Source: Candidatus Micrarchaeia archaeon
GTDB lineage: Bacteria > Chloroflexota > Dormibacteria > Aeolococcales > Bog-877
Assembly: GCA_035533215.1 (NCBI GenBank)
Contig: DATLUG010000028.1
Span: 7,680-71,679, forward strand
Length of the DNA: 64,000 bases
Reading direction: 5' to 3'
Translations under genes and position numbers: made by a program
The notes under the pieces: model-generated
What the model was told of the DNA's origin: nothing
Seen by the model: the letters and a program-made list of their open reading frames with translations, nothing else
The model's database searches: none
Shown: positions 1 to 64,000 of the stretch, one piece after another
Layout of the letters: every line of letters starts with the position of its first letter
Numbering within the stretch: the first letter of the stretch is position 1

Positions 1-1187
1 GTGAGCCGGTCGGGGAGGACGTCGCGGTAGCCGGGGAGGCGGCCGAGCCACGACCAGGGCAGTGGCACCCCCACCGGCCGGCCGCCGACGTGGAGGACGG
101 GCCCGAGCGCCAGCACCAGCGCGGCGGCTCCCACCGCGGCGGCCGCCCAGGCCCAGCCGCGGCGCAGGATCAGGGGCGCCGCCAGCGCCAGGGCCAGCAG
201 CGGCACCCCCAGGTACGCGTCCCACTCCGAGAGGTTGGCGGTGAACCGGGTGGTGAGGTGGACCGCGCCGGCGGGGGCGAAGTGGAGGACCGCGGTGGGG
301 ACGACCAGGCCGAGGAGGTCGGCGACGTACCGTCCCGACGGCTGCACCGGCCCTTGGCCGAGCCGGGCGGGCCCGTCCAGCTGGACGAGGAGCGGGAGGG
401 CGGCCAGCACCGCGAACGTCACCACCGCAACGGGCGCGGCGCCCAGACACCGCCCCGCGCCGCGTCGCACCGCCCCCGGATGGGTGAGGGCCAGCCAGGC
501 GCAGAGCAGAAGGCCCATCAGGGCCTCGGTGAGCAGCAGCTCCTCGCTGGTGAGGAGCTGGGCCGCCAGCACCACCCCGGCGGCGAGGCCCACCCGCCCC
601 GGCCGGGCCCGTCGCCGCGCCACCAGCTCGTGGACGCACAAGGCGAGGAGCGGCGGGCCGCAGATGGTGACGAGGGGGAGGTGAGCGCCGGTGGCCTGGG
701 CGACGACGTATGGGGAGAAGCCGTAGGCGAGGCCGGCGACGACGGCGGCCATCCGGTGGCGCACCAGCCGGGCGGCGAGGAGGTAGGCGGAGAAGGCGGA
801 GGCGACGACCGCGCCGGTGAGGAGGGCGGCGTAGGCGACGACCGCGCCCAGGGTGACGGTGAGGGGAGCCGCCAGCAGGGCCAGCAGGGGGGTGGCGTTG
901 TTCCACATCAGGTTGACCGGGCCGGGATGGTCGAGATAGCGGGTGAGCAGGGGGTCTCGGCCGTGGGCGAGGGCGAAGGGGAGCCAGCTGAGGAACCAGA
1001 CGTGCTGGATGGCGTCCTGGGCGGTGCCCACCAGCCGCCCCCCGGGGTCGCGCCAGGCTCCGATCGTGAGCAGGGCCGACAGCAGGAGATACGCGGCCAG
1101 GACCGCCGCGCCCCGAAGGGGGCTGCGGGGGACGGCGGCCCCGCGGCCCGGGGCGCCCGCCGTCGTCCGCGGAGCGGCGGGGATCAC
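1..1187 (-). CDS. Polytopic integral membrane protein, N-terminal ~395 aa only; the 3' end runs off the window start. Possibly a GT-C-like glycosyltransferase or other envelope protein.
   Basis: Hand translation of the minus strand from GTG at ~1187 gives a continuous hydrophobic reading frame (VIPAAPRTTAG...LLSALLTIGAWRDPGG...WFLSWLPFALAHGRDPLL...) with no stop down to position 1 and high GC3. The ORF track omits it because it lacks an in-window stop. The plus-strand ORF 90..1832 is its antisense artefact. Confidence 0.5.
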   Translation of the reverse strand, partial: MIPAAPRTTAGAPGRGAAVPRSPLRGAAVLAAYLLLSALLTIGAWRDPGGRLVGTAQDAIQHVWFLSWLPFALAHGRDPLLTRYLDHPGPVNLMWNNATPLLALLAAPLTVTLGAVVAYAALLTGAVVASAFSAYLLAARLVRHRMAAVVAGLAYGFSPYVVAQATGAHLPLVTICGPPLLALCVHELVARRRARPGRVGLAAGVVLAAQLLTSEELLLTEALMGLLLCAWLALTHPGAVRRGAGRCLGAAPVAVVTFAVLAALPLLVQLDGPARLGQGPVQPSGRYVADLLGLVVPTAVLHFAPAGAVHLTTRFTANLSEWDAYLGVPLLALALAAPLILRRGWAWAAAAVGAAALVLALGPVLHVGGRPVGVPLPWSWLGRLPGYRDVLPDRL

Positions 1188-1234
1188 CACGTCCGCCCCA
1201 TGATCGCGGGCGGAGGGCCGACGCCGCCCCGGCC

Positions 1235-1630
1235 TCAGAGACGAACGACCACGATCCCCGGGATCGCCTGGAAGTCACGATCCTGGGTGACGACGGGGAT
1301 GTCCCGGGCGCTGGCGGTGGCCGCGATCAGCGCGTCCAGGACCGGGACCCGGCGGCTCCGCGCGCGCAGCGACGCGACGATGCGGGCGAACGCCCGGGCG
1401 AACGCCCGGGCGACCTCGATGTCGACCGGGAGCGGTTCCCACCCCGACTCCACCGCGGCGAGGGTGGCGAGCCGGCGGTCCCGCCGTGACTCGTCGGCCA
1501 GCAGCACGCCCACCGTCAGCTCGGCCACGGTCACGACCGAGACCTCGGTCTCGTCGACGCCCGCCGGGGGTGAGATGGGCCGACCGGTCTCGGCGGCCAC
1601 GAAGAAGGAGGTGTCGAGGAGGGCTCTCAC
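1235..1630 (-). CDS. vapC: Type II toxin VapC (PIN-domain ribonuclease)
   Basis: 131 aa with the PIN-domain signature (N-terminal D in LLDTSFFV, the conserved E of AAETG, and C-terminal VVTQDRDF). It has a 4-nt overlap with the upstream antitoxin gene. Confidence 0.8.
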   Translation of the reverse strand: MRALLDTSFFVAAETGRPISPPAGVDETEVSVVTVAELTVGVLLADESRRDRRLATLAAVESGWEPLPVDIEVARAFARAFARIVASLRARSRRVPVLDALIAATASARDIPVVTQDRDFQAIPGIVVVRL

Positions 1631-1872
1631 ACGTCGTCGGTGGTGTCGGGCAGAGCCGCCCGCAGCTCCTCCAGCAGGCCCCGATCCGCGGCGGCGCGGT
1701 GGGCCACCGCCAGCGCCACCGCCATCGGAACGGTGGCGCGGCGGTGCAGCGGGGCGAGGGTGGCGACCGGCCGCCGCGCCACCGTCACCGTCAGCCGCTC
1801 CCCGGCCTCGACGCGGCGCAGCACCTGGCTGAGGTGGTTCCGGAGCTCGCGGACCGAGATCGCCACATCCAT
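1627..1872 (-). CDS. Type II antitoxin, Phd/YefM family (VapB partner)
   Basis: 81 aa; MDVAISVRELRNHLSQVLRRVEAGERLTVT is the typical Phd/YefM N-terminus. It sits immediately upstream of the PIN toxin and overlaps it. Confidence 0.7.
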   Translation of the reverse strand: MDVAISVRELRNHLSQVLRRVEAGERLTVTVARRPVATLAPLHRRATVPMAVALAVAHRAAADRGLLEELRAALPDTTDDV

Positions 1873-1921
1873 GAAATGGAGCGTAGCCTATGTGGCGACA
1901 TGGCGCCGTGTCGGGTGGGTC

Positions 1922-4099
1922 TCACCAACCTCGTTCGTCGGTGAGCTGGAGGGAGTCCCGGAGGGCGCCGGCCGCGGCCCGGACCGCGGCGGGGTCCGCG
2001 CCGTGGTCGGCGGCGGCCGCGTCCCGGGTGCGGCCCAGCCCCGCCCGCCTCGCGACCAGGGCGGCCAGGGCCGCGGCCACCACCGGGGCGGGCTGGTCCG
2101 GGAGCGCGGCCACCCCGCCGAGGCGCCCCCACGCGGCGAGGCAGCGGACCACCAGGGGGAGCCCGAAGCGGGGCAGCTCCACCTGCCAGAGGCGGTCCGC
2201 GACCGGGTCGAGCGGGATGCGGGGCGGCGGGGCTCCCGCGAAGAGCTGCGGGGCCACCCTTGGCCCCAGGTCCGGGCGCGGCAGGCGGGCGTCCTCCGCC
2301 CCCTCGAACGGGAGGACCTCGTCGATGGCGGGCCGGCCGGCCGCGAGGTGCCAGCGGAGGCTGAAGGGATAGACGACGCCGCCGGCGAGCAGCTCGCCGG
2401 TGGTGCACTGGAGGTACCCCGGCTCCGCCTCCAGGGTGACGAAGCCCCCCTCGCTGGGGAGGATGCCGACGGGTAGCCCGACCCCGATCAGCGGGCCCCC
2501 GCCGCCGTAGAGGCGGTAGAGGACCCGCAGCGGGGAGCCGGGGTCGGACCGCTTGCGCGGGGCCGGGTCGCCCCGGCTGACCGCGGCCCAGAAGTCGCCG
2601 GCCAGCTTGTGGCCGACCCGGCTGGCCCGCTCCTGGCGCACCTCGGCCTCGTGGAGCTGGCGGAGGTGGTCCATCACCTGGCGGACGGCTGCCGGCGCGC
2701 GGTCCGCCCGGTCCGCCCGCGTCTCGGGGTGGTGCGGTCCCCGCTCCGGGGTCGGCGGGAGTCGTCGGCCGGTCGGGGCCGGCGCCCGCCGCGCGGGCGG
2801 CCGCGCCCCTGGGGGCGGTGGCCCTGGGGGCGGTGGAGCCGCCACCGCCCCCAGGGCCAGGGTCAGCTGCGTCGCCGGGTCGGCCGCCGGCGGCGGCGCG
2901 GGCGCGGCCGCTGACGCCGGGCGGCGGCTGGCGTCGGTCCGCCGCGGCTCCGTGGCCGGCGGTGGCACCGGCTGGGCTGGGGGCGGGTCGGCCGTCCCGG
3001 GGGCGGCGGGTTCAGCCGGCGCCGCTTCCTGCCCCACCGCCGCGGCGGGCTGGGTGCGCGGCTCGACGCAGGTGCGGCAGCCGAGCCGGTCCCGGGCCGC
3101 CACCAGCGGGGACCCGGAGCCGCAGGCGGGGCAGCGCAGAGGGCTGAACTCGGCCGGGGTGAGCCACCAGGTGAGCGCCAACGGGAAGCGTCGATCCCCC
3201 CGCCGGACGGCGACCTCCAGCTGGAGCGCCGGGACGAACAGCAGGTGCAGCCGGATGGGTCGGATCGCGAACCGGGGCGCGGCCGCCTCGCGGATCGCGG
3301 CGAGGCGCCGGGACCGCTCCGCCCGGGTGACCTCGTCCTGCGCGTCGAGGAGCCGCTGGCGCTCGACCGGGGCCGTCTCCCGACGCCGCGCGATCGACTC
3401 CAGCTGGCCGGTGTAGTACGACTCGGCGAGGGCCAGCTCGTCGGCCGTGGCGGCCTCGGCCAGACGGGCCAGCTGGCGCAGGCGGAGGCGCACCCGCGCC
3501 TCCAGGCCGGCATGGGCAGCGGCCACCGCACGGGCCAGGTCGGGCTCGGCGGCCAGGTGCTGGGGGCGGCCCTCCAGCCGGTGCGCCTCCGAGAGGCGCC
3601 GGCCGAGCTCCATCCGCACCGGCAGCCCGGTGCGGGCGTCGACCCACACCTCCTCCCGCTCGTGGACGGGGTCGTGGACGGTGTAGGTCACCTGCACGCC
3701 GACCCGCAGGACCGGCGCGTAGCGGGGCACCGCCGCGCCCACCTGGTCGAGGCGGCCGTGATCCACCCCGATGCGGTCGCGGGCCTGGGCCAGCAGGGCC
3801 TCCGTCGTCGGCGGGACCTTGGCGGGCCAGTCGAGCCAGATCGTCCCCGCGTCGCCCTGCTCCAGGACGTGACCGGCGGCGGCGTCCATCACCGGGTGGC
3901 CGGGGATCAGCAGCAGGGCGCCCTCGTCGCGGGCGACCTCCGGGTCGGTGGTGGCGGCGATCGACTCGGGCAGGCCGAGGTGCTCCTGCATCGCCCGCGG
4001 CAGCACCAGCAGGGCATGGTCGCCGCGGGGCTCGGCGAGGGCACCCTCGCGCTCCGCGTACCGGAGCCAGAAGCGGAACGCCGGCTCCTCGGTCAGCAT
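1922..4099 (-). CDS. Helicase-associated hypothetical protein with a central C4 zinc ribbon (CPACGSG-x14-CRTC), a Pro-rich linker and a C-terminal globular domain
   Basis: 725-aa ORF with high GC3, 25 nt downstream of the SNF2 helicase on the same strand. Zinc-ribbon motif RCPACGSGSPLVAARDRLGCRTC. No family recognised; it is not a SWIM CxCxnCxH motif. Confidence 0.55.
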   Translation of the reverse strand: MLTEEPAFRFWLRYAEREGALAEPRGDHALLVLPRAMQEHLGLPESIAATTDPEVARDEGALLLIPGHPVMDAAAGHVLEQGDAGTIWLDWPAKVPPTTEALLAQARDRIGVDHGRLDQVGAAVPRYAPVLRVGVQVTYTVHDPVHEREEVWVDARTGLPVRMELGRRLSEAHRLEGRPQHLAAEPDLARAVAAAHAGLEARVRLRLRQLARLAEAATADELALAESYYTGQLESIARRRETAPVERQRLLDAQDEVTRAERSRRLAAIREAAAPRFAIRPIRLHLLFVPALQLEVAVRRGDRRFPLALTWWLTPAEFSPLRCPACGSGSPLVAARDRLGCRTCVEPRTQPAAAVGQEAAPAEPAAPGTADPPPAQPVPPPATEPRRTDASRRPASAAAPAPPPAADPATQLTLALGAVAAPPPPGPPPPGARPPARRAPAPTGRRLPPTPERGPHHPETRADRADRAPAAVRQVMDHLRQLHEAEVRQERASRVGHKLAGDFWAAVSRGDPAPRKRSDPGSPLRVLYRLYGGGGPLIGVGLPVGILPSEGGFVTLEAEPGYLQCTTGELLAGGVVYPFSLRWHLAAGRPAIDEVLPFEGAEDARLPRPDLGPRVAPQLFAGAPPPRIPLDPVADRLWQVELPRFGLPLVVRCLAAWGRLGGVAALPDQPAPVVAAALAALVARRAGLGRTRDAAAADHGADPAAVRAAAGALRDSLQLTDERGW

Positions 4100-4124
4100 C
4101 CGCTCGCCCCCGGCCCGGGGCGGC

Positions 4125-5843
4125 TCACTCAGCCGCCGCGCCGACCAGGGCGTCGGTGCGCTGGCGGCTCTCCAGGTACTCCTGGCGGCCGCGCGCCAGC
4201 TGGTCGCCGAGCACCTCCAGGCGTTCTGCGAACTCCTCGTCGTGAGCGCTCGCGACGTGGGCGTCGAAGACCGAGCTCTCGAAGTCGAACTCCTCGTCGA
4301 CCCGGCCCAGGATCATGTCGAGCTCGCCCACCACCAGCTCGAACAGGTTGATCCGCCGCTCCAGCACCCGTAGGATCCGGTCCTCGATGGTGCCGGAGCC
4401 GACCAGGTTGGCGAGGACGACCTCGTGGGCCTGGCCGATCCGATGGATGCGGCCGAGACGCTGCTCGATCCGCATCGGGTTCCAGGGCAGGTCGAAGTTG
4501 ATCATGGTGTGGCAGAACTGGAGGTTGCGGCCCTCGCCCCCGGCCTCGGTGCTGAGCAGGACCGGTCGCTCGACCTCGAAGCTGCGGATCGCGGCCTCCT
4601 TGTCGGCCCGCGGGAGGCTGCCGTGGTAGAGGGCGTGGGCGATGCCGGCCCCGTCGGCGACCGAGGACAGGAACGCCAGGGTGCGGCGGAAGCCGGTGAA
4701 GACGATCACCCGCTCCTCCCGCGCCAGGTGCCGCCTGAGCCGCTCCACCAGGACCTGCGCCTTCTCGGTGGTGGCGACCGCCGCCGCCCGGTTGGCGAGG
4801 TCGGGCCAGCCCACCGCCCGGAGCCCGGCCGCGAGCGCGGCGGGGCTGGACCCGGCCAGGCGCAGGACCTGGCGCAGGGCGAGCGAGCGGGCCGGCGGGG
4901 CCAGCCGGCCCTCCTCGCGGACCCGTTCCGAGACCAGCCGGTAGAGCTCGGCCTCCTCGGCCGCCGGCGCCACCCGCTGGGTCTCGGCCAGGCGGCGGGG
5001 GAGCATGAGGGCGACCTCGCTGCGCCGGTGCCGGACCATGACCGAGCGGGTCCGCCGCTGCAGCTCGGCGAGACGGCGGGCGGGCTCGGTCCCGTTGGCG
5101 GCGCCGTGCTGGCGACGGAACTCGCGCGCGGTGCCGAGGTGACCGGGGCGGACCAGGCTGACCAGGTGGAAGAGGTCATCGAGGCGGTTCTCGACCGGGG
5201 TGGCGGTGAGCAGGAGGAGGTAGCGGGTGCGCAGCTCGCGGGCCAGGCGGGCCGACCGGCTGGCGGGGTTCTTCAGGTGGTGGGCCTCGTCGGCGACGAC
5301 CAGGTCCCAGACGGTGCCGAGGAGCACCGGCCGGAGCGGGTCGCGGCGGGCCGACGCCAGCGAGACGATCACGACCGGATCGTCGCCGCCCTTCGACTCC
5401 AGGTCGCGGGCCCCGGCGCGGGGCACCAGCGACGGCAGGGCGAACTTGCGGTCGAGCTCGTCGCGCCACTGGTCGACGAGCCCGGCCGGGGTCAGGACCA
5501 GGACGCGGCGGGCCAGGCCGCGGAGGCGAAGCTCGCTCAGCACCAGGGCCGCCTCGATGGTCTTGCCGAGGCCCACCTCGTCGGCCAGGATCGCCCGTCC
5601 GCGCATGGTGCGCAGCGCCAGCTCGGCGGCGCGGAGCTGGTGGGGGAACGGCTCGAACCGCAGCCGCGGCAGGGAGATGAAGGTGTCGAACCCGTGTCGG
5701 GCCCACACCGCCAGCGCCTCCTCGACCAGGCTCGACGTCTGCGGGTCCGCGGCCAGCCCGCGCCGGAGGTGCGCCAGCAGCGGGTGGTAGCCGGCCAGGG
5801 GGTCGGCGGATGGAGCGCTGCCCTCTCCCATCGGAGTGCCCAT
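4125..5843 (-). CDS. SNF2/RapA-family DEAD/DEAH-box helicase (ATPase)
   Basis: Walker A motif DEVGLGKT, DEAH box (VVADEAHHLKN), SNF2 motifs TATPVENRLDDLF and helicase C-terminal motifs (QRLGRIHRIGQ). The track ORF extends to 6497, but the first ~218 codons are low-complexity with poor GC3. ATG at 5843 (MGTPMGEGS...) is the likely start. Confidence 0.85.
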   Translation of the reverse strand: MGTPMGEGSAPSADPLAGYHPLLAHLRRGLAADPQTSSLVEEALAVWARHGFDTFISLPRLRFEPFPHQLRAAELALRTMRGRAILADEVGLGKTIEAALVLSELRLRGLARRVLVLTPAGLVDQWRDELDRKFALPSLVPRAGARDLESKGGDDPVVIVSLASARRDPLRPVLLGTVWDLVVADEAHHLKNPASRSARLARELRTRYLLLLTATPVENRLDDLFHLVSLVRPGHLGTAREFRRQHGAANGTEPARRLAELQRRTRSVMVRHRRSEVALMLPRRLAETQRVAPAAEEAELYRLVSERVREEGRLAPPARSLALRQVLRLAGSSPAALAAGLRAVGWPDLANRAAAVATTEKAQVLVERLRRHLAREERVIVFTGFRRTLAFLSSVADGAGIAHALYHGSLPRADKEAAIRSFEVERPVLLSTEAGGEGRNLQFCHTMINFDLPWNPMRIEQRLGRIHRIGQAHEVVLANLVGSGTIEDRILRVLERRINLFELVVGELDMILGRVDEEFDFESSVFDAHVASAHDEEFAERLEVLGDQLARGRQEYLESRQRTDALVGAAAE

Positions 5844-6629
5844 CGTAGGGCGGGGGGGCCCGGCCCGGGGCGGCCGGGCTCCGACCGAAGGGAGGCCGAT
5901 GCGGAGGGCGGCGGCGCGCTGGGCCGCGTTGCCCGGCGCGAATCCGATGGCCTCCCCGGGGTCCGCCAGCCGGGGGGGTGCGAGCGACGACACCGGCCAG
6001 GTTCCAGGCGTCGAACGCCCGACCCACGTGGGCACGGAGCGGGCGCAGGGCCGCCGCCTCCACGCGCTCTGGGCCGGGTCCGACGACCGGCACCGGCCGG
6101 GCCGGCCGGTGCCGGGGTCCGCGTCCAAGGTCCCGGTGGTCATGGTCCGCTCCGGGTCGTCCAGCACCCCGGTGGACTCGGCGCGGCCGGTTCCTTGGGC
6201 CAGGTCGGCGCGGGCCAGCACCGGGGGGTCCGCGCAGCGGGTCACGGGGGGCCCGCCGCGGGTTGCGGCGACGGCGGGCGACGGGCGGCCGCCCCGGTTG
6301 GCCCCGCCGGCACCGACCCAAGGAGCCCTCGACCTGGCTCGCCGGCGCGTTGGTCGATCCGCGGGATCGGCGTCCTGGGCGGGGTCGAGATCCCTCCCGG
6401 GAGACGTCGACGCTCCGCCCGTCGCCGGCGGCGCAGGCCGCCAGGCGCGGTCCTCGGGTCGCGCCGGAGCCACGGCGTCATCCGCCCGGGCCGTCACGAG
6501 CCTCGCCGGCTCTCAGCCGGATCGCTCGGCGAAAGAGCCCCGCGCGGGCGGCCGGTATCCTGTCCCGGGGCAGGCGGAGGCGGGTGGTCCCGAGGGAGCG
6601 CATGCGGCGCCCCGTCCAGAGGCGTGTGC

Positions 6630-9600
6630 ATGGCGAAGGCCAGACGATCCGCGATCCAGTTCGGCACCATCATCGCCGGCAACTACCTGCCCTACGCGCG
6701 GGTGTTGGCGGCCTCGCTGGCGGTCTGGCATCCGGGCGCGCGGCTGCAGTGCCTCGTCATCGACGACCGCGAGGGCCGGGACCGGGGCGGCGAGCCGTCC
6801 TTCGACGTCCTCCACCTCGCCGACCTGGTCCGCGAGCCGGGCGAGCTGGAGCGGATGGCGATGTGCTACGACGTCATGGAGCTGGCCACCGCGGTCAAGC
6901 CGTGGCTGCTGCGGCACCTGCTCGAAAGGGGCGCCGCCGTCGCCGTCCACCTGGACCCCGACATCCTCTGCTTCGCCGAGCTCGACGAGGTGGAGGCCCT
7001 CGCGCGCGGCCACGGCATCGTCCTCACCCCCCACACCACCGAGCCGGTGCCCCGCGACGGGCGCAAGCCGACCGAGGCCGACCTGATGGAGACCGGCACC
7101 TACAACCTCGGCTTCGTCGCCGTCTCGCCGGCGGCGGCGCCGTTCCTCAGCTGGTGGCAGGTGCGGCTGCGGCGGGACGCGATCGTCGACCCCAAGGCGA
7201 TGCTGTTCACCGACCAGCGCTGGGTGGACCTGGTCCCCGGCTACTTCCCGGTGCACGTGCTGCGCGACCCCGGCTACAACGTGGCGTACTGGAACCTCGG
7301 CACCCGCACCATCGAACCGGCCGGGGACGGCTACACGGTGGGCGGCCGCCCGCTCCGGTTCCTCCACTTCAGCGGCTACGACCCCGACCGCCCCCACCTG
7401 CTCAGCCGCCACCAGGGCGAGCGCCCCCGGGTGCTCCTCTCCGAGCACCCGGTCCTGCGGCGGCTCTGCGACGACTACCGGCGGCGGCTCCTGCTGGCGG
7501 GCTACGGCGACCCCGACCTCCCCCGGTACGGGTACGGCCGGGTCCCCGGCGGCCCCCCCATCGACCGCCTGATGCGCCGGCTCTACCGCGTGGCCCTGCT
7601 CGCCAGCGAGGACGGCGGCCGCCCCGAGCCTCCCAACCCGTTCCGCCCCGGCGAGGCCCAGGCCTTCTGTGCCTGGCTGCGGGAGCCGGTGGGCGGCCCC
7701 GGCTCCCGCCTCACCCGCTACCTTGACTTCCTGTACCACGACCGGATCGACCTCCAGGTCGCGTTCAACGACGTGCCCGGCCCCGGGACCGAGTGGTTCC
7801 TCGGGTGGGCGCGCGACCACGGGGTCAGTGAGGAGGATCTGCCGGTGGAGCTGGTGCCGCCGCCGCTCGAGGCCGCGCCCGCCGACCCCGACGCCGCGTC
7901 CCTGCGGCGGCGTGCCGCCTCCTCGCGCGCCCCCCGCCCGGGGACCGCCGCGGCCGCCACCTGGCACGCGTTCGCGCCCCCCGGCCGCCGCCGGGCCGCC
8001 CCGGCGCGGCGGGTGCCGCCGACCGACGTCGGCGGCGGGGCCACCGGCCCCGACGACCCGGTCCAGGTGGAGGCGGACGGAGCGGTGGTGGCGACCGACC
8101 GGGGGCCGGGGCGGTCGTCCGCCCCCACCGTTCGCCGCCTCCCCGAGGGGGTCAACGTCGCCGGCTACCTGGAGGCCGACCTCGGTCTCGGGACGGCGGC
8201 CCGCGCGGTCCTCCGCGCGATCGAGCGGAGCGGGTCGGCGGTGGCGACGGTCGTGTACCGGGACACCCAGAGCCGCCAGTCGCGCCCGTTCGCCGCCCTG
8301 GTGGAGGGGGAGGCCCCCTACGACTGCAGCCTGGTCTGCATCAACGGCGACCTCCTCGGCAACTTCGCCCGCGATGCCGGCGCGGGCTTCTTCGAGGACC
8401 GCTACACGATCGCCCAGTGGCACTGGGAGACCGAGACCTTCCCGGCCTCGATGCGGGCCGGGCTCGGCTGGGTGGACGAGATCTGGGTCGCCAGCCGCTT
8501 CGAGCAGCAGGCGATGGAGCGCGAGACCGACAAGCCGGTGGTGGTGTTCCCGATGCCGGTGGTGGACGACGAGGCGGCGGCGCCGCTGGCCCTCCCCCGC
8601 GAGGCGCTCGGGCTGCCGCAGGGGTTCCTCTTCCTGTTCTGCTTCGACTTCCTCAGCGTCATGGAGCGCAAGAACCCGGTGGGGCTGGTGGAGGCCTTCG
8701 GCAGGGCCTTCCCGCCGGGGTCCGGCAGCCACCTGGTGATCAAGAGCATCAACGGGGAGCGCCGGCCGAACGAGCGCGAGCGGCTGCGGCTCGCCGCCGC
8801 GGCGCACACGGACGTCCGGCTGCTGGAGTCGTACCTGAGCGGGTCGGAGGTGCAGGCCCTCACCGCCACCTGCGACTGCTACGTCTCCCTCCACCGCTCC
8901 GAGGGGTTCGGGCTCACCCTGGCCGACGCGATGGCGGCGGGCAAGCCGGTCATCGCCACCCGGTACTCCGGCAACCTGGAGTTCATGTCCGACGAGACGG
9001 GCTACCTCGTCGACTGCACCCTGGTCCCGGTCGGGGACTCGGGCGCCCCCTACCCCCCCTCCCACCGCTGGGCTGAGCCCGACCTCGACGACGCCGCCCG
9101 GCTGATGCGCCTGGTGGTGGCCGACCCGGAGGCGGCCCGCGCCCGAGCCGCGCTCGGCCGGGCCGCCCTGCGCCGGCGCTTCACGACCGCGGCCTGCGCG
9201 GCGTTCGCGGCCGAGCGGCTGGCGGTGATCCGCGCCGCCCGGGCGCTGGCCCTGCCCCGAGAGCCGCTCGGGTGGCTGGACGCGGACGGCACCCGGCTCC
9301 CGGCCCCGCAGGAGCCGGCCCCGGCCGAGCCGGACCCGGCCGAGCCGGACCCGCCCGAGCCGGACCCGGGTGAGCCGGCTCCGCCCGACCGCTCCGAGGC
9401 CGACGGGCCGGCGGCTCCGGGTAACCCCGAGACCGCCGCGGCCGAGTCCTGGCCGGTGGGGGCCGGGCCGGTCGAGGAGGGAGAGCTGCCCGAGGTCGAG
9501 CCGGAGGGCGGCCGGCCGGACACGGTGGAGTCCGGGAGTCCGGAGGGGATGGGCGCCGACGGCCCTGAGATCCCGGAACCCGACGCCCTGCCGCCGGCTC

Positions 9601-10526
9601 CGGCCCCCGAGCCGCGGCCCGACCCCGAGCTCCCGCCCGAACCCGAGCCGGCGGCCGAGGACCGGGCCGCGGCTCCGGCTCCGGCGACCTCCGAGCCGAC
9701 CGCGGTCCCTCCGCTGCCGGTCGCCGAGGCGACCCAGCGGCTGGTCGCCTCGCGCGCGGTCGAGGCGGACCTCCCGCCCCGGGCGGGCCTGCGGGGCTGG
9801 GCGGCCGCCCTGGTCCGCCGCCGGGTGGACCGGCTGCTCGTCCCCTACGACCGCCGCCAGCGCGCGATCGCCGAGGCGCTGCTCACCTCGATCCGGGAGG
9901 TGGCGGGAACGGTGCCGGCGGCGGCCGACCTGGTGCACCGGCGGGTCGACGGCGCCGAAGCCCGCCGGGCGGCCCTGGGGGACCGGCTGGAGGGGTTGAC
10001 CGGCCAGCTCGACCGGCTCACCGGCCACGTCGACCGGCTCACCGGCCACGTCGGCGCGCTCGACCACGCCCTGGGCGGCCTCCGCGACGGCCTCAACGCA
10101 CGCATCGACGGCGTCGGCGGCCGGATCGACGGCCTCGGCGGCCGGATCGACGTGGCGACGGCGGGGCTGGGGACGATGACCGAGCACCTCGACCGGCTGA
10201 CCCGCCACGTCCAGGGGATCACGGTCCTGGTCGACCAGCTCAACGGCCGCACCGAGGGACTGGAGGCCCGCCAGGGCCGCATCCTGCTGCGGCACGACCG
10301 GCTCGCCAGCCGGGTCGATCGCACCGAGGACCTCGTCACCCACCTGGAGCGGGTCGAGCGCGAGCTGCTGCGGGCCCGGCGGGCGGCGGAGCGGCTGGTC
10401 GCCACGGCAGAGGCCGGGGGGTCCCTGCCGGCGCGTGGGGCGACCCCGGCGCCGCCCACGGGCGGCCCCCGGCCCCGCCGGCGGGCGCCGCGGCGGGGTC
10501 AGGGAGCGGGCCCCGACGCCAGCTGA
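6630..10526 (+). CDS. Giant bifunctional glycosyltransferase: an N-terminal GT-A-like domain with a DxD motif, a central GT4 (GT-B) domain, a Pro/Glu-rich linker and a C-terminal ~140-aa heptad-repeat coiled coil. Putative glycan polymerase.
   Basis: ATG at 6630 (MAKARRSAIQFG) preceded by GAGG. N-terminal domain has HLDPDILCF. GT4 signature EGFGLTLADAMAAGKPVIATRYSGNLEF. C-terminus is RLTGHVD/RLTGHVG/.../DGVGGRI/DGLGGRI heptads. The upstream part of track ORF 4425..10526 is antisense to the helicase and is non-coding. Confidence 0.85.
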   Translation: MAKARRSAIQFGTIIAGNYLPYARVLAASLAVWHPGARLQCLVIDDREGRDRGGEPSFDVLHLADLVREPGELERMAMCYDVMELATAVKPWLLRHLLERGAAVAVHLDPDILCFAELDEVEALARGHGIVLTPHTTEPVPRDGRKPTEADLMETGTYNLGFVAVSPAAAPFLSWWQVRLRRDAIVDPKAMLFTDQRWVDLVPGYFPVHVLRDPGYNVAYWNLGTRTIEPAGDGYTVGGRPLRFLHFSGYDPDRPHLLSRHQGERPRVLLSEHPVLRRLCDDYRRRLLLAGYGDPDLPRYGYGRVPGGPPIDRLMRRLYRVALLASEDGGRPEPPNPFRPGEAQAFCAWLREPVGGPGSRLTRYLDFLYHDRIDLQVAFNDVPGPGTEWFLGWARDHGVSEEDLPVELVPPPLEAAPADPDAASLRRRAASSRAPRPGTAAAATWHAFAPPGRRRAAPARRVPPTDVGGGATGPDDPVQVEADGAVVATDRGPGRSSAPTVRRLPEGVNVAGYLEADLGLGTAARAVLRAIERSGSAVATVVYRDTQSRQSRPFAALVEGEAPYDCSLVCINGDLLGNFARDAGAGFFEDRYTIAQWHWETETFPASMRAGLGWVDEIWVASRFEQQAMERETDKPVVVFPMPVVDDEAAAPLALPREALGLPQGFLFLFCFDFLSVMERKNPVGLVEAFGRAFPPGSGSHLVIKSINGERRPNERERLRLAAAAHTDVRLLESYLSGSEVQALTATCDCYVSLHRSEGFGLTLADAMAAGKPVIATRYSGNLEFMSDETGYLVDCTLVPVGDSGAPYPPSHRWAEPDLDDAARLMRLVVADPEAARARAALGRAALRRRFTTAACAAFAAERLAVIRAARALALPREPLGWLDADGTRLPAPQEPAPAEPDPAEPDPPEPDPGEPAPPDRSEADGPAAPGNPETAAAESWPVGAGPVEEGELPEVEPEGGRPDTVESGSPEGMGADGPEIPEPDALPPAPAPEPRPDPELPPEPEPAAEDRAAAPAPATSEPTAVPPLPVAEATQRLVASRAVEADLPPRAGLRGWAAALVRRRVDRLLVPYDRRQRAIAEALLTSIREVAGTVPAAADLVHRRVDGAEARRAALGDRLEGLTGQLDRLTGHVDRLTGHVGALDHALGGLRDGLNARIDGVGGRIDGLGGRIDVATAGLGTMTEHLDRLTRHVQGITVLVDQLNGRTEGLEARQGRILLRHDRLASRVDRTEDLVTHLERVERELLRARRAAERLVATAEAGGSLPARGATPAPPTGGPRPRRRAPRRGQGAGPDAS
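9981..10400 (+). repeat. Imperfect tandem 21-bp (7-codon) repeats encoding the C-terminal heptad array of the glycosyltransferase
   Basis: Consecutive 21-nt units, e.g. ggccagctcgaccggctcacc / ggccacgtcgaccggctcacc (19/21 identical) and gacggcgtcggcggccggatc / gacggcctcggcggccggatc (19/21 identical). At least 9 clear units span 9981..10170, with looser heptads continuing to ~10400. Confidence 0.7.
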
Positions 10527-10563
10527 GCCGTCCCGCCGCCCGGCCCCGGGCGGAGCCGGGCTG

Positions 10564-11241
10564 GTGATCGCCCTCAAGGCCCCGGTCGGCGCCAAGCAGC
10601 GGCTGGCGGGGGTCCTGACCCAGTCCCAGCGCCGCCTGGTGGCGCTCGCGCTCGGGGCCCGCTGCCTGCGGTGCGCGATGCGGACCTGGCCAACAGGGCG
10701 GGTCGTGGTGGTGGGGGCGGGGGAGGAGGTCGCCGAGCTGGCGGCCCGCCACGGCGTTGGCGCGGTCCTCAGCGACCCCGGGTCCGGCCAGAGCGCGGCG
10801 GTCGCGATCGGCGCCCGCTGGGTGGTGGGCCAGGGGCTGGACCGCCTGGTCACGGTGGCCGGCGACCTGCCGGACGTGCGGGAGGACGACCTCCGGTGGC
10901 TGCGCCGGCTCGCCGAGGACCTCGGCGGCCCCGGGGTGGTGGCGGTGCCGGACACGGCCGGGACCGGCACCAACGCCCTCGTCGTCCGACCCGCGACCGC
11001 CGACGTGCTCGCCTTCGGCCCCGACTCCATCGCCCGGCACCGGGCCCGGGCGATGGCCCTGGGGCTGCCGTTCTCGGTCGCGGGGCGCCCGACCCTGGCC
11101 CGCGACTGCGACCGTCCCGAGGACCTCCGGGCGATCCTCGCCGGCGGGGATGGGGCGCTGCGGGGCCTGATCGACGGCGGGGGGCCCCCTACACTCGGTC
11201 GTGTGGCAACCCCGCCGCCTCCCGGCCGCGACCACCCCTGA
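10564..11241 (+). CDS. cofC: 2-phospho-L-lactate guanylyltransferase CofC/FbiD (F420 biosynthesis)
   Basis: LVIALKAPVGAKQRLAGVL... matches the CofC/MobA-like fold. GTG at 10564 with GGAG 8 nt upstream. Track ORF 10435..11241 is in the same frame. Confidence 0.65.
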   Translation: MIALKAPVGAKQRLAGVLTQSQRRLVALALGARCLRCAMRTWPTGRVVVVGAGEEVAELAARHGVGAVLSDPGSGQSAAVAIGARWVVGQGLDRLVTVAGDLPDVREDDLRWLRRLAEDLGGPGVVAVPDTAGTGTNALVVRPATADVLAFGPDSIARHRARAMALGLPFSVAGRPTLARDCDRPEDLRAILAGGDGALRGLIDGGGPPTLGRVATPPPPGRDHP

Positions 11242-11243
11242 CC

Positions 11244-12044
11244 GTGGCTCCCACCGTCACCGCTGAGCGGCTCCAGTGCTGGGCCGTCGGCGGCGTGGGC
11301 GAGGTCCTTCCGGGCATCGACCTCGCGGCCCACCTGGCGGCCCCGATCCGGGCGGCCGGCGGTCTTCGCCCCTGGGACGTCGTGGTGGTGACCCACAAGA
11401 TCGTCTCCAAGGCGGAGGGGCGCCTGGTGGAGCTGGGCACGGTCGAGCCCGGACCGGACGCCCTGCGGCTGGCGGACCAGGTCGGCAGCGACCCCCGCCT
11501 GGTGGAGGTGATCCTGCGGGAGACGCGCCGGGTGGTGCGGGCGGTGCCCGGGCTGCTGGTGGCCGAGACCCACCAGGGGCTGGTGTGCGCCAACGCCGGG
11601 GTCGACCGCAGCAACGTCGGCGGCGGCGGCCTGGCGAGCCTCCTGCCCGAGGACCCCGATGCCAGCGCCGACCGGCTCCAGCGAGCCTGGCTGCCGCTCG
11701 CGGGCGGCGGTCCCCTCGGGGTCGTCGTCACCGACACCTTCGGCCGCCCCTTCCGGGACGGCGGGGTCAACGTCGCCATCGGGGTCGCCGGGATGCCGGC
11801 GATGAGCGACCACCGCGGCGTCGAGGACCCCTACGGGTACCAGCTGCGGGTCTCCACCCTCGCCACCGCCGACGAGATCGCCGGCCTGGGGGAGCTGGTC
11901 ATGGGCAAGGTGGAGGAGCGGCCGCTGGCCGTGGTCCGCGGGCTCAGATGGGAGAAGGGGGCGGGGGACGGCGACGGCGGCGGAGCCGCGGCCGGAGCCC
12001 GCGCGCTGCAGCGGGATCCCGCCCGCGACGTGTTCCGGTGGTAG
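11244..12044 (+). CDS. cofE: Coenzyme F420-0:L-glutamate ligase CofE
   Basis: C-terminal 267 aa of track ORF 10671..12044: VVVTHKIVSKAEGR...GLVCANAGVDRSNVGGGG...VVVTDTFGRPFRDGGVNVAIGVAG is the CofE signature. GTG start is 3 nt after the cofC stop. Confidence 0.7.
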   Translation: MAPTVTAERLQCWAVGGVGEVLPGIDLAAHLAAPIRAAGGLRPWDVVVVTHKIVSKAEGRLVELGTVEPGPDALRLADQVGSDPRLVEVILRETRRVVRAVPGLLVAETHQGLVCANAGVDRSNVGGGGLASLLPEDPDASADRLQRAWLPLAGGGPLGVVVTDTFGRPFRDGGVNVAIGVAGMPAMSDHRGVEDPYGYQLRVSTLATADEIAGLGELVMGKVEERPLAVVRGLRWEKGAGDGDGGGAAAGARALQRDPARDVFRW

Positions 12045-12736
12045 GGGGGACGGCCGCCGCGCCGATCACGGTGCTGCTCTTCGCCGGGCTGCGCGAGCAT
12101 GCGGGCCAGGACCGCCTGGCGCTGGAAGCGACCACCGCCCCCATCGACGCCGCCGGGTGCTGGGAGCGGTGCTGCGCCCGATTCCCGGGCCTGGAGGAGG
12201 CGGCCGGCTCCAGGGCCAGCCTCCGGGTCGCCCGCAACCGCGAGCTGGTGGGATGGGATGCGGCCGTGCTCCCCGGCGACGAGCTGGCCTTCATGCCCCC
12301 GGTCTCGGGCGGGCGCGGTGACGGGGCCGAGGCGGGGCCGGTTCGGGTGCGGGTGGGCCCGGACCCGATCGACGTCGCCCAGCTGGCGGCGAGCCTGCCG
12401 GCGACCGGGGCGGGGGCCCGGGTCACCTTCTGCGGCATCGTGCGCGACCCCGACGACGGCCGCAGCGTCCCGTACCTCGACTACGAGGCCTACCAGGCGA
12501 TGGCGGAGGCGGAGTGCCGCCGCCTGGCCGAGGCCGCCGTGCGCGAGTGCGGGGCCCTGGCGGTCGCGGTCCAGCACCGGACCGGCCGGGTGGCGGCGGG
12601 GGAGCCGTCGGTGGCGGTGGTGGCGGTGGCCGCGCACCGCGGGGCCGCCTTCGAGGCCTGCTCGCGGGTGATCGACCGCTTGAAGGCCGAGGCGCCGATC
12701 TGGAAGCGGGTCGGCCCCCCGGCCACCCCCTGCTAG
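12038..12736 (+). CDS. moaDE: Molybdopterin synthase MoaD-MoaE fusion (ThiS-like sulfur carrier ending GG, fused to the catalytic subunit)
   Basis: ITVLLFAGLREHAG...ELAFMPPVSGG (MoaD with C-terminal GG) followed by VTFCGIVRD...YLDYEAYQAMAE (MoaE). Start is approximate (a GTG overlapping the cofE stop). Same frame as track ORF 11276..12736. Confidence 0.65.
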   Translation: MVGGTAAAPITVLLFAGLREHAGQDRLALEATTAPIDAAGCWERCCARFPGLEEAAGSRASLRVARNRELVGWDAAVLPGDELAFMPPVSGGRGDGAEAGPVRVRVGPDPIDVAQLAASLPATGAGARVTFCGIVRDPDDGRSVPYLDYEAYQAMAEAECRRLAEAAVRECGALAVAVQHRTGRVAAGEPSVAVVAVAAHRGAAFEACSRVIDRLKAEAPIWKRVGPPATPC

Positions 12737-12748
12737 ACTCGCGGGATC

Positions 12749-13609
12749 GTGGCCACGAAGGAATTCCTGGCCGTGCCGTCCGTCGGCGGGCCGGCGCGCG
12801 TCCCCCCCAGCGGCGCCCTGGCGCGCAATCGCGAGCTCCTGACGGAGCTGGTCCGGCGCGATGTCAAGGCCCGCTACCGGGGCTCGGCCCTGGGCGTGCT
12901 CTGGTCGCTGCTCAACCCGCTCCTGTTCATGGCCGTCTACACGGTCGTGTTCTCGGTCCTGCTGGCCGCGGTCTACCCCGGCGGCGTCCCCGCCGCCGCC
13001 TACATCCTGACCGGTCTCCTGGTCTGGAACTTCTTCAGCCAGGCGGTGAGCTTCGCCACCTCCAGCGTGCTGAGCAACTCCGGCCTGGTGCGCAAGGTGG
13101 CGTTCCCCTGGGTGCTGCTCACGGTCTCCTCGGTGACCGCGGCCCTGGTCAACTACGTCATCAGCCTGGTCCTGCTGATCCCGATCTACATCATCTTCCA
13201 CCTGCCGGTGGGGCTGCCGATGCTGCTGCTGCCGGTGCTGGTGGTGATCCCGTACGTGCTGGCGCTGGGGGTGGGCCTGCTGCTGGCCGCCGGCAACGTG
13301 TTCTTCCGCGACCTGGAGCACCTGGTCCAGGTGGGCCTTTTGGTCTGGCTCTACCTCACCCCGATCGTGTATCCACCCAATCTGGTCGCCCAGCACGACC
13401 ACGGCCTCGGCGGTCACGTCTTCTCCCTCTTCTTCAAGTTCAACCCGATGACGTGGGTGATCGGCGCGATGGAGAACGTCGTCACCCGCGGGCTCTGGCC
13501 GATCCACTGGCACGGGCTGGTCTATGCGGCGTTCGTGGCGGCGGTGCTGCTGGCGCTCGGCATCGTGGTCTTCCAGCGCGCCCGGCGACGGTTCGCGGAG
13601 GAGGTCTGA
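12749..13609 (+). CDS. wzm: ABC-2 type polysaccharide export permease (Wzm/KpsM/TagG family)
   Basis: 286 aa with 6 predicted TM helices. Conserved N-terminal ELLTELVRRDVKARYRGSALGVLWSLLNPLL motif of ABC-2 permeases. Confidence 0.85.
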   Translation: MATKEFLAVPSVGGPARVPPSGALARNRELLTELVRRDVKARYRGSALGVLWSLLNPLLFMAVYTVVFSVLLAAVYPGGVPAAAYILTGLLVWNFFSQAVSFATSSVLSNSGLVRKVAFPWVLLTVSSVTAALVNYVISLVLLIPIYIIFHLPVGLPMLLLPVLVVIPYVLALGVGLLLAAGNVFFRDLEHLVQVGLLVWLYLTPIVYPPNLVAQHDHGLGGHVFSLFFKFNPMTWVIGAMENVVTRGLWPIHWHGLVYAAFVAAVLLALGIVVFQRARRRFAEEV

Positions 13610-14841
13610 TGGGCGCCCCCAGCGCGATCGAGGTGCGCGGGGTGCGCAAGCGCTTCCGCATCTACCACCAGCGCAACCAGACCCTGAAGCAGACCCTGGT
13701 CAACCGCGGCCGCGGCTCCTACGAGGAGTTCTGGGCGGTCCGCGACGTGAGCTGCACCATCCCTCCCGGATCCACCCTCGGCATCATCGGCGCCAACGGC
13801 TCGGGCAAGTCGACCCTGCTCAAGTGCATCGCCGGGATCCTCGTCCCCGACGCCGGCTCGGTCAAGGTGCGGGGACGGCTGGCAGCGCTGCTGGAGATCG
13901 GCTCCGGCTTCCATCCCGAGTACAGCGGCCGCGAGAACATCTACCTCAACGGCGCCCTGCTGGGGCTGCCCCGCCGCTACATCCAGTCGGTCTTCGCCGA
14001 GATCGTGGCCTTCTCCGAGCTGGAGCGGTTCATCGACAACCCGGTCAAGACCTACTCCTCCGGGCAGTACATGCGCCTCGGCTTCTCGGTCGCGGTCCAC
14101 CTCGACCCCGACGTGCTCCTGATCGACGAGGTGCTGGCGGTGGGCGACCAGGCCTTCCAGCGCCGCTGCCTCGACCGGATCGACCAGCTCAAGGCCCAGG
14201 GACGCACCATCGTGTTCGTCTCCCACGGCCTCGGCGCCGTCCGCGACCTCTGCGACACCGCCCTCTGGATGGACCACGGGGTGGCGCGCGCGCTGGGGCC
14301 CACCGAGCGGGTGGTGGGGGAGTACATCGCCAAGGTCAACCAGATGGAGGCGGCCCGGCTGGAGCAGGAGATGACCAGCCACCCCATCCTCCCCGGCGGC
14401 CGGGCCGGGGTCGGGATCACCGAGATCAGCTACGTGGGGCGGGACGGTCCCACCGCCCTGTTCGAGACCGGCGATCCCTTCGAGCTCCGGATCGCCTACA
14501 CGGCCCCGGTGCCGCTGGAGGGGGCGCGCTTCTACGTCAGCTTCGTGCGCGAGGACGGCGTCGTCGCCCTCACCGTCCCCACCGACGACCGCCTGCTCCA
14601 CGACAAGGTGCTGCCCGCCCAGGGGATGGCGCGGCTGGTGATCCCCCGGCTGCCCCTGCTGGAGGGGCTGTTCCGGGTCACCGTCGGGATCGCCGAGATC
14701 GCCACCGGCGAGTGGTACACGCTGCTCGACCGCATCTACCCGTTCCGGGTCAACACCACCGACCGCGCCGAGCGGGGGGTGGCCCTGCTGGGGCAGAGCT
14801 GGTCCCTGCCGCCGCCGCTGCGGCGAAGGCTCTCCGCCTGA
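13609..14841 (+). CDS. wzt: Polysaccharide ABC transporter ATP-binding protein, Wzt/TagH-like, with a ~160-aa C-terminal beta-rich extension (candidate glycan-binding domain)
   Basis: ATG overlaps the permease TGA (TGATG), with GGAGG upstream. Walker A GANGSGKST, signature YSSGQYMRLGF, Walker B LLIDEVLAVGD. About 160 residues follow the nucleotide-binding domain. Confidence 0.85.
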   Translation: MGAPSAIEVRGVRKRFRIYHQRNQTLKQTLVNRGRGSYEEFWAVRDVSCTIPPGSTLGIIGANGSGKSTLLKCIAGILVPDAGSVKVRGRLAALLEIGSGFHPEYSGRENIYLNGALLGLPRRYIQSVFAEIVAFSELERFIDNPVKTYSSGQYMRLGFSVAVHLDPDVLLIDEVLAVGDQAFQRRCLDRIDQLKAQGRTIVFVSHGLGAVRDLCDTALWMDHGVARALGPTERVVGEYIAKVNQMEAARLEQEMTSHPILPGGRAGVGITEISYVGRDGPTALFETGDPFELRIAYTAPVPLEGARFYVSFVREDGVVALTVPTDDRLLHDKVLPAQGMARLVIPRLPLLEGLFRVTVGIAEIATGEWYTLLDRIYPFRVNTTDRAERGVALLGQSWSLPPPLRRRLSA

Positions 14842-16187
14842 TGAGCGTCGCCACCCCCGCCGCCGCCTCCACCCGGGGCCAACGTGCCCCCGCCGCCACC
14901 CCCACCGTGAGCGCGGTGGTCCTCACCTACGAGCCCGAGGCGGCGATGCTGCGGCGCTGCCTGGACAGCCTGGTGGCCTCCAGCCACCGCCCCCTGGAGC
15001 TGGTCCTGGTCGACAACGGCTCCCGCGGGCGGGCGGCGGCGGCGGCCGCCGCCGGCTGGAGCCCTGGCCCGACCGACCCGGACGACCTCGCCGCGGGCGA
15101 GCTGGCCGCCCGCGACGGGGTGCCCGTGCGGTTCGTGCCGCTGGCGGCCAACCTCGGCTTCGCCGAGGGCACCAACCGGGGGATCGAGGCCGCCACCGGC
15201 GAGCTCTGCCTGCTCCTCAACCCCGACACCGAGATCGAGCCCGACACCATCAGCCACCTGGTGGCGGCCGCCCGCCGCCATCGGGAGGCGATCGGCTTCG
15301 CCCCCAAGATCCTCTTCGTCCACGACCGCCAGCTCATCGACAGCATCGGGCTGGTCTTCCACGACAACGGGGGCGCGGCCCAGCGCGGCCTCGGCAGCTA
15401 CGACGTCGGGCAGTACGACCGCGAGGAGCCGGTGTCCGGGGTGTGCTTCGGGGCCGCGCTCGTCCGCCGGGAGGCGTTCACCACCGACCGGGTCGGCTGG
15501 CTCGACCGGCGCTACTTCATGTTCTACGAGGACGTCGACTGGAGCCTGCGGGCGTTCCAGCGGGGGGAGTCGTTCTGGACCGTCCCCGAGGCCCGCGTCT
15601 ACCACGTCCACTCGGCCTCCACCCGCCATCGCCCCGACGGCTACAAGTACCACCTGATCCAGCGCAACCTGCTGCTCACGGTGTTCAAGAACTTCGAGCG
15701 GCAGCGGGTCCGCCCGGTGCTGATGCGGCGGGCCGCCTTTCTGCTCCGCAACGCCGCCCGAGGCCAGCACCGCTCCGCCTCGCTGCGGGCCCTGGCCGGG
15801 GCCGGGGTCGGCTTCTGCCGGGAGTGGGGCGCCCGCCGCGAGCAGCAGCAGCGCCGTCGCCGCTCCGACGCCGAGATCTTCCAGTACAACCTCGGGGAGC
15901 GCACCCACTTCGACGCCGCCGTCTACCGCCCGGTGCACACCTGGGAGACGCTGCGGGACATGGTCCGGCGCCTGTACGTGACCACCGCCGAGCCCCGCTG
16001 GGAGCGCGCCCACGCCTACGTGGAGGTGGCCGGCGGCACCGCCGCCCGCCACGACCCGCAGCTGCTGCGCTCCCGGCTGGAGGCGATCGCGGCCCCGCTG
16101 CCGGCGGGGCTGGTCCGCTTCCTCGACGAGATGGGCGGCCCCCCGGCGGCGTCGGTGCCGGGGACCGGGCGGAGGTCGGGCGGGTGA
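14841..16187 (+). CDS. Family 2 glycosyltransferase (GT-A)
   Basis: ATG overlaps the Wzt stop (TGATGA). VVLTYEPE...LVLVDNGS...NLGFAEGTNRGIE...LLNPDTE are GT2 hallmarks. Lies within track ORF 13524..16187. Confidence 0.8.
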   Translation: MSVATPAAASTRGQRAPAATPTVSAVVLTYEPEAAMLRRCLDSLVASSHRPLELVLVDNGSRGRAAAAAAAGWSPGPTDPDDLAAGELAARDGVPVRFVPLAANLGFAEGTNRGIEAATGELCLLLNPDTEIEPDTISHLVAAARRHREAIGFAPKILFVHDRQLIDSIGLVFHDNGGAAQRGLGSYDVGQYDREEPVSGVCFGAALVRREAFTTDRVGWLDRRYFMFYEDVDWSLRAFQRGESFWTVPEARVYHVHSASTRHRPDGYKYHLIQRNLLLTVFKNFERQRVRPVLMRRAAFLLRNAARGQHRSASLRALAGAGVGFCREWGARREQQQRRRRSDAEIFQYNLGERTHFDAAVYRPVHTWETLRDMVRRLYVTTAEPRWERAHAYVEVAGGTAARHDPQLLRSRLEAIAAPLPAGLVRFLDEMGGPPAASVPGTGRRSGG

Positions 16188-16217
16188 GATTGCGGGCGGC
16201 CGCCGCGTCCGGGGCAC

Positions 16218-18236
16218 GTGAGAGGTGCGTCGATGGCGGGGGCTGAGCCGCCGGCGGAGGAGCCGGACCCGGCGCCTGGGCCGCCCGACCAGCCCGTCGT
16301 GCTGCCGGCCTGGGCCGAGGCCAGCCTCGGCGCCTTTGGCCTGGAGGGGGAGGACCAGGGCTCGGCGCCCGAGCCCACACCGGGCGACGCCGTGCCGCCC
16401 CGCCCCAGAGGGCCGGCGGCGGAGGACCGTCCGGGCTCCGTGCCCGCGGCGGCGGCGACGCCGCCCTTGGCGCCGCGGCCGCCCGCGACCCCGCCGCTCC
16501 CAGCCCGCCCCCCGGCCGCGGAGGCCAACCCGTGGCCGGAGCCGGCGTCGACCCGGAAGGGGATGCGGGAGCCCACCCCGCCGCCGCCGGCGCCGGACCC
16601 GGCTCCGGTCCCGGCGCAGCCGCCCGCCGCTGCGCCCGCCACCCTGCTCGGGCGTGCCGCCTGGAGCGTGCGCACCCTCCCGGGCCCCGCCGCCACCCGG
16701 ACCGCGGCGCCGGGATCGCCGGCGGTGCCGGCGGCCGCGCCGACGGCCGCGCCGACGGCCGCCCCGCCCCGCCCCCACGGTGTTGCGCGCCCGCCGGTTG
16801 CGACACCGACGCCCCCGCGTGCGCCGAAGCCCGCGGCCCGCGAGCGGAGCGCTGCCCTGCGGGTGGCCCTGCCGGTGGCGCTGGCCCTGGCGGCGGCGGC
16901 CGGGGCGGTGGCGGCGCTCACCCGGTTCTGGGTCGACGTCACCGTCGGCCGCGACCTCACCCTGCTGCCCGTGCTCCGGCTGCAGGACGCCGGCACCCTC
17001 AGCCTCGCCGCCCTCTGGCACCCGATCGAGGGCAGCCGGATCCTCGCTCCGGAGCTGGTCGTGTTCGGTCTCCTGCCCGCCGTCCACCTGGACACCCGGG
17101 CGGAGATGCTGGTCGGCATCCTCCTCCTCATCGCCACCGCCTTCGCGCTCTTCGCCGTCTGGGGCGAGCCGGGACGGTGGCGGTGGTGGTGGTTCCTGCC
17201 GGCGGTCCCGCTGGTCTGCAGCCTGGTCCAGCTCCCGACCCTGCTGCTCGGCTTCCGGTTCGGCGACGCCCTGGCGCTGGCGGGGGTGGCGGCCGCCCTG
17301 GCGATGCTGAACCGCGACCAGCTCGAGCTCGGCGCCTTCCTCTTCGCGGTGCTGGGCGCCGGGATCGCCACCTGCTCCTCCTTCGAGGGCCTCTTCGTCT
17401 GGCCGGCGGGGCTGGTGGTCCTCGCCGGTCGACAGGGAAGCTGGATCGCCCGCGCGGGCTGGGCGCTCTGCGGGGCGGGGGCGGCGGTGGCGGTGCTCTG
17501 GCACCTCGACCTCGCCGGGCTCGGCGGGCCCGGGCTCCCCGTCTTCTGGGACCAGCCGGGTCGGGCCCTCGGCTTTCTCCTCACCTCGATCGGGTCGGTG
17601 CTGCCGGCCCCCGGCGGCGGGATCTTCGGGGTCTGGCAGGCCGAGGTGCTGGGCGGAGCGATCCTGCTCGCGGCGGTGCTGGTCGCCTGCTGCTGGCGGC
17701 TGCGCCGCCCCGACGACCGGCGGCTGGCCGGGGTGTCCGGGGTGGCCGCCTTCGCGATCCTGGTGGACCTCGCCGAGACCGCCGGCCACGCCCAGTTCGG
17801 GGTCGCCACCGCCATCGGGTCCCGCTACCTGGCGGTCAACCTCCTCCTGCTCGCCGCGGTCTACCTCGGGGTGGTGACGGCGCTGGGCGGGGCGCGGGCG
17901 CTCCCGCCCACCGCCGCCCCCGCCCCCGCCGGCGGCGCGCTCGGGAGGCGCGGCGGCGCCCTGGCCCGCGGCAGGGCCGCGTCGGCCACGATCGCCACCG
18001 GCGCGGCGGTCGCGCTGGTCCTGGCCGCGGTTGCGCTCGGGGTGCCGGCCGGCCTGCGCACCGGTGCCAGGGTGCGGACCCAGCGGCTCCGGTCGGCCGC
18101 CGTCCTCGCCGACTACCGGACCGCCTCCGCCCAGGCGATCCTGCGCACCCTCTACCCGTCGGCGCCCCGGCTCCGGGCCGACGCCGCGTTCCTCGCCGCC
18201 AACCGGCTCGGGATCTTCGCCGGCCCGACCCGGTAG
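16218..18236 (+). CDS. Polytopic membrane protein with an N-terminal Pro-rich region, function unknown; possibly an envelope glycan-related GT-C or ligase-type protein
   Basis: 672-aa ORF. The ~200-aa Pro/Ala-rich N-terminus is followed by ≥10 hydrophobic helices (e.g. WRWWWFLPAVPLVCSLVQLPTLLLGF). High GC3 in the membrane portion. Confidence 0.55.
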   Translation: MRGASMAGAEPPAEEPDPAPGPPDQPVVLPAWAEASLGAFGLEGEDQGSAPEPTPGDAVPPRPRGPAAEDRPGSVPAAAATPPLAPRPPATPPLPARPPAAEANPWPEPASTRKGMREPTPPPPAPDPAPVPAQPPAAAPATLLGRAAWSVRTLPGPAATRTAAPGSPAVPAAAPTAAPTAAPPRPHGVARPPVATPTPPRAPKPAARERSAALRVALPVALALAAAAGAVAALTRFWVDVTVGRDLTLLPVLRLQDAGTLSLAALWHPIEGSRILAPELVVFGLLPAVHLDTRAEMLVGILLLIATAFALFAVWGEPGRWRWWWFLPAVPLVCSLVQLPTLLLGFRFGDALALAGVAAALAMLNRDQLELGAFLFAVLGAGIATCSSFEGLFVWPAGLVVLAGRQGSWIARAGWALCGAGAAVAVLWHLDLAGLGGPGLPVFWDQPGRALGFLLTSIGSVLPAPGGGIFGVWQAEVLGGAILLAAVLVACCWRLRRPDDRRLAGVSGVAAFAILVDLAETAGHAQFGVATAIGSRYLAVNLLLLAAVYLGVVTALGGARALPPTAAPAPAGGALGRRGGALARGRAASATIATGAAVALVLAAVALGVPAGLRTGARVRTQRLRSAAVLADYRTASAQAILRTLYPSAPRLRADAAFLAANRLGIFAGPTR

Positions 18237-18281
18237 GGCGGCGGGGCGGTCGGGACTTGACCCCCCGGGCGGCGCGGGCGT

Positions 18282-18977
18282 ATGGTTGAGCAAATGCTCA
18301 AAGCATCCGCTCAACCCGGTGCCGCTGCCCCGCCGCTCGGGGGCGAGGTGGGCTCTAGCGAGGGGACCAGGCGGCGGATGGTCCGGGCCGCCCGGCTGAC
18401 CCTGGAGCGTGAGGGCTTCGCCGGCACCACCGCCCGGGCCATCGCCCGGACCGGGCACCTCAACCAGGCGCTGATCTTCTACCACTTCGGCTCCGTCCAC
18501 GCCTTGCTGCTGGCGGCCCTCGACGAGAGCAGCGAGCGCCGTCTGGCCCGCTACCGCGAGCAGCTGGCCGGCGTCGACTCGCCGACGGGGCTGGTCCGGG
18601 TGATGCGGAGCCTGTACGGGGAGGACCTCGCCGAGGGACACGTGGCGGTGGTCCAGGCACTGGCCGCGGGCGGGTCGTCCTCGACCGAGCTGGGCCGCGC
18701 CCTGGCGGCCCGGATGGAGCCCTGGGTCGACTTCGCCACCGAGGTGCTGTCCCGCCTGGTCGGGGCCACGCCGCTGGCGCCCTGGCTCCCGGTGCCGGAC
18801 CTGGCCTTCGCCATCGTGGCCTGCTACTTCGGGATGGAGACCGTCGCCCACCTGGACGGCGACCGCTCCCGGGCCGCGTCGCTGTTCGAGACCGCGGCCC
18901 GGCTCGCCCCGCTGGCGGACCAGCTCCTCGGTCGGGGCGCGGGCCCGGGGCCGGCCGCGACGGGGGCCGCACCGTGA
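18282..18977 (+). CDS. TetR-family transcriptional regulator
   Basis: N-terminal TetR helix-turn-helix: RMVRAARLTLEREGFAGTTARAIARTGHLNQALIFYHF. Confidence 0.85.
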   Translation: MVEQMLKASAQPGAAAPPLGGEVGSSEGTRRRMVRAARLTLEREGFAGTTARAIARTGHLNQALIFYHFGSVHALLLAALDESSERRLARYREQLAGVDSPTGLVRVMRSLYGEDLAEGHVAVVQALAAGGSSSTELGRALAARMEPWVDFATEVLSRLVGATPLAPWLPVPDLAFAIVACYFGMETVAHLDGDRSRAASLFETAARLAPLADQLLGRGAGPGPAATGAAP

Positions 18978-19867
18978 TCTGCGTCACCGGCGCGGGGGGG
19001 TTCGTCGGCCGCCACCTGGTGCGCCGGCTGGTGTCCCTCGGGCGACCGGTTCGGGCGGTGGTCCGCCACCCCGACGAGGCCGGCTTCCCCGCGGAGGTGG
19101 AGGTGGTGGTGGCGGACGTGACCCGGCCGGAGACCCTCGGCAGGGCCGTGGAGGGGGCAGGGGCACTGGTGCACGCCGCCGCCCTCGTCGCCAACCGCAC
19201 GGAGCCGTACCGGGGCGCCTACGACGCCGTGAACCGGGTCGGGACCGAGAACGTCGCCGCCGCCGCGAGGCGGGCCGGGGTGGGGCGCTGGGTCCTGCTG
19301 TCGGGGCTGGGGACCAGCCGCGGGCGCCCCGGGAGCTACCTGGCGACGCGCTGGGGGATGGAGGAGGCGGTGCGCCGCAGCCAGATCCCCTATGCGATCC
19401 TGCAGCCGTCGGTGTGCTTCGGGACCGGCGCGCCGTTCGTCACCGAGCTGGCCCGGCTGGCCCGGGCGCTGCCGGTGGTGCCGGCGATCGGGGGCGGCGG
19501 CCGCCGGTTCCAGCCGATCTGGGTCGAGGACCTCGCCCACTGCCTGGTGCTCTGCCTCGACGACGACGGCCTGCTGGGCGCGGCCCACCCGGTCGGGGGA
19601 GCCGAGCAGGTCACCTTCCGGGCGATCATCCAGGCGATCGGCCGGGCGATCGGCCGCCGCCGCACCACCGTCTTCGTGCCGGTGGCGGTCGCCCGGGCCG
19701 AGGCCCGTCTGATGGCGCGGGTGCTGGCCCGGCCGCCGCTCACCCCCGCCGCGGTCGAGCTGTTCACCCTCGACCAGACCACCCGGCTCGACGCCGTCGA
19801 GCATGCCTTCGGCTTCGTCCCGCGCGGCTTCACCGCCCACCTCGCCGCCCACGGCCTCGATGGCTGA
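18974..19867 (+). CDS. NAD(P)H-binding atypical short-chain dehydrogenase/reductase (NmrA or complex-I NDUFA9-like family)
   Basis: Rossmann motif ICVTGAGGFVGRHLVRRL at the N-terminus. Has a GTGA overlap with the TetR stop. Confidence 0.75.
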   Translation: MICVTGAGGFVGRHLVRRLVSLGRPVRAVVRHPDEAGFPAEVEVVVADVTRPETLGRAVEGAGALVHAAALVANRTEPYRGAYDAVNRVGTENVAAAARRAGVGRWVLLSGLGTSRGRPGSYLATRWGMEEAVRRSQIPYAILQPSVCFGTGAPFVTELARLARALPVVPAIGGGGRRFQPIWVEDLAHCLVLCLDDDGLLGAAHPVGGAEQVTFRAIIQAIGRAIGRRRTTVFVPVAVARAEARLMARVLARPPLTPAAVELFTLDQTTRLDAVEHAFGFVPRGFTAHLAAHGLDG

Positions 19868-20489
19868 TCGCGGGAGCGAGGCGTCCCCCCGCGCCCGTCG
19901 CCCGGCGCTGGTCGCCGCCATCCTGTTCGTCGTCGCCCTCGCCGGCTACCTCTGGCTGATCCGGCAGCAGGAGGTCGGCGGACCGCCGCCGTCGACCTGG
20001 GCGATCGCGGCCGCGCTGGCCGGCCTGGCCGCCGCCGCCGCCGGCGGCGCGGTGGCCCGCTCGCGCTCGCTCCGGCTGGCCCTGCTCAGCGCCAGCGCCG
20101 TCGCGGGCCTGATCCTCGGCGTGCTGGCGCTCTTCGACATCGGGCTGGCGGTGCTGGCGGGGGGGGTGCTCGCGCTCCGCGCCCACGCGCTGACCGGGCC
20201 CGGCGCGGGGCGGCGGGCCGGCGTCGTCGCCAGCCTGGCCGGGACCCTGGCGGCGCTGGCGGTGCTGGGGGTGGTCTTCGTCCCCTCGATGGTCCCCAGC
20301 GTCGGCTGCCAGGGCGGATCCCCCAGCTTCAGCAGCGGCTGGGGACCGTTGGCAGGCGGCGAGGGCACCGTGTCGGGCTCCGCTAGCCCGAACGGCCGGT
20401 CCGTCGCCACGATCACGCTCCAGGGCGGCAGGACCGTGCGGCTCACCTGCCGTAGCGGCCGTCCCCGGCGGGTGCGGGCCGCCGGATGA
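19860..20489 (+). CDS. Small integral membrane protein, hypothetical
   Basis: ATG at 19860 overlapping the preceding stop. Four hydrophobic helices (LVAAILFVVALAGYLWLI, etc.). The track ORF starts at 19803. Confidence 0.45.
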   Translation: MADRGSEASPRARRPALVAAILFVVALAGYLWLIRQQEVGGPPPSTWAIAAALAGLAAAAAGGAVARSRSLRLALLSASAVAGLILGVLALFDIGLAVLAGGVLALRAHALTGPGAGRRAGVVASLAGTLAALAVLGVVFVPSMVPSVGCQGGSPSFSSGWGPLAGGEGTVSGSASPNGRSVATITLQGGRTVRLTCRSGRPRRVRAAG

Positions 20490-20510
20490 CGGCGCTCCCG
20501 GGGGGGCCGG

Positions 20511-21023
20511 TCAGCCGGGAGGGGGAGGGGAGCCGGTCACGCCCCGCCTGGCGGCGGCACGGAAGGTGACCCGGTCGTTGGCGAGGTAGTTCCACAGGCT
20601 CGCCGACGCCGCCCCGCAGAGGCTGGCCACCAGGTAGTGGAGGCCCAGCACCGTCGCCGCGGTCAGCAGCACCGCCTCGTTGAGGCCGAGCCCGACCAGG
20701 CTCACCGCCTCGAAGGTGAGGAACCGCCGAGGGCCGGCGCTCCCCCCGGCCCGGTCGCGCCAGGTGATCCTGGAGTTGACCGTGAAGGTGACCAGGATGG
20801 CGGTCTGGATCGCCAGGCCCGATCCCAGCCAGAGGGGCAGGTGGAGCCGGCCGTACAGGAGCGCGGTCGCGCCCAGCTGGGTGCCGAGCCCCAGCAGCCC
20901 GGCGGTCACGAAGGCGGCCAGCCGGGTGGGGTGGGTCCGCGGCACCCGGCGGCCGGTGCGATCCGCGGGGGCCCCGATCCGGAGCGTCGGCTCGGGCAGG
21001 CGGGAGGTGGTGGGGGGCAGCAT
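20511..21023 (-). CDS. GtrA-family membrane protein (polyprenyl-phosphate-sugar translocation or glycosylation accessory)
   Basis: 170 aa with 4 TM helices. Matches the GtrA family pattern (AAFVTAGLLGLGTQLGATALLY ... NYLANDRVTFR). Confidence 0.75.
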   Translation of the reverse strand: MLPPTTSRLPEPTLRIGAPADRTGRRVPRTHPTRLAAFVTAGLLGLGTQLGATALLYGRLHLPLWLGSGLAIQTAILVTFTVNSRITWRDRAGGSAGPRRFLTFEAVSLVGLGLNEAVLLTAATVLGLHYLVASLCGAASASLWNYLANDRVTFRAAARRGVTGSPPPPG

Positions 21024-21452
21024 GGTGGGACCGGAGCCGGCGCGGCTCTCTGATCGAGCCTACCAAGCGGTAGCGAACCGGATGGCCGTTGCCGTGGTCA
21101 CACCTGGGTGGCAACCGGGTGGCGCCGGGATGACGGCGGCGGTGCCGGCGGCGGTGCCGGCGGTGCCGGTCGTGCACCGCGGGGCGGGCGTGCGCGAGGC
21201 TCGCCGATCATCCGTCGGTGACCGGCGAGGGCACGGTGAGCAGCCGCGAGGCGGATGGCGGAGCCGGGCGGCGGTCCCGTCCGCCGTGGGCGGCCACCCT
21301 GCGGATCCGGCCGACACGGGCGCCGGCGGGAGACGGTGGCGGGGGTGGCCCGTGGTCGGTCCGGCTCCCCGCACCCCTGGAGCCGCTCGCCCCTGCACCG
21401 CCGCCAGCCGGGAGACCCTCCCAGCACGCGCCGACGCGGCGGCCGGGATCGC

Positions 21453-21932
21453 TCACCGGGCGCTGCTGCAGGTGGCGGCGGGGTGCGATGGGGCCTCGTC
21501 CTGTCGCGCCCTGCCCGACGTCCGCTTGCAAGCCCCAGGCGTCAGTCGGGGCGTTGTCGGTCGAGCCTGAGGCGGGCGCACATGACCAGCCAGGCCGCCC
21601 GCGTGGTGCGGCGGTGTCCCGATCGCCGCACGGTTGGCGTATTCGTCCGCAATCGCAGCGCCATCAGCAGGGCTGTGCCACCCGACACGACAACGGAACT
21701 CCCTGAGGGTGCATGTGGCTTCAGTCATGATGACGGCCCCGAACGCGTCCTCGTGATGCCGATGCCATCCATCTCGCTCGTGCCACGCCTTCACCGTGAG
21801 ACGCCTCCTGTGATCAGGCATCTCGGCGAGCCCACCCCGGCGAGGCTTCCTGTCGGGATCCCCGGCGCCCCAGCATCGGGGTCGGACGAGGCGGATCCCT
21901 TCAGCGGCCAGTGCGCGGTGCACGCGGACCAC
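21453..21932 (-). CDS. Hypothetical protein in a low-GC islet; possibly a gene remnant
   Basis: 159-aa ORF whose GC3 is clearly lower (many NNT/NNA codons) than surrounding genes. No family recognised and no clear ribosome-binding site. Confidence 0.2.
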   Translation of the reverse strand: MVRVHRALAAEGIRLVRPRCWGAGDPDRKPRRGGLAEMPDHRRRLTVKAWHERDGWHRHHEDAFGAVIMTEATCTLREFRCRVGWHSPADGAAIADEYANRAAIGTPPHHAGGLAGHVRPPQARPTTPRLTPGACKRTSGRARQDEAPSHPAATCSSAR

Positions 21933-22149
21933 GTGGCTGCCACCGCGCCACGTCCAGGGCGTGCGCTGGGGGCGAAGGTGGCGGAGTCAGCGGTCTCGGT
22001 TCTGTCAGGCCCCGGTCACGGGCAGCATCCGAGTCCGGCCCGTGCTGAACCCACGCCTGCCAGAGGGAGATGCATCGGCGCAGCTGATGGCGATGGAAGC
22101 GCCCGACGGGGGTGAGGGAGCCAACGACCGAAGGAGCCATCGGATGCCC

Positions 22150-22178
22150 GAGGGGAGGGACATCGCATCCCTCCCCTC
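22150..22178 (-). terminator. Stem-loop 9 nt downstream of the collagen-like gene stop; candidate intrinsic terminator without a U-tract
   Basis: Perfect 11-bp inverted repeat gaggggaggga / tccctcccctc with a 7-nt loop (catcgca). No T-run follows. Confidence 0.4.
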
Positions 22179-22186
22179 GTGCCAGT

Positions 22187-22954
22187 TCAGCTTGCGACGA
22201 CCCAGGCGTCCAGCGTTCCGGGATAAAAGGCTGAGATGGAGACCATGTCGGCGGACCAGCAGTCGATGGTGACGGTGTGCGACCCAGCCGCAAGACCCGA
22301 TCGGCCGCCGGTGAGATTCAGGACGGCATCGTACGGTGCGGCGGACGACGTCTGACCCTGTGACTCCGCGATCGCCGTTCCATCGAGGTTCAGCGTGCAT
22401 GACACGGGTGCGCTCGGGAAGGACGGTGAGCCATTGCCAAAGCTGACGGTCGCTGTCGCCATGAGTGTGCCGGCAAAGGTGGGCGACAGGCTCACCGTGG
22501 CGACCTGGCTGCCCGGGGCCGTGGGCGGCAGAAGGAAGAACGGGAAGACCTGGCTCACGCCTCCGGAGGTCGGTCCGGGGGCTCCAGTCGGGCCTGGCGG
22601 CCCAGGAGGTCCGGCGATGCCAGCTCCCGAACGCCCAGCCGGTCCTTGCGGCCCCGGCGGCCCCGCCGGTCCCTGTGGACCCGCCTGGCCGTGAACGGCC
22701 TTGAGAGCGGCCGCCAACGCGGCTTCCGACGGGAACCGGATGACGGTGCCGGTTGGACACTGGGAGGCCACCGTCGCGTTGACCACGGTCAGCTGCCGCC
22801 CTGGTGCGTTCCAGCAGGCGGTGAGTATGGGTGCGGTGCTGATGGTGGTCTCCGGATGGACGGCCGCCGATGCGGCATAGGCTCCGCTTCCCAGGGCTAT
22901 GGCGGCGGCAGCGCCTACGGTCAGTCGCCGGGTCGGGATGAACGACAGTCTCAC
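22187..22954 (-). CDS. Secreted collagen-like (Gly-X-Y) triple-helix repeat protein with a C-terminal beta-rich domain
   Basis: GTG at 22954 with GGAGG 5 nt upstream. Signal peptide RLSFIPTRRLTVGAAAAIALGSGAYAASAAV, then GQAGPQGPAGPPGPQGPAGRSGAGIAGPPGPPGPTGAPGPT (about 13 G-X-Y triplets). The upstream part of the track ORF (to 23665) is not coding. Confidence 0.65.
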   Translation of the reverse strand: MRLSFIPTRRLTVGAAAAIALGSGAYAASAAVHPETTISTAPILTACWNAPGRQLTVVNATVASQCPTGTVIRFPSEAALAAALKAVHGQAGPQGPAGPPGPQGPAGRSGAGIAGPPGPPGPTGAPGPTSGGVSQVFPFFLLPPTAPGSQVATVSLSPTFAGTLMATATVSFGNGSPSFPSAPVSCTLNLDGTAIAESQGQTSSAAPYDAVLNLTGGRSGLAAGSHTVTIDCWSADMVSISAFYPGTLDAWVVAS

Positions 22955-23375
22955 ATGGTCCTCCGAAGCGATGGGTTGGGATTCGCCCACGCCCAGGGTA
23001 GGCGGCAGCTCAGCCCGCCCGCAACCACGGGTGGATGATGGCCGCTGCGGGGGCGGAGCCGACAGCGGACGACGAGATTGGGCACGTTGGATCATCTCGC
23101 GACGCACGAGACCGTTGGGGCCGCGTGGCATGCTGGCGGCATCTGGGCGGCCGCGGCGGGTCAGGAGTGGGCGTGCCTCTCCGACCACCCCGACCGCGGG
23201 CTGCCCGCGGTCGGGGCCGAGACGGGCGCACCGGGAGGCCGTCACCGAGGCGACCCCGTTGCCCTGCTGGCTCACCGCACCCCTAAAGTCGCGCGCCGGT
23301 GCTCGAGCCGCACCCAGCTGGGGTAGCCCGCCATCACGCGCCGAGCCCGGGGCCAGGATCGCTCCTCGTGCGCTG

Positions 23376-23738
23376 TTACACCGCCAGGCGACCGGCGATG
23401 GCGCCGTGTCCGGCGGTGCCCTGGGCGACGTCCATGACCGATCGAAACGCGTCGGCGTTGGTGACGCCCGGGCGGTGCCCGTGGAGACTGGGGAAGGCGT
23501 GCGTGGCCAGCCACGCCGGGCGCGTGTCGCCATCGACGAGGGCGCCGTGCAGCGCGACCGAATGGAGCAAGGCTGCACCCTTGCGGGCGAGATCACCGTA
23601 CGCGTCCTGGCCGAATGCGCGTGCTCGGGGCCGGGCCACCGCCGACTCCAGGGGGCCCAGGTCACGAATCGGCCCCACCCCCAGCACGTCGACCATCTCG
23701 AGCAGGTCTTCGAGATCGGGGTCCTCGACAGACGTCAC
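23376..23738 (-). CDS. doc: Doc (death-on-curing) / Fic-family toxin with a degenerate Fic motif
   Basis: 121 aa; collinear with P1 Doc (LESAVARPRARAF...LLHSVALHGALVDGDTRPAWLATHAF...) and the Fic-like H-x-x-x-D-G-x-x-R motif is retained. GTG overlaps the antitoxin stop (GTGA). Confidence 0.7.
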   Translation of the reverse strand: MTSVEDPDLEDLLEMVDVLGVGPIRDLGPLESAVARPRARAFGQDAYGDLARKGAALLHSVALHGALVDGDTRPAWLATHAFPSLHGHRPGVTNADAFRSVMDVAQGTAGHGAIAGRLAV

Positions 23739-23980
23739 GCCGTGCCGAGGCGATCCAGGGCCTCGTGCCACTCGCGCGGTCCCTCGCCCACGGCGGTACG
23801 CACGCGCGCTCGATGCTCGAACCGCGCCCAGCGCTCCAGCACGGCCCGGCGGATGACCTCCGGTCGAGACCGTCGCTCCGCCCCGGCCAGCCCGTCCCGT
23901 GCCCGCTCCACCGCATCGTCCGCTCGGAGGGTGAGCGCCAGGCGGACTCGCTCCCGCATTGGGACCACCGGCACGACCAT
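23735..23980 (-). CDS. Ribbon-helix-helix (CopG-like) antitoxin paired with Doc
   Basis: MRERVRLALTLRADDAVERARDGLAGAERRSRPEVIRRAVLERW has the RHH beta-strand and helices. Start is ambiguous (ATG at 23980 or 23959). Confidence 0.6.
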   Translation of the reverse strand: MVVPVVPMRERVRLALTLRADDAVERARDGLAGAERRSRPEVIRRAVLERWARFEHRARVRTAVGEGPREWHEALDRLGTA

Positions 23981-24095
23981 CTCGCTCGACCGCGAGGACG
24001 AGGCAGGAGCCCTCACCTCGCGAGGGCTGCACCCCATCCCGCCGATCCGGGTCTGCTCGGCCCCATCCAGAGATGCCGCCGAGCAGAGCCCGCGG

Positions 24096-25565
24096 TCAGG
24101 CGGCCGGCGGAGGGTGGTGCCGGCGCTTGGCCCGCCATCGCCTCGCCCCCCGCCGGATCCCGCCCAGCCCCTCGGTGCGCAGGATCACCACCGCCCGGCG
24201 GGTGAGCCGGCGCGCCTCCAGGCCGAGGCGTCCCAGCCGGCCCGCCCGGAGGCGCGCCGCCAGCCGGGCGCCGGCGAGGGCGAGCGCCCCCGGCCCGCTC
24301 CTGCGGGTGGTGACCACCCCGCCCTCCGCCACCACCAGCGCCAGCGAGACGGGGGCGTCGGCGCGGTCGGCGGCGGCCCTGGGCTCGGCGCAGAAGCGGA
24401 CCAGGGGCGCGGTGCAGCGGTCCCAGGTGAGGCGCTGGGCCTCGGCCCGCACCTGGTCGGCGCAGGCGCGCCGCAAAGCTGGGTCGCCGCCCAACCGTGC
24501 CAGCGCGGAGCTGGCCGCGTCGACGTCCTCGGGGGGAACGGTGAGCCCGAGCCCGGAGCGGCTCACCATCTCCGCCAGGGTGTCCCCGGCGGTGCAGAGG
24601 ATGGGCAGCCCGGCCCAGAGGTAGTCGAGGATCCGGGTGCGGAACGCGAAGCGGGTCTCGATGTGGTCGAAGTGGGTGGAGACCCCGATGTCGGCCTCCA
24701 GCAGCCAGTTGGCCCGCTCCGAATAGGGGACCCAGCTGTCGTTGAAGAAGACGTGCCGCCCGGTCAGGCCCAGCTCCTCGGCGAGGCGGCGCGCCGCCCC
24801 CAGCATCCACATCGCCGGGACGTTGGGGTTGGGGTGGGTGGTGGAGAGGAAGAGGAGGCGGAGCCGGGGGAGGGTCGGCGTCAGCCGGGCCACCGCCCGG
24901 ATCAGGGTGAGGGGGTCGAACCAGTTGTAGATGCCCCCGCCCCAGAGGAGCAGGAGGTCGCCGGGGGCGATCCCCGGGATGGTCCCGCGCGGCCCCGGGC
25001 CGGTCGCCACCGGGGCCGCCTCGGGGAGGCCGAAGGGCACGACGTCGATGAGGCGTCGGAGCCGGCGGTCGTCGGTGTGGGTGGCGGGGTTCACCCGTCC
25101 CATCGCGGTCAGTGCGCCCAGCCAGAAGTCGCGCTGCTGCTCGCTGGCGCAGAGGAAGAAGTCGCCGGCCCGAAGCTGGGTGTGGGCGGCGGCGAGGGTG
25201 CTGGTGTGCTCGCCCTGGCGGCGCGGCATCGGCTCGGCCGCGAACTGCTCCAGCAGCGCCAGCGGGAAGGGGTCGTAGAGGTCGACGACGAGGCGCAGGC
25301 CGGGGTGGCGGAGGGTCGGGAACTGCTCCAAGGCGAATCCCTGGACGACCGCCACGTCGTGGGTCGACCCCAGCTGCTGGATGCGCGCCCCGGTCGCCTC
25401 CACGATCGCGAACGGCTCGCCCTCGAGGTCGCCCCGGCCCGGCGCCGCCAGCGTCACCTGGTGGCCGCCGCCGGCGAGCTGGCGGGCGAACTCGAAGCAG
25501 CGGATGCCCGGCCCCGCCATCTGCCGCCCGACCACGTCGTTGGCGACGATCAGCACCCGGCTCAC
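24096..25565 (-). CDS. Family 4 glycosyltransferase (GT-B, retaining type)
   Basis: 489 aa with N-terminal MSRVLIVANDVVGRQMAGPGIRCFEFARQLA; a GT-B (GT4-like) two-Rossmann fold is inferred from overall similarity. Confidence 0.75.
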   Translation of the reverse strand: MSRVLIVANDVVGRQMAGPGIRCFEFARQLAGGGHQVTLAAPGRGDLEGEPFAIVEATGARIQQLGSTHDVAVVQGFALEQFPTLRHPGLRLVVDLYDPFPLALLEQFAAEPMPRRQGEHTSTLAAAHTQLRAGDFFLCASEQQRDFWLGALTAMGRVNPATHTDDRRLRRLIDVVPFGLPEAAPVATGPGPRGTIPGIAPGDLLLLWGGGIYNWFDPLTLIRAVARLTPTLPRLRLLFLSTTHPNPNVPAMWMLGAARRLAEELGLTGRHVFFNDSWVPYSERANWLLEADIGVSTHFDHIETRFAFRTRILDYLWAGLPILCTAGDTLAEMVSRSGLGLTVPPEDVDAASSALARLGGDPALRRACADQVRAEAQRLTWDRCTAPLVRFCAEPRAAADRADAPVSLALVVAEGGVVTTRRSGPGALALAGARLAARLRAGRLGRLGLEARRLTRRAVVILRTEGLGGIRRGARRWRAKRRHHPPPAA

Positions 25566-25890
25566 TGGCGGGAGTATAGGAGCGCCGGCGCGGGCCGCCC
25601 CCCGCGGCCCCCACCGGCCTCGGGGCCGGTCAGGGCCGTTCGGGCGGGGGAGCGGGCCCGGCCGCCCGAGGGCCCCGAACGTGCGCGGGGCGGCTAGACT
25701 GGGGGAGAGGCCGAGGCGGGTTCCCGCTCACGTTCTGGAGGCCCGCTCCCATGCGCGGTAGGACCCCCCGGCAGCTGACGATGCCCAACCCGGCGCGGGC
25801 GGCCGGCCTGGATGCGGCCAGCCGGGCGATCCCTGGGCCACCGCCGGACGGCCCACCCGCGTGGGGGCCCGCCATCCAGGCGGGGTGACC

Positions 25891-26739
25891 ATGCCGTCGC
25901 GGGAGCCGGGCCGGGGCGCCACGGCGGCGCCGGCCGCGCCGGGACGGGACCGCCGCCCCTCTCCGGTCCTCAGCGTGGTGGTCCCCGTCTACCACGAGGC
26001 GACGTCGATCGCGGCCAACCTCGCCCGCCTGCGGGCAGCCCTCGACGGGGCCGGGATGAGCTGGGAGGTGGTGGTGGTGGTCGATGGCGACCCCGCCACC
26101 CTGCGGGCCGGGCGGCAGTCCTGTCCCGACGGCTTCCAGGTGCTGGGCTACACCCGCAACCGGGGCAAGGGGTTCGCCATCCGCTACGGCATGGCCCGGA
26201 CCCGGGGCGAGCTGGTCACGATCATCGACGGCGACCTCGACATCGCCCCCGAGGAGATCGGCCGGATGGCGGCCCTCCTGCAGCTCTACGACGCGGACAT
26301 GGTGATCGGCAGCAAGCGGCACCCCCTCAGCGAGGTGACCTACCCCCGCCTGCGCCGCCTCCAGTCGTTCGCCTTCCAGGTGCTGGTCAGGATGCTGTTC
26401 CGGGTCAGGGTCCGCGACACCCAGACCGGCCTCAAGGTGATGCGGCGCGAGGTCGCCCTGCGGGTGCTGGACGTGGCCCTGGTGAAGCGCTTCGCCTTCG
26501 ACGTCGAGCTGATCGCGCTGGCCCGCCACTTCGGCTACCGCCGGATCCTGGAGGCCCCCGTCCGGATCGACTTCCAGTTCCGTTCGACCACCAACCTGCG
26601 AGCCGTCGCGGCCGTCCTCTGGGACACCGCCGCCATCTTCTATCGGCTCCAGATTCGCCACTGGTACGATCGGAGTCACCCCGGGGGACGCGACGCCCTG
26701 CTGGCGGCGGGCGCGGAAGCGGCCGCCACCGAGAGCTGA
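25891..26739 (+). CDS. GT2 polyprenyl-phosphate sugar synthase-like glycosyltransferase (Dpm1/GtrB/Ppm1-like)
   Basis: LSVVVPVYHEATSI...VVVVDGDP...RNRGKGFAIRYG...IDGDLD (DxD). ATG at 25891; the track ORF starts at 25861. Confidence 0.8.
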   Translation: MPSREPGRGATAAPAAPGRDRRPSPVLSVVVPVYHEATSIAANLARLRAALDGAGMSWEVVVVVDGDPATLRAGRQSCPDGFQVLGYTRNRGKGFAIRYGMARTRGELVTIIDGDLDIAPEEIGRMAALLQLYDADMVIGSKRHPLSEVTYPRLRRLQSFAFQVLVRMLFRVRVRDTQTGLKVMRREVALRVLDVALVKRFAFDVELIALARHFGYRRILEAPVRIDFQFRSTTNLRAVAAVLWDTAAIFYRLQIRHWYDRSHPGGRDALLAAGAEAAATES

Positions 26740-26830
26740 TGGGGCCCGGCCGACCGTGGCTCACGGACGGGGCGGCCGACCGCAGGGGGCCCCGCCCGGA
26801 GCGCCCGCCGCGGGCCTGGGCCCGGTCCCG

Positions 26831-27937
26831 ATGCGGATCCTGATCCTCAACTGGAAGCACCCCGCCGACCCGGCCGCCGGCGGGGCAGAGCGGTACGTCG
26901 CCCGGGTGGCCGTCAACTGGGCCCGCCTCGGTCACGCGATCACCCTGTTCGTGCCCCGGCCGGGCCCGGGCGGGGACCCGCGGGCGACGCCGATGGCGGG
27001 GGTGCGGGTCGTGACCCGGGGGACCCGGTCGACCGTGTTCGGTCACGCCCGCCGGTACCTGCGCCGCCGCGGCTCCGATTTCGACCGGGTGCTGGAGTCG
27101 GTCAGCACCCGGCCGTTCTTCGCCCACGAGCTGGTCGGCGACCGATCCCTGGTCCTCTACTACCAGCTCGCCGGCGAGGTGTGGGGCCAGGAGTTCCGGT
27201 TCCCGCTGAGCTGGCTCGGGCGGCGGGTGGTGGAGCCGCACTGGCTCCGTCGCCTCGCCCCGGCCAGGGTGGCCACGATCTCGGCCTCGACGGCGGCCGA
27301 CCTCCGGGCTCGGGGGATCGTCCCGGTCGCGATCGTCCCCCCCGGGGTCGACGAGGTGGGCGGCGCCTGGGACGGCGAGATCGGCACGTCCCCGCGGATC
27401 GCGTTCGTCGGTCGCCTGGTCCGCACCAAGCGGCCGCTGGACGCGCTCTCGGCCTTCGCGACCGTCCGCTCGGCCTTCCCGCTGGCCACCCTGGACGTCA
27501 TCGGCGACGGCTACCTGCACCGCCGGCTGCGCGCCCTGCGCGCGCCCGGGGTGACGGTCCACGGCTTCGTGCCCGAGGCGGCCAAGGTCGAGCTGCTGCG
27601 GCGGGCCCACCTCCTCCTCCTCCCCGGGACCAGGGAGGGATGGGGGATCGTCGCCATGGAGGCGGCGATGTGCGGTCGGCCGACCGTCGGGTACGACATC
27701 CCCGGGGTGCGGGACGCCGTCCAGGACGGGGTCACCGGGGTGCTGACCGAGCCCGGGCCCCGGCAGCTGGGCAACGCCGCCGCGGCGCTCCTGGCGGACC
27801 CCGCGCGCTGGCGGCAGCTGGCGCGGGCGGCCGCCGGGCGCGCGCGCGAGTTCACCTGGGACCACTCGGCCGAGCGCCTGCTGACCCTCCTGACCGCCGC
27901 GCCGGCGCCCCCGTCCCACTGCTCGCCGGCGGCGTGA
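26831..27937 (+). CDS. Family 4 glycosyltransferase
   Basis: MRILILNWKHPADPAAGGAERYV...REGWGIVAMEAAMCGRPTVGYDIPGVRDAV is the GT4 EX7E-type motif. ATG at 26831; the track ORF starts at 26756. Confidence 0.8.
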   Translation: MRILILNWKHPADPAAGGAERYVARVAVNWARLGHAITLFVPRPGPGGDPRATPMAGVRVVTRGTRSTVFGHARRYLRRRGSDFDRVLESVSTRPFFAHELVGDRSLVLYYQLAGEVWGQEFRFPLSWLGRRVVEPHWLRRLAPARVATISASTAADLRARGIVPVAIVPPGVDEVGGAWDGEIGTSPRIAFVGRLVRTKRPLDALSAFATVRSAFPLATLDVIGDGYLHRRLRALRAPGVTVHGFVPEAAKVELLRRAHLLLLPGTREGWGIVAMEAAMCGRPTVGYDIPGVRDAVQDGVTGVLTEPGPRQLGNAAAALLADPARWRQLARAAAGRAREFTWDHSAERLLTLLTAAPAPPSHCSPAA

Positions 27938-30900
27938 CCGGCACCGACGCGCCCGCCGCGGCCCCGGGGGCCGCCGGCAGCGGCCCCGGGCGGCCCGCCG
28001 CCTGGCTCCCCGGTCTGCGCTGGGTTCTCGGCACCGTCGGCGTGGTCAGCCTGCTGGCCCTCGGGGTGCTCCGGGCCACCGGGCTGACCGCACTCCTCGG
28101 CGCCGCCGCCCTCGTCGCCCTCGCCTCCCTGGCGCTCGCCGCGCTGGCCCAGGCGGTGGAGGCGGCGTCCGCCCGGCGGGGCGGCTTCCCCACCGCCATG
28201 CGACGCCACCGGGCCAGCCAGGGGACGAGCGCCCGGGCCTGGCGCCTCACCGCCCTCGCCGTCGGGCTGCTGGCGGCAGCCGCCTGCCAGACCTGGTTCC
28301 GCGCGGGCACGGTCATCGCCAGCGGCGACCTCACCCCGCCCGACGGCACCGGCTGGATCGTCCATCTGTTCTCGCCGTGGGCCTGGTCCGGGTCCAACCT
28401 CGGCGGCCCCAGCGCGCTGGCGACCCAGCTCCCCTGGGCGGCGGTGCTGGCGGTGGTCCATCACCTGGGCGGCTCCGCCGCGATCGCCCAGCGGGTGTGG
28501 CTGACGCTCCTCTTCACCGGGGCCGCCCTGGCGGCGCTCGGCTGCCTGCGGGCGCTGGGGCTGCTCCCGGTCCCGGCCGCGGTGGGCGCCTTCGTCTACG
28601 TCCTCAACCCCTATGTGCTGACCGAGGTGGGCGTGAACTCCGTCTACCTGGCGGCGCTGCTGCTGCTGCCGCTGCTGGTGGGCCTGGTCGTCAGCGCCGC
28701 CACCGGACGCCGGCGGATCCGCACCACCGCGGTGTGGATGGCGGCGACCGCCCCCCTGCTCGGGGTCGCCGACCTGAACCCGCCCCTGGTCGGCATGCTC
28801 GGACTGGCGGTGCTGGGCGCGGCCGGGCTCGCCCCCTGGCTGGGGGGCCGGCGGGCCGGGGCGCGGGCGGTGCGGCTGCTGGCGCTGGCGATCCCCCTGA
28901 CCGTGGTCAGCTCCGCCTACTGGCTGGTGCCGACCCTGCTCCAGCTCACCGCCGTCCCCACCGCATCCCTCGCCGGGGTCGCCGCCTGGGCCTGGACCGA
29001 GGGGCGGGCGACCGTGGCCAACGCCTTCTGGCTGAACACCACCTGGGCCTGGCCGTATCCCGAGTACTTCCCCTTCGCCCCCGGCTACGCCGAGGTCCCG
29101 CTGGTGGTGCTGAAGTTCCTCCTGCCGGCCACAGGGTTCGCCGCCCTGCTGGGACCCCGCCTCCGGCCGGGGACCGACGCGCGCGAGGTCCGCCGCCTCC
29201 GGCTCACCGCCGCCGCCGCGCTGGCGGCGCTCCTCGTCATCCTGCTGAGCACCGGCACCCAGCCCCCCGGGGCCCTCCTCTTCGACGCCCTCTACCGGCT
29301 GCCGTACGGCTGGCTCCTGCGCGAGCCGGGCCGCTTCCTGATGGTGGTGGGGCTGGCCTACGGGGTGCTGGTGGGGGCGGCGGTGCAGGTGCTCCTGCGC
29401 AGCCGCGTCCTCAGCTCCTGGCGCCTGTCCCTCTCCGCCGGCCGGCTGCTCCCGCCCGCGGTCGGGCTGGTCGCCGCCGCCGTGACCGCCGCCATCCCCG
29501 GATTCCCGCTCCTTCTCGGCAGCGTGGTGCCGGACCAGCGGCCGGTCCTCCCCCCCGCCCACGTCCGGGTCCCCGGCTGGTGGTACGGGATGGCGGCCTA
29601 CCTCAACCGGGGCGCCCCCCAGGGACGGGTGCTGATGCTCCCCCCCGACGACTTCTACCAGATGCCGTACACCTGGGGCTACTACGGCACCGACGGCTTC
29701 ATCACCGACATGGTGAGCCGGCCGGTCCTGGACCCGACCGGCCAGGGGTACACGCCCGCCACCGCCGACCTGCAGCAGGCGGTGGTGGCGGTGGCGACGA
29801 GCCTCGTCGACCACCGCTGGCGCACCGCCCGATCGCTCCTCGCGGCGCTCGGCACCCAGCTGGTCCTGGTGAGGGGCGACGTCGCCTTCCGGTTCCCGGG
29901 CCGGGACATCATCTCCCCGGTCCGCCTCGACGCCGCCCTGGCGCGGGACCCCCTGATGACGCTGGCACACCGCGACGGCGCGCTCCGCCTCTACGCGGCC
30001 GCGGCGACCGCCCTCGGCCCCAGCGTCGCGGCCCATCTCGCGACCGTCGACACCCGCTCGCCCGACCTGCGGGTGCTGCCGGTCCTGGCCGCGGGCACCG
30101 CGGTCGTCACCCACCGGCCGATCCCGGGGGTGGTCTCGGTCCGGCAGCTGCCGCCGTACCGCGACTGGACGGTCCGGGGGCGCAGCCCCGAGCTCACCGT
30201 GGCGACCCAGCCGGGACGCCGATACCGGCTGTGGGGCCTGGCCGGCGGCGGCCCGGAGGCGATCCCTCGGACCTCGCGGTCCGGCCCCCGCCGGGCTCGC
30301 ACCACCCTCGCCGCCACCTGGTCGCCGCATCGGTCCGTGCTGCGGCTGACCGTGTCCGGCGGCCCCGAGCTCCTCCGCGACGGCGGCTTCGCCCGCGGCC
30401 CGTGGCAGCGCCGGGTGGGCAGCTGCACGACGGCTCCCGGCGCTGCCACGAAGGAGCTCGCCGGGAGGGTCATCCCCGGCGGCGGCCCGGGCGGCAGCCC
30501 GGCCCTCCAGCTGCGGGCGCCGCCCTCAGCCGGGACGGCCTGCGAGGCGCAGCGCTTCCCGTGGTCGGGAGGGCCGCTGTGGGTCCGCCTCTGGGTGCGC
30601 CACCAGCAGGGCCGCGCCCCCCGCATCTGCCTGTGGCAGTACGTCAGCCGCCAGTGCACCGCGATGCCCGCCCTCCCCGCCGGCGGGGGCTGGCGCCGCT
30701 ACAGCACGGTGGTGGCGCCGACACCGGGAAACCGGCTGGGGCTCTTCCTGTATGCGGACGGGGTGCCGGGACGGTCGGCGACGGTCGCCGAGTACGCCCT
30801 CGTGTCGGTGACGCCGGTGGCGGCCCCCTCGGTGCTGGACCTGGTCGGCACCCCGGTGGCCCGGCCCTCCGCCCACCCGTCGCTTCTGGTCCAGCCCCAG

Positions 30901-31128
30901 GCATACAGCCGCCGCTGGACCGGCCCGAGCGGGTCCCGCCACGTCCTGGTCGACGGCCTCGTCAACGGCTGGCTGGAGCGGGGCCGGCCCCGGCGGGGAC
31001 CGGTCGCGTACCCGGCGGCGCGCCTCGTCCGCCTGGGCCAGTCCGCTTCCGCCCTCTGCTGGCTGGCGATCGCGCTCGCCGCCGGGCTCGCATCGGCGTG
31101 GTCCCGAAGGGGAGGCCGGTGGGGCTGA
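27934..31128 (+). CDS. Large (~1064 aa) polytopic membrane protein with a C-terminal soluble domain; candidate GT-C-type polymerising or branching glycosyltransferase (AftD/DUF3367-like architecture)
   Basis: GTG at 27934 with a GTGA overlap on the GT4 stop. At least 12 TM helices in the first ~600 aa, then a large extracytoplasmic domain. Part of track ORF 27181..31128; the AftD-like assignment rests on size and topology only. Confidence 0.6.
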   Translation: MTGTDAPAAAPGAAGSGPGRPAAWLPGLRWVLGTVGVVSLLALGVLRATGLTALLGAAALVALASLALAALAQAVEAASARRGGFPTAMRRHRASQGTSARAWRLTALAVGLLAAAACQTWFRAGTVIASGDLTPPDGTGWIVHLFSPWAWSGSNLGGPSALATQLPWAAVLAVVHHLGGSAAIAQRVWLTLLFTGAALAALGCLRALGLLPVPAAVGAFVYVLNPYVLTEVGVNSVYLAALLLLPLLVGLVVSAATGRRRIRTTAVWMAATAPLLGVADLNPPLVGMLGLAVLGAAGLAPWLGGRRAGARAVRLLALAIPLTVVSSAYWLVPTLLQLTAVPTASLAGVAAWAWTEGRATVANAFWLNTTWAWPYPEYFPFAPGYAEVPLVVLKFLLPATGFAALLGPRLRPGTDAREVRRLRLTAAAALAALLVILLSTGTQPPGALLFDALYRLPYGWLLREPGRFLMVVGLAYGVLVGAAVQVLLRSRVLSSWRLSLSAGRLLPPAVGLVAAAVTAAIPGFPLLLGSVVPDQRPVLPPAHVRVPGWWYGMAAYLNRGAPQGRVLMLPPDDFYQMPYTWGYYGTDGFITDMVSRPVLDPTGQGYTPATADLQQAVVAVATSLVDHRWRTARSLLAALGTQLVLVRGDVAFRFPGRDIISPVRLDAALARDPLMTLAHRDGALRLYAAAATALGPSVAAHLATVDTRSPDLRVLPVLAAGTAVVTHRPIPGVVSVRQLPPYRDWTVRGRSPELTVATQPGRRYRLWGLAGGGPEAIPRTSRSGPRRARTTLAATWSPHRSVLRLTVSGGPELLRDGGFARGPWQRRVGSCTTAPGAATKELAGRVIPGGGPGGSPALQLRAPPSAGTACEAQRFPWSGGPLWVRLWVRHQQGRAPRICLWQYVSRQCTAMPALPAGGGWRRYSTVVAPTPGNRLGLFLYADGVPGRSATVAEYALVSVTPVAAPSVLDLVGTPVARPSAHPSLLVQPQAYSRRWTGPSGSRHVLVDGLVNGWLERGRPRRGPVAYPAARLVRLGQSASALCWLAIALAAGLASAWSRRGGRWG

Positions 31129-32159
31129 GCGGCACCGGCGGCCCCGGCGGGGCCGCCCCCGGCCCCCCGGCGGTGTCGGTCATCATCGTCAACTTCGAGG
31201 GCGGTGACGACCTGCTGCGCTGTCTCGCCTCGCTGGAGCGGCAGAGCGGCGTCGCCGAGGTGGTGCTGGTCGACAACGGCTCCGAGGACGGGTCGTGCCG
31301 GCGGGCGCTGGCGCTCCACCCAGCGGTGCGGGTGGTGGGTGAGGGCGCCAACCGCGGGTTCGCCGGCGGGGCCAACCTGGGCGCCGCCCACGCCCACCAC
31401 GACGTGCTGCTGTTCCTCAACCCCGACGTGCGGCTCGAGGACGGCTGCGTCGCCGAGCTGGCGCGGGCGCTGGTCGCCCCGGTCGCGGTGGCGGGGCCGG
31501 TCCTGGCGGTCGAATCCAGTGGTGCCCGTGAGCACGGCGGCACGATCAACCATCTCGGCATGCCGATGGCGATCGCCCAGGGGGCGATGCCGCTGTATGT
31601 CTCCGGCTGCGCGCTGGCCACCCTCCGTGACACCTTCGTCCGCCTCGGCGGCTTCGACCAGCGGTACTTCCTGTTCGTGGAGGACGTCGAGTACTGCTGG
31701 CGTGCCCTCAACGCGGGTGGCGACGTGGTGGTCGCCCCCGCGGCTGCCGCCTGGCACCGGGGCGGGGGTTCGGCCCCGGGCGGCTACCTCCGCCCCGGCC
31801 GCGCCTATGTCACCTCCGAGCTGCGGATCGCCCTGCGCGAGCGCAACACCGTCGCCATGATGCTCGCCTGCGCGCCGTGGTGGTGGCTGCCGGTCGTCAT
31901 CCCCGCCCTGGTGGTGCGCGCGCTCGGCCTGGCGGCGGTGTCGGTGGGGCTCCGCCGGCCCGCCCTGGCCCGCTCCCTGGTCGGCGGCCTGGGCTGGAAC
32001 GCTAGCCAGCTGCCGGCCAGCTGGGGCCGCCGCCGCACCTCCCCGCGGCTCCGGGCGGGGGAGCGGGCGGGCCGCCGGCGGGTGGTCAGGCGGGCGCTCC
32101 TGCTCCGGACCCTGCTGGCCCACGGCCTGCCCCGGATCGCGAGGGGGAGCGGGGGGTGA
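31119..32159 (+). CDS. Family 2 glycosyltransferase
   Basis: VSVIIVNFEGGDDLLRCLASLERQ...VVLVDNGSEDGS...NRGFAGGANLGA...LFLNPDVRL. Start is uncertain: GTG at 31119 (GGAGG 3 nt upstream) or GTG at 31173. Confidence 0.7.
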   Translation: MGLSGTGGPGGAAPGPPAVSVIIVNFEGGDDLLRCLASLERQSGVAEVVLVDNGSEDGSCRRALALHPAVRVVGEGANRGFAGGANLGAAHAHHDVLLFLNPDVRLEDGCVAELARALVAPVAVAGPVLAVESSGAREHGGTINHLGMPMAIAQGAMPLYVSGCALATLRDTFVRLGGFDQRYFLFVEDVEYCWRALNAGGDVVVAPAAAAWHRGGGSAPGGYLRPGRAYVTSELRIALRERNTVAMMLACAPWWWLPVVIPALVVRALGLAAVSVGLRRPALARSLVGGLGWNASQLPASWGRRRTSPRLRAGERAGRRRVVRRALLLRTLLAHGLPRIARGSGG

Positions 32160-32192
32160 CCGGCACCGGTCCCGGCGATCGCTCCGCTGCGG

Positions 32193-33287
32193 TCATCGCC
32201 CGGTGCCGGGCCGCTGCGACGACTCCAGGATCGCGGCCGGCACGCCCGCGCCGTGGGGCCGGGCCAGGGTGAGGGTCGCGGCCAGGGACTCGGAGCTGCC
32301 CCGGGCGGCTGGCACCGCGCCGGACAGGTGCCGGAGGGCCGACAGCGCCCACGGCGCCGCCGGCGAGGAGAGCAGGCGGTCGCGCCACTCGGCGGTCGGC
32401 GCGACCGGGCGCAGGTCCTCCCCCAAGAGCGGCGGCCGGACCGCCGTCGGTCGATCCTCCGGGCTGGTGCGCCGCGACCAGCGGGTGTACCGGCTGAAGT
32501 CCACCTGGTGGAGGTCGCAGCCGGCCCGACGGGCCGCCGACGCCAGTCCCGCTTCGCTGATCCAATGGGCGTGGACGGGCGGGGGGTCGGTCTGCCAGAC
32601 TGCCCGCCCGGGCCACACCGAGCGGTTCGGCGTCGACAGCACCAGCTGGCCCTGGGGCGCCAGCCATCCCGCCAGCCGGGTGAGGAACGCCACCGGGTCC
32701 TCGACGTGCTCGACGATCTCCAGCGCGACGATGAGGTCGGGGGCCACCGGCAGCTGCGATGCGGGTCGGCTGAGGTCGGTGACGGCGTACCAGGGCCCGA
32801 AGACCCTGGTCGCCTCCGCCACCGCCACCGCCGAGACGTCGACGCCGTGGCTGGCGATCCCCTCGGCCCGCAGGGCGGCGGTGAGGTAGCCGAGCCCGCT
32901 GCCCACCTCCACCACCTGCAGCTGCCGGCGCCGGGGATGGGTGCGCACCACCTCGCGCACCGCCCAGTACATGTCCTCGCAGCGCGCCAGCGCCAGCAGG
33001 GGACGGCGACCGCGCCGCACCAGGGTGGCGTACCGCGCGTAGCGGTGATAGCCGGGCAGCCGCTCCCGGGTGCGATAGATGGCGTCGTACAGGCCGGGGA
33101 TGGCGGGCGCTCCGCGGGCGGACTGCGATCGGCAGGCCCGGCACTCCCACACCCGGGCCTCGCCGCCGGACACGTATGCGGGGATGCGGCCACGGGGTTC
33201 CAGGCGGTCGCCGCCGCACAGGGCGCAGGCAGCGGGTGCGCCCCCGCCGAGGGTGGCGTCTTCGCTCCCGCCCTCGTTCCGGGGCAC
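32193..33287 (-). CDS. Class I SAM-dependent methyltransferase with an N-terminal C4 zinc ribbon
   Basis: CALCGGDRLEPRG...WECRACRS is the zinc ribbon. LQVVEVGSGLGYLTAALRAEGIASHGVDVS is SAM-binding motif I, and LIVALEIVEHVEDP is the motif II region. Confidence 0.75.
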   Translation of the reverse strand: MPRNEGGSEDATLGGGAPAACALCGGDRLEPRGRIPAYVSGGEARVWECRACRSQSARGAPAIPGLYDAIYRTRERLPGYHRYARYATLVRRGRRPLLALARCEDMYWAVREVVRTHPRRRQLQVVEVGSGLGYLTAALRAEGIASHGVDVSAVAVAEATRVFGPWYAVTDLSRPASQLPVAPDLIVALEIVEHVEDPVAFLTRLAGWLAPQGQLVLSTPNRSVWPGRAVWQTDPPPVHAHWISEAGLASAARRAGCDLHQVDFSRYTRWSRRTSPEDRPTAVRPPLLGEDLRPVAPTAEWRDRLLSSPAAPWALSALRHLSGAVPAARGSSESLAATLTLARPHGAGVPAAILESSQRPGTGR

Positions 33288-33832
33288 CGCGCGAGGGTAC
33301 CAGGCGGGTCGGGCGCCGGCCGGCGCGGCCGGACAGCCCGACGATCGAGGCAGGCGGCCCCACCCGAGGCGGCCCCGTCGGGCGGCCGTCCCAGGAGCGC
33401 CCCGGTGGGCACGCTGGGGAACCCGGTCGACCGCACGGTCCAGGACCCCCCGCTCCCAGCGCCAGCGGTGCGTCCGCCGGCGGATGCGGATTCCGGGGTG
33501 AGTCGCGGCATCGGGCCCAAGCAGTGGGCGGTTCGCTCGCGCGCAGGCGGAGCGGGCTCGCGGCGTCGCCGACCCGGCGCCGGGTCGACCGCTCCGGTCC
33601 GGCGGCCGGCCCGACCCGGATCCGCTGGAGGCCGACGGGAATCAAGCCTGCCGGCCCGGGCCGACGCCCGGGCGGGGTGGGCGCAGCGATCCCGGTCGGC
33701 GCCTCCACCGCCGGGGTCCGCCACGATCCCGAGGAGGCGATCGGCGCGTTCGTGCCGAGCCGCCGCCGGGTCGGCCCCGCCCTGGTGTCGGTGGCGGCAG
33801 CGTCGAGCGGCCCAGCGTCGCGTGGTCGAGGT

Positions 33833-34264
33833 TCACAGCACCGAGAAATGCTCACCGCTGGCTCGGGGCACGGACAGAAGGGACAGGGATCGATCGAAGG
33901 TGACGAAGCGCCCCTCGTGCGCCACCGCCAGCGCGAGCAGGTAGGCGTCGGTGACCTGGCGCGGGCCGTGCAGGTGCCCGCGGTCGACGATCCGCGGGTC
34001 GAGCAGGCTGATGTCGCAGGGCCAGAACTCGTGACGATCGCCGGCGCGCGCCCGCCCGAGCAGGTCGATCGCCTCAGCCGGCGAGACGGGGCTCGGGTAG
34101 CGGGGCTGGCTGACGACCCGCACGAAGCCGTTCTCGGTGATCGCGCACGAGGCCCAGCCCGCGTCGATCTCCCTGTCGAGCCAGGCGTGGGCCCGGACGT
34201 GGTCGACGTGATCGCTGTCGAGCAGCGCGAGGAGGACGTTGATGTCCAGCAGCGCCCGCCTCAA
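33833..34264 (-). CDS. vapC: Type II toxin VapC (PIN domain)
   Basis: MRRALLDINVLLALLDSDHVDH...AITENGF...RFVTFD has the PIN acidic residues. It has a 4-nt overlap with the upstream RHH gene. Confidence 0.8.
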   Translation of the reverse strand: MRRALLDINVLLALLDSDHVDHVRAHAWLDREIDAGWASCAITENGFVRVVSQPRYPSPVSPAEAIDLLGRARAGDRHEFWPCDISLLDPRIVDRGHLHGPRQVTDAYLLALAVAHEGRFVTFDRSLSLLSVPRASGEHFSVL

Positions 34265-34500
34265 TCGGGTTCGTCCTCCCGCAGCCGGTCGATCAGCGCG
34301 TTGGAGACGGCGGCGCCCCGGCGGGGGAGGGGCCGGAAGCCGTGGTGCGCCGTTCCCTCATCCCCGCAGCGAGCATGTTGGCCGGTCAGCGCCTGGCGGG
34401 CGAGATCGGACAGCACCTGCCCGGTCGGACGGCGCTCGCGCCGGGCCCGCTCCTGGACGGCGAGCAGCACGTCCTCGTCGAGATTGAGCGTGGTGCGCAT
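34261..34500 (-). CDS. vapB: RHH/CopG-type VapB antitoxin
   Basis: MRTTLNLDEDVLLAVQERARRERRPTGQVLSDLARQAL is a ribbon-helix-helix. Confidence 0.7.
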   Translation of the reverse strand: MRTTLNLDEDVLLAVQERARRERRPTGQVLSDLARQALTGQHARCGDEGTAHHGFRPLPRRGAAVSNALIDRLREDEPD

Positions 34501-34834
34501 GCACGTGATGCTAGCGCATCACCCGTCTCGCAGGCGGCGCCTCCGCGGGGACGACCGGGCCGGGAGCCCCGAACCTGGCGGGGGCCGCTCGCGACGATCC
34601 CGGTGCCCGGTCCGAGCGGCTCCACTCCGACCCGGTCCGGCGGCCGGTCCGGCTGAGGGCGGGCGAGATCGGCTCCCTCGGGTGTCCGCCGCCGTCCGGG
34701 GAGGCGCCGGCCGGCTCCATGCCTCTCCTGCGCCCGGACCCGCGCGGCTCCGGGGCCGGCCACCGGCGAGTCCGGCCCGTGCGATCATGGGGCGGGCCGC
34801 CGGGGGGCGTGCCGCGGCGCGGGGAGGTGGCGGC

Positions 34835-35614
34835 ATGGTCCGACGTTCCGGAGGGATCGACGCGCCGGCGGGGCGGGTCGCGGTCGTGACCGGGGCCGGC
34901 CAGGGGATCGGCGCGGCGACGGCGCACCGCCTCGCCGCCGCCGGTGACCGGGTGGCGGTGGCGGACCTGGTCGAGGAGCGCGCCGAGCGGGTGGCCGGGG
35001 CGATCCGGGCCGCCGGCGGGGCCGCCTGCGGGGTCGCCTGCGATGTCAGCGACGAGGTCCAGGTCAAAGCCCTCTTCGCGTCCGTCGACGAGCGGCTGGG
35101 GCCGGTCGAGGTGCTGGTCAGCAACGCCGGCATCACCCGCGACAATCTGCTCCACCGGCTCACCCTTACGGAGTGGCGCCAGGTGATGGACGTGCACTGC
35201 CAGGGCGCCTTCCTCTGCGCCCGGGCGGCGGCGGCGCGGATGGTCCCGCGCCGGCGCGGCAAGATGGTGTTCCTCTCCTCGACCTCGGCCAAGGGCAACC
35301 GCGGCCAGGCCAACTACGCGACCGCCAAGGCCGGGCTCCAGGGGCTGGCCCGGACCCTCGCCCAGGAGCTCGGGCCCTTCAACATCAACGTCAACGCGGT
35401 CGCGCCCGGTTTCGTCGAGACCCCGATGACCGACGCGGTGGCGGAGCGGCTCCACCTCCCCCTGGAGGAGTTCCACCGCCAGGTGCGGGAGCGGATCCCG
35501 CTGCGGCGGCTGGGCCGGCCAGAGGACGTCGCCGCGGTCATCCACTTCCTCTGCTCGGAGGCGGCCGCCTACGTCAGCGGGCAGGTGCTCACGGTGGACG
35601 GGGCCCGCGGCTGA
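34835..35614 (+). CDS. Short-chain dehydrogenase/reductase, FabG-like (3-oxoacyl-ACP reductase family)
   Basis: VAVVTGAGQGIGAATAHRLAAAG is the TGxxxGxG motif; NAG is present (VSNAGITRDN) and YATAK matches the catalytic YxxxK. ATG at 34835 with GGAGG 7 nt upstream. Lies within track ORF 33176..35614. Confidence 0.85.
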   Translation: MVRRSGGIDAPAGRVAVVTGAGQGIGAATAHRLAAAGDRVAVADLVEERAERVAGAIRAAGGAACGVACDVSDEVQVKALFASVDERLGPVEVLVSNAGITRDNLLHRLTLTEWRQVMDVHCQGAFLCARAAAARMVPRRRGKMVFLSSTSAKGNRGQANYATAKAGLQGLARTLAQELGPFNINVNAVAPGFVETPMTDAVAERLHLPLEEFHRQVRERIPLRRLGRPEDVAAVIHFLCSEAAAYVSGQVLTVDGARG

Positions 35615-35630
35615 GCGACCCGCGCTGTGG

Positions 35631-36452
35631 TCATCTCCGGGCCCAGCCGGGCGGCCGCCGCTCCAGGAACGCCGCCACCCCCTCCTGCGCCTCCGCCGAG
35701 CCGAACAGCTCGCCCGAGAGCTCCGCCATCTCGGCGAAGTCCGCCGCCATCGAGGCTCCGGGCTCCCGGTGGAGGATGCGCTTGGCCTGGCCGAGGGCCC
35801 GCGGGCCTCCCCGCCACAGCTCCTCGACCAGGTCGGCCACGGCCCGGTCCAGCTCCGCGGGCGGGGCCAGCCGGTGGACCAGCCCGATCGCGAGGGCGCG
35901 CGCAGCGCTCATCACGCCGCCGGTGAGGAACGCCTCGGCCGCGGCCGCCGGGGCCAGCTTGCGCAGGCACACCACCGACACCACCGCCGGGGCGACCCCC
36001 AGGTGGACCTCGCTGAAGGCGAAGGAGGCGGTGTCGGCGGCGACCGCCAGGTCCGCGGCCGCGACCAGGCCCATCCCGCCGCCGCGGACGTGGCCGCCCA
36101 CCCGCGCCACCACCGGGACCGGCGCGTCCCAGAGCGCCTGCAGCACCGGGACCAGGCCGGCGACGCCGGGGCCGCCCGCCCGGCGCTGCTCGCGCAGGTC
36201 GGCCCCGGAGCAGAAGCAGGGGCCGGTGTGGCCGAGGAGCAGCACCCGCAGGCCGGGGTGGGCGAGGGCGCGCTGGAGCCGGTCCCGGAGCGCCGCCACC
36301 AGCGCCTCCGAGAGCGCGTTGCGGGTGTCGGGGGCGTCGAGGACGATGGTGGCGACGCCCCGCTCGAACGCGAGGTGCACGGTGTCGGGCTTCGCCAAGG
36401 CGGTCCTCCGGTGGCGGTCGGCGGCGAGCGTCATCTTGCCGCCCGGCCCCAC
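35631..36452 (-). CDS. Enoyl-CoA hydratase/isomerase (crotonase) family protein
   Basis: ATIVLDAPDTRNALS...GHTGPCFCSGADL...ARVGGHVRGGGMGL has the crotonase oxyanion-hole motifs. An alternative start is ATG at 36434. Confidence 0.8.
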   Translation of the reverse strand: MGPGGKMTLAADRHRRTALAKPDTVHLAFERGVATIVLDAPDTRNALSEALVAALRDRLQRALAHPGLRVLLLGHTGPCFCSGADLREQRRAGGPGVAGLVPVLQALWDAPVPVVARVGGHVRGGGMGLVAAADLAVAADTASFAFSEVHLGVAPAVVSVVCLRKLAPAAAAEAFLTGGVMSAARALAIGLVHRLAPPAELDRAVADLVEELWRGGPRALGQAKRILHREPGASMAADFAEMAELSGELFGSAEAQEGVAAFLERRPPGWARR

Positions 36453-36472
36453 GATGGCGCACGATCGCGGGC

Positions 36473-37651
36473 GTGCTCCCGCCGCGGCGCCCGCCCCCTC
36501 CCGCCCGTTCGACCCAAACCGCCGGCCCAGGTGGGGTGGGCGGGATCCTGGCGGCGGTGGCGGCGGTGGCGGTGCTGGCGGTGGCGATCGCGGGCCTCGT
36601 GACCGGGACGGCGCGGGGGGGTCGCCGGCCGTCCCGGGCCAGGACCCTCGCGGTCGCCGCGGCGGCGCTCCGGCTGCAGGGGCCGAAGGCGCTCCCGCCG
36701 CCGCGGGGCGACCTGCTGCCGCCCGGGCCGCTGGCCGAGGCGCTGGCCGCGCTGCAGGCCGCCTATGTCGACGTGGTGCGCCGGGTGGAGCCGAGCGTGG
36801 TCCAGATCACCACCGCCGGCGACCTCGGCTCGGGGGTGATCCTCGACCGCCGCGGCGACATCGTGACCAACAACCACGTCGTGAACGGGGCCCACCGGGT
36901 GACCGTCACCCTCTCGGACGGCCGCACCCTCCCCGGGCGGGTGCTGGGCACCGACCGGCCCGACGACCTCGCCGTGGTCCGGATCCGCGCCACCGGGCTG
37001 CGGCCGGCGCGCTTCGCCGGCCGAGGCGAGGCCCAGGCGGGTGCCATCGTCCTGGCGGTGGGCAATCCCCTCGGCTTCCAGAGCAGCGTCAGCGTCGGCA
37101 TCGTGAGCGCGGTCGGTCGCAGCGTCACCGAGCCGGACGGGGTGACGCTGACCAACGCGGTGCAGACCAGCGCCGAGATCAACCCCGGCAACAGCGGCGG
37201 GGCGCTGGTCGACCTCGCCGGTCGGGTGGTGGGGGTCCCGACCCTGGTCGCCCTCAACCAGCAGCAGGGTGGGGTGGCCCCCGGGATCGGCTTCGCGGTG
37301 CCGAGCGCCACCGTCACCGCGGTCGCCCTGGCGATCGTGCGCCACGGCCGGGTGGGCGCCCCGCCGCCGGCGTTCGCCGGGCTGGTGCTGGGTGACATCG
37401 TGGACGCCGCCGGGGCTCCGGCCGGAGTGCTGGTCACCGACGTCCAGAAGGGGAGCGCGGCGGCCCGGGCCGGGGTGCGGCCGCAGGACATCGTGGTGGC
37501 GGTGGGCGGCCACCCCACCCTCACCGCCGGCCAGCTGGTGCGGGCGCTGGCCGCCCTCGGCCCCGGCCGCGCCGCCCGGGTCACCGTCCTCACCCCGGGG
37601 GGTCGGCGGCGGCGGCTCATCCTCCGCCAGCCCGCCGGGCGGCGCGGCTGA
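36473..37651 (+). CDS. HtrA/DegP-family trypsin-like serine protease with a PDZ domain (membrane-anchored)
   Basis: N-terminal TM helix. Catalytic motifs TNNHVV (His), DDLAVVRI (Asp) and GNSGGALVD (Ser), followed by a C-terminal PDZ. Confidence 0.85.
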   Translation: MLPPRRPPPPARSTQTAGPGGVGGILAAVAAVAVLAVAIAGLVTGTARGGRRPSRARTLAVAAAALRLQGPKALPPPRGDLLPPGPLAEALAALQAAYVDVVRRVEPSVVQITTAGDLGSGVILDRRGDIVTNNHVVNGAHRVTVTLSDGRTLPGRVLGTDRPDDLAVVRIRATGLRPARFAGRGEAQAGAIVLAVGNPLGFQSSVSVGIVSAVGRSVTEPDGVTLTNAVQTSAEINPGNSGGALVDLAGRVVGVPTLVALNQQQGGVAPGIGFAVPSATVTAVALAIVRHGRVGAPPPAFAGLVLGDIVDAAGAPAGVLVTDVQKGSAAARAGVRPQDIVVAVGGHPTLTAGQLVRALAALGPGRAARVTVLTPGGRRRRLILRQPAGRRG

Positions 37652-37675
37652 GCACGCCTCCCGCGCGCTCATCGT

Positions 37676-38842
37676 TTGCTCAGCCAGGTCTCATCGGGGA
37701 CCCCGCACACTGTCGGGGTGAGGGCCCTCCCGCGCGGTCGCACCGGCTCCCGGCCGCTCTGGGCGGCGGCGGCGGCGGCCCTCTGTGTCGCCGTGGCGGC
37801 CTGCGGGCCGGCCACCGGCCCCACCCGCCCGCGCGCCACCCACCGGCCGCGGGCGGCGGCCAGCCCGGGCGGCGCGACCGCCGCGACCCTGCCTGCGGCC
37901 GCGGGCCGCGGGGTGCTCTCCCAGGCGCTGACGGCGCTCCAGGACGACTACGTCCGGGTGGTCAAGCGGGTGGCGCCGTCGGTGGTCCAGATCTCCACCA
38001 GCAGCGACCTGGGCTCGGGGATCGTCTTCGACGCCCGCGGCGACATCGTGACCAACAACCACGTGGTGAGCGGCCACCGCCACTTCACCGTCACCCTGGC
38101 CGACGGCACCGTCACCCACGGAACCCTGGTCAACACCTTCCGGGCCGACGACCTGGCCGTGATCCGGGTGCGGGCCAAAGGGCTCCACCCCGCCAGCTTC
38201 GCCGACTCCAGCCGCCTCCAGGTGGGCGACATCGTGATGGCGATCGGCAACCCCCTGGGCCTGCAGAGCAGCGTCAGCACCGGCATCATCAGCGCCACCG
38301 GGCGGACCGTCCAGGAGCCGAGCGGGGTCACCCTGCCGGACGTCCTCCAGACCAGTGCCGCGATCAACCCCGGCAACAGCGGCGGGGCGCTGGTGGACCT
38401 CGCCGGCCAGGTGGTGGGGATCCCCACCCTGGCCGCCCTCGACAGCAACCTCGGCGGCTCCCAGGCCCCCGGGATCGGCTTCGCCATCCCCAGTGACGTC
38501 GTCTCCGACATCGCCGGGCAGATCATCCGCCACGGGCGGGTGCTGAACAGCCACCGCGCCTTCCTCGGGGTCGACGTCGGCAACGTCCTCAGCGCCGACG
38601 GCAGCCCCGGCGGCGCCCAGGTGGCCAAGGTGGTGGCGGGAGACCCGGCCGCCAGGGCCGGCATCCGCGCCCAGGACATCATCGTCGCCGTCGACCACCG
38701 CCCCACCCTGTCCGTCGACGCCCTCACCTCGGTGCTGGCCCAGCTCCGCCCCGGAGAGCGGGTGCCGGTGGCGATCGTGACGCCGTCGGGCGTGCACGAG
38801 ACGGTGACCGTGCGCCTCGGCCAGGTGCCGTCGTCGGGCTGA
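37676..38842 (+). CDS. HtrA/DegP-family serine protease paralog, probable lipoprotein
   Basis: Lipobox-like LCVAVAAC. TNNHVV, DDLAVIRV, GNSGGALVD and a PDZ domain. Tandem with the upstream paralog. Confidence 0.85.
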   Translation: MLSQVSSGTPHTVGVRALPRGRTGSRPLWAAAAAALCVAVAACGPATGPTRPRATHRPRAAASPGGATAATLPAAAGRGVLSQALTALQDDYVRVVKRVAPSVVQISTSSDLGSGIVFDARGDIVTNNHVVSGHRHFTVTLADGTVTHGTLVNTFRADDLAVIRVRAKGLHPASFADSSRLQVGDIVMAIGNPLGLQSSVSTGIISATGRTVQEPSGVTLPDVLQTSAAINPGNSGGALVDLAGQVVGIPTLAALDSNLGGSQAPGIGFAIPSDVVSDIAGQIIRHGRVLNSHRAFLGVDVGNVLSADGSPGGAQVAKVVAGDPAARAGIRAQDIIVAVDHRPTLSVDALTSVLAQLRPGERVPVAIVTPSGVHETVTVRLGQVPSSG

Positions 38843-38937
38843 CCCGGGGCGGCTGCCCGATACCGGTCCGCCGGGGCGGTCCCCCACCCCGCGGACCGTA
38901 TGATCAGGGCCGCGGCACCAGCAGGGAGGCTCCTTCC

Positions 38938-39288
38938 ATGACCGACGATCCAGCGGGAACCCCGCCGGACGTAGAGGAGCGCGTCGCCTGGACCGCGACC
39001 CCGTACCACGCACCGGTGCTGGACCGGGACGGCGGGGCCATCGGCACCACCGAGTCGCTCCTCGGCGACGAGGCGTCGGACATCTTCCACGGCCTCGCCG
39101 TCCGCCGCCACGGCGGCGAGGTGGTGGAGCTGGCGGCGGACCGGGTGGAGCGCATCACCCGCACCGCCGTCCACACCTCGCTGGGCGCCGCCGACGCGGT
39201 CCAGCTTCCCGCCTACCGGCCCGAGCACTGGTTCCACCTGGGCTGGGGCGGGCTCTTCCGCAAGCGCCCGGAGTGGGAAGACAGCTGA
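38938..39288 (+). CDS. Small hypothetical protein, possibly PRC-barrel-like
   Basis: 116 aa with GGGAGG 7 nt upstream of the ATG. The domain assignment is tentative. Confidence 0.45.
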   Translation: MTDDPAGTPPDVEERVAWTATPYHAPVLDRDGGAIGTTESLLGDEASDIFHGLAVRRHGGEVVELAADRVERITRTAVHTSLGAADAVQLPAYRPEHWFHLGWGGLFRKRPEWEDS

Positions 39289-40958
39289 CCACGCCCGGGT
39301 CGGCGCCGCCCGCCCATCGCGGCCGGCGGCCGCCGCGCGGGGCCCTCGTCGCCGGGGCCGGCCTTCTGGTCCTGATCGCGGCCGCCGGCGGCTGGTGGGC
39401 GGCGGGGCGCCACCCCGCCCCGGCCCGCCGCGGGACGGTGCTGGTGGTGGCGACGGTGGCCCGGCCGGTCCCGACCCACGCCCAGATCGGGCTGGAGCCC
39501 ACCGGCCTCGCGCTCCACCCGGCCGGCCGGCCGTGGGCGGGCGGCTGGCGGCGGGCGGCGGTCCGGGTGGGCACGGTGGCGCTGCCCGGCCAGGCGGTGG
39601 CGCCGGGCGAGACCTCCCTGGTCCAGCTGCGGGTGCCGGTGGGCCGCTACGACGGGGTCGCGCTCAGCTGGCGGGACACCCCCGCCGGCCGGGTCGCCAC
39701 CACCAGGCGGCACGCCCTGGTGGTGGTGGGCCGGACCGGGCTGACCCCGGTCCTGGTGACCCTGCGCCTGGCAGCGGAGGGGAGCGCGCCGGTCGCCGTC
39801 ACCGCCGCCTACGGCGGCAACACCGCGCTCAACTTCGGCCTCCAGGTGGCGGCCGGCACCGTTCTCGCCGCGCCCACCCTGAAGCTGGTGGGGGCCGCCG
39901 GTCGGACGGCGTCCCTGCGCGACTACCGCGGCCAGGTGGTGGTGCTCGCCTCCTTCCTCACCCAGTGCCAGGAGAGCTGCCCGCTGGTGGACGCGGCCCT
40001 GCTCCAGGTCTGGCAGGCCATCCGCCGCCGCGGCCTCACCTCACGGGTGCGGGTGGTGATGGTCACCCAGGAGCCACAGGTGGACACCCCGGCGGCGGTC
40101 GCCCGCTACGCCCGCCACTTCGGGCTCCCCTTCACCCTCCTCACCGGCGGGGTGGCCACGGTCGACCGCTTCTGGCGCGAGCTGCACATCCCCCCGGGGG
40201 TGAACGCCCCGATCCGGGGGCGGGGGCCGGTCGACCCCTTCACCGGCCGCCGGGCGACGACCAACCCCCTCCACCCCTCGGCGGTGATCGTGATCGACCC
40301 CCGGGGGGAGGTGGTGTCGACCCTCCTCGGCCAGCCCACGATCCGAGGCGGCGTGCCCACCGTCGTCGCCCGCTACCTCGACGCCCAGGGGCGCGCGGAG
40401 CTGCGGGCGGGGGGGAGCTGGTCGCCGGCGACGGTCACCCGCTCCGTGCTGGGATTGCTGCAGAGCGAGGGGGTGGGAGCGGCCTTCCCCAAGCCCGCCG
40501 GCGCCAGGACGGTCGCCCGGGTCGGCAGCCTCGCCCCGCCCTTCACCCTGCGGAGCTCGGCGGGCGGGTGGACCAGCCTTGTGGGCCTGCGCGGGCACCC
40601 CGTGATCCTCGACTTCTGGGCCACCTGGTGCATCAACTGCCGCCGGGAGCTGCCGCTGCTGGACCGCACCGCCCGCCGCGACCGGGGCCACGGGCTGCGG
40701 CTGATCCTCGTCAACTACCAGCAGGGGCGGGCCACCGCCACGGCCTACCTGCGCCGCCTGGGCGTGCGCCGGCCCACCCTGCTCGACCCCCAGGGCGCGG
40801 TGGCGGCGCGGTACGGGGCGGTCGCCCTGCCCGTCAACGTGTTCCTGACCGCGGGCGGCAGGGTGGCCGGGATCCAGGTCGGGCAGCTGAGCCCCGCCAC
40901 CCTCTCCGCCCAGCTGCGCCCGATCCTGCCGAGGTCGGGGGCGGCTGCCCCCGGCTGA
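39273..40958 (+). CDS. Membrane-anchored protein with two thioredoxin folds: an SCO1/SenC-like domain (CxxxC) fused to a TlpA/ResA-like thiol-disulfide oxidoreductase domain (WCxxC)
   Basis: N-terminal TM segment (LVAGAGLLVLIAAAGGWW). LASFLTQCQESCP is the SCO-type motif. ILDFWATWCINCRRELP is the TlpA-type CxxC motif. Confidence 0.7.
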   Translation: MGRQLTTPGSAPPAHRGRRPPRGALVAGAGLLVLIAAAGGWWAAGRHPAPARRGTVLVVATVARPVPTHAQIGLEPTGLALHPAGRPWAGGWRRAAVRVGTVALPGQAVAPGETSLVQLRVPVGRYDGVALSWRDTPAGRVATTRRHALVVVGRTGLTPVLVTLRLAAEGSAPVAVTAAYGGNTALNFGLQVAAGTVLAAPTLKLVGAAGRTASLRDYRGQVVVLASFLTQCQESCPLVDAALLQVWQAIRRRGLTSRVRVVMVTQEPQVDTPAAVARYARHFGLPFTLLTGGVATVDRFWRELHIPPGVNAPIRGRGPVDPFTGRRATTNPLHPSAVIVIDPRGEVVSTLLGQPTIRGGVPTVVARYLDAQGRAELRAGGSWSPATVTRSVLGLLQSEGVGAAFPKPAGARTVARVGSLAPPFTLRSSAGGWTSLVGLRGHPVILDFWATWCINCRRELPLLDRTARRDRGHGLRLILVNYQQGRATATAYLRRLGVRRPTLLDPQGAVAARYGAVALPVNVFLTAGGRVAGIQVGQLSPATLSAQLRPILPRSGAAAPG

Positions 40959-41179
40959 GCTGGGGCCGGCGGCGCGGCCGGCCGGGGCCGCGGGACGGCT
41001 CTGGTACGATCGCCCGACGATGGTGAAGGCCCTGGGCCGGCGATGTACCGAGGCGCCCCGGCGCTGACCAGCACCCGCTGACCAGCGCCCGCTGCCCGCC
41101 CCGGTCGAGCCCGGCCGGCCGGACCTCCCGGGAGGCCGCGCCTCCCACCCTCCACCCGTCCCCATCCAAGGAGCCAACC

Positions 41180-42031
41180 ATGAGCGACTACGCCCGCCCG
41201 GACGTCCTGGTCACCACCGCCTGGCTCGCCGACCACCTCCAGGACCGAGACCTCGTCGTCATCGACGTCGACGAGGACACCACCGCCTACCAGCGCGGCC
41301 ACATCCCCGGGGCCAAGGGGGTGCACTGGCGCGACGACCTCCAGGACCCGATCCGGCGCGACTTCGTGGGACCGGAGGGCTTCAGCGCCCTGATGGACCG
41401 CCTCGGGGTGACCAGGGACACCCGGGTGGTCCTCTACGGCGGCAACAAGAACTGGTTCGCGGCCTATGCCTACTGGTACTTCACCTACTACGGCCACCCC
41501 CTGGTCCAGCTGCTCGACGGCGGCCGCAGGAAGTGGGAGCTGGAGGGCCGGCCGCTGACCGCGGAGGTGGCCCCGGCCAGCCCGGCCCATGGCTACCGGC
41601 CGGGCCCCGGCGACCCCGCCATCCGGATCTTCCGCGACGACGTCGCGGCTCAGGTCCTGGGCCGGCCCGACGCCACCCTGGTCGACGTCCGCTCCCCCGA
41701 GGAGTTCCGGGGCGAGCGCCTCACCCCCGACCACCTGCCCAACGAGGGGGCCCAGAAGGCGGGCCACATCCCGGGCGCCCGCAACATCCCCTGGAGCAAG
41801 GCGGTCGACGCCGAGCAGGAGACCTTCCTCCCCGCCGACCAGCTGCGCGCCCTCTACCAGGCCGAGGGGGTGACCCCCGACAAGGACGTGGTCGCCTACT
41901 GCCGGATCGGGGAGCGCTCGGCCCACACCTGGTTCGTGCTCCACGAGCTCCTCGGCTACCCCAAGGTCCGCAACTACGACGGCTCCTGGACCGAGTGGGG
42001 CAGCCTGGTGCGGGCCCCGATCGAGCGCTGA
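41180..42031 (+). CDS. Thiosulfate/3-mercaptopyruvate sulfurtransferase (tandem rhodanese domains)
   Basis: AAGGAG 6 nt upstream of the ATG. Active-site loop YCRIGERS in the second rhodanese domain. 283 aa. Confidence 0.9.
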   Translation: MSDYARPDVLVTTAWLADHLQDRDLVVIDVDEDTTAYQRGHIPGAKGVHWRDDLQDPIRRDFVGPEGFSALMDRLGVTRDTRVVLYGGNKNWFAAYAYWYFTYYGHPLVQLLDGGRRKWELEGRPLTAEVAPASPAHGYRPGPGDPAIRIFRDDVAAQVLGRPDATLVDVRSPEEFRGERLTPDHLPNEGAQKAGHIPGARNIPWSKAVDAEQETFLPADQLRALYQAEGVTPDKDVVAYCRIGERSAHTWFVLHELLGYPKVRNYDGSWTEWGSLVRAPIER

Positions 42032-42046
42032 GCGCCCTCCCCCGGC

Positions 42047-42106
42047 GGGGCCGAAAGGCCCCCGCGTGGGGGAGGGGGGGCACCGGGGGGCTCGGCCCCC
42101 CGGTGC
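42047..42106. terminator. Two GC-rich hairpins between the convergent rhodanese and solute-binding-protein genes; candidate bidirectional terminators
   Basis: ggggcc-gaaa-ggcccc (42047-42062) and gcaccgggggg-ctcgg-ccccccggtgc (42080-42106). Confidence 0.45.
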
Positions 42107-42113
42107 CACGGGC

Positions 42114-43995
42114 TCAGCCGGAGACGGACCAGGCCTGCGGGTAGATGTTGAGGTTGGGGTCCTGGGGCAGCGCACCCTTGAGGTGGGGGCTGATCACCGA
42201 GAGCTGGTAGTAGTAGTCGGGCTCCCAGATCACGGGCAGGTTCTTGGCGGCGTAGTTCTGCTCCGCGAAGAAGGGGGTGACGCCGGCGACCAGGCTGGTC
42301 TGCGCGATCAGGCGGTCCAGCTCGGGGCTCTTGTACCCGGCGGCGTTGTTGCTGCCGCCGCTGCCGATCCACATCGCGGCGGTGGGCAGGTACTGGGGGG
42401 AGTAGGTCGGGGTCGACCCCGGCTGGCCGAAGTTGGCGATCTGCCAGGAGCAGCCCGCCTTGGTCTGCTTGTTGCAGGGCACCAGCTCGGCGAAGAGGGT
42501 GGCCTCGGGGGTCTGGCTGATGGTGAGGTGGATCCCGGCCAGGGTCCAGTCGGACTGGATCACCGCCATCTCGGCGTTGAAGGCGACCGAGCCCGGTGAG
42601 CTGATCACGTTGAAGCTCATCGCGGCGCCGGCGGCGATCCCGGCCCCGCAGTCGCCGGTGCCGGTGCCGGCCTTGCGGCAGGTGTCGACGCCGTTGCGGT
42701 GGACCGACCAGCCGTGGCTGCTCAGCAGCCGGCGGGCGGCGCTGACGCTGAACGGGTACGGGTCGGACGCCTCGTAGCGGCTGAGGTAGGCGCTCTTGGG
42801 CAGGACCGGCACCGGCCCGTAGGTGGGATACGCCTGGCCGTGGTAGATGTCCTTGACGATGCGGTTCTGGTCCACCAGCCGCTGCATCGCCTGGCGCACG
42901 TAGAGCTGCTTGAAGATCGCCCCCACCTTGGGGTTGGTGTAGTTGATCCAGAAGTTGTTGAAGCCCCAGTCCACCCAGGGGTTGACGGTGTAGCCGCGGG
43001 AGGTGAAGTACGACTTCTGGTCGAGGTCCTGGGTGGGCAGGTAGCCGAAGTCGAGGGTGCCGGCCCGCAGGGCGTCGAACTCGGCGGTGTCGCTGGTGAA
43101 GGGGATCTCCTCGAAGCGGGCGATCCTGGGCTTCTGGGGCCCTGAGTAGTTGGGGTTGGGCACGAAGGCGGCGAAGCCGGTGGCGGGGGTGTAGGCCGCC
43201 AGCTTGAAGGGACCGTCGACCACCTTCCACATCGGGTTGGTGGTGTAGGTGGTCTCCTGCTTGGACTGGCCGTCGATGTACTTCCAGACCCGGGCCGCCC
43301 CCGGGGTGGTGCGGTCGTAGTTGCCGATCGGTCCCGCCGCCGAGGTGCGGTCCCAGGCGTGCTGGGGGATGGCGAAGATCATGCTGAGGTTGTTGTAGAG
43401 CAGCCAGGTCGAGCCGTAGGCGCGGTTGAAGGTGAGGCTGAAGGTCTCGGGGGTGGATTTGGGAAAGCTCATCGAGGTGATGTTGTCGGGGATGTCACCG
43501 GGGACGTAGCCCACCCACTGCGCCTTCTCCGCCATCAGGATGTGCATCCACAGCTCGATGTCGCGGTTGGTGACCGGCCGGCCGTCCGACCACAGGTAGT
43601 GCTTGAGGGTGATGGTGACGGTGCGGCCGTGGTTGGAGGAGACCGGCTTCTCCCCCATGCTGAGGTTGTAGTTGATGGTGAACTGACCGTGGTTGCCGAA
43701 CCAGTAGAGGGGGCGATAGAGGAAGTACTCGCACTGGAAGAGGTCGATGTTGTTGGACTCCGGGCCGTTGATGAAGGGGGAGATGTAGTTGCAGTACTCT
43801 CCCGGCGGCAGCGCGAAGGTGACGGTGCCGCGGGGGGCGGCCCGGGTGCCCACGCTGGCCAGGCCCACCAGGGCCGAGCCGAGGACGGCGGCCCCGGCCG
43901 CCGCCGCCGCCAGCGCCGCCCGCCACCGGCGGCGTCCGGGCCTGGGGCCGCCGGCCCCGATCCCGGTTCGGATGCGGTGCAGCGATGTCACCATC
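42114..43995 (-). CDS. ABC-transporter family 5 solute-binding protein (Opp/Dpp/Nik-like); orphan, with no adjacent permease or ATPase genes
   Basis: ATG at 43995 with GGGAGGGG upstream. Signal peptide RRRWRAALAAAAAGAAVLGSALVGLASVG. ~600-aa periplasmic-binding fold. The track ORF extends to 44069. Confidence 0.8.
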
Positions 43996-44148
43996 TCGGA
44001 TCCCCTCCCTCGGCGGCCCCCGTCTGGGTCGCGGCCGCCCCTGATCTGTGGATTGCATGGTGGCGACAATCGCCGCCCGGGTCAAGTCCCGCGGTGCCGG
44101 GATCGCGCCGGTTCCCGGCGGCCGCCGCCGGGGCGACCCGACGAGGGC

Positions 44149-44544
44149 TCAGCCGCCCTCGGCCGCGGCCGGGCTGCGCAGCCACCCCGCCAGGGTGGTG
44201 GGGAAGGTGGTGAGGTCGATGGGCTTGGTGAGGTAGCCGTCGAAGCCGGCTCGGAGACCGCGCCGGATGTCCCCGTCCATCGCGTGGGCGGTGAGGGCCA
44301 CCATCGGTCGGTCCCGCCAGTGGGGGTCCTGGCGCAGCCGGCGGACGAGGCTCCAGCCGTCCTCGCCAGGGAGGGACAGGTCGATGAGGAAGAGGTCGGG
44401 CTCGAGCCCGCCGCCCAGCTGCCGGTCGCAGCTGGGGGCGTCCTCGGCCACCGTCACCTGCCAGCCGGCGTCCCCCAGGACGGCCGACACCAGCACCCGG
44501 TTGTCGGGGTAGTCCTCGACCAGAAGGACGTGCGGTCGGCTCAC
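44149..44544 (-). CDS. Single-domain response regulator (CheY-like receiver)
   Basis: VSRPHVLLVEDYPDN...LFLIDLSLPGEDG...ALTAHAMDGD...GYLTKPI. GTG at ~44544, 35 nt after the kinase stop. The upstream part of the track ORF (to 46494) is an antisense artefact. Confidence 0.8.
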   Translation of the reverse strand: MSRPHVLLVEDYPDNRVLVSAVLGDAGWQVTVAEDAPSCDRQLGGGLEPDLFLIDLSLPGEDGWSLVRRLRQDPHWRDRPMVALTAHAMDGDIRRGLRAGFDGYLTKPIDLTTFPTTLAGWLRSPAAAEGG

Positions 44545-44579
44545 CACCGCCGCGCCCCCCCCCGGGCCGGCGCCCGCGC

Positions 44580-46526
44580 TCACGAGGCGGCCCGGGCCGT
44601 GTCGCGGCTGCGGCGGTGCTGGAGCAGGGCGGGGCGGAGGGCCTGCTCGGGCACCGGCCGGCGCAGGAAGCCGTCGGCCCCGGCCGCCCCCGCGGCCGCG
44701 GGGGCGGCGCCGCTGGTGACCAGCAGGACCGCCAGCTCGCGGGTGTCGGGCTGCTCTCTGAGCTGGTCGAGCAGGTGCTCGGCCCCCTCCCGGTCCAGGT
44801 CCGCGAGCAGCAGCACCACCGCCGGACGGAGCGCCGCCGCCGCCCGCAGCCCGGTGGGACCATCGGTGGTCCCGGCGAAGTCGAACCCGGCCGCGGTCGC
44901 CTGGACCTCCCAGCGGCCGAGCGCCTCCGGGTCCTGGGCGACGCCGAGGACCAGCGGGTGCTCCTGCCGCCCGGCGCGCAATCCCGCGCTCACCCGGGCC
45001 AGCGGCATCTGGATGGTGAAGCGGCTGCCGAACCCCACCTGGCTCTCCACCTCGATCCGGCCGCTCATGAGGGTCGCCAGCCGGCGCGAGATCGCCAGCC
45101 CCAGTCCGGTCGAGCCGAGCTCGTCGTGGATGCGGGCCGTCCCCCGGCGGAAGGCGTCGAAGATCGACTCCCGGTCCGCCTCGGGGATGCCGGGCCCGGT
45201 GTCGGCGACCGCGACCTGGATCGTGGTCGTCGTGGTCCGCAGCTCCACCGTCACCCCGCCCGCCTCGGTGAACTTGACCGCGTTGCCGACCAGGTTGGTG
45301 AGCACCTGGGTGAGGGCCCGGGGATCGGCGAGGGCCGCCGCCGGCTCCAGGCTGGGATGGAGGGTGAGCACCAGGGACTTCCGGTCGGCCACCGACCGGG
45401 CGTCCTCGACCACCTGTCGGACGATGACGTCCACCGCCGTGACGGCGCAGCCGACCTCCATCCGGCCGGCCTCCAGCCTGCTGAGGTCGAGGATGTCGCT
45501 GATCAGGCCGAGCAGGATGCGACCGTTGCGGATGACCCGATCGAGGTGGTCCTGGGCGGTCTCCGGGATGACCCCGGCGGCGCCGGTGCGGATCAGCTCG
45601 GCGAAGCCGAGGATGACGTTGAGCGGGGTCCGCAGCTCGTGGCTCATGGTGGCGAGGAACTCGCTCTTCACCTGGACCGCGCGGGCCAGCTCGGCGTTGC
45701 TGTCGCTGAGCCGCGCCTGCTTCTCCTGGAGGTGGAGCCCGGCGGTGGTGAGGTTGGCGTGGAGCTCGCGCAGCTCCGGGGTCCCCCGGGGCGGCTCCAG
45801 CCGGATGGGCCGGTCGTCGCCGAGGTCGCGGGCCATCTGCCCGAGGGCGGCCAGCGGCCGGAGGACCGACCGGGCGGTGAGCACGATCAGGGTGCCGGCC
45901 ACGACGCACCCGATCACCGACGTGAGCAGGACCAGGATGAAGATCTCGAGCTGGGCGGAGGCGGCCTGGCTGAGGTCCGCGGCGACCTGCGCCGAGGCCG
46001 CCCGCTTCAGCTGGCCGGCGGCGGTGTCGATGCGGTGGAAGAGCCGGTCGCCTTGGGGGAGCGCGGCCAGCAGCCCGGCCAGCGGGGTGGTGGCTCGGGC
46101 CCGGAGCTGGGGGGCGAGGTAGGCGCGCTCCCAGGTGCGGGCCCGCTGGCGCACCTGCGTCAGCGCCAGCACCAGGGCCCGGTCCCGCCGGGTGAGGCCG
46201 GCCAGGGTGGCCTCGTCGGCGGTGGCGGCGGCGAGGTTGTGGTGGACGGCGGCGAGCGAGCTCGCGTCGCCGGTGACGAGCGTCTCGCCGAGGGCGGTCT
46301 GGGCGCCGAGGAGATGGTTGAAGAGCCCGTCGGTGCTGGCCTGCAGCGGCAGGTCCCGGTGCCGCAGCTGGTTGTTGGCGGCCTGCATCGCGGTCAGCTG
46401 GGGCACCGCCGCCACCAGGTTGAGGACCAGCACCCCGACCAGGAGGAGGAGTCCCCCCGCCAGGCGCTGTCCGATGGAGGCGCTCCCGGGCCACCCGCGG
46501 CGGCGGCCGGCGACCGGCGCGCTCAC
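44580..46526 (-). CDS. Hybrid sensor histidine kinase: TM helix, ~170-aa extracytoplasmic helical sensor (CHASE3-like), TM helix, HisKA, HATPase_c and a C-terminal receiver-like domain
   Basis: H-box ATMSHELRTPLN. N, G1 and G2 boxes (LVGNAVKF, DTGPGI, GLGLAI). GTG at 46526 with a GTGA overlap on the EAL gene stop. The track ORF extends to 47927 (antisense artefact). Confidence 0.85.
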   Translation of the reverse strand: MSAPVAGRRRGWPGSASIGQRLAGGLLLLVGVLVLNLVAAVPQLTAMQAANNQLRHRDLPLQASTDGLFNHLLGAQTALGETLVTGDASSLAAVHHNLAAATADEATLAGLTRRDRALVLALTQVRQRARTWERAYLAPQLRARATTPLAGLLAALPQGDRLFHRIDTAAGQLKRAASAQVAADLSQAASAQLEIFILVLLTSVIGCVVAGTLIVLTARSVLRPLAALGQMARDLGDDRPIRLEPPRGTPELRELHANLTTAGLHLQEKQARLSDSNAELARAVQVKSEFLATMSHELRTPLNVILGFAELIRTGAAGVIPETAQDHLDRVIRNGRILLGLISDILDLSRLEAGRMEVGCAVTAVDVIVRQVVEDARSVADRKSLVLTLHPSLEPAAALADPRALTQVLTNLVGNAVKFTEAGGVTVELRTTTTTIQVAVADTGPGIPEADRESIFDAFRRGTARIHDELGSTGLGLAISRRLATLMSGRIEVESQVGFGSRFTIQMPLARVSAGLRAGRQEHPLVLGVAQDPEALGRWEVQATAAGFDFAGTTDGPTGLRAAAALRPAVVLLLADLDREGAEHLLDQLREQPDTRELAVLLVTSGAAPAAAGAAGADGFLRRPVPEQALRPALLQHRRSRDTARAAS

Positions 46527-47815
46527 GCCTGCCGCCTCAGGCCCCGGAGCGGGTGCCCCGCCGCCTGGCGGAGGGCCGCCAGGCCAGAGCCGGTGAGCGG
46601 CGGCGGATCCTCCGCCGGGCAGGCGAGCAGGAAGCCCTGGCCGTAGTCGACCCCCAGGCGTCGCAGCATCAGCAGCTGGGCGCGGGTCTCCACCCCCTCG
46701 GCGATCACCTCGGCCCCGATGCTGCGGGCGAGGTGGACCAGAGCGCTCACCACCGACTGGCGCACGGGGTCCTCCTCGCAGCCCTGGACCAGGTGCATGT
46801 CCACCTTGATGAACTCGGGGGCGAGCAGGGCCAGGGTGCCGAGCCCGGCATAGCCGGAGCCGACGTCGTCGAGCGCGTAGCGGTAGCCGCGTCGGCGGTA
46901 GCGGTCGGTGTGACGTCGGAAGGTGGTGAGGTCGGCGATCGGGCGCCGCTCGGTGACCTCGGCGACGATCTGGTCCTCCGGCCAGAGGTCGGGGCGATCC
47001 CAGTCGTGGCGGCGGGGCGGGGGGGCGTCGCCGAGCTCGCGGGGTTCGACGTTGACGAAGAGCAGCAGGTCCGGGCTGGCGAAGCGCTGGCCGGCCCGCA
47101 GCCGGGCCAGCCACACCAGCTCCCAGTGGAGCCCGCCCAGCAGGCCGGCCTGGTCGGCCGCCTCGAAGAGCCGACTCGGCATCTCCAGGGGGTGGTCGAC
47201 CGGCCCGCGGCAGAGCGCCTCGTAGCCGACGATCGCGCGGCGCTCCAGGTGGACGATCGGCTGGAAGAGGATCCGCAGGCGCTGGTGCTCCAGCAGGCTC
47301 GCCACCTGCTGGAGATGGGCGCGGCCGCGCGCCAGCACCGCCGCCCGGTCGCCCAGGGTGTTGAGCATGGCCCGCACCATGAGGGCCACCTTGGGCTCCA
47401 GGCCGACGGCCTCGGAGCCCGCCACCACGCTGACCCCGCACTGGGGGTGGCCGGCGGCCTGCAGCCGGGCGCCGATCTCGACCTCCAGGGTCTGGGCGGT
47501 GCGGAGGTCGTTGATGCGCCGGCAGGCGCCCTCGGCGCCGCCCAGGACCACCGCGGTGAGGACCGGGTCGCAGCGTCCGATCGCCGCCACCCCGTGGGCG
47601 CCGACCAGGGCGGTCGCCGCCTCGCGGACGGCGCCGGCGGTCACCGCCTCCGGGGCCGGGGGGTCGACCCCGACCAGGAGGACCCGGGTCGGGCGGCCCG
47701 CGAGGATGCGGCGGGTGACCTCGCGCTCCGCGCCGGCGCGGTCGAGCGGCGCGGCCGCGGGCACCGGGGGTGCCGCGGCGCGCTGCGGCTCGGCTGCGGG
47801 CATCGTCGTCCTCAT
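46523..47815 (-). CDS. EAL-domain protein (putative c-di-GMP phosphodiesterase) with an uncharacterised N-terminal domain
   Basis: IVGYEALCRG (EAL motif), DDVGSGYAGL and EGVETRAQL, which are conserved in EAL domains. Confidence 0.8.
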   Translation of the reverse strand: MRTTMPAAEPQRAAAPPVPAAAPLDRAGAEREVTRRILAGRPTRVLLVGVDPPAPEAVTAGAVREAATALVGAHGVAAIGRCDPVLTAVVLGGAEGACRRINDLRTAQTLEVEIGARLQAAGHPQCGVSVVAGSEAVGLEPKVALMVRAMLNTLGDRAAVLARGRAHLQQVASLLEHQRLRILFQPIVHLERRAIVGYEALCRGPVDHPLEMPSRLFEAADQAGLLGGLHWELVWLARLRAGQRFASPDLLLFVNVEPRELGDAPPPRRHDWDRPDLWPEDQIVAEVTERRPIADLTTFRRHTDRYRRRGYRYALDDVGSGYAGLGTLALLAPEFIKVDMHLVQGCEEDPVRQSVVSALVHLARSIGAEVIAEGVETRAQLLMLRRLGVDYGQGFLLACPAEDPPPLTGSGLAALRQAAGHPLRGLRRQA

Positions 47816-47966
47816 GGGTGTGGATCGCGGCCCGCGCCCGACCTGGAAGGCAAGCCCGGGCGCTCCAGCTGTGAGTGTGGCCGCCCGCTGTCACGGGGCC
47901 ATCGCGCCCGGGCGATGACCCGGTCACGCCTCGCCGTGGGCCGCGCCGGCCGTCCGGCGGCCCCGC

Positions 47967-48617
47967 TCAGAAGTGGCGGCCGCGCACCCGGGCGATGTCG
48001 AAGCGGGCCGTCCCCGCCACCGCCATCACCGCCATCACCCCGGCCTGGATCGGGTCCGTGACCACGAGGTCCACCGCGTCCACCACCGAGCCGGCCTGGT
48101 GCAGCGAGATCACCGTGATCCCATGTCCCCGCACCTCCCGGACCGCCTCGGTGATGGCCCCCCCCATCAGCGAGCCGGCCAGGACCAGGATCACCGCCCG
48201 CGGCAGCCGTCGGACCGCCCGCACCGCCTGGGCGATCTCCTGCTCGCCCACCAGCGGGATGGTGTCGACGCTGATGCGCTCCCCGCGGATGTTGTGGCGG
48301 TCGGCCTCGTTCACCGCTCCCTGGGCCACGATCGCCACCTGGGCCCCGCCGCCGATGACGATCACGCGCTTGCCGAAGATCGTTAGCTGGGTGGGCACCC
48401 GCTCGACCCCGAGGACGCCCAGGGCCCCCCCCAGGTCCAGCGCCACCCGGTCCGGGTCCGGGCCGTCCTCGATCTCGAAGTGGAGGAACACGGTGTCGGG
48501 GTCCTCGCGGGTGAGGGCCACGTCGCGGATGTCGGCCCCCGCCCCGGCCAGGCTGGTCGCCACCCGGGCGAGGGTGCCGGGGGCGTCGCGGCAGCGGCAG
48601 GCGATCGCCCAGGTCAT
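47967..48617 (-). CDS. ACT-domain protein (amino-acid-binding regulatory fold) with a C-terminal uncharacterised domain; last gene of the leu cluster
   Basis: N-terminal ACT-like beta-alpha-beta-beta-alpha-beta pattern (AIACRCRDAPGTLARVATSLAGAGADIRDVAL). Confidence 0.55.
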   Translation of the reverse strand: MTWAIACRCRDAPGTLARVATSLAGAGADIRDVALTREDPDTVFLHFEIEDGPDPDRVALDLGGALGVLGVERVPTQLTIFGKRVIVIGGGAQVAIVAQGAVNEADRHNIRGERISVDTIPLVGEQEIAQAVRAVRRLPRAVILVLAGSLMGGAITEAVREVRGHGITVISLHQAGSVVDAVDLVVTDPIQAGVMAVMAVAGTARFDIARVRGRHF

Positions 48618-48710
48618 GGCGGGTGAGTGTACCGGCGGCCCGCACGGCCGCCGGCGGGGCGGGCGTTCGCCGGGCGGGTGCCCCAGCGGCCGCCGGCGGC
48701 GGCGGGAGGC

Positions 48711-49331
48711 TCAGGCGTCGAGCCCGACCGTCACCGGCAGGAGCGGGGAGCGCTCCTGCTCGTGGGCCGCGATGGCGGCCTCGCGCTGGAGCGCCATCCC
48801 CACCGGGTCGCGTCCCTCCAGCAGGCAGGCCCGCCAGAAGGGGTCGACGGTGAACGGCGCGGTGAGGCCCTCGCGGTCGCGCAGCTCGCCGGCGGCGAGG
48901 TCGACCACCAGCCGGTACCCGTCGCGGCGGCCGCCGCGCTCCATCAGCCGGGCGACGGTCGGGGCCGGCAGGGTCACCGGCAGGAGGCCGTTCTGGAGCG
49001 CGTTGACGGTGAAGATGTCGCCGAACGAGCTGGCCACCACCACCCGGACGCCGGCGTCGAGCAGGGCCCAGGCGGCGTGCTCCCGGGAGGAGCCGCAGCC
49101 GAAGTTGCGCCCGGCCACCAGCACGCTGGCGCCGCTGAAGGCCGGGTGGTTCAGCTCGAAGTCGGCCCGCGGCCGGCCGGCGGCGTCGACCCGCCAGCCG
49201 AAGAAGCAGCCCTCCGCGTAGCCGTCGCGGCCGGTGCGGCCCAGGAACTGCTTGGGGATGATCTGGTCGGTGTCGACATCGTCGCGGGGCAGGATGGCGA
49301 CCAGGCCCTCGTGAGCGGTGAAGGTGCGCAC
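48711..49331 (-). CDS. leuD: 3-isopropylmalate dehydratase small subunit
   Basis: HEGLVAILPRDDVDTDQIIPKQFL...GRNFGCGSSREHAAWAL are LeuD hallmarks. Confidence 0.9.
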   Translation of the reverse strand: MRTFTAHEGLVAILPRDDVDTDQIIPKQFLGRTGRDGYAEGCFFGWRVDAAGRPRADFELNHPAFSGASVLVAGRNFGCGSSREHAAWALLDAGVRVVVASSFGDIFTVNALQNGLLPVTLPAPTVARLMERGGRRDGYRLVVDLAAGELRDREGLTAPFTVDPFWRACLLEGRDPVGMALQREAAIAAHEQERSPLLPVTVGLDA

Positions 49332-49341
49332 CGCCTCGGCC

Positions 49342-50784
49342 TCAGCCCGCGCCCGTCGGCGATGCGCTCGCCAGGGTTGCCGTCTCCAGCTCGCGCACGT
49401 CGACGAAGTGGCCGTGGAGGGCGGCGGCGGCGGCCATCGCCGGGCTGACCAGGTGGGTGCGGCCGCCCGCTCCCTGGCGACCCTCGAAGTTGCGGTTCGA
49501 GGTGGAGGCGCACCGCTCCCCCGGTCCCAGGACGTCGGGGTTCATCCCGAGGCACATCGAGCAGCCCGCCTCGCGCCACTCGAAGCCGGCGTCGCGGAAG
49601 ATGCGGTCCAGGCCCTCCGCCTCCGCCAGGCGCTTGACCGTCTGCGACCCCGGCACCACCATCGCGCGGACCCGGGGATGGGCCCGCCGTCCGGCCACCA
49701 CCGCCGCCGCCGCGCGCAGGTCCTCCAGGCGGCCGTTGGTGCAGGAGCCGATGAACACCCGGTCCACCCCGATGGAGGTGATCGGGGTGCCCTCGGCGAG
49801 GTCCATGTAGGCGAGGGCGCGGACCGCCGCCGCACGCTCGGCCTCGGTCGCCATCCCGGCCAGGGTGGGGACGCTGGCCGTCACCGGCACCACCATCTCG
49901 GGGTTGGTCCCCCAGGTCACGTAGGGGACCAGCTGGGCGGCGTCCAGGAGCTCGGTGCGGTCGAACACCGCCCCCTGGTCGGTGGCGAATCCCAGCCACC
50001 GCTCGGCGGCCCGGGCGAAGTCGGCGCCGGCGGGGACCGCGGGACGCCCCCGCAGGTAGCGGACGGTGGTGTCGTCGGGGGAGACCAGCCCGGCCCGCGC
50101 CCCCGCCTCGATGGTCATGTTGCAGAGGGTCATCCGGCCCTCCATGGAGAGGGCCCGGACGGCGTCGCCGGTGTACTCGACGACCGTGCCCCGGCCGCCG
50201 CCGACCCCGATCCGTCCGATCACCCCGAGGGCGATGTCCTTGGCCGTCACCCCCTGCGGCAGCACCCCGTCGATGCGCAGCTCCAGGGTCGGCGCCACCA
50301 GCTGCCAGCAGCACTGGGTCGCCAGCACCTGCTCCACCTCGGAGGTGCCGATCCCGAAGGCCAGCGCCCCCAGCGCGCCGTGGGTGCCGGTGTGGGAGTC
50401 GCCGCAGACGATCGTCATCCCCGGCTGGGACACCCCCAGCTCGGGGCCGATCACGTGCACGATCCCCTGGCGGGCGTGGTGGAGGCCGAGGAGCGGGATC
50501 CCGGCCTCCCGGCAGTTGGCGTCGAGCTGGCGCAGCTGCTCGCGGGCGACGGGGTCCGGGGTCGGCCGCGACCGCTCCCAGGTGGGGACGTTGTGGTCCA
50601 TCGTCGCCAGGGTGAGGTCCGGGCGTCGGACCCGGCGCCCGGACGCGCGCAGCCCGCTGAACGCCTGCGGCGAGGTGACCTCGTGGACGAGGTGGCAGTC
50701 GACGTAGAGGAGGACACGCGCGCCGGGGTCGCCGTCCACCACGTGGGCGTCCCAGATCTTGGCGTAGGCGGTGCGGGCGCTCAC
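49342..50784 (-). CDS. leuC: 3-isopropylmalate dehydratase large subunit
   Basis: [12 protein letters not shown]...[14 protein letters not shown]...[11 protein letters not shown]...[10 protein letters not shown] are aconitase-family motifs. GTG at 50784 with GGAG 10 nt upstream. The track ORF extends to 50913. Confidence 0.9.
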
Positions 50785-52406
50785 GCGCCCAGCTCCATCC
50801 GGGGCGACCGCAGCTGGCCGGCTCCGCGGTGGCGCGCGGCCCACTCGTAGCCGTCCACCAGGGCCAGCGCGGAGGCGTGGAGGATGTTGCCGGAGCAGCC
50901 CACCGTGGTCCACAGCGCCTCCCCGTCGCTGGAGTCGATGCCGACCCGGACGGTGGCGCCGGTGCCACGGTCGCCGTCGATGACCCGGACCCGGTAGTCG
51001 ACCAGCCGGACCTGGGCCAGCTGGGGGACGTGCGGCACCAGGGCGCGGCGGAGGGCGAGGTCGAGCGCCTCCACCGGTCCCGCGCCCTCGGCGGCGGTGT
51101 GGACCAGCGCCCCCCGCACCTCCAGCTTGACGCTGGTCTCGACCGACTGCCGGGCCGGGAGATCGGGGCGGGTCTCCTGGCGCGCGACCACCAGCACCTC
51201 GCGGAGGGCGAACGGGGGCTGGTCCCCGGGCTGCTCCCGGCGCACCAGCAGCTCGAAGGAGGCGTCGGCGTCCTCGAACGCCCAGCCCGCGGCCTCCAGC
51301 CCCTTCAGCCGGTGCACCAGTCGCCCGCGCGCCTCCGGGTCGAGGTCGGCGAGACCGAGCTCCCGCAGCTTGGCCGCGATGTTGCTCCGCCCGCTCTGGT
51401 CCGAGACCACGGTGCGCGAGCGGTTGCCCACCCGCAGGGGGTCCACGTGCTGGTAGGCGAGGGGGTGGCGGGCCATGCCCTGGGCGTGGAGGCCGCCCTT
51501 GTGCAGGAAGGCCGCCGGGCCCACGTAGGGGCGGTGGGGGTCGGGGGCGCGGTTGACCAGGGCGTCGAACGTCCGGGAGACCGCCACCAGCTCGGCCGCG
51601 TGGCCGGCGGGCAGCGCCGGTCGCCCCAGCTTCAGCTCGCAGTTGGCCGCGACCACGACGAGGTCGGCGTTGCCGCAGCGCTCCCCGCAGCCGTTGAGGG
51701 TGCCCTGGACCATCCGCGCGCCCGCCTCGACCGCGGCCAGCGAGGCCGCCACCGCCAGGCCGCAGTCGTTGTGGCAGTGGATCCCGAGCCGGTCGCCGAC
51801 CCGCTCGCGGGCGGCGGCGACCCCCCGGGCCACCGCCGGGACCAGCTGGCCGCCGTTGGTGTCGCAGAGGACCAGCCAGGCGGCCCCGGCCGCCAGGGCC
51901 GCTTCCAGGACCGCCAGCGCGTAGGCGGCGTCGCCGCGCTCACCGGCGACGCCGTCGAAGAAGTGCTCGGCGTCGAAGACCACGTGGTGGCCCCGGGCGA
52001 CCGCATGGGCGACGCTGTCGTGGACCATCCGCAGGTTCTCCCCCGCGGTGGTCCGCAGCACCGTCTCCGCCTGCCAGCGCGACGCCTTGCCGACCAGGGT
52101 CACCACCTCCGCCCCGGCGTCGAGGGTGAGGCGCAGCCCGCTGTCCTCCTCGGCGCGGGCGCCGGGGCGGCAGGTGGCGCCGAACGCCGCCAGCCGGGCG
52201 GTGGCGAGCGGGGCCCGGCGGAGCCGCTCGAACAGGGCGGTGTCCCGGGGGTTGGCTCCCGGCCAGCCGCCCTCGACGTAGGCCACCCCGAGCCGGTCCA
52301 GGCGGCGGGCGAGCTGGAGCTTCTGGTCGACGCTGAGCTGCATCCCGAAGCCCTGCATGCCGTCGCGCAGGGTGGTGTCGTAGAGGACGACGGCCGGCTC
52401 CGTCAC
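50781..52406 (-). CDS. cimA: (R)-citramalate synthase CimA (LeuA-related, with a C-terminal LeuA-dimer regulatory domain)
   Basis: [14 protein letters not shown]...[15 protein letters not shown] is the CimA-subfamily motif. 541 aa including the C-terminal regulatory domain. GTG at 52406. The track ORF extends to 52661. Confidence 0.75.
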
Positions 52407-53509
52407 GCCGCCACGTCCCGCTCCACCGACTCCACCACCGCGGCCGTCACGGCGGCGGTGCCGGCGGTGCCGTCGAGGTCGGGGGTGAGCGGTCCGGTGC
52501 GGATCACCGCGGCGACCGCCGCCTCCACCCGGCGGGCGAGGTCGTCGCGGCCGAGGGTGTGGCGCAGGAGCATGGCGACGGTGGCGATGGCGCCGAGGGG
52601 GTTGGCGATCCCGCGGCCGGCGAGGTCCGGTGCCGACCCGTGCACCGGCTCGTAGAGCCACGGCCCCGTCCCCCCGCCGCTCGCCGACGGCAGGGTCCCG
52701 AGGGTCCCGGTCAGGGCCGCCGCCTCGTCGGTGAGGATGTCGCCGAAGAGGTTCTCGGTGACGACCACGTCGTAGGCGCGCGGCTCCTGCAGCAGCCGCA
52801 GGGCGAAGCTGTCGACGAGGCAGTGCTCGACGTGCACCTGGGGGTGCTCCGGGGCGACCTCCTCCACCACCGCCCGCCAGAGCCTGGAGGTGGCGAGGAC
52901 GTTGGCCTTGTCCACCGAGGTGAGTCGGCGCCGCCGCCGCTCCGCGGCCGCGAAGGCGACCGCCAGCACCCGCCGGACCTCGGCCTCCCCGTACTCCATC
53001 GAGTCGATCGCGCGGCGGTTGGGCGCGGTGCCGGCGACCCCCTTGGGCCGGCCGAAGTAGGCCCCCCCGGTCAGCTCGCGGACGAAGAGGATGTCGGCGC
53101 CCTGCAGGCGCTCCGGCCGGAGCGGGCTGTGCGCCTCCAGTCCCAGATGGACGACCACCGGCCGGAGGTTGGCGAAGGCGCCCAGCCCGCGCCGGAGGGC
53201 GAGCAGGCCGGCCTCGGGCCGCACCGGCGCCGCATCCCAGCGCGGGCCGCCGACGGCGCCGAGGAGGACCGCGTCGGCGGCCTGGGCCGCCGCCAGGGTG
53301 GCCGCCGGGAGGGGCTCGCCGCAGGCGTCGAGGGCGGCGCCCCCGATCAGGTGGGTCGTGACCTCGCAGCGCAGCCCGGCCGGTCCCAGCACCGCTCGGA
53401 GGACCGTGAGCCCGGCCGCGATCACCTCCGGCCCGATCCCGTCCCCGGGGAGGGCGGCGATGCGGACGGCGCCGCCCTCCCCGGTGGCCGGCCGGTCGCG
53501 ATCGGTCAT
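52403..53509 (-). CDS. leuB: 3-isopropylmalate dehydrogenase
   Basis: IAALPGDGIGPEV...NLRP...DSMEYGE...LFGDILTDEAAALTGTLG are isocitrate/isopropylmalate dehydrogenase motifs. ATG at 53509. The track ORF extends to 54022. Confidence 0.9.
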   Translation of the reverse strand: MTDRDRPATGEGGAVRIAALPGDGIGPEVIAAGLTVLRAVLGPAGLRCEVTTHLIGGAALDACGEPLPAATLAAAQAADAVLLGAVGGPRWDAAPVRPEAGLLALRRGLGAFANLRPVVVHLGLEAHSPLRPERLQGADILFVRELTGGAYFGRPKGVAGTAPNRRAIDSMEYGEAEVRRVLAVAFAAAERRRRRLTSVDKANVLATSRLWRAVVEEVAPEHPQVHVEHCLVDSFALRLLQEPRAYDVVVTENLFGDILTDEAAALTGTLGTLPSASGGGTGPWLYEPVHGSAPDLAGRGIANPLGAIATVAMLLRHTLGRDDLARRVEAAVAAVIRTGPLTPDLDGTAGTAAVTAAVVESVERDVAA

Positions 53510-54759
53510 CCCGGGAGGGCGGTGGGGGCCGCGCCGGCGGCCGCCTGCTCGTCCATCACGGCGTGGGCGATCGCGGCCAGCTCGGCGTCCTCGACCGCCT
53601 TGGCGGTGTCGGCCACGGCCAGGAACCGCTCCCAGCACAGCTGGAACGACTCCGGCGGGAGCTGCACCCCGATCTGGCCGAGGCGGTGGCGGAGGGCGTG
53701 CCGCCCGGAGCGGGCGGTGAGCACGATCCGGGTGCCGTCGGCGCCCACGTCGGCGGCCGACATGATCTCGTAGGTGCGGCGGTCGCGGAGCACCCCGTGC
53801 TGGTGGACGCCCGACGCGTGCGCGAAGGCGTTGGCGCCCACCACCGGCTTGTTGGGGGGGACCGGGATCCCGGTGAGGCGCTCGACCAGGCGACTGGTGG
53901 GGACCAGCTCCTCGGTGCGCAGGTGGTCGAGGAGGTGGAGGACCGGGCGGCGGACCCGCAGGGCCATCACCACCTCCTCGATCGCGGCGTTGCCGGCGCG
54001 CTCGCCGAGGCCGTTGATGCACCCCTCGACCCGGCGCGCGCCGGCCTCGATGCCGGCGAGCGAGTTGGCGGTGGCGAGGCCGAGGTCGTCGTGGCAGTGG
54101 ACGCTGACCAGGACCCGCTCCATGCCCCGGACCTCGCGCCGGACGGTGGCGACCAGGTCGCGGAACTCCGCCGGCAGGCAGTAGCCGGTGGTGTCGGGGA
54201 TGTTGACGACCGCGGCCCCGGCGTCGACCGCGACCTGCACCACCTCGCAGAGGTAGTCGGGGTCGGTCCGCCCCGCGTCCTCGGGCGAGAACTCCACCGC
54301 GTCGCAGAGCGAGCGGGCGTGGGCGATGGCCTCACCGGTGCGCTCCAGCACGGTCCGGCGGTCGAGCCCGAGCTTGTGGGTGATGTGGATGTCGGAGACG
54401 CTGATGAAGACGTGGATGAGCGGCCGCTGGGCCTCCCGCACCGCGGCGTGGACCGCCTCGATGTCGCCCCGGGTGGCGCGCGCCAGGCCGGTCACGCTCG
54501 GCCCCTCCACCTCGCGGGCGATCCGCTGCACCGCCTCGAAGTCGCCCGGCGAGGAGGCCGGGAAGCCGGCCTCGATGACGTCGACGCCCAGGCGGGCGAG
54601 CTGGTGCGCGACCAGGAGCTTGTCGGCCAGGTGCAGGGTGGCCCCCGGCGACTGCTCGCCGTCGCGCAGGGTGGTGTCGAAGAACTGGACCAGCCGAGCG
54701 GGGGCGCCCGCCACCGCCTCCGATACGTCGGGGTTGGCGCTCGCGGGCGGCGCGCTCAT
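53506..54759 (-). CDS. leuA: 2-isopropylmalate synthase, short form lacking the C-terminal LeuA-dimer regulatory domain
   Basis: [19 protein letters not shown]...[20 protein letters not shown]...[22 protein letters not shown] is type-1 LeuA. Only 417 aa, whereas regulated LeuA is 510 aa or more. Has an ATGA overlap with leuB. Confidence 0.8.
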
Positions 54760-55808
54760 CCGCCGCTCCCGGACGGGGTCGCGGCGACGGGCTCGGTCTC
54801 GGCGGTGGGGATGTGGGCCACCGGCACGATCCAGGGCATGTGGTCGCGCAGGCGCTGACCGACCTCCTCCAGCGGCTGGCGCCGCTCCTCGGCCCGCCGC
54901 CGCAGGAAGGCCGCCCGCCCGGAGCGGTTCTCGTCGATCCAGCGCTCCGCGAAGCTGCCGTCCTGGATCCGTCCCAGCACCTCGCGCATCCGGTCGCGGA
55001 CGTGCTGGTCGATGATGAGAGGGCCGCTCTCGTAGTCACCGAACTCGGCGGTGTCGCTGACGCTGTAGCGCATCAGGGAGAGGCCGCCCTGGTACATGAG
55101 GTCGACGATGAGCTTGAGCTCGTGGAGGCATTCGAAGTAGGCGAGCTCGGGCTGGTAGCCGGCCTCGACCAGGGTCTCGAAGCCGGCCTTCACCAGCTGG
55201 GCGACGCCGCCGCAGAGCACCGCCTGCTCCCCGAAGAGGTCGGTCTCGGTCTCCTCGCGGAAGGTGGTGCGCAGGACCCCGGCCCGGGTGGCGCCGAGGG
55301 CCCTGGCGTAGGCGAGGGTGCGGGCCAGCGCCCGACCGGTCGGGTCCTGGTGGATCGCCAGCAGCGCCGGGCAGCCGATGCCGGCCTGATAGGTGGAGCG
55401 GACCATGTGGCCGGGCGCCTTGGGAGCGACCATCGCCACGTCGCAGCCGGCGGGCGGCTGGACGGTTCCGAAGTGAATGGCGAAGCCGTGGGCGAAGAGC
55501 AGCAGGGCGCCGGGACGGAGGCCGTCGCCCAGGCCCTGCTGGAAGAGCGCCGCCTGGTCGTGGTCCGGGATCAGCACCATCACGACGTCGGCATCGCGGG
55601 CGGCCTCGACCGGGTCCAGGACCTGGAAGCCGTCGCGGGTCGCCTGCTCCCGGGAGCGGCTGCCGGGACGCAGGCCGACGACCACCTGGTGGCCGCTGTC
55701 GCGCAGGTTCTGGGCGTGGGCGTGGCCCTGGCTGCCGTAGCCGAGGACCGCGATCCGCGCCCCCTCGAGCGCCGAGGGGTCGCAGTCGGCGTCGTAGTAC
55801 ATCTCCAT
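54756..55808 (-). CDS. ilvC: Ketol-acid reductoisomerase
   Basis: [10 protein letters not shown]...[21 protein letters not shown]...[11 protein letters not shown] are IlvC class I motifs. ATG at 55808. The track ORF extends to 56099. Confidence 0.9.
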
Positions 55809-55813
55809 CCCGG

Positions 55814-56428
55814 TCACTGTCCTCGCTGCTGGGTCGTCGGGGGGGCGCCGGCGGCGGTACCGGCCATTGTCACAGGCTGGCCGGGGGCACAGGCGAGCGG
55901 CCCGCTGCAGACCCAGTCGGCGCCCGGCAGCGGGCGCAGCGCCTCCAGCCGGGTCGCCAACTCGGCCGGCGGTCCCGCCACCGCCACCACCACCCGGTCG
56001 GCGTCGCGGTGGAGGATCTGGCCGTCGAGCCGGGCCACGGCGGGATCGACGATGGCCTCCGCGCCGCGCCGGTCGATGGTCACCAGCGCGGTGGTCCACT
56101 CCACCCGGGGGGTGTCGGTGATGTCCTCGACGCTGACCACGTCGATCAGCTTGGCCAGCTGCTTCACCACCTGGTCGGGCGGCTGGTAGCCGGGGTCGAC
56201 GCGCAGGGTGAGGCCGGCGATGCCGGGCTCCGGCGTCGGGCCGACCGCGCAGGTCTCGAGCCGGAAGCCCCGCCGCTGGATGCAGTTGGTCACCCGCTGC
56301 ATCACCCCGGAGCGGTCCTCCAGCCGCATCGAGACCACCCGCACCCGCCTCCCGGTCGGCTCCGGGATCGGCCGGGGGGCGAGATGGGCATGGGGGGCCT
56401 CGTGGGCGCCCCCCTCGGCCAGGGTCAC
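55814..56428 (-). CDS. ilvN: Acetolactate synthase small (regulatory) subunit
   Basis: ACT domain [45 protein letters not shown] at 56428 with a GTGA overlap on the ilvB stop. Carved from track ORF 55814..58096. Confidence 0.75.
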
Positions 56429-58164
56429 GACGGGTCCGGGCATTCGACGAAGTCCGCCAGCCCCTTCCCGAGCGGCACGATGGGGTAGATGTTGGCCTCG
56501 GGGTCGATCCAGACGTCGACGATGGCCGGACCGGGGTGGGCCAGCGCCGCGTCCAGGGCCGGGCCGACCTGGTCCAAGCGCTCGACCTGGGCGCCGAAGC
56601 ACCCGTAGGCCTTGGCGAACAGGGTGAAGTCGGGGGTCGCCGCGAGGTCGACCTGGGATCGGACCCCGCCGTAGAAGTCGTCCTGGAATTGGCGCACCAT
56701 CCCCAGGCTGTGGTTGTTGAGGATGAGGACCTTGACCGGCAGGCCCGCGTCCACCGCCGTCGCCAGCTCCTGGGCCGTCATCACGAATCCGCCCTCGCCG
56801 GTCACGCAGAAGACCCGTCGGCGGGGGTGGGCCGCCTGCGCACCCAGGGCGGCCGGAAAGGCGAACCCCATCGTCCCCTGGCCCCCGGAGTTGAGGAACT
56901 GACCGGGCGCGTCGCCGGTCCAGCTGGTCGCGGCCCACATCTGATTCAGCCCGACATCGGCGACCGTGATGTCCTCCGGGCGACGACGGAGGTAGAGCTC
57001 CGCCAGCGCCTCTTGCGGCTGCAGGCGACCGTTGCGCGGATAGCGGGGGGGATGACGCTCGCGCCACCCCTGCACCTGCGCCCGCCAGGCGGGCCGCGGT
57101 CGCGGCGCCAGTCGCGCCAGCAGGGCGTCCAGGGCCAGGCCGGCGTCGCCGACGATCTGGCAGTCGGCCTGCACCGTCTTGCCCAGCTCGGCGGGATCGA
57201 TGTTCACGTGAACCATGTGCTGGGCCCGGGGCGCGAAGCCGTCGATCCGGCAGGTGACCCGGTCGTCGGCTCGCATGCCGACCATCAGGAGGCAGTCGCA
57301 GTCGGTCACCGCGCGGTTGCACGCCCCGGTGCCCATGAAGCCGACCAGCCCCAGCGCCAGCGGGTGGGTGCTGGGGAACACGCCGGTGCCGAGCAGGGTG
57401 GTGCCGACCGGGGCGTCGAGCGCCTCGGCGAGCTGGCGCAGGGCGTCCTCGGCCTGGGCGATGGCGACCCCGCGCCCGGCCAGGATCACCGGCCGCTCCG
57501 CCGCCGCCAGGTGGGCGGCGGCCTGGTCCAGCAGGCCGGGCTCCGGCGGCGGCGGCGCCTGGTGGGCCCGGGCGCGTGTGATCGCGCCGAGCGGGTTCGC
57601 GACCAGCGCCTGCTGGACGTCCTTGGGGATGTCGATCAGCACCACCCCGGGACGTCCGGTGGTGGCCACGTGGAAGGCCTCCGCCACCACCGCCGGGAGC
57701 TCGCGGGCGTCGTGGATCTGGTAGCTGTGCTTGGTCACCGACAGGCTGGAGCCGATCACGTCCGACTCCTGGAACGCATCGGTGCCGATCTGGTGGGTGG
57801 CGACCTGGCCGGTGATCGCGACGACCGGCACCGAGTCGTAGTGGGCGGTTGCCAGCCCGGTGATGAGGTTGAGCGCTCCGGGCCCGGAGGTGGCGAGGCA
57901 GACGCCGACCCGGCCGCTGGCACGCGCGTAGCCGTCGGCCATGTGCGCCGCCCCCTGCTCGTGGCGGACGAGGACGTGGCGGAGCGGGAAGTTGGGCAGG
58001 AACTGGTAGATGGGGAGATTGGCACCGCCGGGGAACCCGAAGATCGTCGTCACCCCGTGGTCGACCAGGGCCTGGAGGAGCAGCTCGGCGCCGCACGGGT
58101 CGGTGGCCACCGCCCGGGTGGGGTCGTCGGCTTCTCGCAGAGCGGCGGCGGGCAGCGCTGCCAT
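56425..58164 (-). CDS. ilvB: Acetolactate synthase large subunit (ThDP-dependent)
   Basis: [23 protein letters not shown]...[22 protein letters not shown]...[16 protein letters not shown] (ThDP motif). GAGGG 7 nt upstream of the ATG. Confidence 0.9.
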
Positions 58165-58368
58165 GACGCCGCCCTCACCCGGCCTGGTAGGTGGCGTCGA
58201 TCGCGGCCGTCAGGGCGGCGTCGGCGGCCAGCTCGCGGATCGGGCGCCCCGGCTCGGCGGCGCGCAGATGGTCGAGCCGATTGCGGGGGCCCTCCCCGAG
58301 GGCGACGTCGTCCGGGACCCGGTCGGGCCCGGATGCGGGATCGGAGGGGGAGTCGGGCGTGGGGATGC

Positions 58369-58598
58369 TCACGGGGTGGTCTCCTCGAGGCGGGTGGGGC
58401 CGGCGGCACGCAGTCGCTGCCGGCAGGGGGCGCAGAGGAGCGCTCCCGATCCGGCCCGGGTCAGGAAGTGGCGGTGGCAGGCGACGCACTCGATCGAGCG
58501 CGCCGGCGCGCGGTGGGGGTGCTGGGCCCGGTCGGTGGGGTCGGCGGGACTCCGACGGGCCGGGATCGACTGGGTGGGATCGGGGCTCGGGGTGGGCA
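58369..58598 (-). CDS. Small (76 aa) zinc-ribbon protein candidate between the attenuator and ilvB
   Basis: ATG with GGAG 4-5 nt upstream. High GC3. Motif ECVACHRHF...LLCAPCRQRL (CxxC-x16-CxxC). No family recognised. Confidence 0.35.
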
Positions 58599-58687
58599 TG
58601 ACGCTCCGGTGGGGCGGGTGATCACGTGGGGGATGGGCGCTTCGGAGGGGTCGTGCGGCAGGCACCCGGTCCCGGCGTCCGGAGGGG

Positions 58688-58728
58688 AAAAAAAGAACCG
58701 GCCCCCCGGGGATGTCGGGGGGCCGGTT
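58688..58728 (-). terminator. Rho-independent terminator (attenuator) of the ilv-leu leader: 13-bp perfect GC-rich hairpin followed by U7
   Basis: On the minus strand: AACCGGCCCCCCG-acauccc-CGGGGGGCCGGUU followed by CUUUUUUU. It lies ~24 nt after the leader-peptide stop and ~520 nt upstream of ilvB. Confidence 0.75.
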
Positions 58729-58751
58729 GCCTTCGCCGTCGTGACCTGGCG

Positions 58752-58835
58752 TTAGCTGAGCGGCCCCCCGCTAATAAGGAGTACGAGGACCCGGAGGTCC
58801 CCCGCGCTCAGCTGGACGGCGAGGTTGGCGCTCAC
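58752..58835 (-). CDS. ilv-leu leader peptide (27 aa), VSANLAVQLSAGDLRVLVLLISGGPLS, with six consecutive branched-chain codons
   Basis: The start is GTG 3-4 nt from the predicted transcription start (leaderless-type). Codons GUC CUC GUA CUC CUU AUU; GUA, CUU and AUU are rare in this GC-rich context. The segment GGGGGGCCG right after the Ile codon is complementary to the 5' arm of the terminator. Confidence 0.6.
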   Translation of the reverse strand: MSANLAVQLSAGDLRVLVLLISGGPLS

Positions 58836-58845
58836 AGTGCGTCCA

Positions 58846-58874
58846 CTTATACCGTGGGATCGTTGCACTGTCAA
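58846..58874 (-). promoter_or_regulatory. Sigma-70-type promoter of the ilv-leu leader transcript (TTGACA-17 nt-TATAAG)
   Basis: On the minus strand: -35 TTGACA (58874-58869), a 17-nt spacer, and -10 TATAAG (58851-58846). This is a near-consensus match. Confidence 0.6.
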
Positions 58875-59442
58875 GCGAAGCGGTGCGCACTTCCCTCGGG
58901 GACGGATGGGTCGGGGAGCGAGACGACGGGCCGAGCGGGCGCTCCACCCGTCCAGGGGCGGCCTGAGGTAGCGCCCGCGATCGTGGAGGTTGGGGGGAGT
59001 CGCACCCGTCGACACCGGGTGAGGGTGTGGGAGCAGGGCTGGAGACCTCGGCGGCCGGCGACGACGCAGGCTCCGCCGGCCACGATGAGTGCCTGGAAGG
59101 AGGCCACCGCGCCGGGCGATGGCCGCGATCGACCAGCCCTGTCGGTGCCGGGCCGTGATGCCCACGTCGTCCTCCCTGCGACCAGGGGGGGAGGCTCCCG
59201 GTGAACTGCGTCACCCCGCCCCAGCACCCCGGAAGCGCGGCGCCCGGTGGGTCCTGATCGTCTTCCCAGGCGAGAGGGCGGCCCACTCCGAGACCCTCAC
59301 CCGTCGACGACGAGGCAGCCACGGTCGGCGAGCGGCTCTGGCCAGATTCGCCCGAGCGCCGTCTGGGACGCAGGCCCGTCCCTGAGCGCCGCATGCGCAG
59401 GACGAGCGTTGGCTCCAGGCAGGCGCCGAGCCCCGAGATGGG

Positions 59443-59808
59443 TCAGCGGATCTGCCGGATGATCTCACTGGACCCCCAACGACTGTCCGCCGTCCACACG
59501 GTGGCATGCAGACGGTGGCCGAGCGCGATGCACAAGCGGTCGGCGAGTGACAGACCACTGCCAGCCGCCCCGTGGACGGCCGCCTGCTCGGCATCAGCGA
59601 CCGTCACGGGTTCGAGGCGAAGGCCATAGCTCCCGAGCAGCGCGCGAGCCAGGCCCCAGTCGCGGCCGTGCGCCCGGACCTTCTGGGCGACCTCGGACCA
59701 GGTGGCGGTGCCGCAGGCGCCCCCGGCGTGCAGGCCGTCCTCCACGGCAGCGGCGCCGTGCTCGCCCTGGAGGAAGGCGAGCAGGGCCGAGGCGTCGAAG
59801 ACGTTCAC
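59443..59808 (-). CDS. vapC: Type II toxin VapC (PIN domain)
   Basis: MNVFDASALLAFLQGE...TWSEV...VHGAAGSGLSLADRLCIAL; PIN-fold acidic residues are retained. 4-nt overlap with the antitoxin. Confidence 0.75.
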   Translation of the reverse strand: MNVFDASALLAFLQGEHGAAAVEDGLHAGGACGTATWSEVAQKVRAHGRDWGLARALLGSYGLRLEPVTVADAEQAAVHGAAGSGLSLADRLCIALGHRLHATVWTADSRWGSSEIIRQIR

Positions 59809-60048
59809 TCCGCGTCGTCAGCGGCGGCCTGGCGCCTCCGATCGGCGAGCAGCTCACCCACCAGGTCGAGGCCCGCCAGATCGGCCCGGACGACCGCCTT
59901 CAGCTGCTCGCGCCCGACGAGCAGCACCCCGCCGGGTGTCTCGACGAGGAGGAGCGGAGTGCCTTCGGCGAAGCCAGCCCGAGCCCGGAGCTCGGCCGGG
60001 ATGACGAGTCGGCCGCGGTTGCCCATCTTCGCCTGATATGTCCCACCC
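59805..60048 (-). CDS. vapB: AbrB/MazE (SpoVT-AbrB fold) type antitoxin, VapB partner
   Basis: MGGTYQAKMGNRGRLVIPAELRARAGFAEGTPLLLVETPGGVLLV is a swapped-hairpin AbrB domain. ATG at 60048. The track ORF extension to 60110 runs into an AT-rich promoter region. Confidence 0.65.
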
Positions 60049-60749
60049 ATCTGTACAAGGTACCACCTGAAATATATTGGTGGGACAATGGGAACGACCA
60101 CGCAGCCCACAAGCGCGGCGGCCCACTGCCGGTCGGTCCTCCCGCTGCCGCGCGAGCCTGGCCGCGTCCCAACGCCATCCCTCGCTCACCCGTCAGCTCC
60201 GACCCGGAATCGTCCCGGTCGAGCGGGGGCAATCAACCACGAGACGCACTCGGGCCCTCCACCTGCCCGGATGGGAGTCAGAGCCGCGGGCTGGCCCCCT
60301 CCCGCGACGACCCCACCAGGACGGCGTCGTTCGAGGCCGGCTGGACGCCTCCCACCGGAAGGCCGGCAGGCAGCGTCGAATGGGATCGCCCCAGGGGTGG
60401 CGGGCCAGCGGCCGGGTCGAGATCCGGCGCCGCGGTCCCCGACGCTGGCGCGCAGCGCGGCGGCGTCGACGTGCGCCCACGTCGACGTGGGGAAAGACGT
60501 CGAGCCGGCGGTCTCGCCCAGCGCGCCCCAAGGGTCCCCGCTGTCATTGGGACGCGCTCGCCATCCCAACGCGGCTCGATGGCACGGACGACCGCGTGGA
60601 ACCTCGCCGGAGATGGGCCCCGACGTGGCGGCAACCCCGCTCGGCGGGAGTCCTGGGGAAAGTCGTCCTGAGCGCGCACCGATTGCGCGCGATGGCGGCC
60701 CCGCGTATGCTCAAAGAAGTTTGTGATTCAAAGTTTGGGAAGAGACGGG

Positions 60750-61448
60750 ATGCCGAGGGATGGGCTGCCGGTGGACGACGGGCATCGCGGCGGAACTCGC
60801 CCGGCCAGCCTTGGCGACAACCGCCCCCTCTCGCCCCGCACATCCCTGGATCTGATCCGGGCGCAGGGCGGCGACGCCGCCAGCCGCCTCTGGGTCGATC
60901 CGGCGCCGATCCTGGCGGGGTGGGGGCTCGCATGGGTGGTGGGCTTCGGTGCGTTGTACCTGGCCTCGACGCGGCATCCCCTGGTCACAGGCTGGGACTG
61001 GGTGGCGGTCCTCCTCGCAGTGCTCGTGATGGCGGCGGCGGTGTCGGTGCGCCAGACCTGGTGGCGCGGGAGAGGGGTGGCGGGGCCGTCGCGGCAGACG
61101 GAGGCGATGTACGCATGGGCCGCCGTCCTCGGACTCGGCAGCGCGTTCGGCGTCGACCTGGGGCTCACCCATCAGGGACTGCCGGCGACACTCGCGCCGC
61201 TGCTGTGGCCGGCGAGCGCGCTGGTCGTGGTCGGGCTGCTGTACCTGACCGCCGGGATCGTGTGGCGTGACCGGGTGCAGTACGGACTCGGGGTGTGGAC
61301 ACTCGTCACCGGGGCGGCCAGCACCTCCGCCGGCGTGCCCGGCAACTTTGCGGTCCTGGCACTGGCCGGCGGAGGCGGCCTCCTGGTGGCAGCGAGCCTG
61401 GCGCACGCGCGGACCCGCCGCCGCCGAGGGGCTGGGCGACCGGCATGA
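60750..61448 (+). CDS. Small membrane protein (4 TM helices), hypothetical
   Basis: ORF downstream of an AT-rich segment (60700-60745). Hydrophobic helices (ILAGWGLAWVVGFGALYL, etc.). Its stop overlaps the next gene's start (ATGA). Confidence 0.45.
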   Translation: MPRDGLPVDDGHRGGTRPASLGDNRPLSPRTSLDLIRAQGGDAASRLWVDPAPILAGWGLAWVVGFGALYLASTRHPLVTGWDWVAVLLAVLVMAAAVSVRQTWWRGRGVAGPSRQTEAMYAWAAVLGLGSAFGVDLGLTHQGLPATLAPLLWPASALVVVGLLYLTAGIVWRDRVQYGLGVWTLVTGAASTSAGVPGNFAVLALAGGGGLLVAASLAHARTRRRRGAGRPA

Positions 61449-61912
61449 TCGTCCCGGCCGATCCGCCATCGCTCGACCCCGTGATCCATGCCCAGGCCCG
61501 CCTGCGAGTGACGGTCACGCTCTCCGTCCTCAATTCCGGCGACCGGATCACGTTTCCCCGCCTTCAGCAGCTCCTGGGCATGACCGCCGGCAACCTCTCG
61601 ACGCACCTCCGAAAGCTGGAGGAGGCTGGGTACGTGGCGGTGACCAAGGCTCACCGCCGGCGCACCCCGGTGACCTACGTGGCGCTGACGCGGAGCGGGC
61701 GTCGGGCCTTCGTGGACTACACGGCGGCCCTGCGTGCCCTGCTCGGCCCCACGCCGCCGAGCCGACTCAGGGACATCGTGGAGCCCCTGCCTGCTCTCGC
61801 CGAAGCGGAGGTCGCCGCCCCCGCACCATCCCGACCCCGGAGCCGTCCTCACACCGGTGCGCCGGTCACGACCCACCCCGGCCGCGGGCGCATCCTGGGG
61901 GCGGGCAGCTGA
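61445..61912 (+). CDS. Winged-helix transcriptional regulator (ArsR/MarR/PadR-like HTH) with a disordered C-terminal tail
   Basis: HAQARLRVTVTLSVLNSGDRITFPRLQQLLGMTAGNLSTHLRKLEEAGYVAVTK is a wHTH. Lies within track ORF 61295..61912. Confidence 0.6.
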   Translation: MIVPADPPSLDPVIHAQARLRVTVTLSVLNSGDRITFPRLQQLLGMTAGNLSTHLRKLEEAGYVAVTKAHRRRTPVTYVALTRSGRRAFVDYTAALRALLGPTPPSRLRDIVEPLPALAEAEVAAPAPSRPRSRPHTGAPVTTHPGRGRILGAGS

Positions 61913-61944
61913 GGCCGCCGCGCCCGGAGGCCGGCCGGCCAGCG

Positions 61945-62868
61945 GTGTCGGTCAGTGGGCTGAGCAAGCGCTACGGCACGGTGCAGGCCGTCGATGACGT
62001 GAGCTTCGAGGTGGCCCACGGGGAGGTGTTCGCTCTGCTCGGGCCCAACGGTGCCGGAAAGACGACGACGGTCGAGCTGCTGGAGGGGTTCGGACGTCCC
62101 GATGCCGGCCGCATCGAGGTGCTCGGGTTCGACCCGGCCGCGCGGACGACCAGCCGGCAGCTGCGGGAGCGGCTCGGGATCGTCCTCCAGGAGCTTTCGG
62201 TCGAGCCGTTCCTCACCGTCCGTCAGGTGCTTCAGCGCAACGCCGGCTACTACCGCTCACCGCGGCCCGTCGCCGAGGTGATCGAGCTGATCGGCCTCGC
62301 CGACAAGGCCGACACCCGGGTCAAACGACTCTCCGGCGGCCAGCTGCGCCGCCTCGACCTCGGCGTGGGGGTCGTCGGCCGCCCCCAGCTCCTGTTCCTG
62401 GACGAACCGACGACCGGGTTCGACCCCTCGGCGCGGCGCGACTTCTGGGCGCTGGTGCGATCGCTCGGCGCCGAGGGCACCACCGTGCTCCTCACCACCC
62501 ACTACATGGAGGAGGCCGAGGCCCTGGCCGACCGGGTCGCGGTCATGAAGAGCGGGCGCATCGTCGCCCAGGGCCTTCCCACCTCCCTCGCGGGGCGCGA
62601 CCTCGCCGAGGCGAGGATCCGCTTCCGCCTCCCGCCCGGAACCGCCCCCGCCACCCTGCCGCTCCAACTCAGCTCGCTGGACGGCGACGTCTGCGAGATC
62701 CGCACCTCCACCGAGATCACCGTGCTGCGGCTCCTCACCACCTGGTCGGCGGAGCGCAACGTCGACATCTCCGGGCTCACCGTGGACCGGCTCACGCTGG
62801 AGGACGTCTATCTCACGCTCACCGGCGGCCGGCCGGGGACCCCCTCGCAGACCGAGGCCGACCGGTGA
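61945..62868 (+). CDS. ABC transporter ATP-binding protein (ABC-2 / DrrA-like exporter family)
   Basis: Walker A GPNGAGKTT, signature LSGGQLRRLDLG, Walker B LLFLDEPTTGFD. GTG at ~61945. Lies within track ORF 61267..62868. Confidence 0.85.
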   Translation: MSVSGLSKRYGTVQAVDDVSFEVAHGEVFALLGPNGAGKTTTVELLEGFGRPDAGRIEVLGFDPAARTTSRQLRERLGIVLQELSVEPFLTVRQVLQRNAGYYRSPRPVAEVIELIGLADKADTRVKRLSGGQLRRLDLGVGVVGRPQLLFLDEPTTGFDPSARRDFWALVRSLGAEGTTVLLTTHYMEEAEALADRVAVMKSGRIVAQGLPTSLAGRDLAEARIRFRLPPGTAPATLPLQLSSLDGDVCEIRTSTEITVLRLLTTWSAERNVDISGLTVDRLTLEDVYLTLTGGRPGTPSQTEADR

Positions 62869-63686
62869 ACGCTGGGCTGGTCCGCCCCGAGCCGGCGGCC
62901 GCCGGGCTGCGGCAGGCCGCGCGCGACCTCCTCCTGGTGGCGAGGCAGCTCTACTACGAGCAGATCAGCTTCTGGCGCAACCCGGTCGGGGCCGTGTTCA
63001 GCGTCGGCTTCTCGGTCGTGTTCCTGGTGCTGCTCGCGGCCGCCGGCGGGACCACGAAGGTGGCCTCCCTCGGCGGCATCCGAGCGATCCAGTACTACGT
63101 GCCGAGCTTCTGCGCCTACGGGGTGATGTCGATGTGCTTCAACACCATCGCCATTGTGCTGGTGGTGCGCCGAGAGACCCGGTTGCTCAAGCGCCTGCGG
63201 CTCTCCCCCCTGCCGACCTGGGTCATCTTCGTCGCCACCGTCCTCCACGCCCTGGTGATCTCGCTGGTGGAGGTCGCCGTGCTGCTCGTCATCGGCCGGC
63301 TCGCGTTCGACGTGCAGCTCCCCAAAGATCCGATCGCCCTGGTCCTCGCCCTGGTGGTCGGAGTCGCCTGCTTCACCGCGCTGGGGGTGGCCGTCAGCAC
63401 CGCCATCCCCAATCAGGAGTCCGCCGGCCCGATCGTGAGCGTGATGTTCTTCGTGCTGCTGTTCGTATCGGGCCTCTGGTACCCCTTGCCGCCGCGCTCG
63501 CTGATGGCGTCCGTCTCCGACTGGTTCCCGGTGCGGCACATGATCACCGCCGTCTTCGCCCCGTTCGACCAGCACCCCGGCGTCGCCCCGATCCGGTGGG
63601 GTGACCTCCTGGTGATGGCGATCTGGGGAAGCGCGGGAGCGCTCGTCGCCGTCCGCCGGTTCCGGTGGGAGCCGCGGCGCCGGTGA
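62865..63686 (+). CDS. ABC-2 family transporter permease
   Basis: 273 aa with 6 TM helices. GTGA overlap with the ATPase gene stop. Confidence 0.85.
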   Translation: MNAGLVRPEPAAAGLRQAARDLLLVARQLYYEQISFWRNPVGAVFSVGFSVVFLVLLAAAGGTTKVASLGGIRAIQYYVPSFCAYGVMSMCFNTIAIVLVVRRETRLLKRLRLSPLPTWVIFVATVLHALVISLVEVAVLLVIGRLAFDVQLPKDPIALVLALVVGVACFTALGVAVSTAIPNQESAGPIVSVMFFVLLFVSGLWYPLPPRSLMASVSDWFPVRHMITAVFAPFDQHPGVAPIRWGDLLVMAIWGSAGALVAVRRFRWEPRRR

Positions 63687-64000
63687 GGCTGCCGCTCTCG
63701 GGTGGGTCCCGCGCCCGTGCTCCGGAGGGGCCGCGGTCGGTCGGTCGGGGAGCGACTCGGCCCGGGGATCTTTCGGCAGCGGGACTCTCGTGGCCGCTGA
63801 TGACCGAAAGGCGGACCGAGGTCCGCCGCCGGATCGCCATCGATCGGCCGGCGCGACCCTGGCCGTCAGGCCTCGCCGCCGCCGGGGGCCCCGGCCCGGT
63901 CCACCGAGGACCGGCGGCGACGGCGTCGCTGACCGTGACGGACGACGCGGGCGTGCTTCAGATCGTAGCGTCGGCGGGCGAGCGCGTAGGCGGCGCCGCC

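Follow-up and report, generated by a model that had tools for sequence, protein, structure and literature searches.

A 2.9-kb islet (~2.94 kb at positions 21151..24089, no strand assigned) interrupts the spacer between a GT4-type glycosyltransferase gene and a GtrA-like gene in the window, the 64-kb stretch of DNA analyzed here. Considered as a whole, the islet is probably best explained as a mosaic of horizontally acquired DNA, in which a broken and decaying RHH-Doc operon, an apparently functional gene for a secreted collagen-like protein and a second, decayed Doc cassette have come together. The host chromosome, with 76% GC, is Dormibacterota-like and belongs to an uncultured high-GC soil bacterium. 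The two genes flanking the islet are native cell-envelope genes and lie on the minus strand: the GtrA-like gene (20511..21023; GC3 0.96) matches PF04138 (E=8e-21) and the GT4 gene (24096..25565; GC3 0.97), which shares 78-82% identity with Dormibacterota-labelled MAGs, matches Glyco_trans_1_4 (E=8e-7), in agreement with the flanks named in the original prediction.

The boundaries of the islet were defined by the breaks in homology to L007 and L008, the two closest relatives covering the GT4-GtrA site. Homology between the window and these contigs ends at 24090-24094, just beyond the GT4 stop codon, and restarts at 21129-21150, which places either junction to within about 25 bp. The GT4-GtrA spacing in both relatives is 137-146 bp (~140 bp), to which the window adds ~2.94 kb arranged as three ~0.8-kb cassettes, every one on the minus strand. 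Looking for the islet in relatives, as had been proposed, therefore finds the site empty in L007 and L008; the L009 and L010 contigs stop before the site, and, judged from L007 and L008, the indel is probably an insertion in the window. A strong hairpin (24045..24095, minus strand; dG -34.8 kcal/mol, z = -3.6) directly follows the GT4 stop within the inserted DNA and has no alignment with the L007/L008 spacer. At the right junction, a repeat search identified short tandem repeats with units of 9-12 nt resembling GGCGGTGCC (21126..21173, no strand assigned); the corresponding junction motif is present in L008 in single copy. By eye, the 5-nt sequence GACCG is seen near both islet ends.

The integrase, tRNA target and flanking direct repeats of a classical genomic island were not found. 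No tRNA is present anywhere in the 64-kb window and no integrase domain was detected in a Pfam scan of islet ORFs, as the original prediction had noted, and the islet is neither flanked by significant terminal repeats nor found to contain phage genes. The mosaic would have been inserted a few bases past the GT4 stop, within the ~140-bp GT4-GtrA spacer, and because integrase, tRNA, terminal repeats and attC sites are all absent, its entry seems to have proceeded by illegitimate or homology-driven recombination and not by site-specific integration.

Analysis of base composition and codon usage gave different answers. The bulk GC of the islet is only mildly low and no outlier: its mean is 72.3%, versus 75.7% for the window, about 6% of same-size windows have a GC content as low or lower, and the lowest-GC patches of the window sit outside the islet, at 43.6 kb and 60 kb. 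The stretches near 55-60% GC reported earlier do not exist, the lowest 100-nt windows inside the islet having 63-64% GC. The codon usage of the islet genes, in contrast, is clearly foreign. Against a reference set of 35 window genes with a GC3 of 0.936±0.042, GC3 falls to 0.758 in the collagen-like gene (z = -4.2), 0.835 in Doc and 0.829 in RHH. The CAI of the collagen-like gene has a z-score of -3.8; taking GC3 and CAI together, this gene and Doc have z-scores between -2.4 and -4.2, and those of RHH are -2.5 (GC3) and -1.7 (CAI). Computed in this way, the atypical codon usage suspected at the outset is upheld and the accompanying drop in bulk composition is not.

For both cassettes, RHH-Doc and collagen-like, the closest relatives at the DNA level share 76-78% identity and are located in unrelated contexts on metagenome contigs of 67-73% GC. 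RHH-Doc matches DNA of a toxin-antitoxin (TA)/defence island of 69% GC (L088-L091) at 77.7% identity, and the DNA of the collagen-like gene is 76% identical to L001-L003, with weaker similarity to L004-L006. The latter homology is confined to the gene and its hairpin, and the neighbours on the contigs differ. These matches speak for separate origins of the cassettes; the donors were probably co-resident lineages of lower GC. The empty site in L007 and L008, the foreign codon usage and the relatives in unrelated contexts all support the horizontal acquisition originally put forward. Alternatively, the region could be ancestral, with L007 and L008 having lost the islet by deletion and its atypical codons reflecting low expression instead of foreign origin. 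L007 and L008 are possibly sister taxa (their GT4 genes share 87% identity, versus 84-86% with the window), in which case one deletion in a common ancestor would be enough, and the bulk GC of the islet lies inside the range of the window. We nevertheless consider this scenario unlikely: the deletion would have had to excise exactly the foreign-codon segment and yet spare a conserved 140-bp spacer, the DNA of both cassettes is closer to lower-GC unrelated contexts than to anything in the genomes of the relatives, and in GC3 the collagen-like gene falls 4 SD short of the 35 window genes.

Within the acquired mosaic, the first cassette carries an 81-aa ORF (23735..23980, minus strand; ATG at 23980, alternative start at 23959) that is a probable ribbon-helix-helix antitoxin gene, based on three weak but concordant matches, all of them sub-threshold. 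These are to Pfam RHH_1 (E=0.0036, 17.6 bits; cut-off 20.5 bits), to the PDB entry 6xrw, "RHH protein, CopG family" (E=0.009), and, for the L088 ortholog, to the NCBIfam aCcr1 family (3.9e-5, 23.5 bits versus a cut-off of 60), which we take to be RHH. The stop codon of this ORF overlaps, through the 4 nt GTGA, the start of a 120-aa Doc-family gene (23376..23738, minus strand), thereby placing the putative antitoxin upstream as in Phd/RHH-Doc modules. The product of the latter gene is collinear with P1 Doc and shares, along its full length, 56-73% identity (E 1e-28 to 1e-45) with many cluster representatives, of which those bearing a source name are labelled death-on-curing toxins. The Doc toxin is an EF-Tu kinase with the motif HxFx(D/N)(A/G)NKR (PMC4257102). 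In the islet Doc, NHALVDGNKR has been replaced by HGALVDGDTR, the aligned segment G-A-L-V-D-G-D-T-R revealing changes of H to G, N to D and K to T that took six nucleotide changes, five within the motif and one just after it. The full motif is kept in 111 of the 120 top homolog clusters, and the islet Doc is alone in having three substitutions, the others presenting at most one.

Additional features of this gene point in the same direction. The islet Doc has substitutions at two further, nearly invariant positions (L30P and D45E) and a C-terminus shortened relative to Doc toxins. It reaches 15.4 bits on Pfam Fic (PF02661; cut-off 24) and has no match to TIGR01550 (cut-off 38.65 bits) at E<=0.1, whereas the L088 Doc ortholog matches TIGR01550 at E=2.4e-7, also below the cut-off of that model. 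All five Doc polymorphisms across three strains are nonsynonymous (5/5), whereas the 768 bp of the collagen-like gene show none (Fisher p = 0.003). Because the motif is lost, the scores fall below curated cut-offs and only nonsynonymous polymorphisms are seen, the islet Doc is, judging from its sequence, most likely a dead toxin unable to phosphorylate EF-Tu and drifting to a pseudogene. Hence, the islet Doc shares homology, P1 collinearity and a probable upstream antitoxin gene with a 4-nt overlap with P1 Doc and actinobacterial Doc modules, but departs from them in its lost motif, shortened C-terminus, sub-threshold scores and seemingly relaxed polymorphism. The pair had been described as a well-formed toxin with its antitoxin; both ORFs, their overlap and the collinearity with P1 Doc are indeed present, but with the catalytic His, Asn and Lys gone the intact Doc ORF most likely does not make a working TA. 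That RHH-Doc could still operate in addiction or defence through a variant active site, stabilising the islet, is an improbable reading. In its favour, neither ORF is interrupted and their 4-nt overlap is of the kind seen in functional operons, the dN/dS of Doc versus L088 is 0.33-0.41 and not 1, and one His directly precedes the position of the lost catalytic His. However, three invariant motif residues have been altered together where the other top homolog clusters change at most one, the protein is below both Pfam and NCBIfam cut-offs while its L088 ortholog matches TIGR01550, L30P and D45E add to these changes, every polymorphism is nonsynonymous, and PADLOC returned no match.

The decaying operon is followed by a tail (23215..23375, minus strand) that appears to be non-coding, since all its reading frames are equally conserved, and that shares 66% identity with 21309-21450 (E=7e-19, jointly with the Doc 3' end). 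This similarity uncovers a second Doc cassette (21213..21990, minus strand), with a clear Doc 3' half and tail at 21213-21605 and only collinear traces in the 5' part, where identity is just 40-52%, near alignment noise. The blastn alignment of 21309-21605 with 23215-23526 has 66% identity (E=7e-19), the cassette matches the L088 Doc 3' end and the DNA following it at 67-68% identity, and P0050 as a tblastn query aligns through a frameshift at E=3e-4. In strain L092, 11 bp of this cassette are deleted. These comparisons show, for the 3' half and tail, a second Doc cassette that has decayed further than the first. The "decayed ORFs" noted previously hence correspond to decayed sequence that is really there and can be recognized as a degraded second Doc cassette, with the proviso that its 5' half is near alignment noise.

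The gene encoding the predicted secreted collagen-like protein (22187..22954, minus strand) shows in-frame GC3 periodicity. It starts with GTG at 22954, has a stop codon ending at 22187 and encodes 255 aa, not the 256 originally given for this exported, codon-atypical ORF, the presence of which is otherwise confirmed. The spacer upstream (22955..23214, minus strand) is a probable promoter region as read from the sequence, and contains the predicted GGAGG (22963-22967) 6 nt ahead of the start codon; homologous loci have only ~10 nt upstream of the start in common. Downstream lies a terminator-type hairpin (22148..22178, minus strand; dG -30.6 kcal/mol, z = -4.3) with the perfect 11-bp stem already noticed, extendable to 13 bp. 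The L002 and L004 homologs also have a hairpin after the gene, the L004 stem differing in sequence. The protein would begin with a signal peptide of Sec or Tat type spanning residues 1-27 or 1-30 (AYA|AS or ASA|AV) and bearing a conserved RRL motif (22865..22954, minus strand), predicted from the sequence and alignment A2. The same alignment defines an N-terminal domain (22691..22864, minus strand) with invariant C47 and C66 and a short helix leading up to the collagen repeats; the structure model of this domain is of low confidence. The collagen-like region (22568..22690, minus strand) has 13 Gly-X-Y triplets, as estimated at first, in runs of 8 and 5 separated by a 2-residue break, the repeat that characterizes bacterial collagen-like proteins. 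Pfam Collagen (PF01391) matches at E=5e-4 with 20.1 bits, below its cut-off of 27.2 bits because the region is short. For a stable collagen helix, too, thirteen triplets make a short run.

The C-terminal head (22190..22567, minus strand), with invariant C186 and C232, is predicted at high confidence to be a TNF/C1q-like jelly-roll beta-sandwich, as had been guessed when a C1q-like domain was suggested. The AlphaFold2 model, built with 54 sequences, has a pLDDT of 88.4 and a pTM of 0.82; the full-length model is poor over residues 1-130. Foldseek searches against the PDB matched the head, with probability 1.0, to the C-terminal domain of Chlamydia Pgp3 (TMq 0.73-0.74), 4-1BBL, CD40L, TNF, the C1q globular head and ExsFA/BxpB. 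The sequence does not match BclA_C (PF18573), C1q (PF00386) or TNF (PF00229) in Pfam, either for the protein at E<=1 or for the 54 family members at E<=0.1, and no TNF/C1q chain was recovered with the head profile in the PDB. The head family comprises 155 representatives out of 1.84 billion, and only 5 full-length homologs of the protein were identified among 5.8 billion proteins. The gene has a dN/dS of 0.11-0.19, with 0 differences over 768 bp in strains L087 and L092. Given this ratio and the conservation of both the hairpin and the architecture across homologs (alignment A2), the gene is apparently functional, its pattern of substitution showing purifying selection.

By analogy with BclA, C1q and Pgp3, the head would probably nucleate a homotrimer and the stalk zip into a triple helix of ~11 nm. 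The model and these analogies suggest that the secreted protein is probably a three-armed "lollipop" with a collagen stalk and a TNF/C1q-like head, which would bind ligands at the cell surface or outside the cell, for instance as an adhesin or surface-nap protein; its trimerisation, export, surface location and ligand are predicted properties. BclA-type proteins are collagen-like surface proteins, presumed adhesive, with a trimer-forming C-terminal domain of the TNF/C1q superfamily (PMC12357932). Like Bacillus BclA, F-BclA and L-BclA, the islet protein has a short Gly-X-Y stalk and a C-terminal all-beta jelly-roll head of ~125 aa, and ExsFA and BxpB, exosporium proteins related to this type, are among its fold matches. 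Unlike BclA, it has no PF18573/C1q sequence match, a cleavable signal peptide and a Cys-bridged N-domain replace the exosporium leader, few Thr glycosylation candidates are found in the stalk, and the host is a non-Firmicute. Pgp3 is the best structural match (4jdo and 6gjt, rmsd ~3 A) and is likewise three-part and secreted, as predicted for the islet protein, but identity is 10-12%, its stalk is a coiled coil/triple-helix hybrid instead of Gly-X-Y collagen, and its gene lies on a plasmid of an intracellular pathogen. Complement C1q/C1q-TNF and giant-virus collagen-like C1q proteins also combine a collagen stalk with a gC1q/TNF head, yet the likeness goes no further than the fold (TMq 0.52-0.76, 12-17% identity), PF00386 is absent and the islet stalk is much shorter. 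The Gly-X-Y surface proteins Scl1/Scl2 of streptococci and Lcl of Legionella yield NCBIfam matches in the collagen region of 17-19 bits, against cut-offs of 325-500 (18-19 bits versus 325-400 for Scl). Scl proteins have an N-terminal globular domain, whereas the islet head is C-terminal and the protein ends in ...GTLDAWVVAS with no LPXTG anchor. Overall, the islet is tidy but fairly ordinary.

A phage source, also entertained originally, would make the islet a prophage remnant and the collagen-like gene a degraded or domesticated tail-fibre gene. PHROG tail-fibre families match the protein with E down to 6e-9, and the head fold resembles C-terminal parts of annotated phage tail/host-specificity proteins and giant-virus collagen-like proteins (TMq 0.69-0.76). 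The best PHROG stretches listed, however, are centred on Gly-X-Y (from residue ~83-88), a few weaker ones extending further, and the cellular proteins Pgp3, C1q, TNF and ExsFA fit the fold equally well. Moreover, the protein is only 255 aa long and starts with a predicted signal peptide, no phage-structural family was found by Pfam among the neighbours scanned in L001, L002, L004 and L006, nine neighbouring ORFs from the L002 and L004 contexts have no PHROG match, and no relative was found in 2.9 million IMG/VR contigs. Two of the Pfam matches among these neighbours, a weak one to rve_3 and one to Peptidase_S24, in L001, could suit a mobile element or a prophage. Beyond a shared fold nothing favours this origin, and we regard it as very unlikely. 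Toxin-antitoxin modules are common in integron cassette arrays, and the islet has three small same-strand units, hairpins after two of them and a toxin-antitoxin module as one, but its interpretation as integron-type gene cassettes, in an attC cluster lacking an integrase, is scarcely credible, as paired RYYYAAC...GTTRRRY core sites are absent on both strands, the hairpins have plain, perfectly paired stems, the repeated tail looks like ordinary DNA that has diverged and not like an imperfect palindrome, and the window has no integron integrase.

Returning to the mosaic of acquired cassettes, a broader reading of the collagen-like protein may be offered tentatively, with the odds clearly against it. 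The protein and its ~155 distant relatives could constitute a previously unannotated family of TNF/C1q-like heads, lacking a Pfam model, with two invariant Cys and borne on short stalks in uncultured soil lineages such as Dormibacterota, that moves between co-resident lineages as gene plus terminator and perhaps forms a strain-variable surface layer or receptor. If so, it might serve, for instance, in cell-cell adhesion or as a phage decoy/receptor, and its landing in a cell-envelope glycan locus could matter functionally, the neighbouring GT4, GT2 and GtrA products perhaps glycosylating it. In one metagenome set, five collagen-like alleles with 51-100% identity occur, each in a different context.

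The GT4-type protein (gene at 24096-25565, minus strand) was scanned against 185,579 species genomes, and its closest relatives (78-82% amino acid identity) are MAGs labelled Candidatus Dormiibacterota, together with one labelled Verrucomicrobiia. Two of them, L007 and L008, have contigs that span the site, and in both the GT4-type gene is followed after 137-146 bp by the counterpart of the window's GtrA-like gene (minus strand, 20511-21023; PF04138, E=8e-21). DNA homology between these relatives and the window ends immediately beyond the GT4 stop codon, at 24090-24094, and restarts at 21129-21150; the segment 21151-24089 (~2.94 kb) is therefore extra in the window. On the right side of this islet the conserved spacer is intact, including the GCTTGGTAGGCTCG box upstream of GtrA. 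The contigs of two further relatives (L009 and L010) stop short of the site, and L007 and L008 resemble each other marginally more than either resembles the window, so that phylogeny leaves the polarity of the indel unsettled. Insertion into the window lineage is far more likely than precise deletion from the relatives, because the segment has foreign codon usage, relatives of both cassettes occur at other loci and the spacer is cleanly preserved. We take the insertion as well supported, in line with the horizontal acquisition of the original prediction: the segment is extra with respect to both relatives, its codon usage is foreign and its cassettes recur in other contexts. A 147-kb ENA contig (L087) carries an identical islet, but was rejected as an independent islet-bearing relative, since its 99.79% identity across 20.4 kb places it in the same population; a JGI metagenome contig (L092) represents a second strain, at 99.07%. 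The contig labelled Verrucomicrobiia (L007, DATKRN010000059.1) has a GC content of 74% and shares 83-87% amino acid identity with the window and Dormiibacterota MAGs across the GT4-GtrA region, and hence its label or binning is probably wrong, judging from these sequence comparisons.

The islet differs from its surroundings in codon usage more clearly than in bulk composition. Its GC content is 72.3%, 3.5 points under the window mean of 75.7%. The 100-nt GC values drop to 63-70% across ~21600-23100, between the GtrA-like and GT4-type genes, and never reach the 55-60% that had been claimed from reading the sequence. Bulk GC is a weak signal, and was set aside as a marker of the islet, because ~6% of same-size windows are equally low and the window has its lowest-GC patches outside the islet, whereas third-position GC is a strong one. 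The GC3 of the 35 other ORFs in the window is 0.936±0.042 (minimum 0.816), against 0.758 for the collagen-like gene (z = -4.2), 0.835 for the Doc ORF (z = -2.4) and 0.829 for the antitoxin ORF (z = -2.5), and the CAI of the collagen-like gene is low as well (z = -3.8). GC3 and CAI are thus the informative measures for the islet, and the atypical codon usage noted at the outset is borne out by them. The lowest-GC patch of the window, at 42-44 kb, was considered as a second island and rejected: it is the gene of an SBP_bac_5 solute-binding protein (42114-44069, minus strand, 651 aa) with a GC3 of 0.97, and its low GC is due to amino acid composition, not to horizontal transfer.

The islet consists of three cassettes, arranged from GT4 towards GtrA as a hairpin, an RHH-Doc operon with a probably inactive toxin and its tail, a 250-bp spacer, the collagen-like gene with its terminator, a 160-bp spacer and a decayed RHH/Doc-tail. 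The hairpin (24045-24095, minus strand; -34.8 kcal/mol, z = -3.6) lies inside the inserted DNA directly after the GT4 stop codon and may be the present GT4 terminator.

The Doc-family ORF (23376-23738, 120 aa) is collinear with P1 Doc and shares 56-73% identity with many cluster representatives, of which those bearing a name from their source are termed death-on-curing toxins. The Doc motif is HxFx(D/N)(A/G)NKR (PMC4257102). Close homologs carry NHALVDGNKR where the window ORF reads HGALVDGDTR, so that the catalytic His, Asn and Lys are all replaced. As counted by eye in the alignment with the ortholog on contig L088, this loss involves five nucleotide changes within the motif and a sixth in the codon that follows it (L to P). 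The full motif is kept in 111 of the top 120 homolog clusters and carries a single change in 8; three changes are found among these 120 solely in the window ORF, with its 98% identical twin P0048. The window ORF scores 15.4 bits against a cut-off of 24 on Pfam Fic and has no TIGR01550 match; the L088 ortholog does match TIGR01550 (E=2.4e-7, 31 bits), under the 38.65-bit cut-off of the model. Among the three near-identical strains, the ORF has five polymorphic sites, all five nonsynonymous and two at nearly invariant positions, as opposed to none in the 768 bp of the collagen-like gene (Fisher p = 0.003). With the motif destroyed in the predicted protein, we conclude that the toxin is probably inactive and drifting. 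The clusters with single substitutions are P0052, P0053, P0084, P0108, P0114, P0121, P0147 and P0167 (His to Q/D/N/R/P, Lys to E, Asn to S); since these make up 8 of the top 120, active-site inactivation may be common among chromosomal Doc copies.

Upstream of Doc, and overlapping it stop-to-start (GTGA), lies an 81-aa ORF with sub-threshold matches to Pfam RHH_1 (E=0.0036) and to the CopG-family structure 6xrw in the PDB (E=0.009). Its ortholog on L088 matches the NCBIfam aCcr1 family, which we take to be RHH, at E=3.9e-5 (23.5 bits versus a 60-bit cut-off). The three concordant sub-threshold matches point to a ribbon-helix-helix fold. Of the proposed RHH-Doc pair, then, the Doc-family assignment stands and a ribbon-helix-helix antitoxin is probable, while the catalytic motif of the toxin has been lost; automatic annotation should therefore be kept from listing the "Doc toxin" of the window among functional toxin-antitoxin systems. 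The whole operon (24016-23326) shares 77.7% DNA identity with contigs L088-L091, of which L090 and L091 are 2-kb contigs and L088 and L089 have 69-70% GC. In the latter two it resides in an island dense in PIN, TacA/TacT-like, resolvase, PRiA4_ORF3 and AAA_15/DUF4276 genes; on L088, the toxin-antitoxin/defence island around the intact relative (1-11538) comprises three PIN toxins, a TacA-acetyltransferase pair, a resolvase fragment, PRiA4_ORF3 and an AAA_15 plus DUF4276 pair.

The region described as decayed ORFs does contain decayed sequence, which evidently derives, by similarity, from a second Doc cassette. The stretch 21309-21605 is 66% identical (E=7e-19) to 23215-23526, which spans the Doc 3' half and 160 bp of its downstream tail; intact Doc homologs align to 21430-21604 over a frameshift (P0050, E=3e-4), and 21213-21365 and 21417-21523 share 67-68% identity with the Doc 3' end and downstream DNA of L088. 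In a three-way alignment, collinearity extends from the antitoxin region into the tail, with a 5' half at 40-52% identity, near noise. Strain L092 carries an 11-bp deletion within this decayed cassette. A small ORF on the plus strand of the Doc tail (23078-23326) was rejected as coding, as the two tail copies conserve every frame to the same degree. The toxin-antitoxin cassettes would thus be decaying, and a single locus would offer a textbook illustration of the process, with two stages side by side: one in which the toxin active site has been struck first and both ORFs remain open, and one in which the cassette has accumulated frameshifts, deletions and a strain-specific indel.

The collagen-like gene has all of the predicted features. 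It starts with GTG at 22954, 6 nt downstream of GGAGG, and encodes 255 aa, one fewer than first given, with 13 Gly-X-Y triplets (8 + 5); its stop codon is followed by a perfect 11-bp hairpin extendable to 13 bp (dG -30.6 kcal/mol, z = -4.3). Among 5.8 billion proteins there are five full-length homologs, all metagenomic (100, 79, 76, 64 and 50% identity), and a metagenome scan recovers the same five alleles, all within one JGI sample set. The five (100, 79, 76, 63-64 and 51%) occur together in the metagenomes Ga0307372, Ga0307373 and Ga0307374 (contigs L092-L100), each in a different context. Neighbors vary by locus (unknown small ORFs, DUF2958, a weak rve_3 transposase fragment, an ABC-transporter binding protein), and DNA similarity to the window extends no further than gene plus hairpin (22150-22964), the hairpin being nearly the same in L002 and having a different stem sequence in L004. 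With dN/dS between alleles of 0.11-0.19, the gene is constrained, and is therefore a self-contained unit maintained by selection. Most contigs with a homolog have 67-73% GC and a gene GC3 of 0.71-0.75, similar to the window copy; the 51% allele, with a GC3 of 0.92, looks native at its site. A homolog of the window's SBP_bac_5 gene at 42114-44069 lies ~1.2 kb upstream of this allele in L006, L098, L099 and L100. Beside the 76% homolog, the gene at L001 927-1589 (= L095) has a weak integrase-core match (rve_3, E=0.0014) and may be an IS remnant.

An alignment of the homologs divides the protein into four parts: a signal peptide (R-rich n-region with a conserved RRL, Ala-rich h-region, cleavage at AYA|AS or ASA|AV), a ~58-aa domain with two invariant Cys, the collagen region and a ~126-aa C-terminal domain, also with two invariant Cys. 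The latter has no match among Pfam families or PDB sequences. Its profile recovers 155 representatives among 1.84 billion proteins, most of them 200-270 aa long and carrying the domain C-terminally; about 45% of those listed contain at least 5 Gly-X-Y triplets. A full-length AlphaFold2 model (5 sequences) was too poor for use over residues 1-130 (pLDDT 49.8). For the C-terminal domain, a 54-sequence alignment yielded an eight-strand model (pLDDT 88.4, pTM 0.82) whose top Foldseek matches in the PDB are only TNF/C1q-type jelly rolls, led by the Chlamydia Pgp3 C-terminal domain (TMq 0.73-0.74) and including 4-1BBL, CD40L, TNF, the C1q globular head and Bacillus ExsFA and BxpB. The head is thus confidently predicted to be a jelly roll, as the earlier C1q guess anticipated; an Ig-like fold, suggested by a 'YxVxLxC' pattern and weak LILRB1/CopC matches, was rejected in favor of this high-confidence model.

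Derivation from a phage tail fibre, another suggestion made for this protein, draws on the same fold, as annotated phage tail/host-specificity proteins and giant-virus collagen-like or C1q proteins match the model with similar scores in the Foldseek viral library. Nothing beyond the fold supports it. The best PHROG tail-fibre stretches listed center on the Gly-X-Y repeat and were discounted, none of 9 neighbor ORFs from two homolog contexts matched PHROG, Pfam scans of neighbors in four contexts returned no phage-structural family, and full-length alignment against IMG/VR yielded no relative. The predicted architecture is that of BclA or C1q, in which a collagen stalk bears a trimerising TNF/C1q-like head (PMC12357932); by sequence, the protein belongs to none of the BclA_C, C1q and TNF families. 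By analogy, the head would nucleate a homotrimer, the 13 triplets would form a stalk of ~11 nm and the product would be an exported surface or extracellular binding protein.

No tRNA was found in the window and no integrase at the islet, as originally noted. Scans for attC core sites, for sigma-70 promoter and T-tract terminator consensus and with PADLOC returned nothing, and terminal inverted or direct repeats of the islet did not exceed chance. The one Rfam match at E≤1 in the window, to a trypanosomatid snoRNA model (24803-24853), is sub-threshold and outside the islet. The islet DNA probably came from co-resident lower-GC lineages and, because tRNA, integrase, terminal repeat and attC site are all absent, probably entered via recombination without a dedicated integrase. 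At the right junction (21126-21173), a 9-12-nt GGCGGTGCC-like unit occurs three times in tandem, against a single copy in L008, and GACCG lies near both junctions, at 5 nt too short to call a target duplication.

The islet is an ordinary small genomic islet, and none of its features overturns current views. Its collagen-like protein is unannotated and new within the known bacterial class with a collagen stalk and a TNF/C1q head, to which it adds a family that has no Pfam model and for which a curated one is feasible. For the Dormibacterota, of which we know of no cultured representative, it is also a concrete candidate for a protein that is secreted or displayed at the surface; a literature search returned no work on collagen-like proteins from this phylum. 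A second indel (18245-20560) adjoins the islet: between GtrA and the counterpart of window 16973-18218, L007 and L008 lack a block that encodes a TetR regulator (18282-18977), an NAD-epimerase (18974-19867) and a membrane protein of 228 aa (19803-20489) and has native codon usage (GC3 0.93-0.97). The islet itself sits within a large cell-envelope glycan cluster (GT2, GT4, GT-C and a Wzt-type ABC transporter). Two window ORFs are very large (4425-10526, plus strand, 2033 aa; 27181-31128, plus strand, 1315 aa), and a 1064-aa gene call on L087 corresponding to part of the latter matches GT-C_AftD.

Follow-up and report, generated by a model that had tools for sequence, protein, structure and literature searches.

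The segment from 58688 to 58874 of the 64,000-nucleotide stretch of DNA that was analysed (the window), read on the minus strand like every feature described below, is very probably a transcription attenuator of the classical ribosome-mediated (leader-peptide) type, in control of the ten-gene operon orfA-orfB-ilvB-ilvN-ilvC-leuA-leuB-cimA-leuC-leuD. The first-pass annotation had proposed such an attenuator in front of ilvBNC-leuA-leuB-cimA-leuCD, and every available computational test agrees with that proposal. Sequence elements, conservation, covariation, alternative folds and geometry support the interpretation; in the cell, it would entail transcription from the start site predicted below, translation of the leader, stalling of the ribosome and amino-acid-dependent read-through. 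The mechanism itself is a textbook one. What is new is its occurrence in uncultured Dormibacterota together with its pairing with a small downstream gene, ORF-B, and this pairing is the only unexpected part.

The leader-peptide open reading frame (ORF; 58752 to 58835), as read from the sequence, begins with GTG at 58835, comprises 27 sense codons specifying VSANLAVQLSAGDLRVLVLLISGGPLS, ends in ...RVLVLLISGGPLS and is closed by TAA (58754-58752). Codons 16 to 21 (58773 to 58790) are GTC CTC GTA CTC CTT ATT, so that a short ORF carries a run of codons, Val-Leu-Val-Leu-Leu-Ile, for amino acids that the operon serves to synthesize; a six-residue run of Val, Leu and Ile would occur by chance in a 27-residue peptide with a P of ~0.004. 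The ORF and its core had been described in the first-pass annotation, and we found them to be common to all orthologs. The ORF is exactly 27 codons long in nine of nine distinct orthologs, and its start codon is GTG here and TTG in relatives, with the TG invariant among the aligned sequences. The run of codons for branched-chain amino acids (BCAA) is likewise kept, and the codon core CTN GTA NNC CTW ATT is invariant. This core motif occurs once in the window, where the expected number of occurrences is 0.

Three of the six core codons end in A/U, which had been singled out as unusual, and codon counts from the operon genes agree. Among their 3,082 codons, only 4 of 731 Val, Leu and Ile codons (0.5%) end in A/T; GTA accounts for 1 of 301, CTT for 0 of 331 and ATT for 1 of 99, each at most 1% of its synonymous family. 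The probability that at least three of six such codons would end in A/T by chance is ~3e-6. GTA, CTT and ATT are also rare in the genes of the relatives, yet they are kept in the relatives' leaders. With GUA, CUA/CUU and AUU retained in this way, the leader is a clean natural case of rare-codon tuning. No tRNA genes were found in the window.

The near-consensus promoter sequence that had been claimed upstream of the ORF, TTGACA-17-TATAAG, is present and conserved. The -35 box TTGACA (58869 to 58874), of which TTGAC is invariant in nine of nine aligned orthologs, is followed after 17 nt by the -10 box TATAAG (58846 to 58851), of which the ATA core is invariant together with the T after the hexamer; the sequence of the spacer between the boxes varies freely. 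The description as near-consensus fared less well at the -10 box, whose final conserved T is missing in six of the nine orthologs. A sigma-70 consensus scan of positions 46 to 60 kb of the window returned zero promoters, TATAAG included, which was rejected because its last base is G and not T. The promoter call therefore rests on conservation and not on the scan, and it is conservation that points to promoter function for TTGACA-17-TATAAG. The predicted transcription start is 58838, an invariant A (A43 in alignments A1 and A2) located 7 to 8 nt after the -10 box and 3 nt before the start codon, which would leave a 5′ untranslated region of 3 nt. We assume that the leader is translated from the GUG at 58835 despite this short distance to the predicted 5′ end and without a Shine-Dalgarno sequence.

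The leader ORF is separated from the structural genes by an intrinsic terminator (58688 to 58728), the sole terminator-like site in the 14 kb between 46000 and 60000 of the window. It consists of a perfect 13-bp stem (58728-58716 paired with 58708-58696) with a 7-nt loop, reading AACCGGCCCCCCG / ACATCCC / CGGGGGGCCGGTT (58728-58696), followed by C and T7 (58694-58688), and has a calculated hairpin energy of −29.4 kcal/mol. A perfect 13-bp hairpin plus U7 some 24 nt past the leader stop codon had been reported; the hairpin is as described, and the distance from stop codon to stem is 23 nt. Across the orthologs, the stem shows compensatory changes at four pairs, and both arms belong to the invariant elements in the alignment of nine orthologs. 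Elsewhere, those sequences average ~72% column identity; besides the terminator arms, the invariant elements are the -35 box, the -10 ATA, the TG of the start codon, the ORF length, the core codons and the AGCTA stop region.

The whole layout, including the 27-codon ORF, the core codons and the compensated helices, is found again in over 30 contigs of Candidatus Dormibacterota; seven related genomes and upward of 20 additional contigs keep promoter, start codon, ORF, regulatory codons and terminator. Of the 40 motif matches in metagenomes, 18 that did not have the leader and terminator architecture were discarded as unrelated. Distant Dormibacterota carry different leaders rich in Val, Leu and Ile with two to six A/T-ending codons, a constant gap of 19 to 26 nt between stop codon and stem, and a terminator 25 to 170 nt before ilvB (288 nt in locus L015). 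In ilvB loci of the phylum, the attenuator is always upstream of ilvB and co-oriented with it, and a comparable hairpin with a T-run precedes ilvB in about 20 of 24 loci. A literature search returned no regulatory mechanism of this kind for Dormibacterota, and the present case extends translation-coupled transcription attenuation to a soil phylum known almost entirely from metagenomes.

Folding of the leader yielded the mutually exclusive structures that the annotation had predicted. The segment GGGGGGCCG (58769-58761) lies one codon (AGC) past the ATT and forms part of region 2 (58755 to 58769, GGGGGGCCGCTCAGC, codons 23 to 27), which can pair either with region 1 or with region 3 (58717 to 58725, CGGCCCCCC), a part of the terminator 5′ arm that serves as the 3′ strand of the antiterminator. 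In the first arrangement, region 1a (58803 to 58812, GCTGAGCGCG) is the 5′ strand of a protector, or anti-antiterminator, and pairs with 58755-58765. This helix (58812-58803 : 58765-58755) corresponds to RNAalifold consensus columns 72-81:119-129, is also present in the full-length minimum free energy (MFE) structure and has an energy of −27.1 kcal/mol. It encloses an inner hairpin, GGGACC-uccg-GGUCCU (58786 to 58801; columns 83-88:93-98), which is a possible pause hairpin. The full leader folds into protector plus terminator at −85.2 kcal/mol (z = −3.7). When the terminator 3′ arm is left out, the MFE structure forms the antiterminator GGGGGGCCG:CGGCCCCCC instead.

That the segment after the Ile codon can pair with the terminator 5′ arm was borne out by duplex energies. 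The duplex of regions 2 and 3 reaches −27.4 kcal/mol, matched by none of 500 shuffles, and complementarity is strong in eight of eight orthologs (−20.6 to −27.7 kcal/mol; in none of them did more than 4 of 500 shuffles do as well). In-register pairing of the antiterminator holds in 79.8% of cells, versus 38 to 65% when the strands are slid. Covariation, which the annotation had suggested as a check, favors the terminator and the protector: 10 of 31 RNAalifold pairs, distributed over protector, inner hairpin and terminator, are doubly compensatory. The protector shows compensatory changes at three pairs, for example 77:124 (CG4/UA3/GC1), and the inner hairpin at 85:96 (GC4/AU3) and 86:95 (AU5/GC3). 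For the antiterminator helix taken by itself, the signal is weak: one of its ten pairs is compensatory, six of nine sequences have an A·C mismatch at 117:165, and column covariation is no better than in shuffles, so we make no covariation claim for this helix. Covariation says little there because the core is mostly invariant G:C, and in the alignment L005-L007 are shifted by 1 nt within the terminator 3′ arm.

To relate these folds to the position of a translating ribosome, we used partition-function folding of the nascent RNA constrained by a ribosome footprint. With the A site at or before codons 18 to 20, the terminator 5′ arm is sequestered with a P of ~0.7-0.8; from codons 20-21 to the stop codon, this value drops to ~0.3 or lower. 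The switch point thus falls between codons 18 and 21, with three footprint lengths and in most orthologs. The geometry suits the Val and Leu codons 16 to 19/20 and is marginal for Ile21; with this codon in its A site, a ribosome should cover most of GGGGGGCCG. The claim that all three BCAA are sensed is thus supported in part, for Val and Leu more than for Ile. At equilibrium and without a ribosome, the nascent RNA of the window already prefers the antiterminator (P = 0.77), and the branch in which absent translation leads to termination therefore depends on an assumed kinetic order of folding, in which the 1:2 protector structure has a putative role.

A switch point within the codon run also argues against the view that the RNA switch is real but that a protein or small ligand selects terminator or antiterminator, the BCAA-rich ORF being incidental or secondary. 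Candidate effectors in that case would be the ORF-B protein, a CodY- or Lrp-like factor, or ppGpp. Precedent comes from Streptomyces coelicolor, in which a look-alike ilvB leader was reported to be unaffected by mutation of its regulatory codons and thus not to behave as a classical attenuator (PMC1262725) and control by a protein or small ligand was suggested for the ilvB and leuA leaders, and from the ppGpp riboswitches that control some ilvB genes in other bacteria (PMC10272879). ORF-B, moreover, follows the attenuator in 100% of the close-clade instances, but distant Dormibacterota carry the attenuator without ORF-B, and no Rfam riboswitch or T-box family matches the interval 58000-59000 even at E values up to 10. 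Given the fixed length of 27 codons, the invariant start TG and the retained rare synonymous codons, translation is the most economical sensor, and we consider control by a protein or ligand unlikely.

The genes downstream of the attenuator were identified with Pfam and NCBIfam profiles on the ORFs. The gap of ~530 nt between the terminator and the ilvB ATG (58164) holds two small coupled ORFs that were absent from the earlier description. ORF-A (58369 to 58599), the first ORF past the terminator, encodes a zinc-ribbon-like protein of 76 amino acids with a CxxC...CxxC pattern and has GGAG 5 nt before its ATG. ORF-B (58175 to 58372) encodes a conserved small protein of about 63 to 65 amino acids, overlaps ORF-A at GTGA and stops 10 nt short of the ilvB ATG. 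They are followed by ilvB (56425 to 58164; acetolactate synthase large subunit, Pfam TPP_enzyme_N/M/C, TIGR00118 at 649 bits against a cut-off of 538), ilvN (55814 to 56428; acetohydroxyacid synthase [AHAS] small subunit, ACT_AHAS_ss), ilvC (54756 to 55817; ketol-acid reductoisomerase, KARI_N and KARI_C), leuA (53506 to 54759; a short 2-isopropylmalate synthase of 417 amino acids, NF002086 at 564.8 against a cut-off of 532), leuB (52403 to 53509; 3-isopropylmalate dehydrogenase, Iso_dh), cimA (50781 to 52406; citramalate synthase, TIGR00977 at 544 against a cut-off of 450), leuC (49342 to 50784; isopropylmalate isomerase large subunit, TIGR00170 at 718.6 bits) and, as the last gene of the tight block, leuD (48711 to 49331; isopropylmalate isomerase small subunit, Aconitase_C). 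The block thus contains eight BCAA genes (ilvB, ilvN, ilvC, leuA, leuB, cimA, leuC and leuD) and not nine, as had been counted; ilvD was not found in the window.

The view of these genes as one transcription unit held up. All lie on the same strand from the leader to leuD, with no other terminator between 46 and 60 kb, and start and stop codons can overlap by 4 nt at seven junctions (orfA/orfB, ilvB/ilvN, ilvN/ilvC, ilvC/leuA [ATGA], leuA/leuB, leuB/cimA and cimA/leuC). At orfB/ilvB and leuC/leuD, the genes are 10 nt apart, and 93 nt separate leuD from the next gene. The arrangement suggests a way for these bacteria to coordinate the whole pathway from pyruvate to Val, Leu and Ile from a single promoter. 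As a separate observation, the route to isoleucine runs via citramalate, and LeuA is without its feedback domain: the protein matches positions 6 to 387 of the 516 in the NF002086 profile and has only the Pfam domains HMGL-like and HCS_D2, the C-terminal LeuA_dimer regulatory domain being missing.

The long distance between terminator and ilvB, with two ORFs that have their own Shine-Dalgarno-like sequences, could instead mean that the promoter, the short ORF and the terminator constitute a small gene or small RNA unit in its own right and that the ilv-leu genes are transcribed, without attenuation, from a promoter of their own in the 530-nt gap. Attenuator RNAs and leader peptides can act in trans, for example rnTrpL/peTrpL in Sinorhizobium. 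Neither a relaxed pattern search nor the consensus scan, however, found a promoter-like sequence between terminator and ilvB; a weak promoter that escapes pattern searches in the gap, or promoters inside coding sequence, may exist. The element invariably lies before ilvB in the same orientation, only 25 to 170 nt away in the distant relatives, and a plain terminator would have no need of the antiterminator that overlaps it. We regard an independent unit as very unlikely. Most improbable is a nascent-chain arrest peptide like TnaC or SecM, in which the peptide itself and not codon or tRNA supply is sensed, for although the C-terminal ...LI(T/S/P)GGP(I/L)S tail is strongly conserved, with Gly-Gly-Pro near the stop, it is conserved as nucleotides (GGA GGG, against the genome's preference for G/C-ending Gly codons, pairs with CUCCU, and CAGCUA with the stretch upstream of the terminator), its Pro changes to Leu or Ala (CCG to CUG or GCA) alongside changes in region 3, and distant relatives have unrelated tails.

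Ribosome-mediated attenuation would operate here as follows. Transcription from a sigma-70-type promoter (58874-58846) would produce an mRNA beginning at ~58838, with a 3-nt 5′ untranslated region and no Shine-Dalgarno sequence, on which ribosomes would initiate at the GUG (58835) and translate the 27-codon leader. When charged tRNAs are plentiful, the ribosome would reach the UAA (58754-58752) and mask codons 23 to 27 (GGGGGGCCGCUCAGC, region 2). Region 3 would then pair with the terminator 3′ arm, and RNA polymerase would halt at U7 to release an RNA of ~150 nt. When Val- or Leu-tRNA is scarce, the ribosome would stall with codons 16 to 19/20 in the A site, a response that the very rare GUA and CUU (CUA in relatives) should sharpen. 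The stalled ribosome would disrupt the protector (regions 1:2) and leave region 2 exposed to pair with region 3 as the antiterminator, so that the terminator would be blocked and transcription could enter the operon. A ribosome stalled at AUU, which is only 3 nt from region 2, would probably mask part of the antiterminator, so any response to Ile is probably weak; of all the steps in the switch, the sensing of Ile is the least certain.

The small ORFs between terminator and ilvB differ in their conservation. Homologs of ORF-A occupy the same position in some relatives only (L002, L083/84, L098, L107 and L124), and its sole Pfam match, DZR_2 (E = 0.007), is sub-threshold; neither ORF-A nor ORF-B matched a significant family in Pfam and NCBIfam. 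ORF-B was detected by tblastn in L001-L007 with E values of 1e-6 to 4e-11 among the top matches, which were the only ones used. Its family comprises 64 clusters; every one is annotated “hypothetical,” and almost all come from Dormibacterota. Substitutions in ORF-B follow the pattern of a coding gene. In the AF2 model (pLDDT 77), the protein forms a two-helix hairpin and its N terminus is disordered; Foldseek returned no match to this model in the PDB with an E value below 2.

Within the close clade, the constant succession of attenuator and ORF-B holds whatever operon lies downstream. Copies of the two precede an SBP_bac_5 ABC-transporter operon in some genomes, and in L124 the leader, ORF-A and ORF-B are present with no recognizable ilvB downstream. 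A tentative explanation, to which we give a minority chance, is that a portable regulatory cassette is made up of promoter, leader, terminator and ORF-B, with the ORF-B protein as the attenuator's functional partner. In that role, ORF-B might exert feedback in trans, or it might be a factor for BCAA starvation that is produced only on read-through. If so, an attenuator would here be combined with a small protein in a system that has not been described for any classical attenuator, and the cassette on the SBP_bac_5 operon would make for a small regulon of BCAA starvation in an uncultured phylum. The practical value lies in annotation: the leader and ORF-B are missed or labeled “hypothetical” in the metagenome-assembled genomes.

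The same four-region logic (1:2 as protector or pause structure, 2:3 as antiterminator and 3:4 as terminator) operates in the leaders of Escherichia coli and Salmonella, namely, ivbL of ilvBN, ilvL of ilvGMEDA, leuL of leu and trpL of trp. These enterobacterial leaders contain runs of codons for the regulated amino acids, with leuL using the rare CUA, but unlike the present leader they have a Shine-Dalgarno sequence and a normal 5′ untranslated region. The regulatory codons are also much closer to region 2 here (3 to 12 nt) than in the enterobacterial leaders. The Rfam models of the Leu, Thr, His and Trp leaders did not match the attenuator sequence, and at the gathering score, the whole window gave 0 Rfam matches, with leader, ilvB-associated, ppGpp and T-box families among those covered. 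Among sub-threshold hits in 58000-59000, a match to ctRNA_pGA1 (31.4 bits versus 45) was rejected as driven by the terminator hairpin, and microRNA and Guanidine-II (14 bits) matches at E values up to 10 were rejected as spurious. Motifs known as ilvB-OMG and ilvB, from the Breaker laboratory, are, like the present element, conserved structured leaders upstream of ilvB; they occur in various phyla and have been reinterpreted as attenuators with upstream ORFs rich in BCAA and Thr codons (PMC10272879). Since no ilvB-related family matched 58000-59000 at E values up to 10, the leader is not a detectable member of these motifs.

The ilvBNC attenuator of Corynebacterium glutamicum (IlvL; ilvB-II motif) resembles the one proposed here in its BCAA-rich leader translated without a ribosome-binding site, in its anti-antiterminator, antiterminator and terminator hairpins, in its short terminated transcript and in the long leader region before ilvB, which is 292 nt there (PMC11857589, PMC10272879). 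The ilvL start codon lies 1 nt from the mapped transcription start, compared with the predicted 3 nt here (PMC11857589). The two systems differ in that IlvL has 15 amino acids (MTIIRLVVVTARRLP) and shares no sequence similarity with the 27-residue peptide, and in that no protein-coding ORFs are described between terminator and ilvB in C. glutamicum, whereas ORF-A and ORF-B occupy this region here. The C. glutamicum attenuator, from an actinomycetote, governs three genes (ilvBNC) with internal promoters, whereas the dormibacterotal one precedes a single overlapping block of ten.

Similarly, the ilvB1NC operon of Mycobacterium tuberculosis is preceded by a short BCAA-rich upstream ORF with “LVVI” codons and a Rho-independent terminator, with an exclusive antiterminator that is masked once the ribosome is at the stop codon, and it shares with the present case GUA as a regulatory codon and a high-G+C host genome (PMC13236596). 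That system is backed by SEnd-seq, ribosome profiling and reporters (PMC13236596), whereas the attenuator described here is predicted from sequence. The M. tuberculosis operon has three genes, its leader measures 166 nt and ilvB1 begins ~40 nt past the U-tract, in contrast to the ~530 nt with two ORFs found here. Taken together, the attenuator is well supported as a further example of this design, comparable to those that precede ilvB in Corynebacterium, Mycobacterium and E. coli.

What lies ahead of the ilv-leu operon is very probably a classical leader-peptide transcription attenuator responding mainly to the charging of Val- and Leu-tRNA, and weakly if at all to that of Ile-tRNA; it would control orfA-orfB-ilvBNC-leuA-leuB-cimA-leuCD. 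On the minus strand, a -35 box, TTGACA (window 58874-58869), is followed at a spacing of exactly 17 nt by the -10 box TATAAG (58851-58846), and a GTG start codon at 58835, ten nt past TATAAG, opens a 27-codon leader ORF (VSANLAVQLSAGDLRVLVLLISGGPLS) that ends in a TAA stop at 58754-58752. Another 23 nt on lies a hairpin with a perfect 13-bp stem (AACCGGCCCCCCG-ACATCCC-CGGGGGGCCGGTT, 58728-58696), followed by a C and a U7 tract (58694-58688). Promoter, ORF, hairpin and U7 tract had all been proposed in the first-pass annotation, and each was found in place. The hairpin was the sole terminator-like site in a scan of window 46000-60000. The promoter scan of the same interval did not accept TATAAG, because the last base of this -10 hexamer is G. 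Rfam gives a sub-threshold match to ctRNA_pGA1 at 58683-58756 on the minus strand (31.4 bits, gathering score 45, E 4e-4), which takes in the last part of the leader ORF with its stop codon and the terminator; the G+C-rich hairpin of the terminator is its most likely cause.

Codons 16 to 21 of the leader, GTC CTC GTA CTC CTT ATT (58790-58773), encode the run V-L-V-L-L-I. Their A/U endings had been called highly unusual, and the count bears this out: in a window of 75.7% G+C, only 4 of the 731 Val, Leu and Ile codons in the downstream genes (3,082 codons) end in A or T (GTA 1/301, CTT 0/331, ATT 1/99), so that three such codons among six have a binomial P of ~3e-6. A six-residue V/L/I run within a 27-residue peptide has a P of ~0.004, and the degenerate core motif GTANNCCTWATTNNNRGRGG, with one mismatch allowed, occurs once in the window against an expectation of 0.

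The closest IlvB proteins (71 to 75% identity) come from Candidatus Dormibacterota MAGs among one-genome-per-species GTDB contigs, which indicates that the window lineage is not actinobacterial despite its actinobacterial-like G+C content and attenuator design. Implausible labels on several of these MAGs are probably binning errors, and ‘Candidatus Acidiferrales’ and ‘Candidatus Micrarchaeaceae archaeon’ (L001, L003 and L013) are probably binning or classification errors. L001 and L003 carry an IlvB 75% identical to that of the window together with a Dormibacterota-type cassette of leader and ORF-B, a small ORF described below; L013, labeled ‘Acidiferrales’, has an IlvB 58% identical and a distant-type leader only, without ORF-B.

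A G+C-rich hairpin with a T-run precedes ilvB in ~20 of 24 Dormibacterota-like loci, and the whole architecture is common to the seven closest relatives (L001-L007). Their promoters read TTGAC(A/G), a spacer of ~17 nt and (T/G)ATA(A/C)N, with a TTG start 9 to 10 nt on; their peptides have exactly 27 codons and end (V/L/A)LV(L/A/G)LI(T/S/P)GG(P/L/A)(I/L/V/A)S before the stop, and the terminator follows. The leader of a closer relative, L081/L082 (NCBI GCA_027306655.1), encodes VAATYAVQLIARDLRVLVLLIRGGPLS and keeps GTA, CTT and ATT with one synonymous CTC-to-CTG change, while L083 and L084 are identical to the window. Loss of the branched-chain codon run from orthologs, which would have counted against the proposal, is thus seen neither in L001-L007 nor in L081/L082. 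An alignment of nine sequences shows variation in the promoter spacer and in the N-terminal part (one half) of the peptide, and none in the -35 box, the central ATA of the -10 box, the A that lies 3 nt ahead of the start codon, the TG of that codon, the ORF core CT-GTA--CCT-ATT, GG-GGG, AGCTA at the stop and the two terminator arms. The invariant A is likely the transcription start, which would give a 3-nt 5′ UTR without a Shine-Dalgarno sequence.

A scan of JGI metagenome contigs for the exact pattern GTANNCCTAATTNCNGGAGGG returned 40 stretches; in 22 of these the architecture is complete, the stop lying exactly 30 nt and the terminator ~56 nt after GTA. Eight matches to the 21-nt motif (L093, L099, L104, L125-L127, L129 and L130) belong to a different recurrent sequence of ~58% G+C that has no terminator and encodes a product ending in RVCLIAGGWSRPR; this is an unrelated conserved element that contains the pattern by chance. 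Distant Dormibacterota leaders are unrelated in sequence and share the design (for example, MSEMVANGRVLVLLGILGLIGLGETGARAT), with 7 to 14 V/L/I residues, of which 2 to 6 have codons ending in A or T, and with 19 to 26 nt between stop and stem. The A/T-ending codons are rare in the relatives' own genes too (GTA 0 to 5%, CTA 0 to 2.5%, ATT 0 to 8%), yet they are kept in the leaders. A switch driven by a protein or ligand, with the leader ORF incidental, is unlikely given this retention of extremely rare synonymous codons in a leader fixed at 27 codons, and the leader matched none of the curated Rfam models.

Downstream, Pfam and NCBIfam identify ilvB (56425-58164), ilvN, ilvC, leuB, leuC and leuD; leuA (53506-54759) encodes a 417-aa 2-isopropylmalate synthase (NF002086, 564.8 bits against a cut-off of 532, profile positions 6-387 of 516), and cimA, between leuB and leuC, encodes a citramalate synthase (TIGR00977, 544 bits against 450). 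The block had been described as nine branched-chain amino acid genes; we identified these eight, and the window contains no ilvD. Its description as a single supraoperon is well founded, because all genes lie on the minus strand, 4-nt ATGA/GTGA overlaps are available at six junctions (ilvB/N, N/C, C/leuA, leuA/leuB, leuB/cimA and cimA/leuC), and the leuC-leuD gap is 10 nt. Between the terminator and the ilvB ATG is a gap of ~530 nt, occupied by two small ORFs that had gone unmentioned. That the leader is an independent small gene and the operon is transcribed from a separate promoter is very unlikely, as the gap contains no promoter-like sequence.

The operon LeuA lacks the C-terminal LeuA_dimer regulatory domain, which is retained by the neighboring CimA. 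In other LeuA enzymes, this domain mediates leucine feedback, so control by leucine may lie mainly with transcription attenuation in this operon. A gene for an ACT-DUF5612 protein (47967-48710, minus strand) lies 93 nt downstream of leuD and is syntenic in L004 as well; an EAL-domain (c-di-GMP phosphodiesterase-type) gene comes next (46523-47890, minus strand). Upstream of the -35 box, a 568-nt stretch (58875-59442) has matches in the near-identical contigs L083 and L084 only; no ORF in it is convincing, and neither Pfam nor Rfam gave a hit. It looks like an insertion, because in L081 the stop of the PIN-domain gene is 8 nt before the -35 box. Beyond it lies a VapBC-like pair on the minus strand, a PIN-domain toxin (59443-59808) and a MazE/AbrB-type antitoxin (59805-60110); in L081 and L085, a divergently oriented ilvD occupies this position.

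Mutually exclusive structures had been predicted, and folding returned them. The full leader (minimum free energy [MFE], -85.2 kcal/mol; z = -3.7) forms a long protector structure plus the terminator, and without the terminator 3′ arm, the MFE structure contains the antiterminator GGGGGGCCG:CGGCCCCCC, in which the segment proposed to pair with the terminator 5′ arm (58769-58761, one codon after ATT) does so. RNAalifold on the nine orthologs returned four elements: a protector helix (58812-58803 with 58765-58755), an inner hairpin (58801-58796 with 58791-58786), a mini-helix between CUCC of Leu19/Leu20 and the Gly codons, and the terminator. Double compensatory changes occur in 10 of the 31 pairs. 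Covariation, which had been suggested as a check, supports these elements in part and does not extend to the antiterminator core, where the score was no better than that of shuffles, the single compensatory pair notwithstanding, and six sequences have an A·C mismatch. Support for the antiterminator helix instead comes from conservation and complementarity: the duplex between region 2 (leader codons 23-27) and region 3 (within the terminator 5′ arm) scores -20.6 to -27.7 kcal/mol in every ortholog, with at most 4 of 500 region 2 shuffles as good, and pairing is kept through change from CCG:CGG to CU:AG in L005 and L007 and from GAUC:GAUC to GAUU:AAUC in L002. By a strict column-wise count, 79.8% of core cells are paired in register, against 38 to 65% when slid, and the complementarity is significant in 7 of 12 distant leaders. 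Arrest by the nascent peptide is the least probable mechanism, since what is conserved in the peptide tail is the nucleotide sequence.

Ribosome-mediated attenuation was then examined by masking a footprint at each codon (A site -15 to +8, +11 or +13 nt) and computing, for a nascent transcript truncated at the terminator loop, the probability that the terminator 5′ arm is paired upstream. In the window, this probability is ~0.77 for A-site codons up to 18-20 and ~0.30 from codon 20-21 to the stop. The same pattern is seen in five relatives (L002, L003, L004, L005 and L007); in L001 the switch comes earlier, and the L006 profile is noisy. The modeled decision point is thus within the V-L-V-L-L-I run, where the classical model needs it to be; this switch point, the conservation and the alternative folds all favor the attenuation originally proposed. 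Sequence, conservation, alternative folds and geometry are what the analysis shows; where transcription starts, that the leader is translated, that ribosomes stall and that read-through is regulated are inferred. A ribosome at UAA would cover region 2 and leave the terminator stem, 23 nt downstream, out of reach. Of the three amino acids predicted to be sensed, Val and Leu are favored by this geometry; for isoleucine, sensing is least convincing, because a ribosome with Ile21 in the A site would occlude most of GGGGGGCCG. Without a ribosome, the nascent RNA of the window prefers the antiterminator at equilibrium (P = 0.77), and termination of the untranslated leader would therefore hinge on the order of cotranscriptional folding.

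ORF-A (76 aa, 58599-58369, minus strand) has a CxxC...CxxC pattern and is zinc-ribbon-like, with a sub-threshold double-zinc-ribbon match; it lies between terminator and ORF-B in some genomes only (the window, L002, L083/84, L098, L107 and L124). ORF-B (65 aa, 58372-58175, minus strand) overlaps it at GTGA, ends 10 nt before ilvB and directly precedes ilvB in L001-L007 (tblastn E 1e-6 to 4e-11). A profile search found 64 clusters of ~63-aa proteins, all annotated ‘hypothetical’, nearly all from Dormibacterota MAGs and none with a Pfam domain (consensus ...FPxDIELDEAGRNWV...RPLRxLAADAAVTAAIGxAYGxD). Third codon positions take most of the substitutions (330/268/591), and of the 807 codon pairs that differ, 296 are synonymous; ORF-B is a real coding gene, and independent gene callers report it. 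Its AlphaFold2 model (pLDDT 77) has a disordered N terminus and helices at 27-39 and 45-64, and a PDB structure search with it gave no meaningful match.

ORF-B comes right after the terminator in 22 of 22 metagenomic leader instances and, across its loci (58175-58372 in the window, L001-L007, L081-L092 and L095-L132), directly after the attenuator terminator whichever operon follows. P0062 and P0063, the two members that diverge most from the rest of the family, lie behind the same type of promoter, leader (LIHSSAPTLTTESLSALVRLIAGGLIS and LIHQAALTLTPRGRVALVRLITGGLVS) and terminator, and their contigs continue with small ORFs and an SBP_bac_5 ABC-transporter gene instead of ilvB (L087/L088, ~2230-5180; L089/L090, ~2210-5180; also L108 and L109). 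Attenuator and ORF-B therefore travel together as a cassette, and the SBP_bac_5-linked copies suggest a small attenuator-controlled regulon. Distant Dormibacterota have the attenuator and lack ORF-B, which may be a regulatory participant or merely the first gene expressed on read-through. L124 (oriented) has a leader at ~150, ORF-A at 363-518, ORF-B at 542-733 and a terminator. Over the 5 kb that follow, neither ilvB nor an SBP gene was recognizable; the contig may be rearranged or be an assembly chimera.

The mechanism is established for the enterobacterial ilv, leu and trp leaders, and a specialist would not be surprised by another member of so well known a class; its interest is raised slightly by its occurrence in a new phylum, by the extreme contrast in codon use, by a leaderless design of fixed length and by the unexplained pairing with ORF-B. 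No paper connecting Dormibacterota to leader peptides or attenuators came up in a full-text literature search. Comparative predictions exist for attenuators in Actinobacteria (PMC1262725) and for the ilvB-II, ilvB-OMG and ilvB motifs (PMC10272879). In Corynebacterium glutamicum, ilvBNC is preceded by IlvL (MTIIRLVVVTARRLP), with a transcription start 1 nt from the start codon, no ribosome binding site and a three-hairpin model (AAT/AT/T) in a leader region of 292 nt (PMC11857589), and Mycobacterium tuberculosis ilvB1NC has a uORF with ‘LVVI’ regulatory codons, including GUA, and a terminator ending at +126 (PMC13236596). The mechanism predicted for the window leader is the one established for these two operons, but its peptide has no sequence similarity to those of the known or predicted systems and it matches no Rfam model; we therefore regard it, on sequence grounds, as an analogous new member of the known attenuators rather than a detectable homolog.
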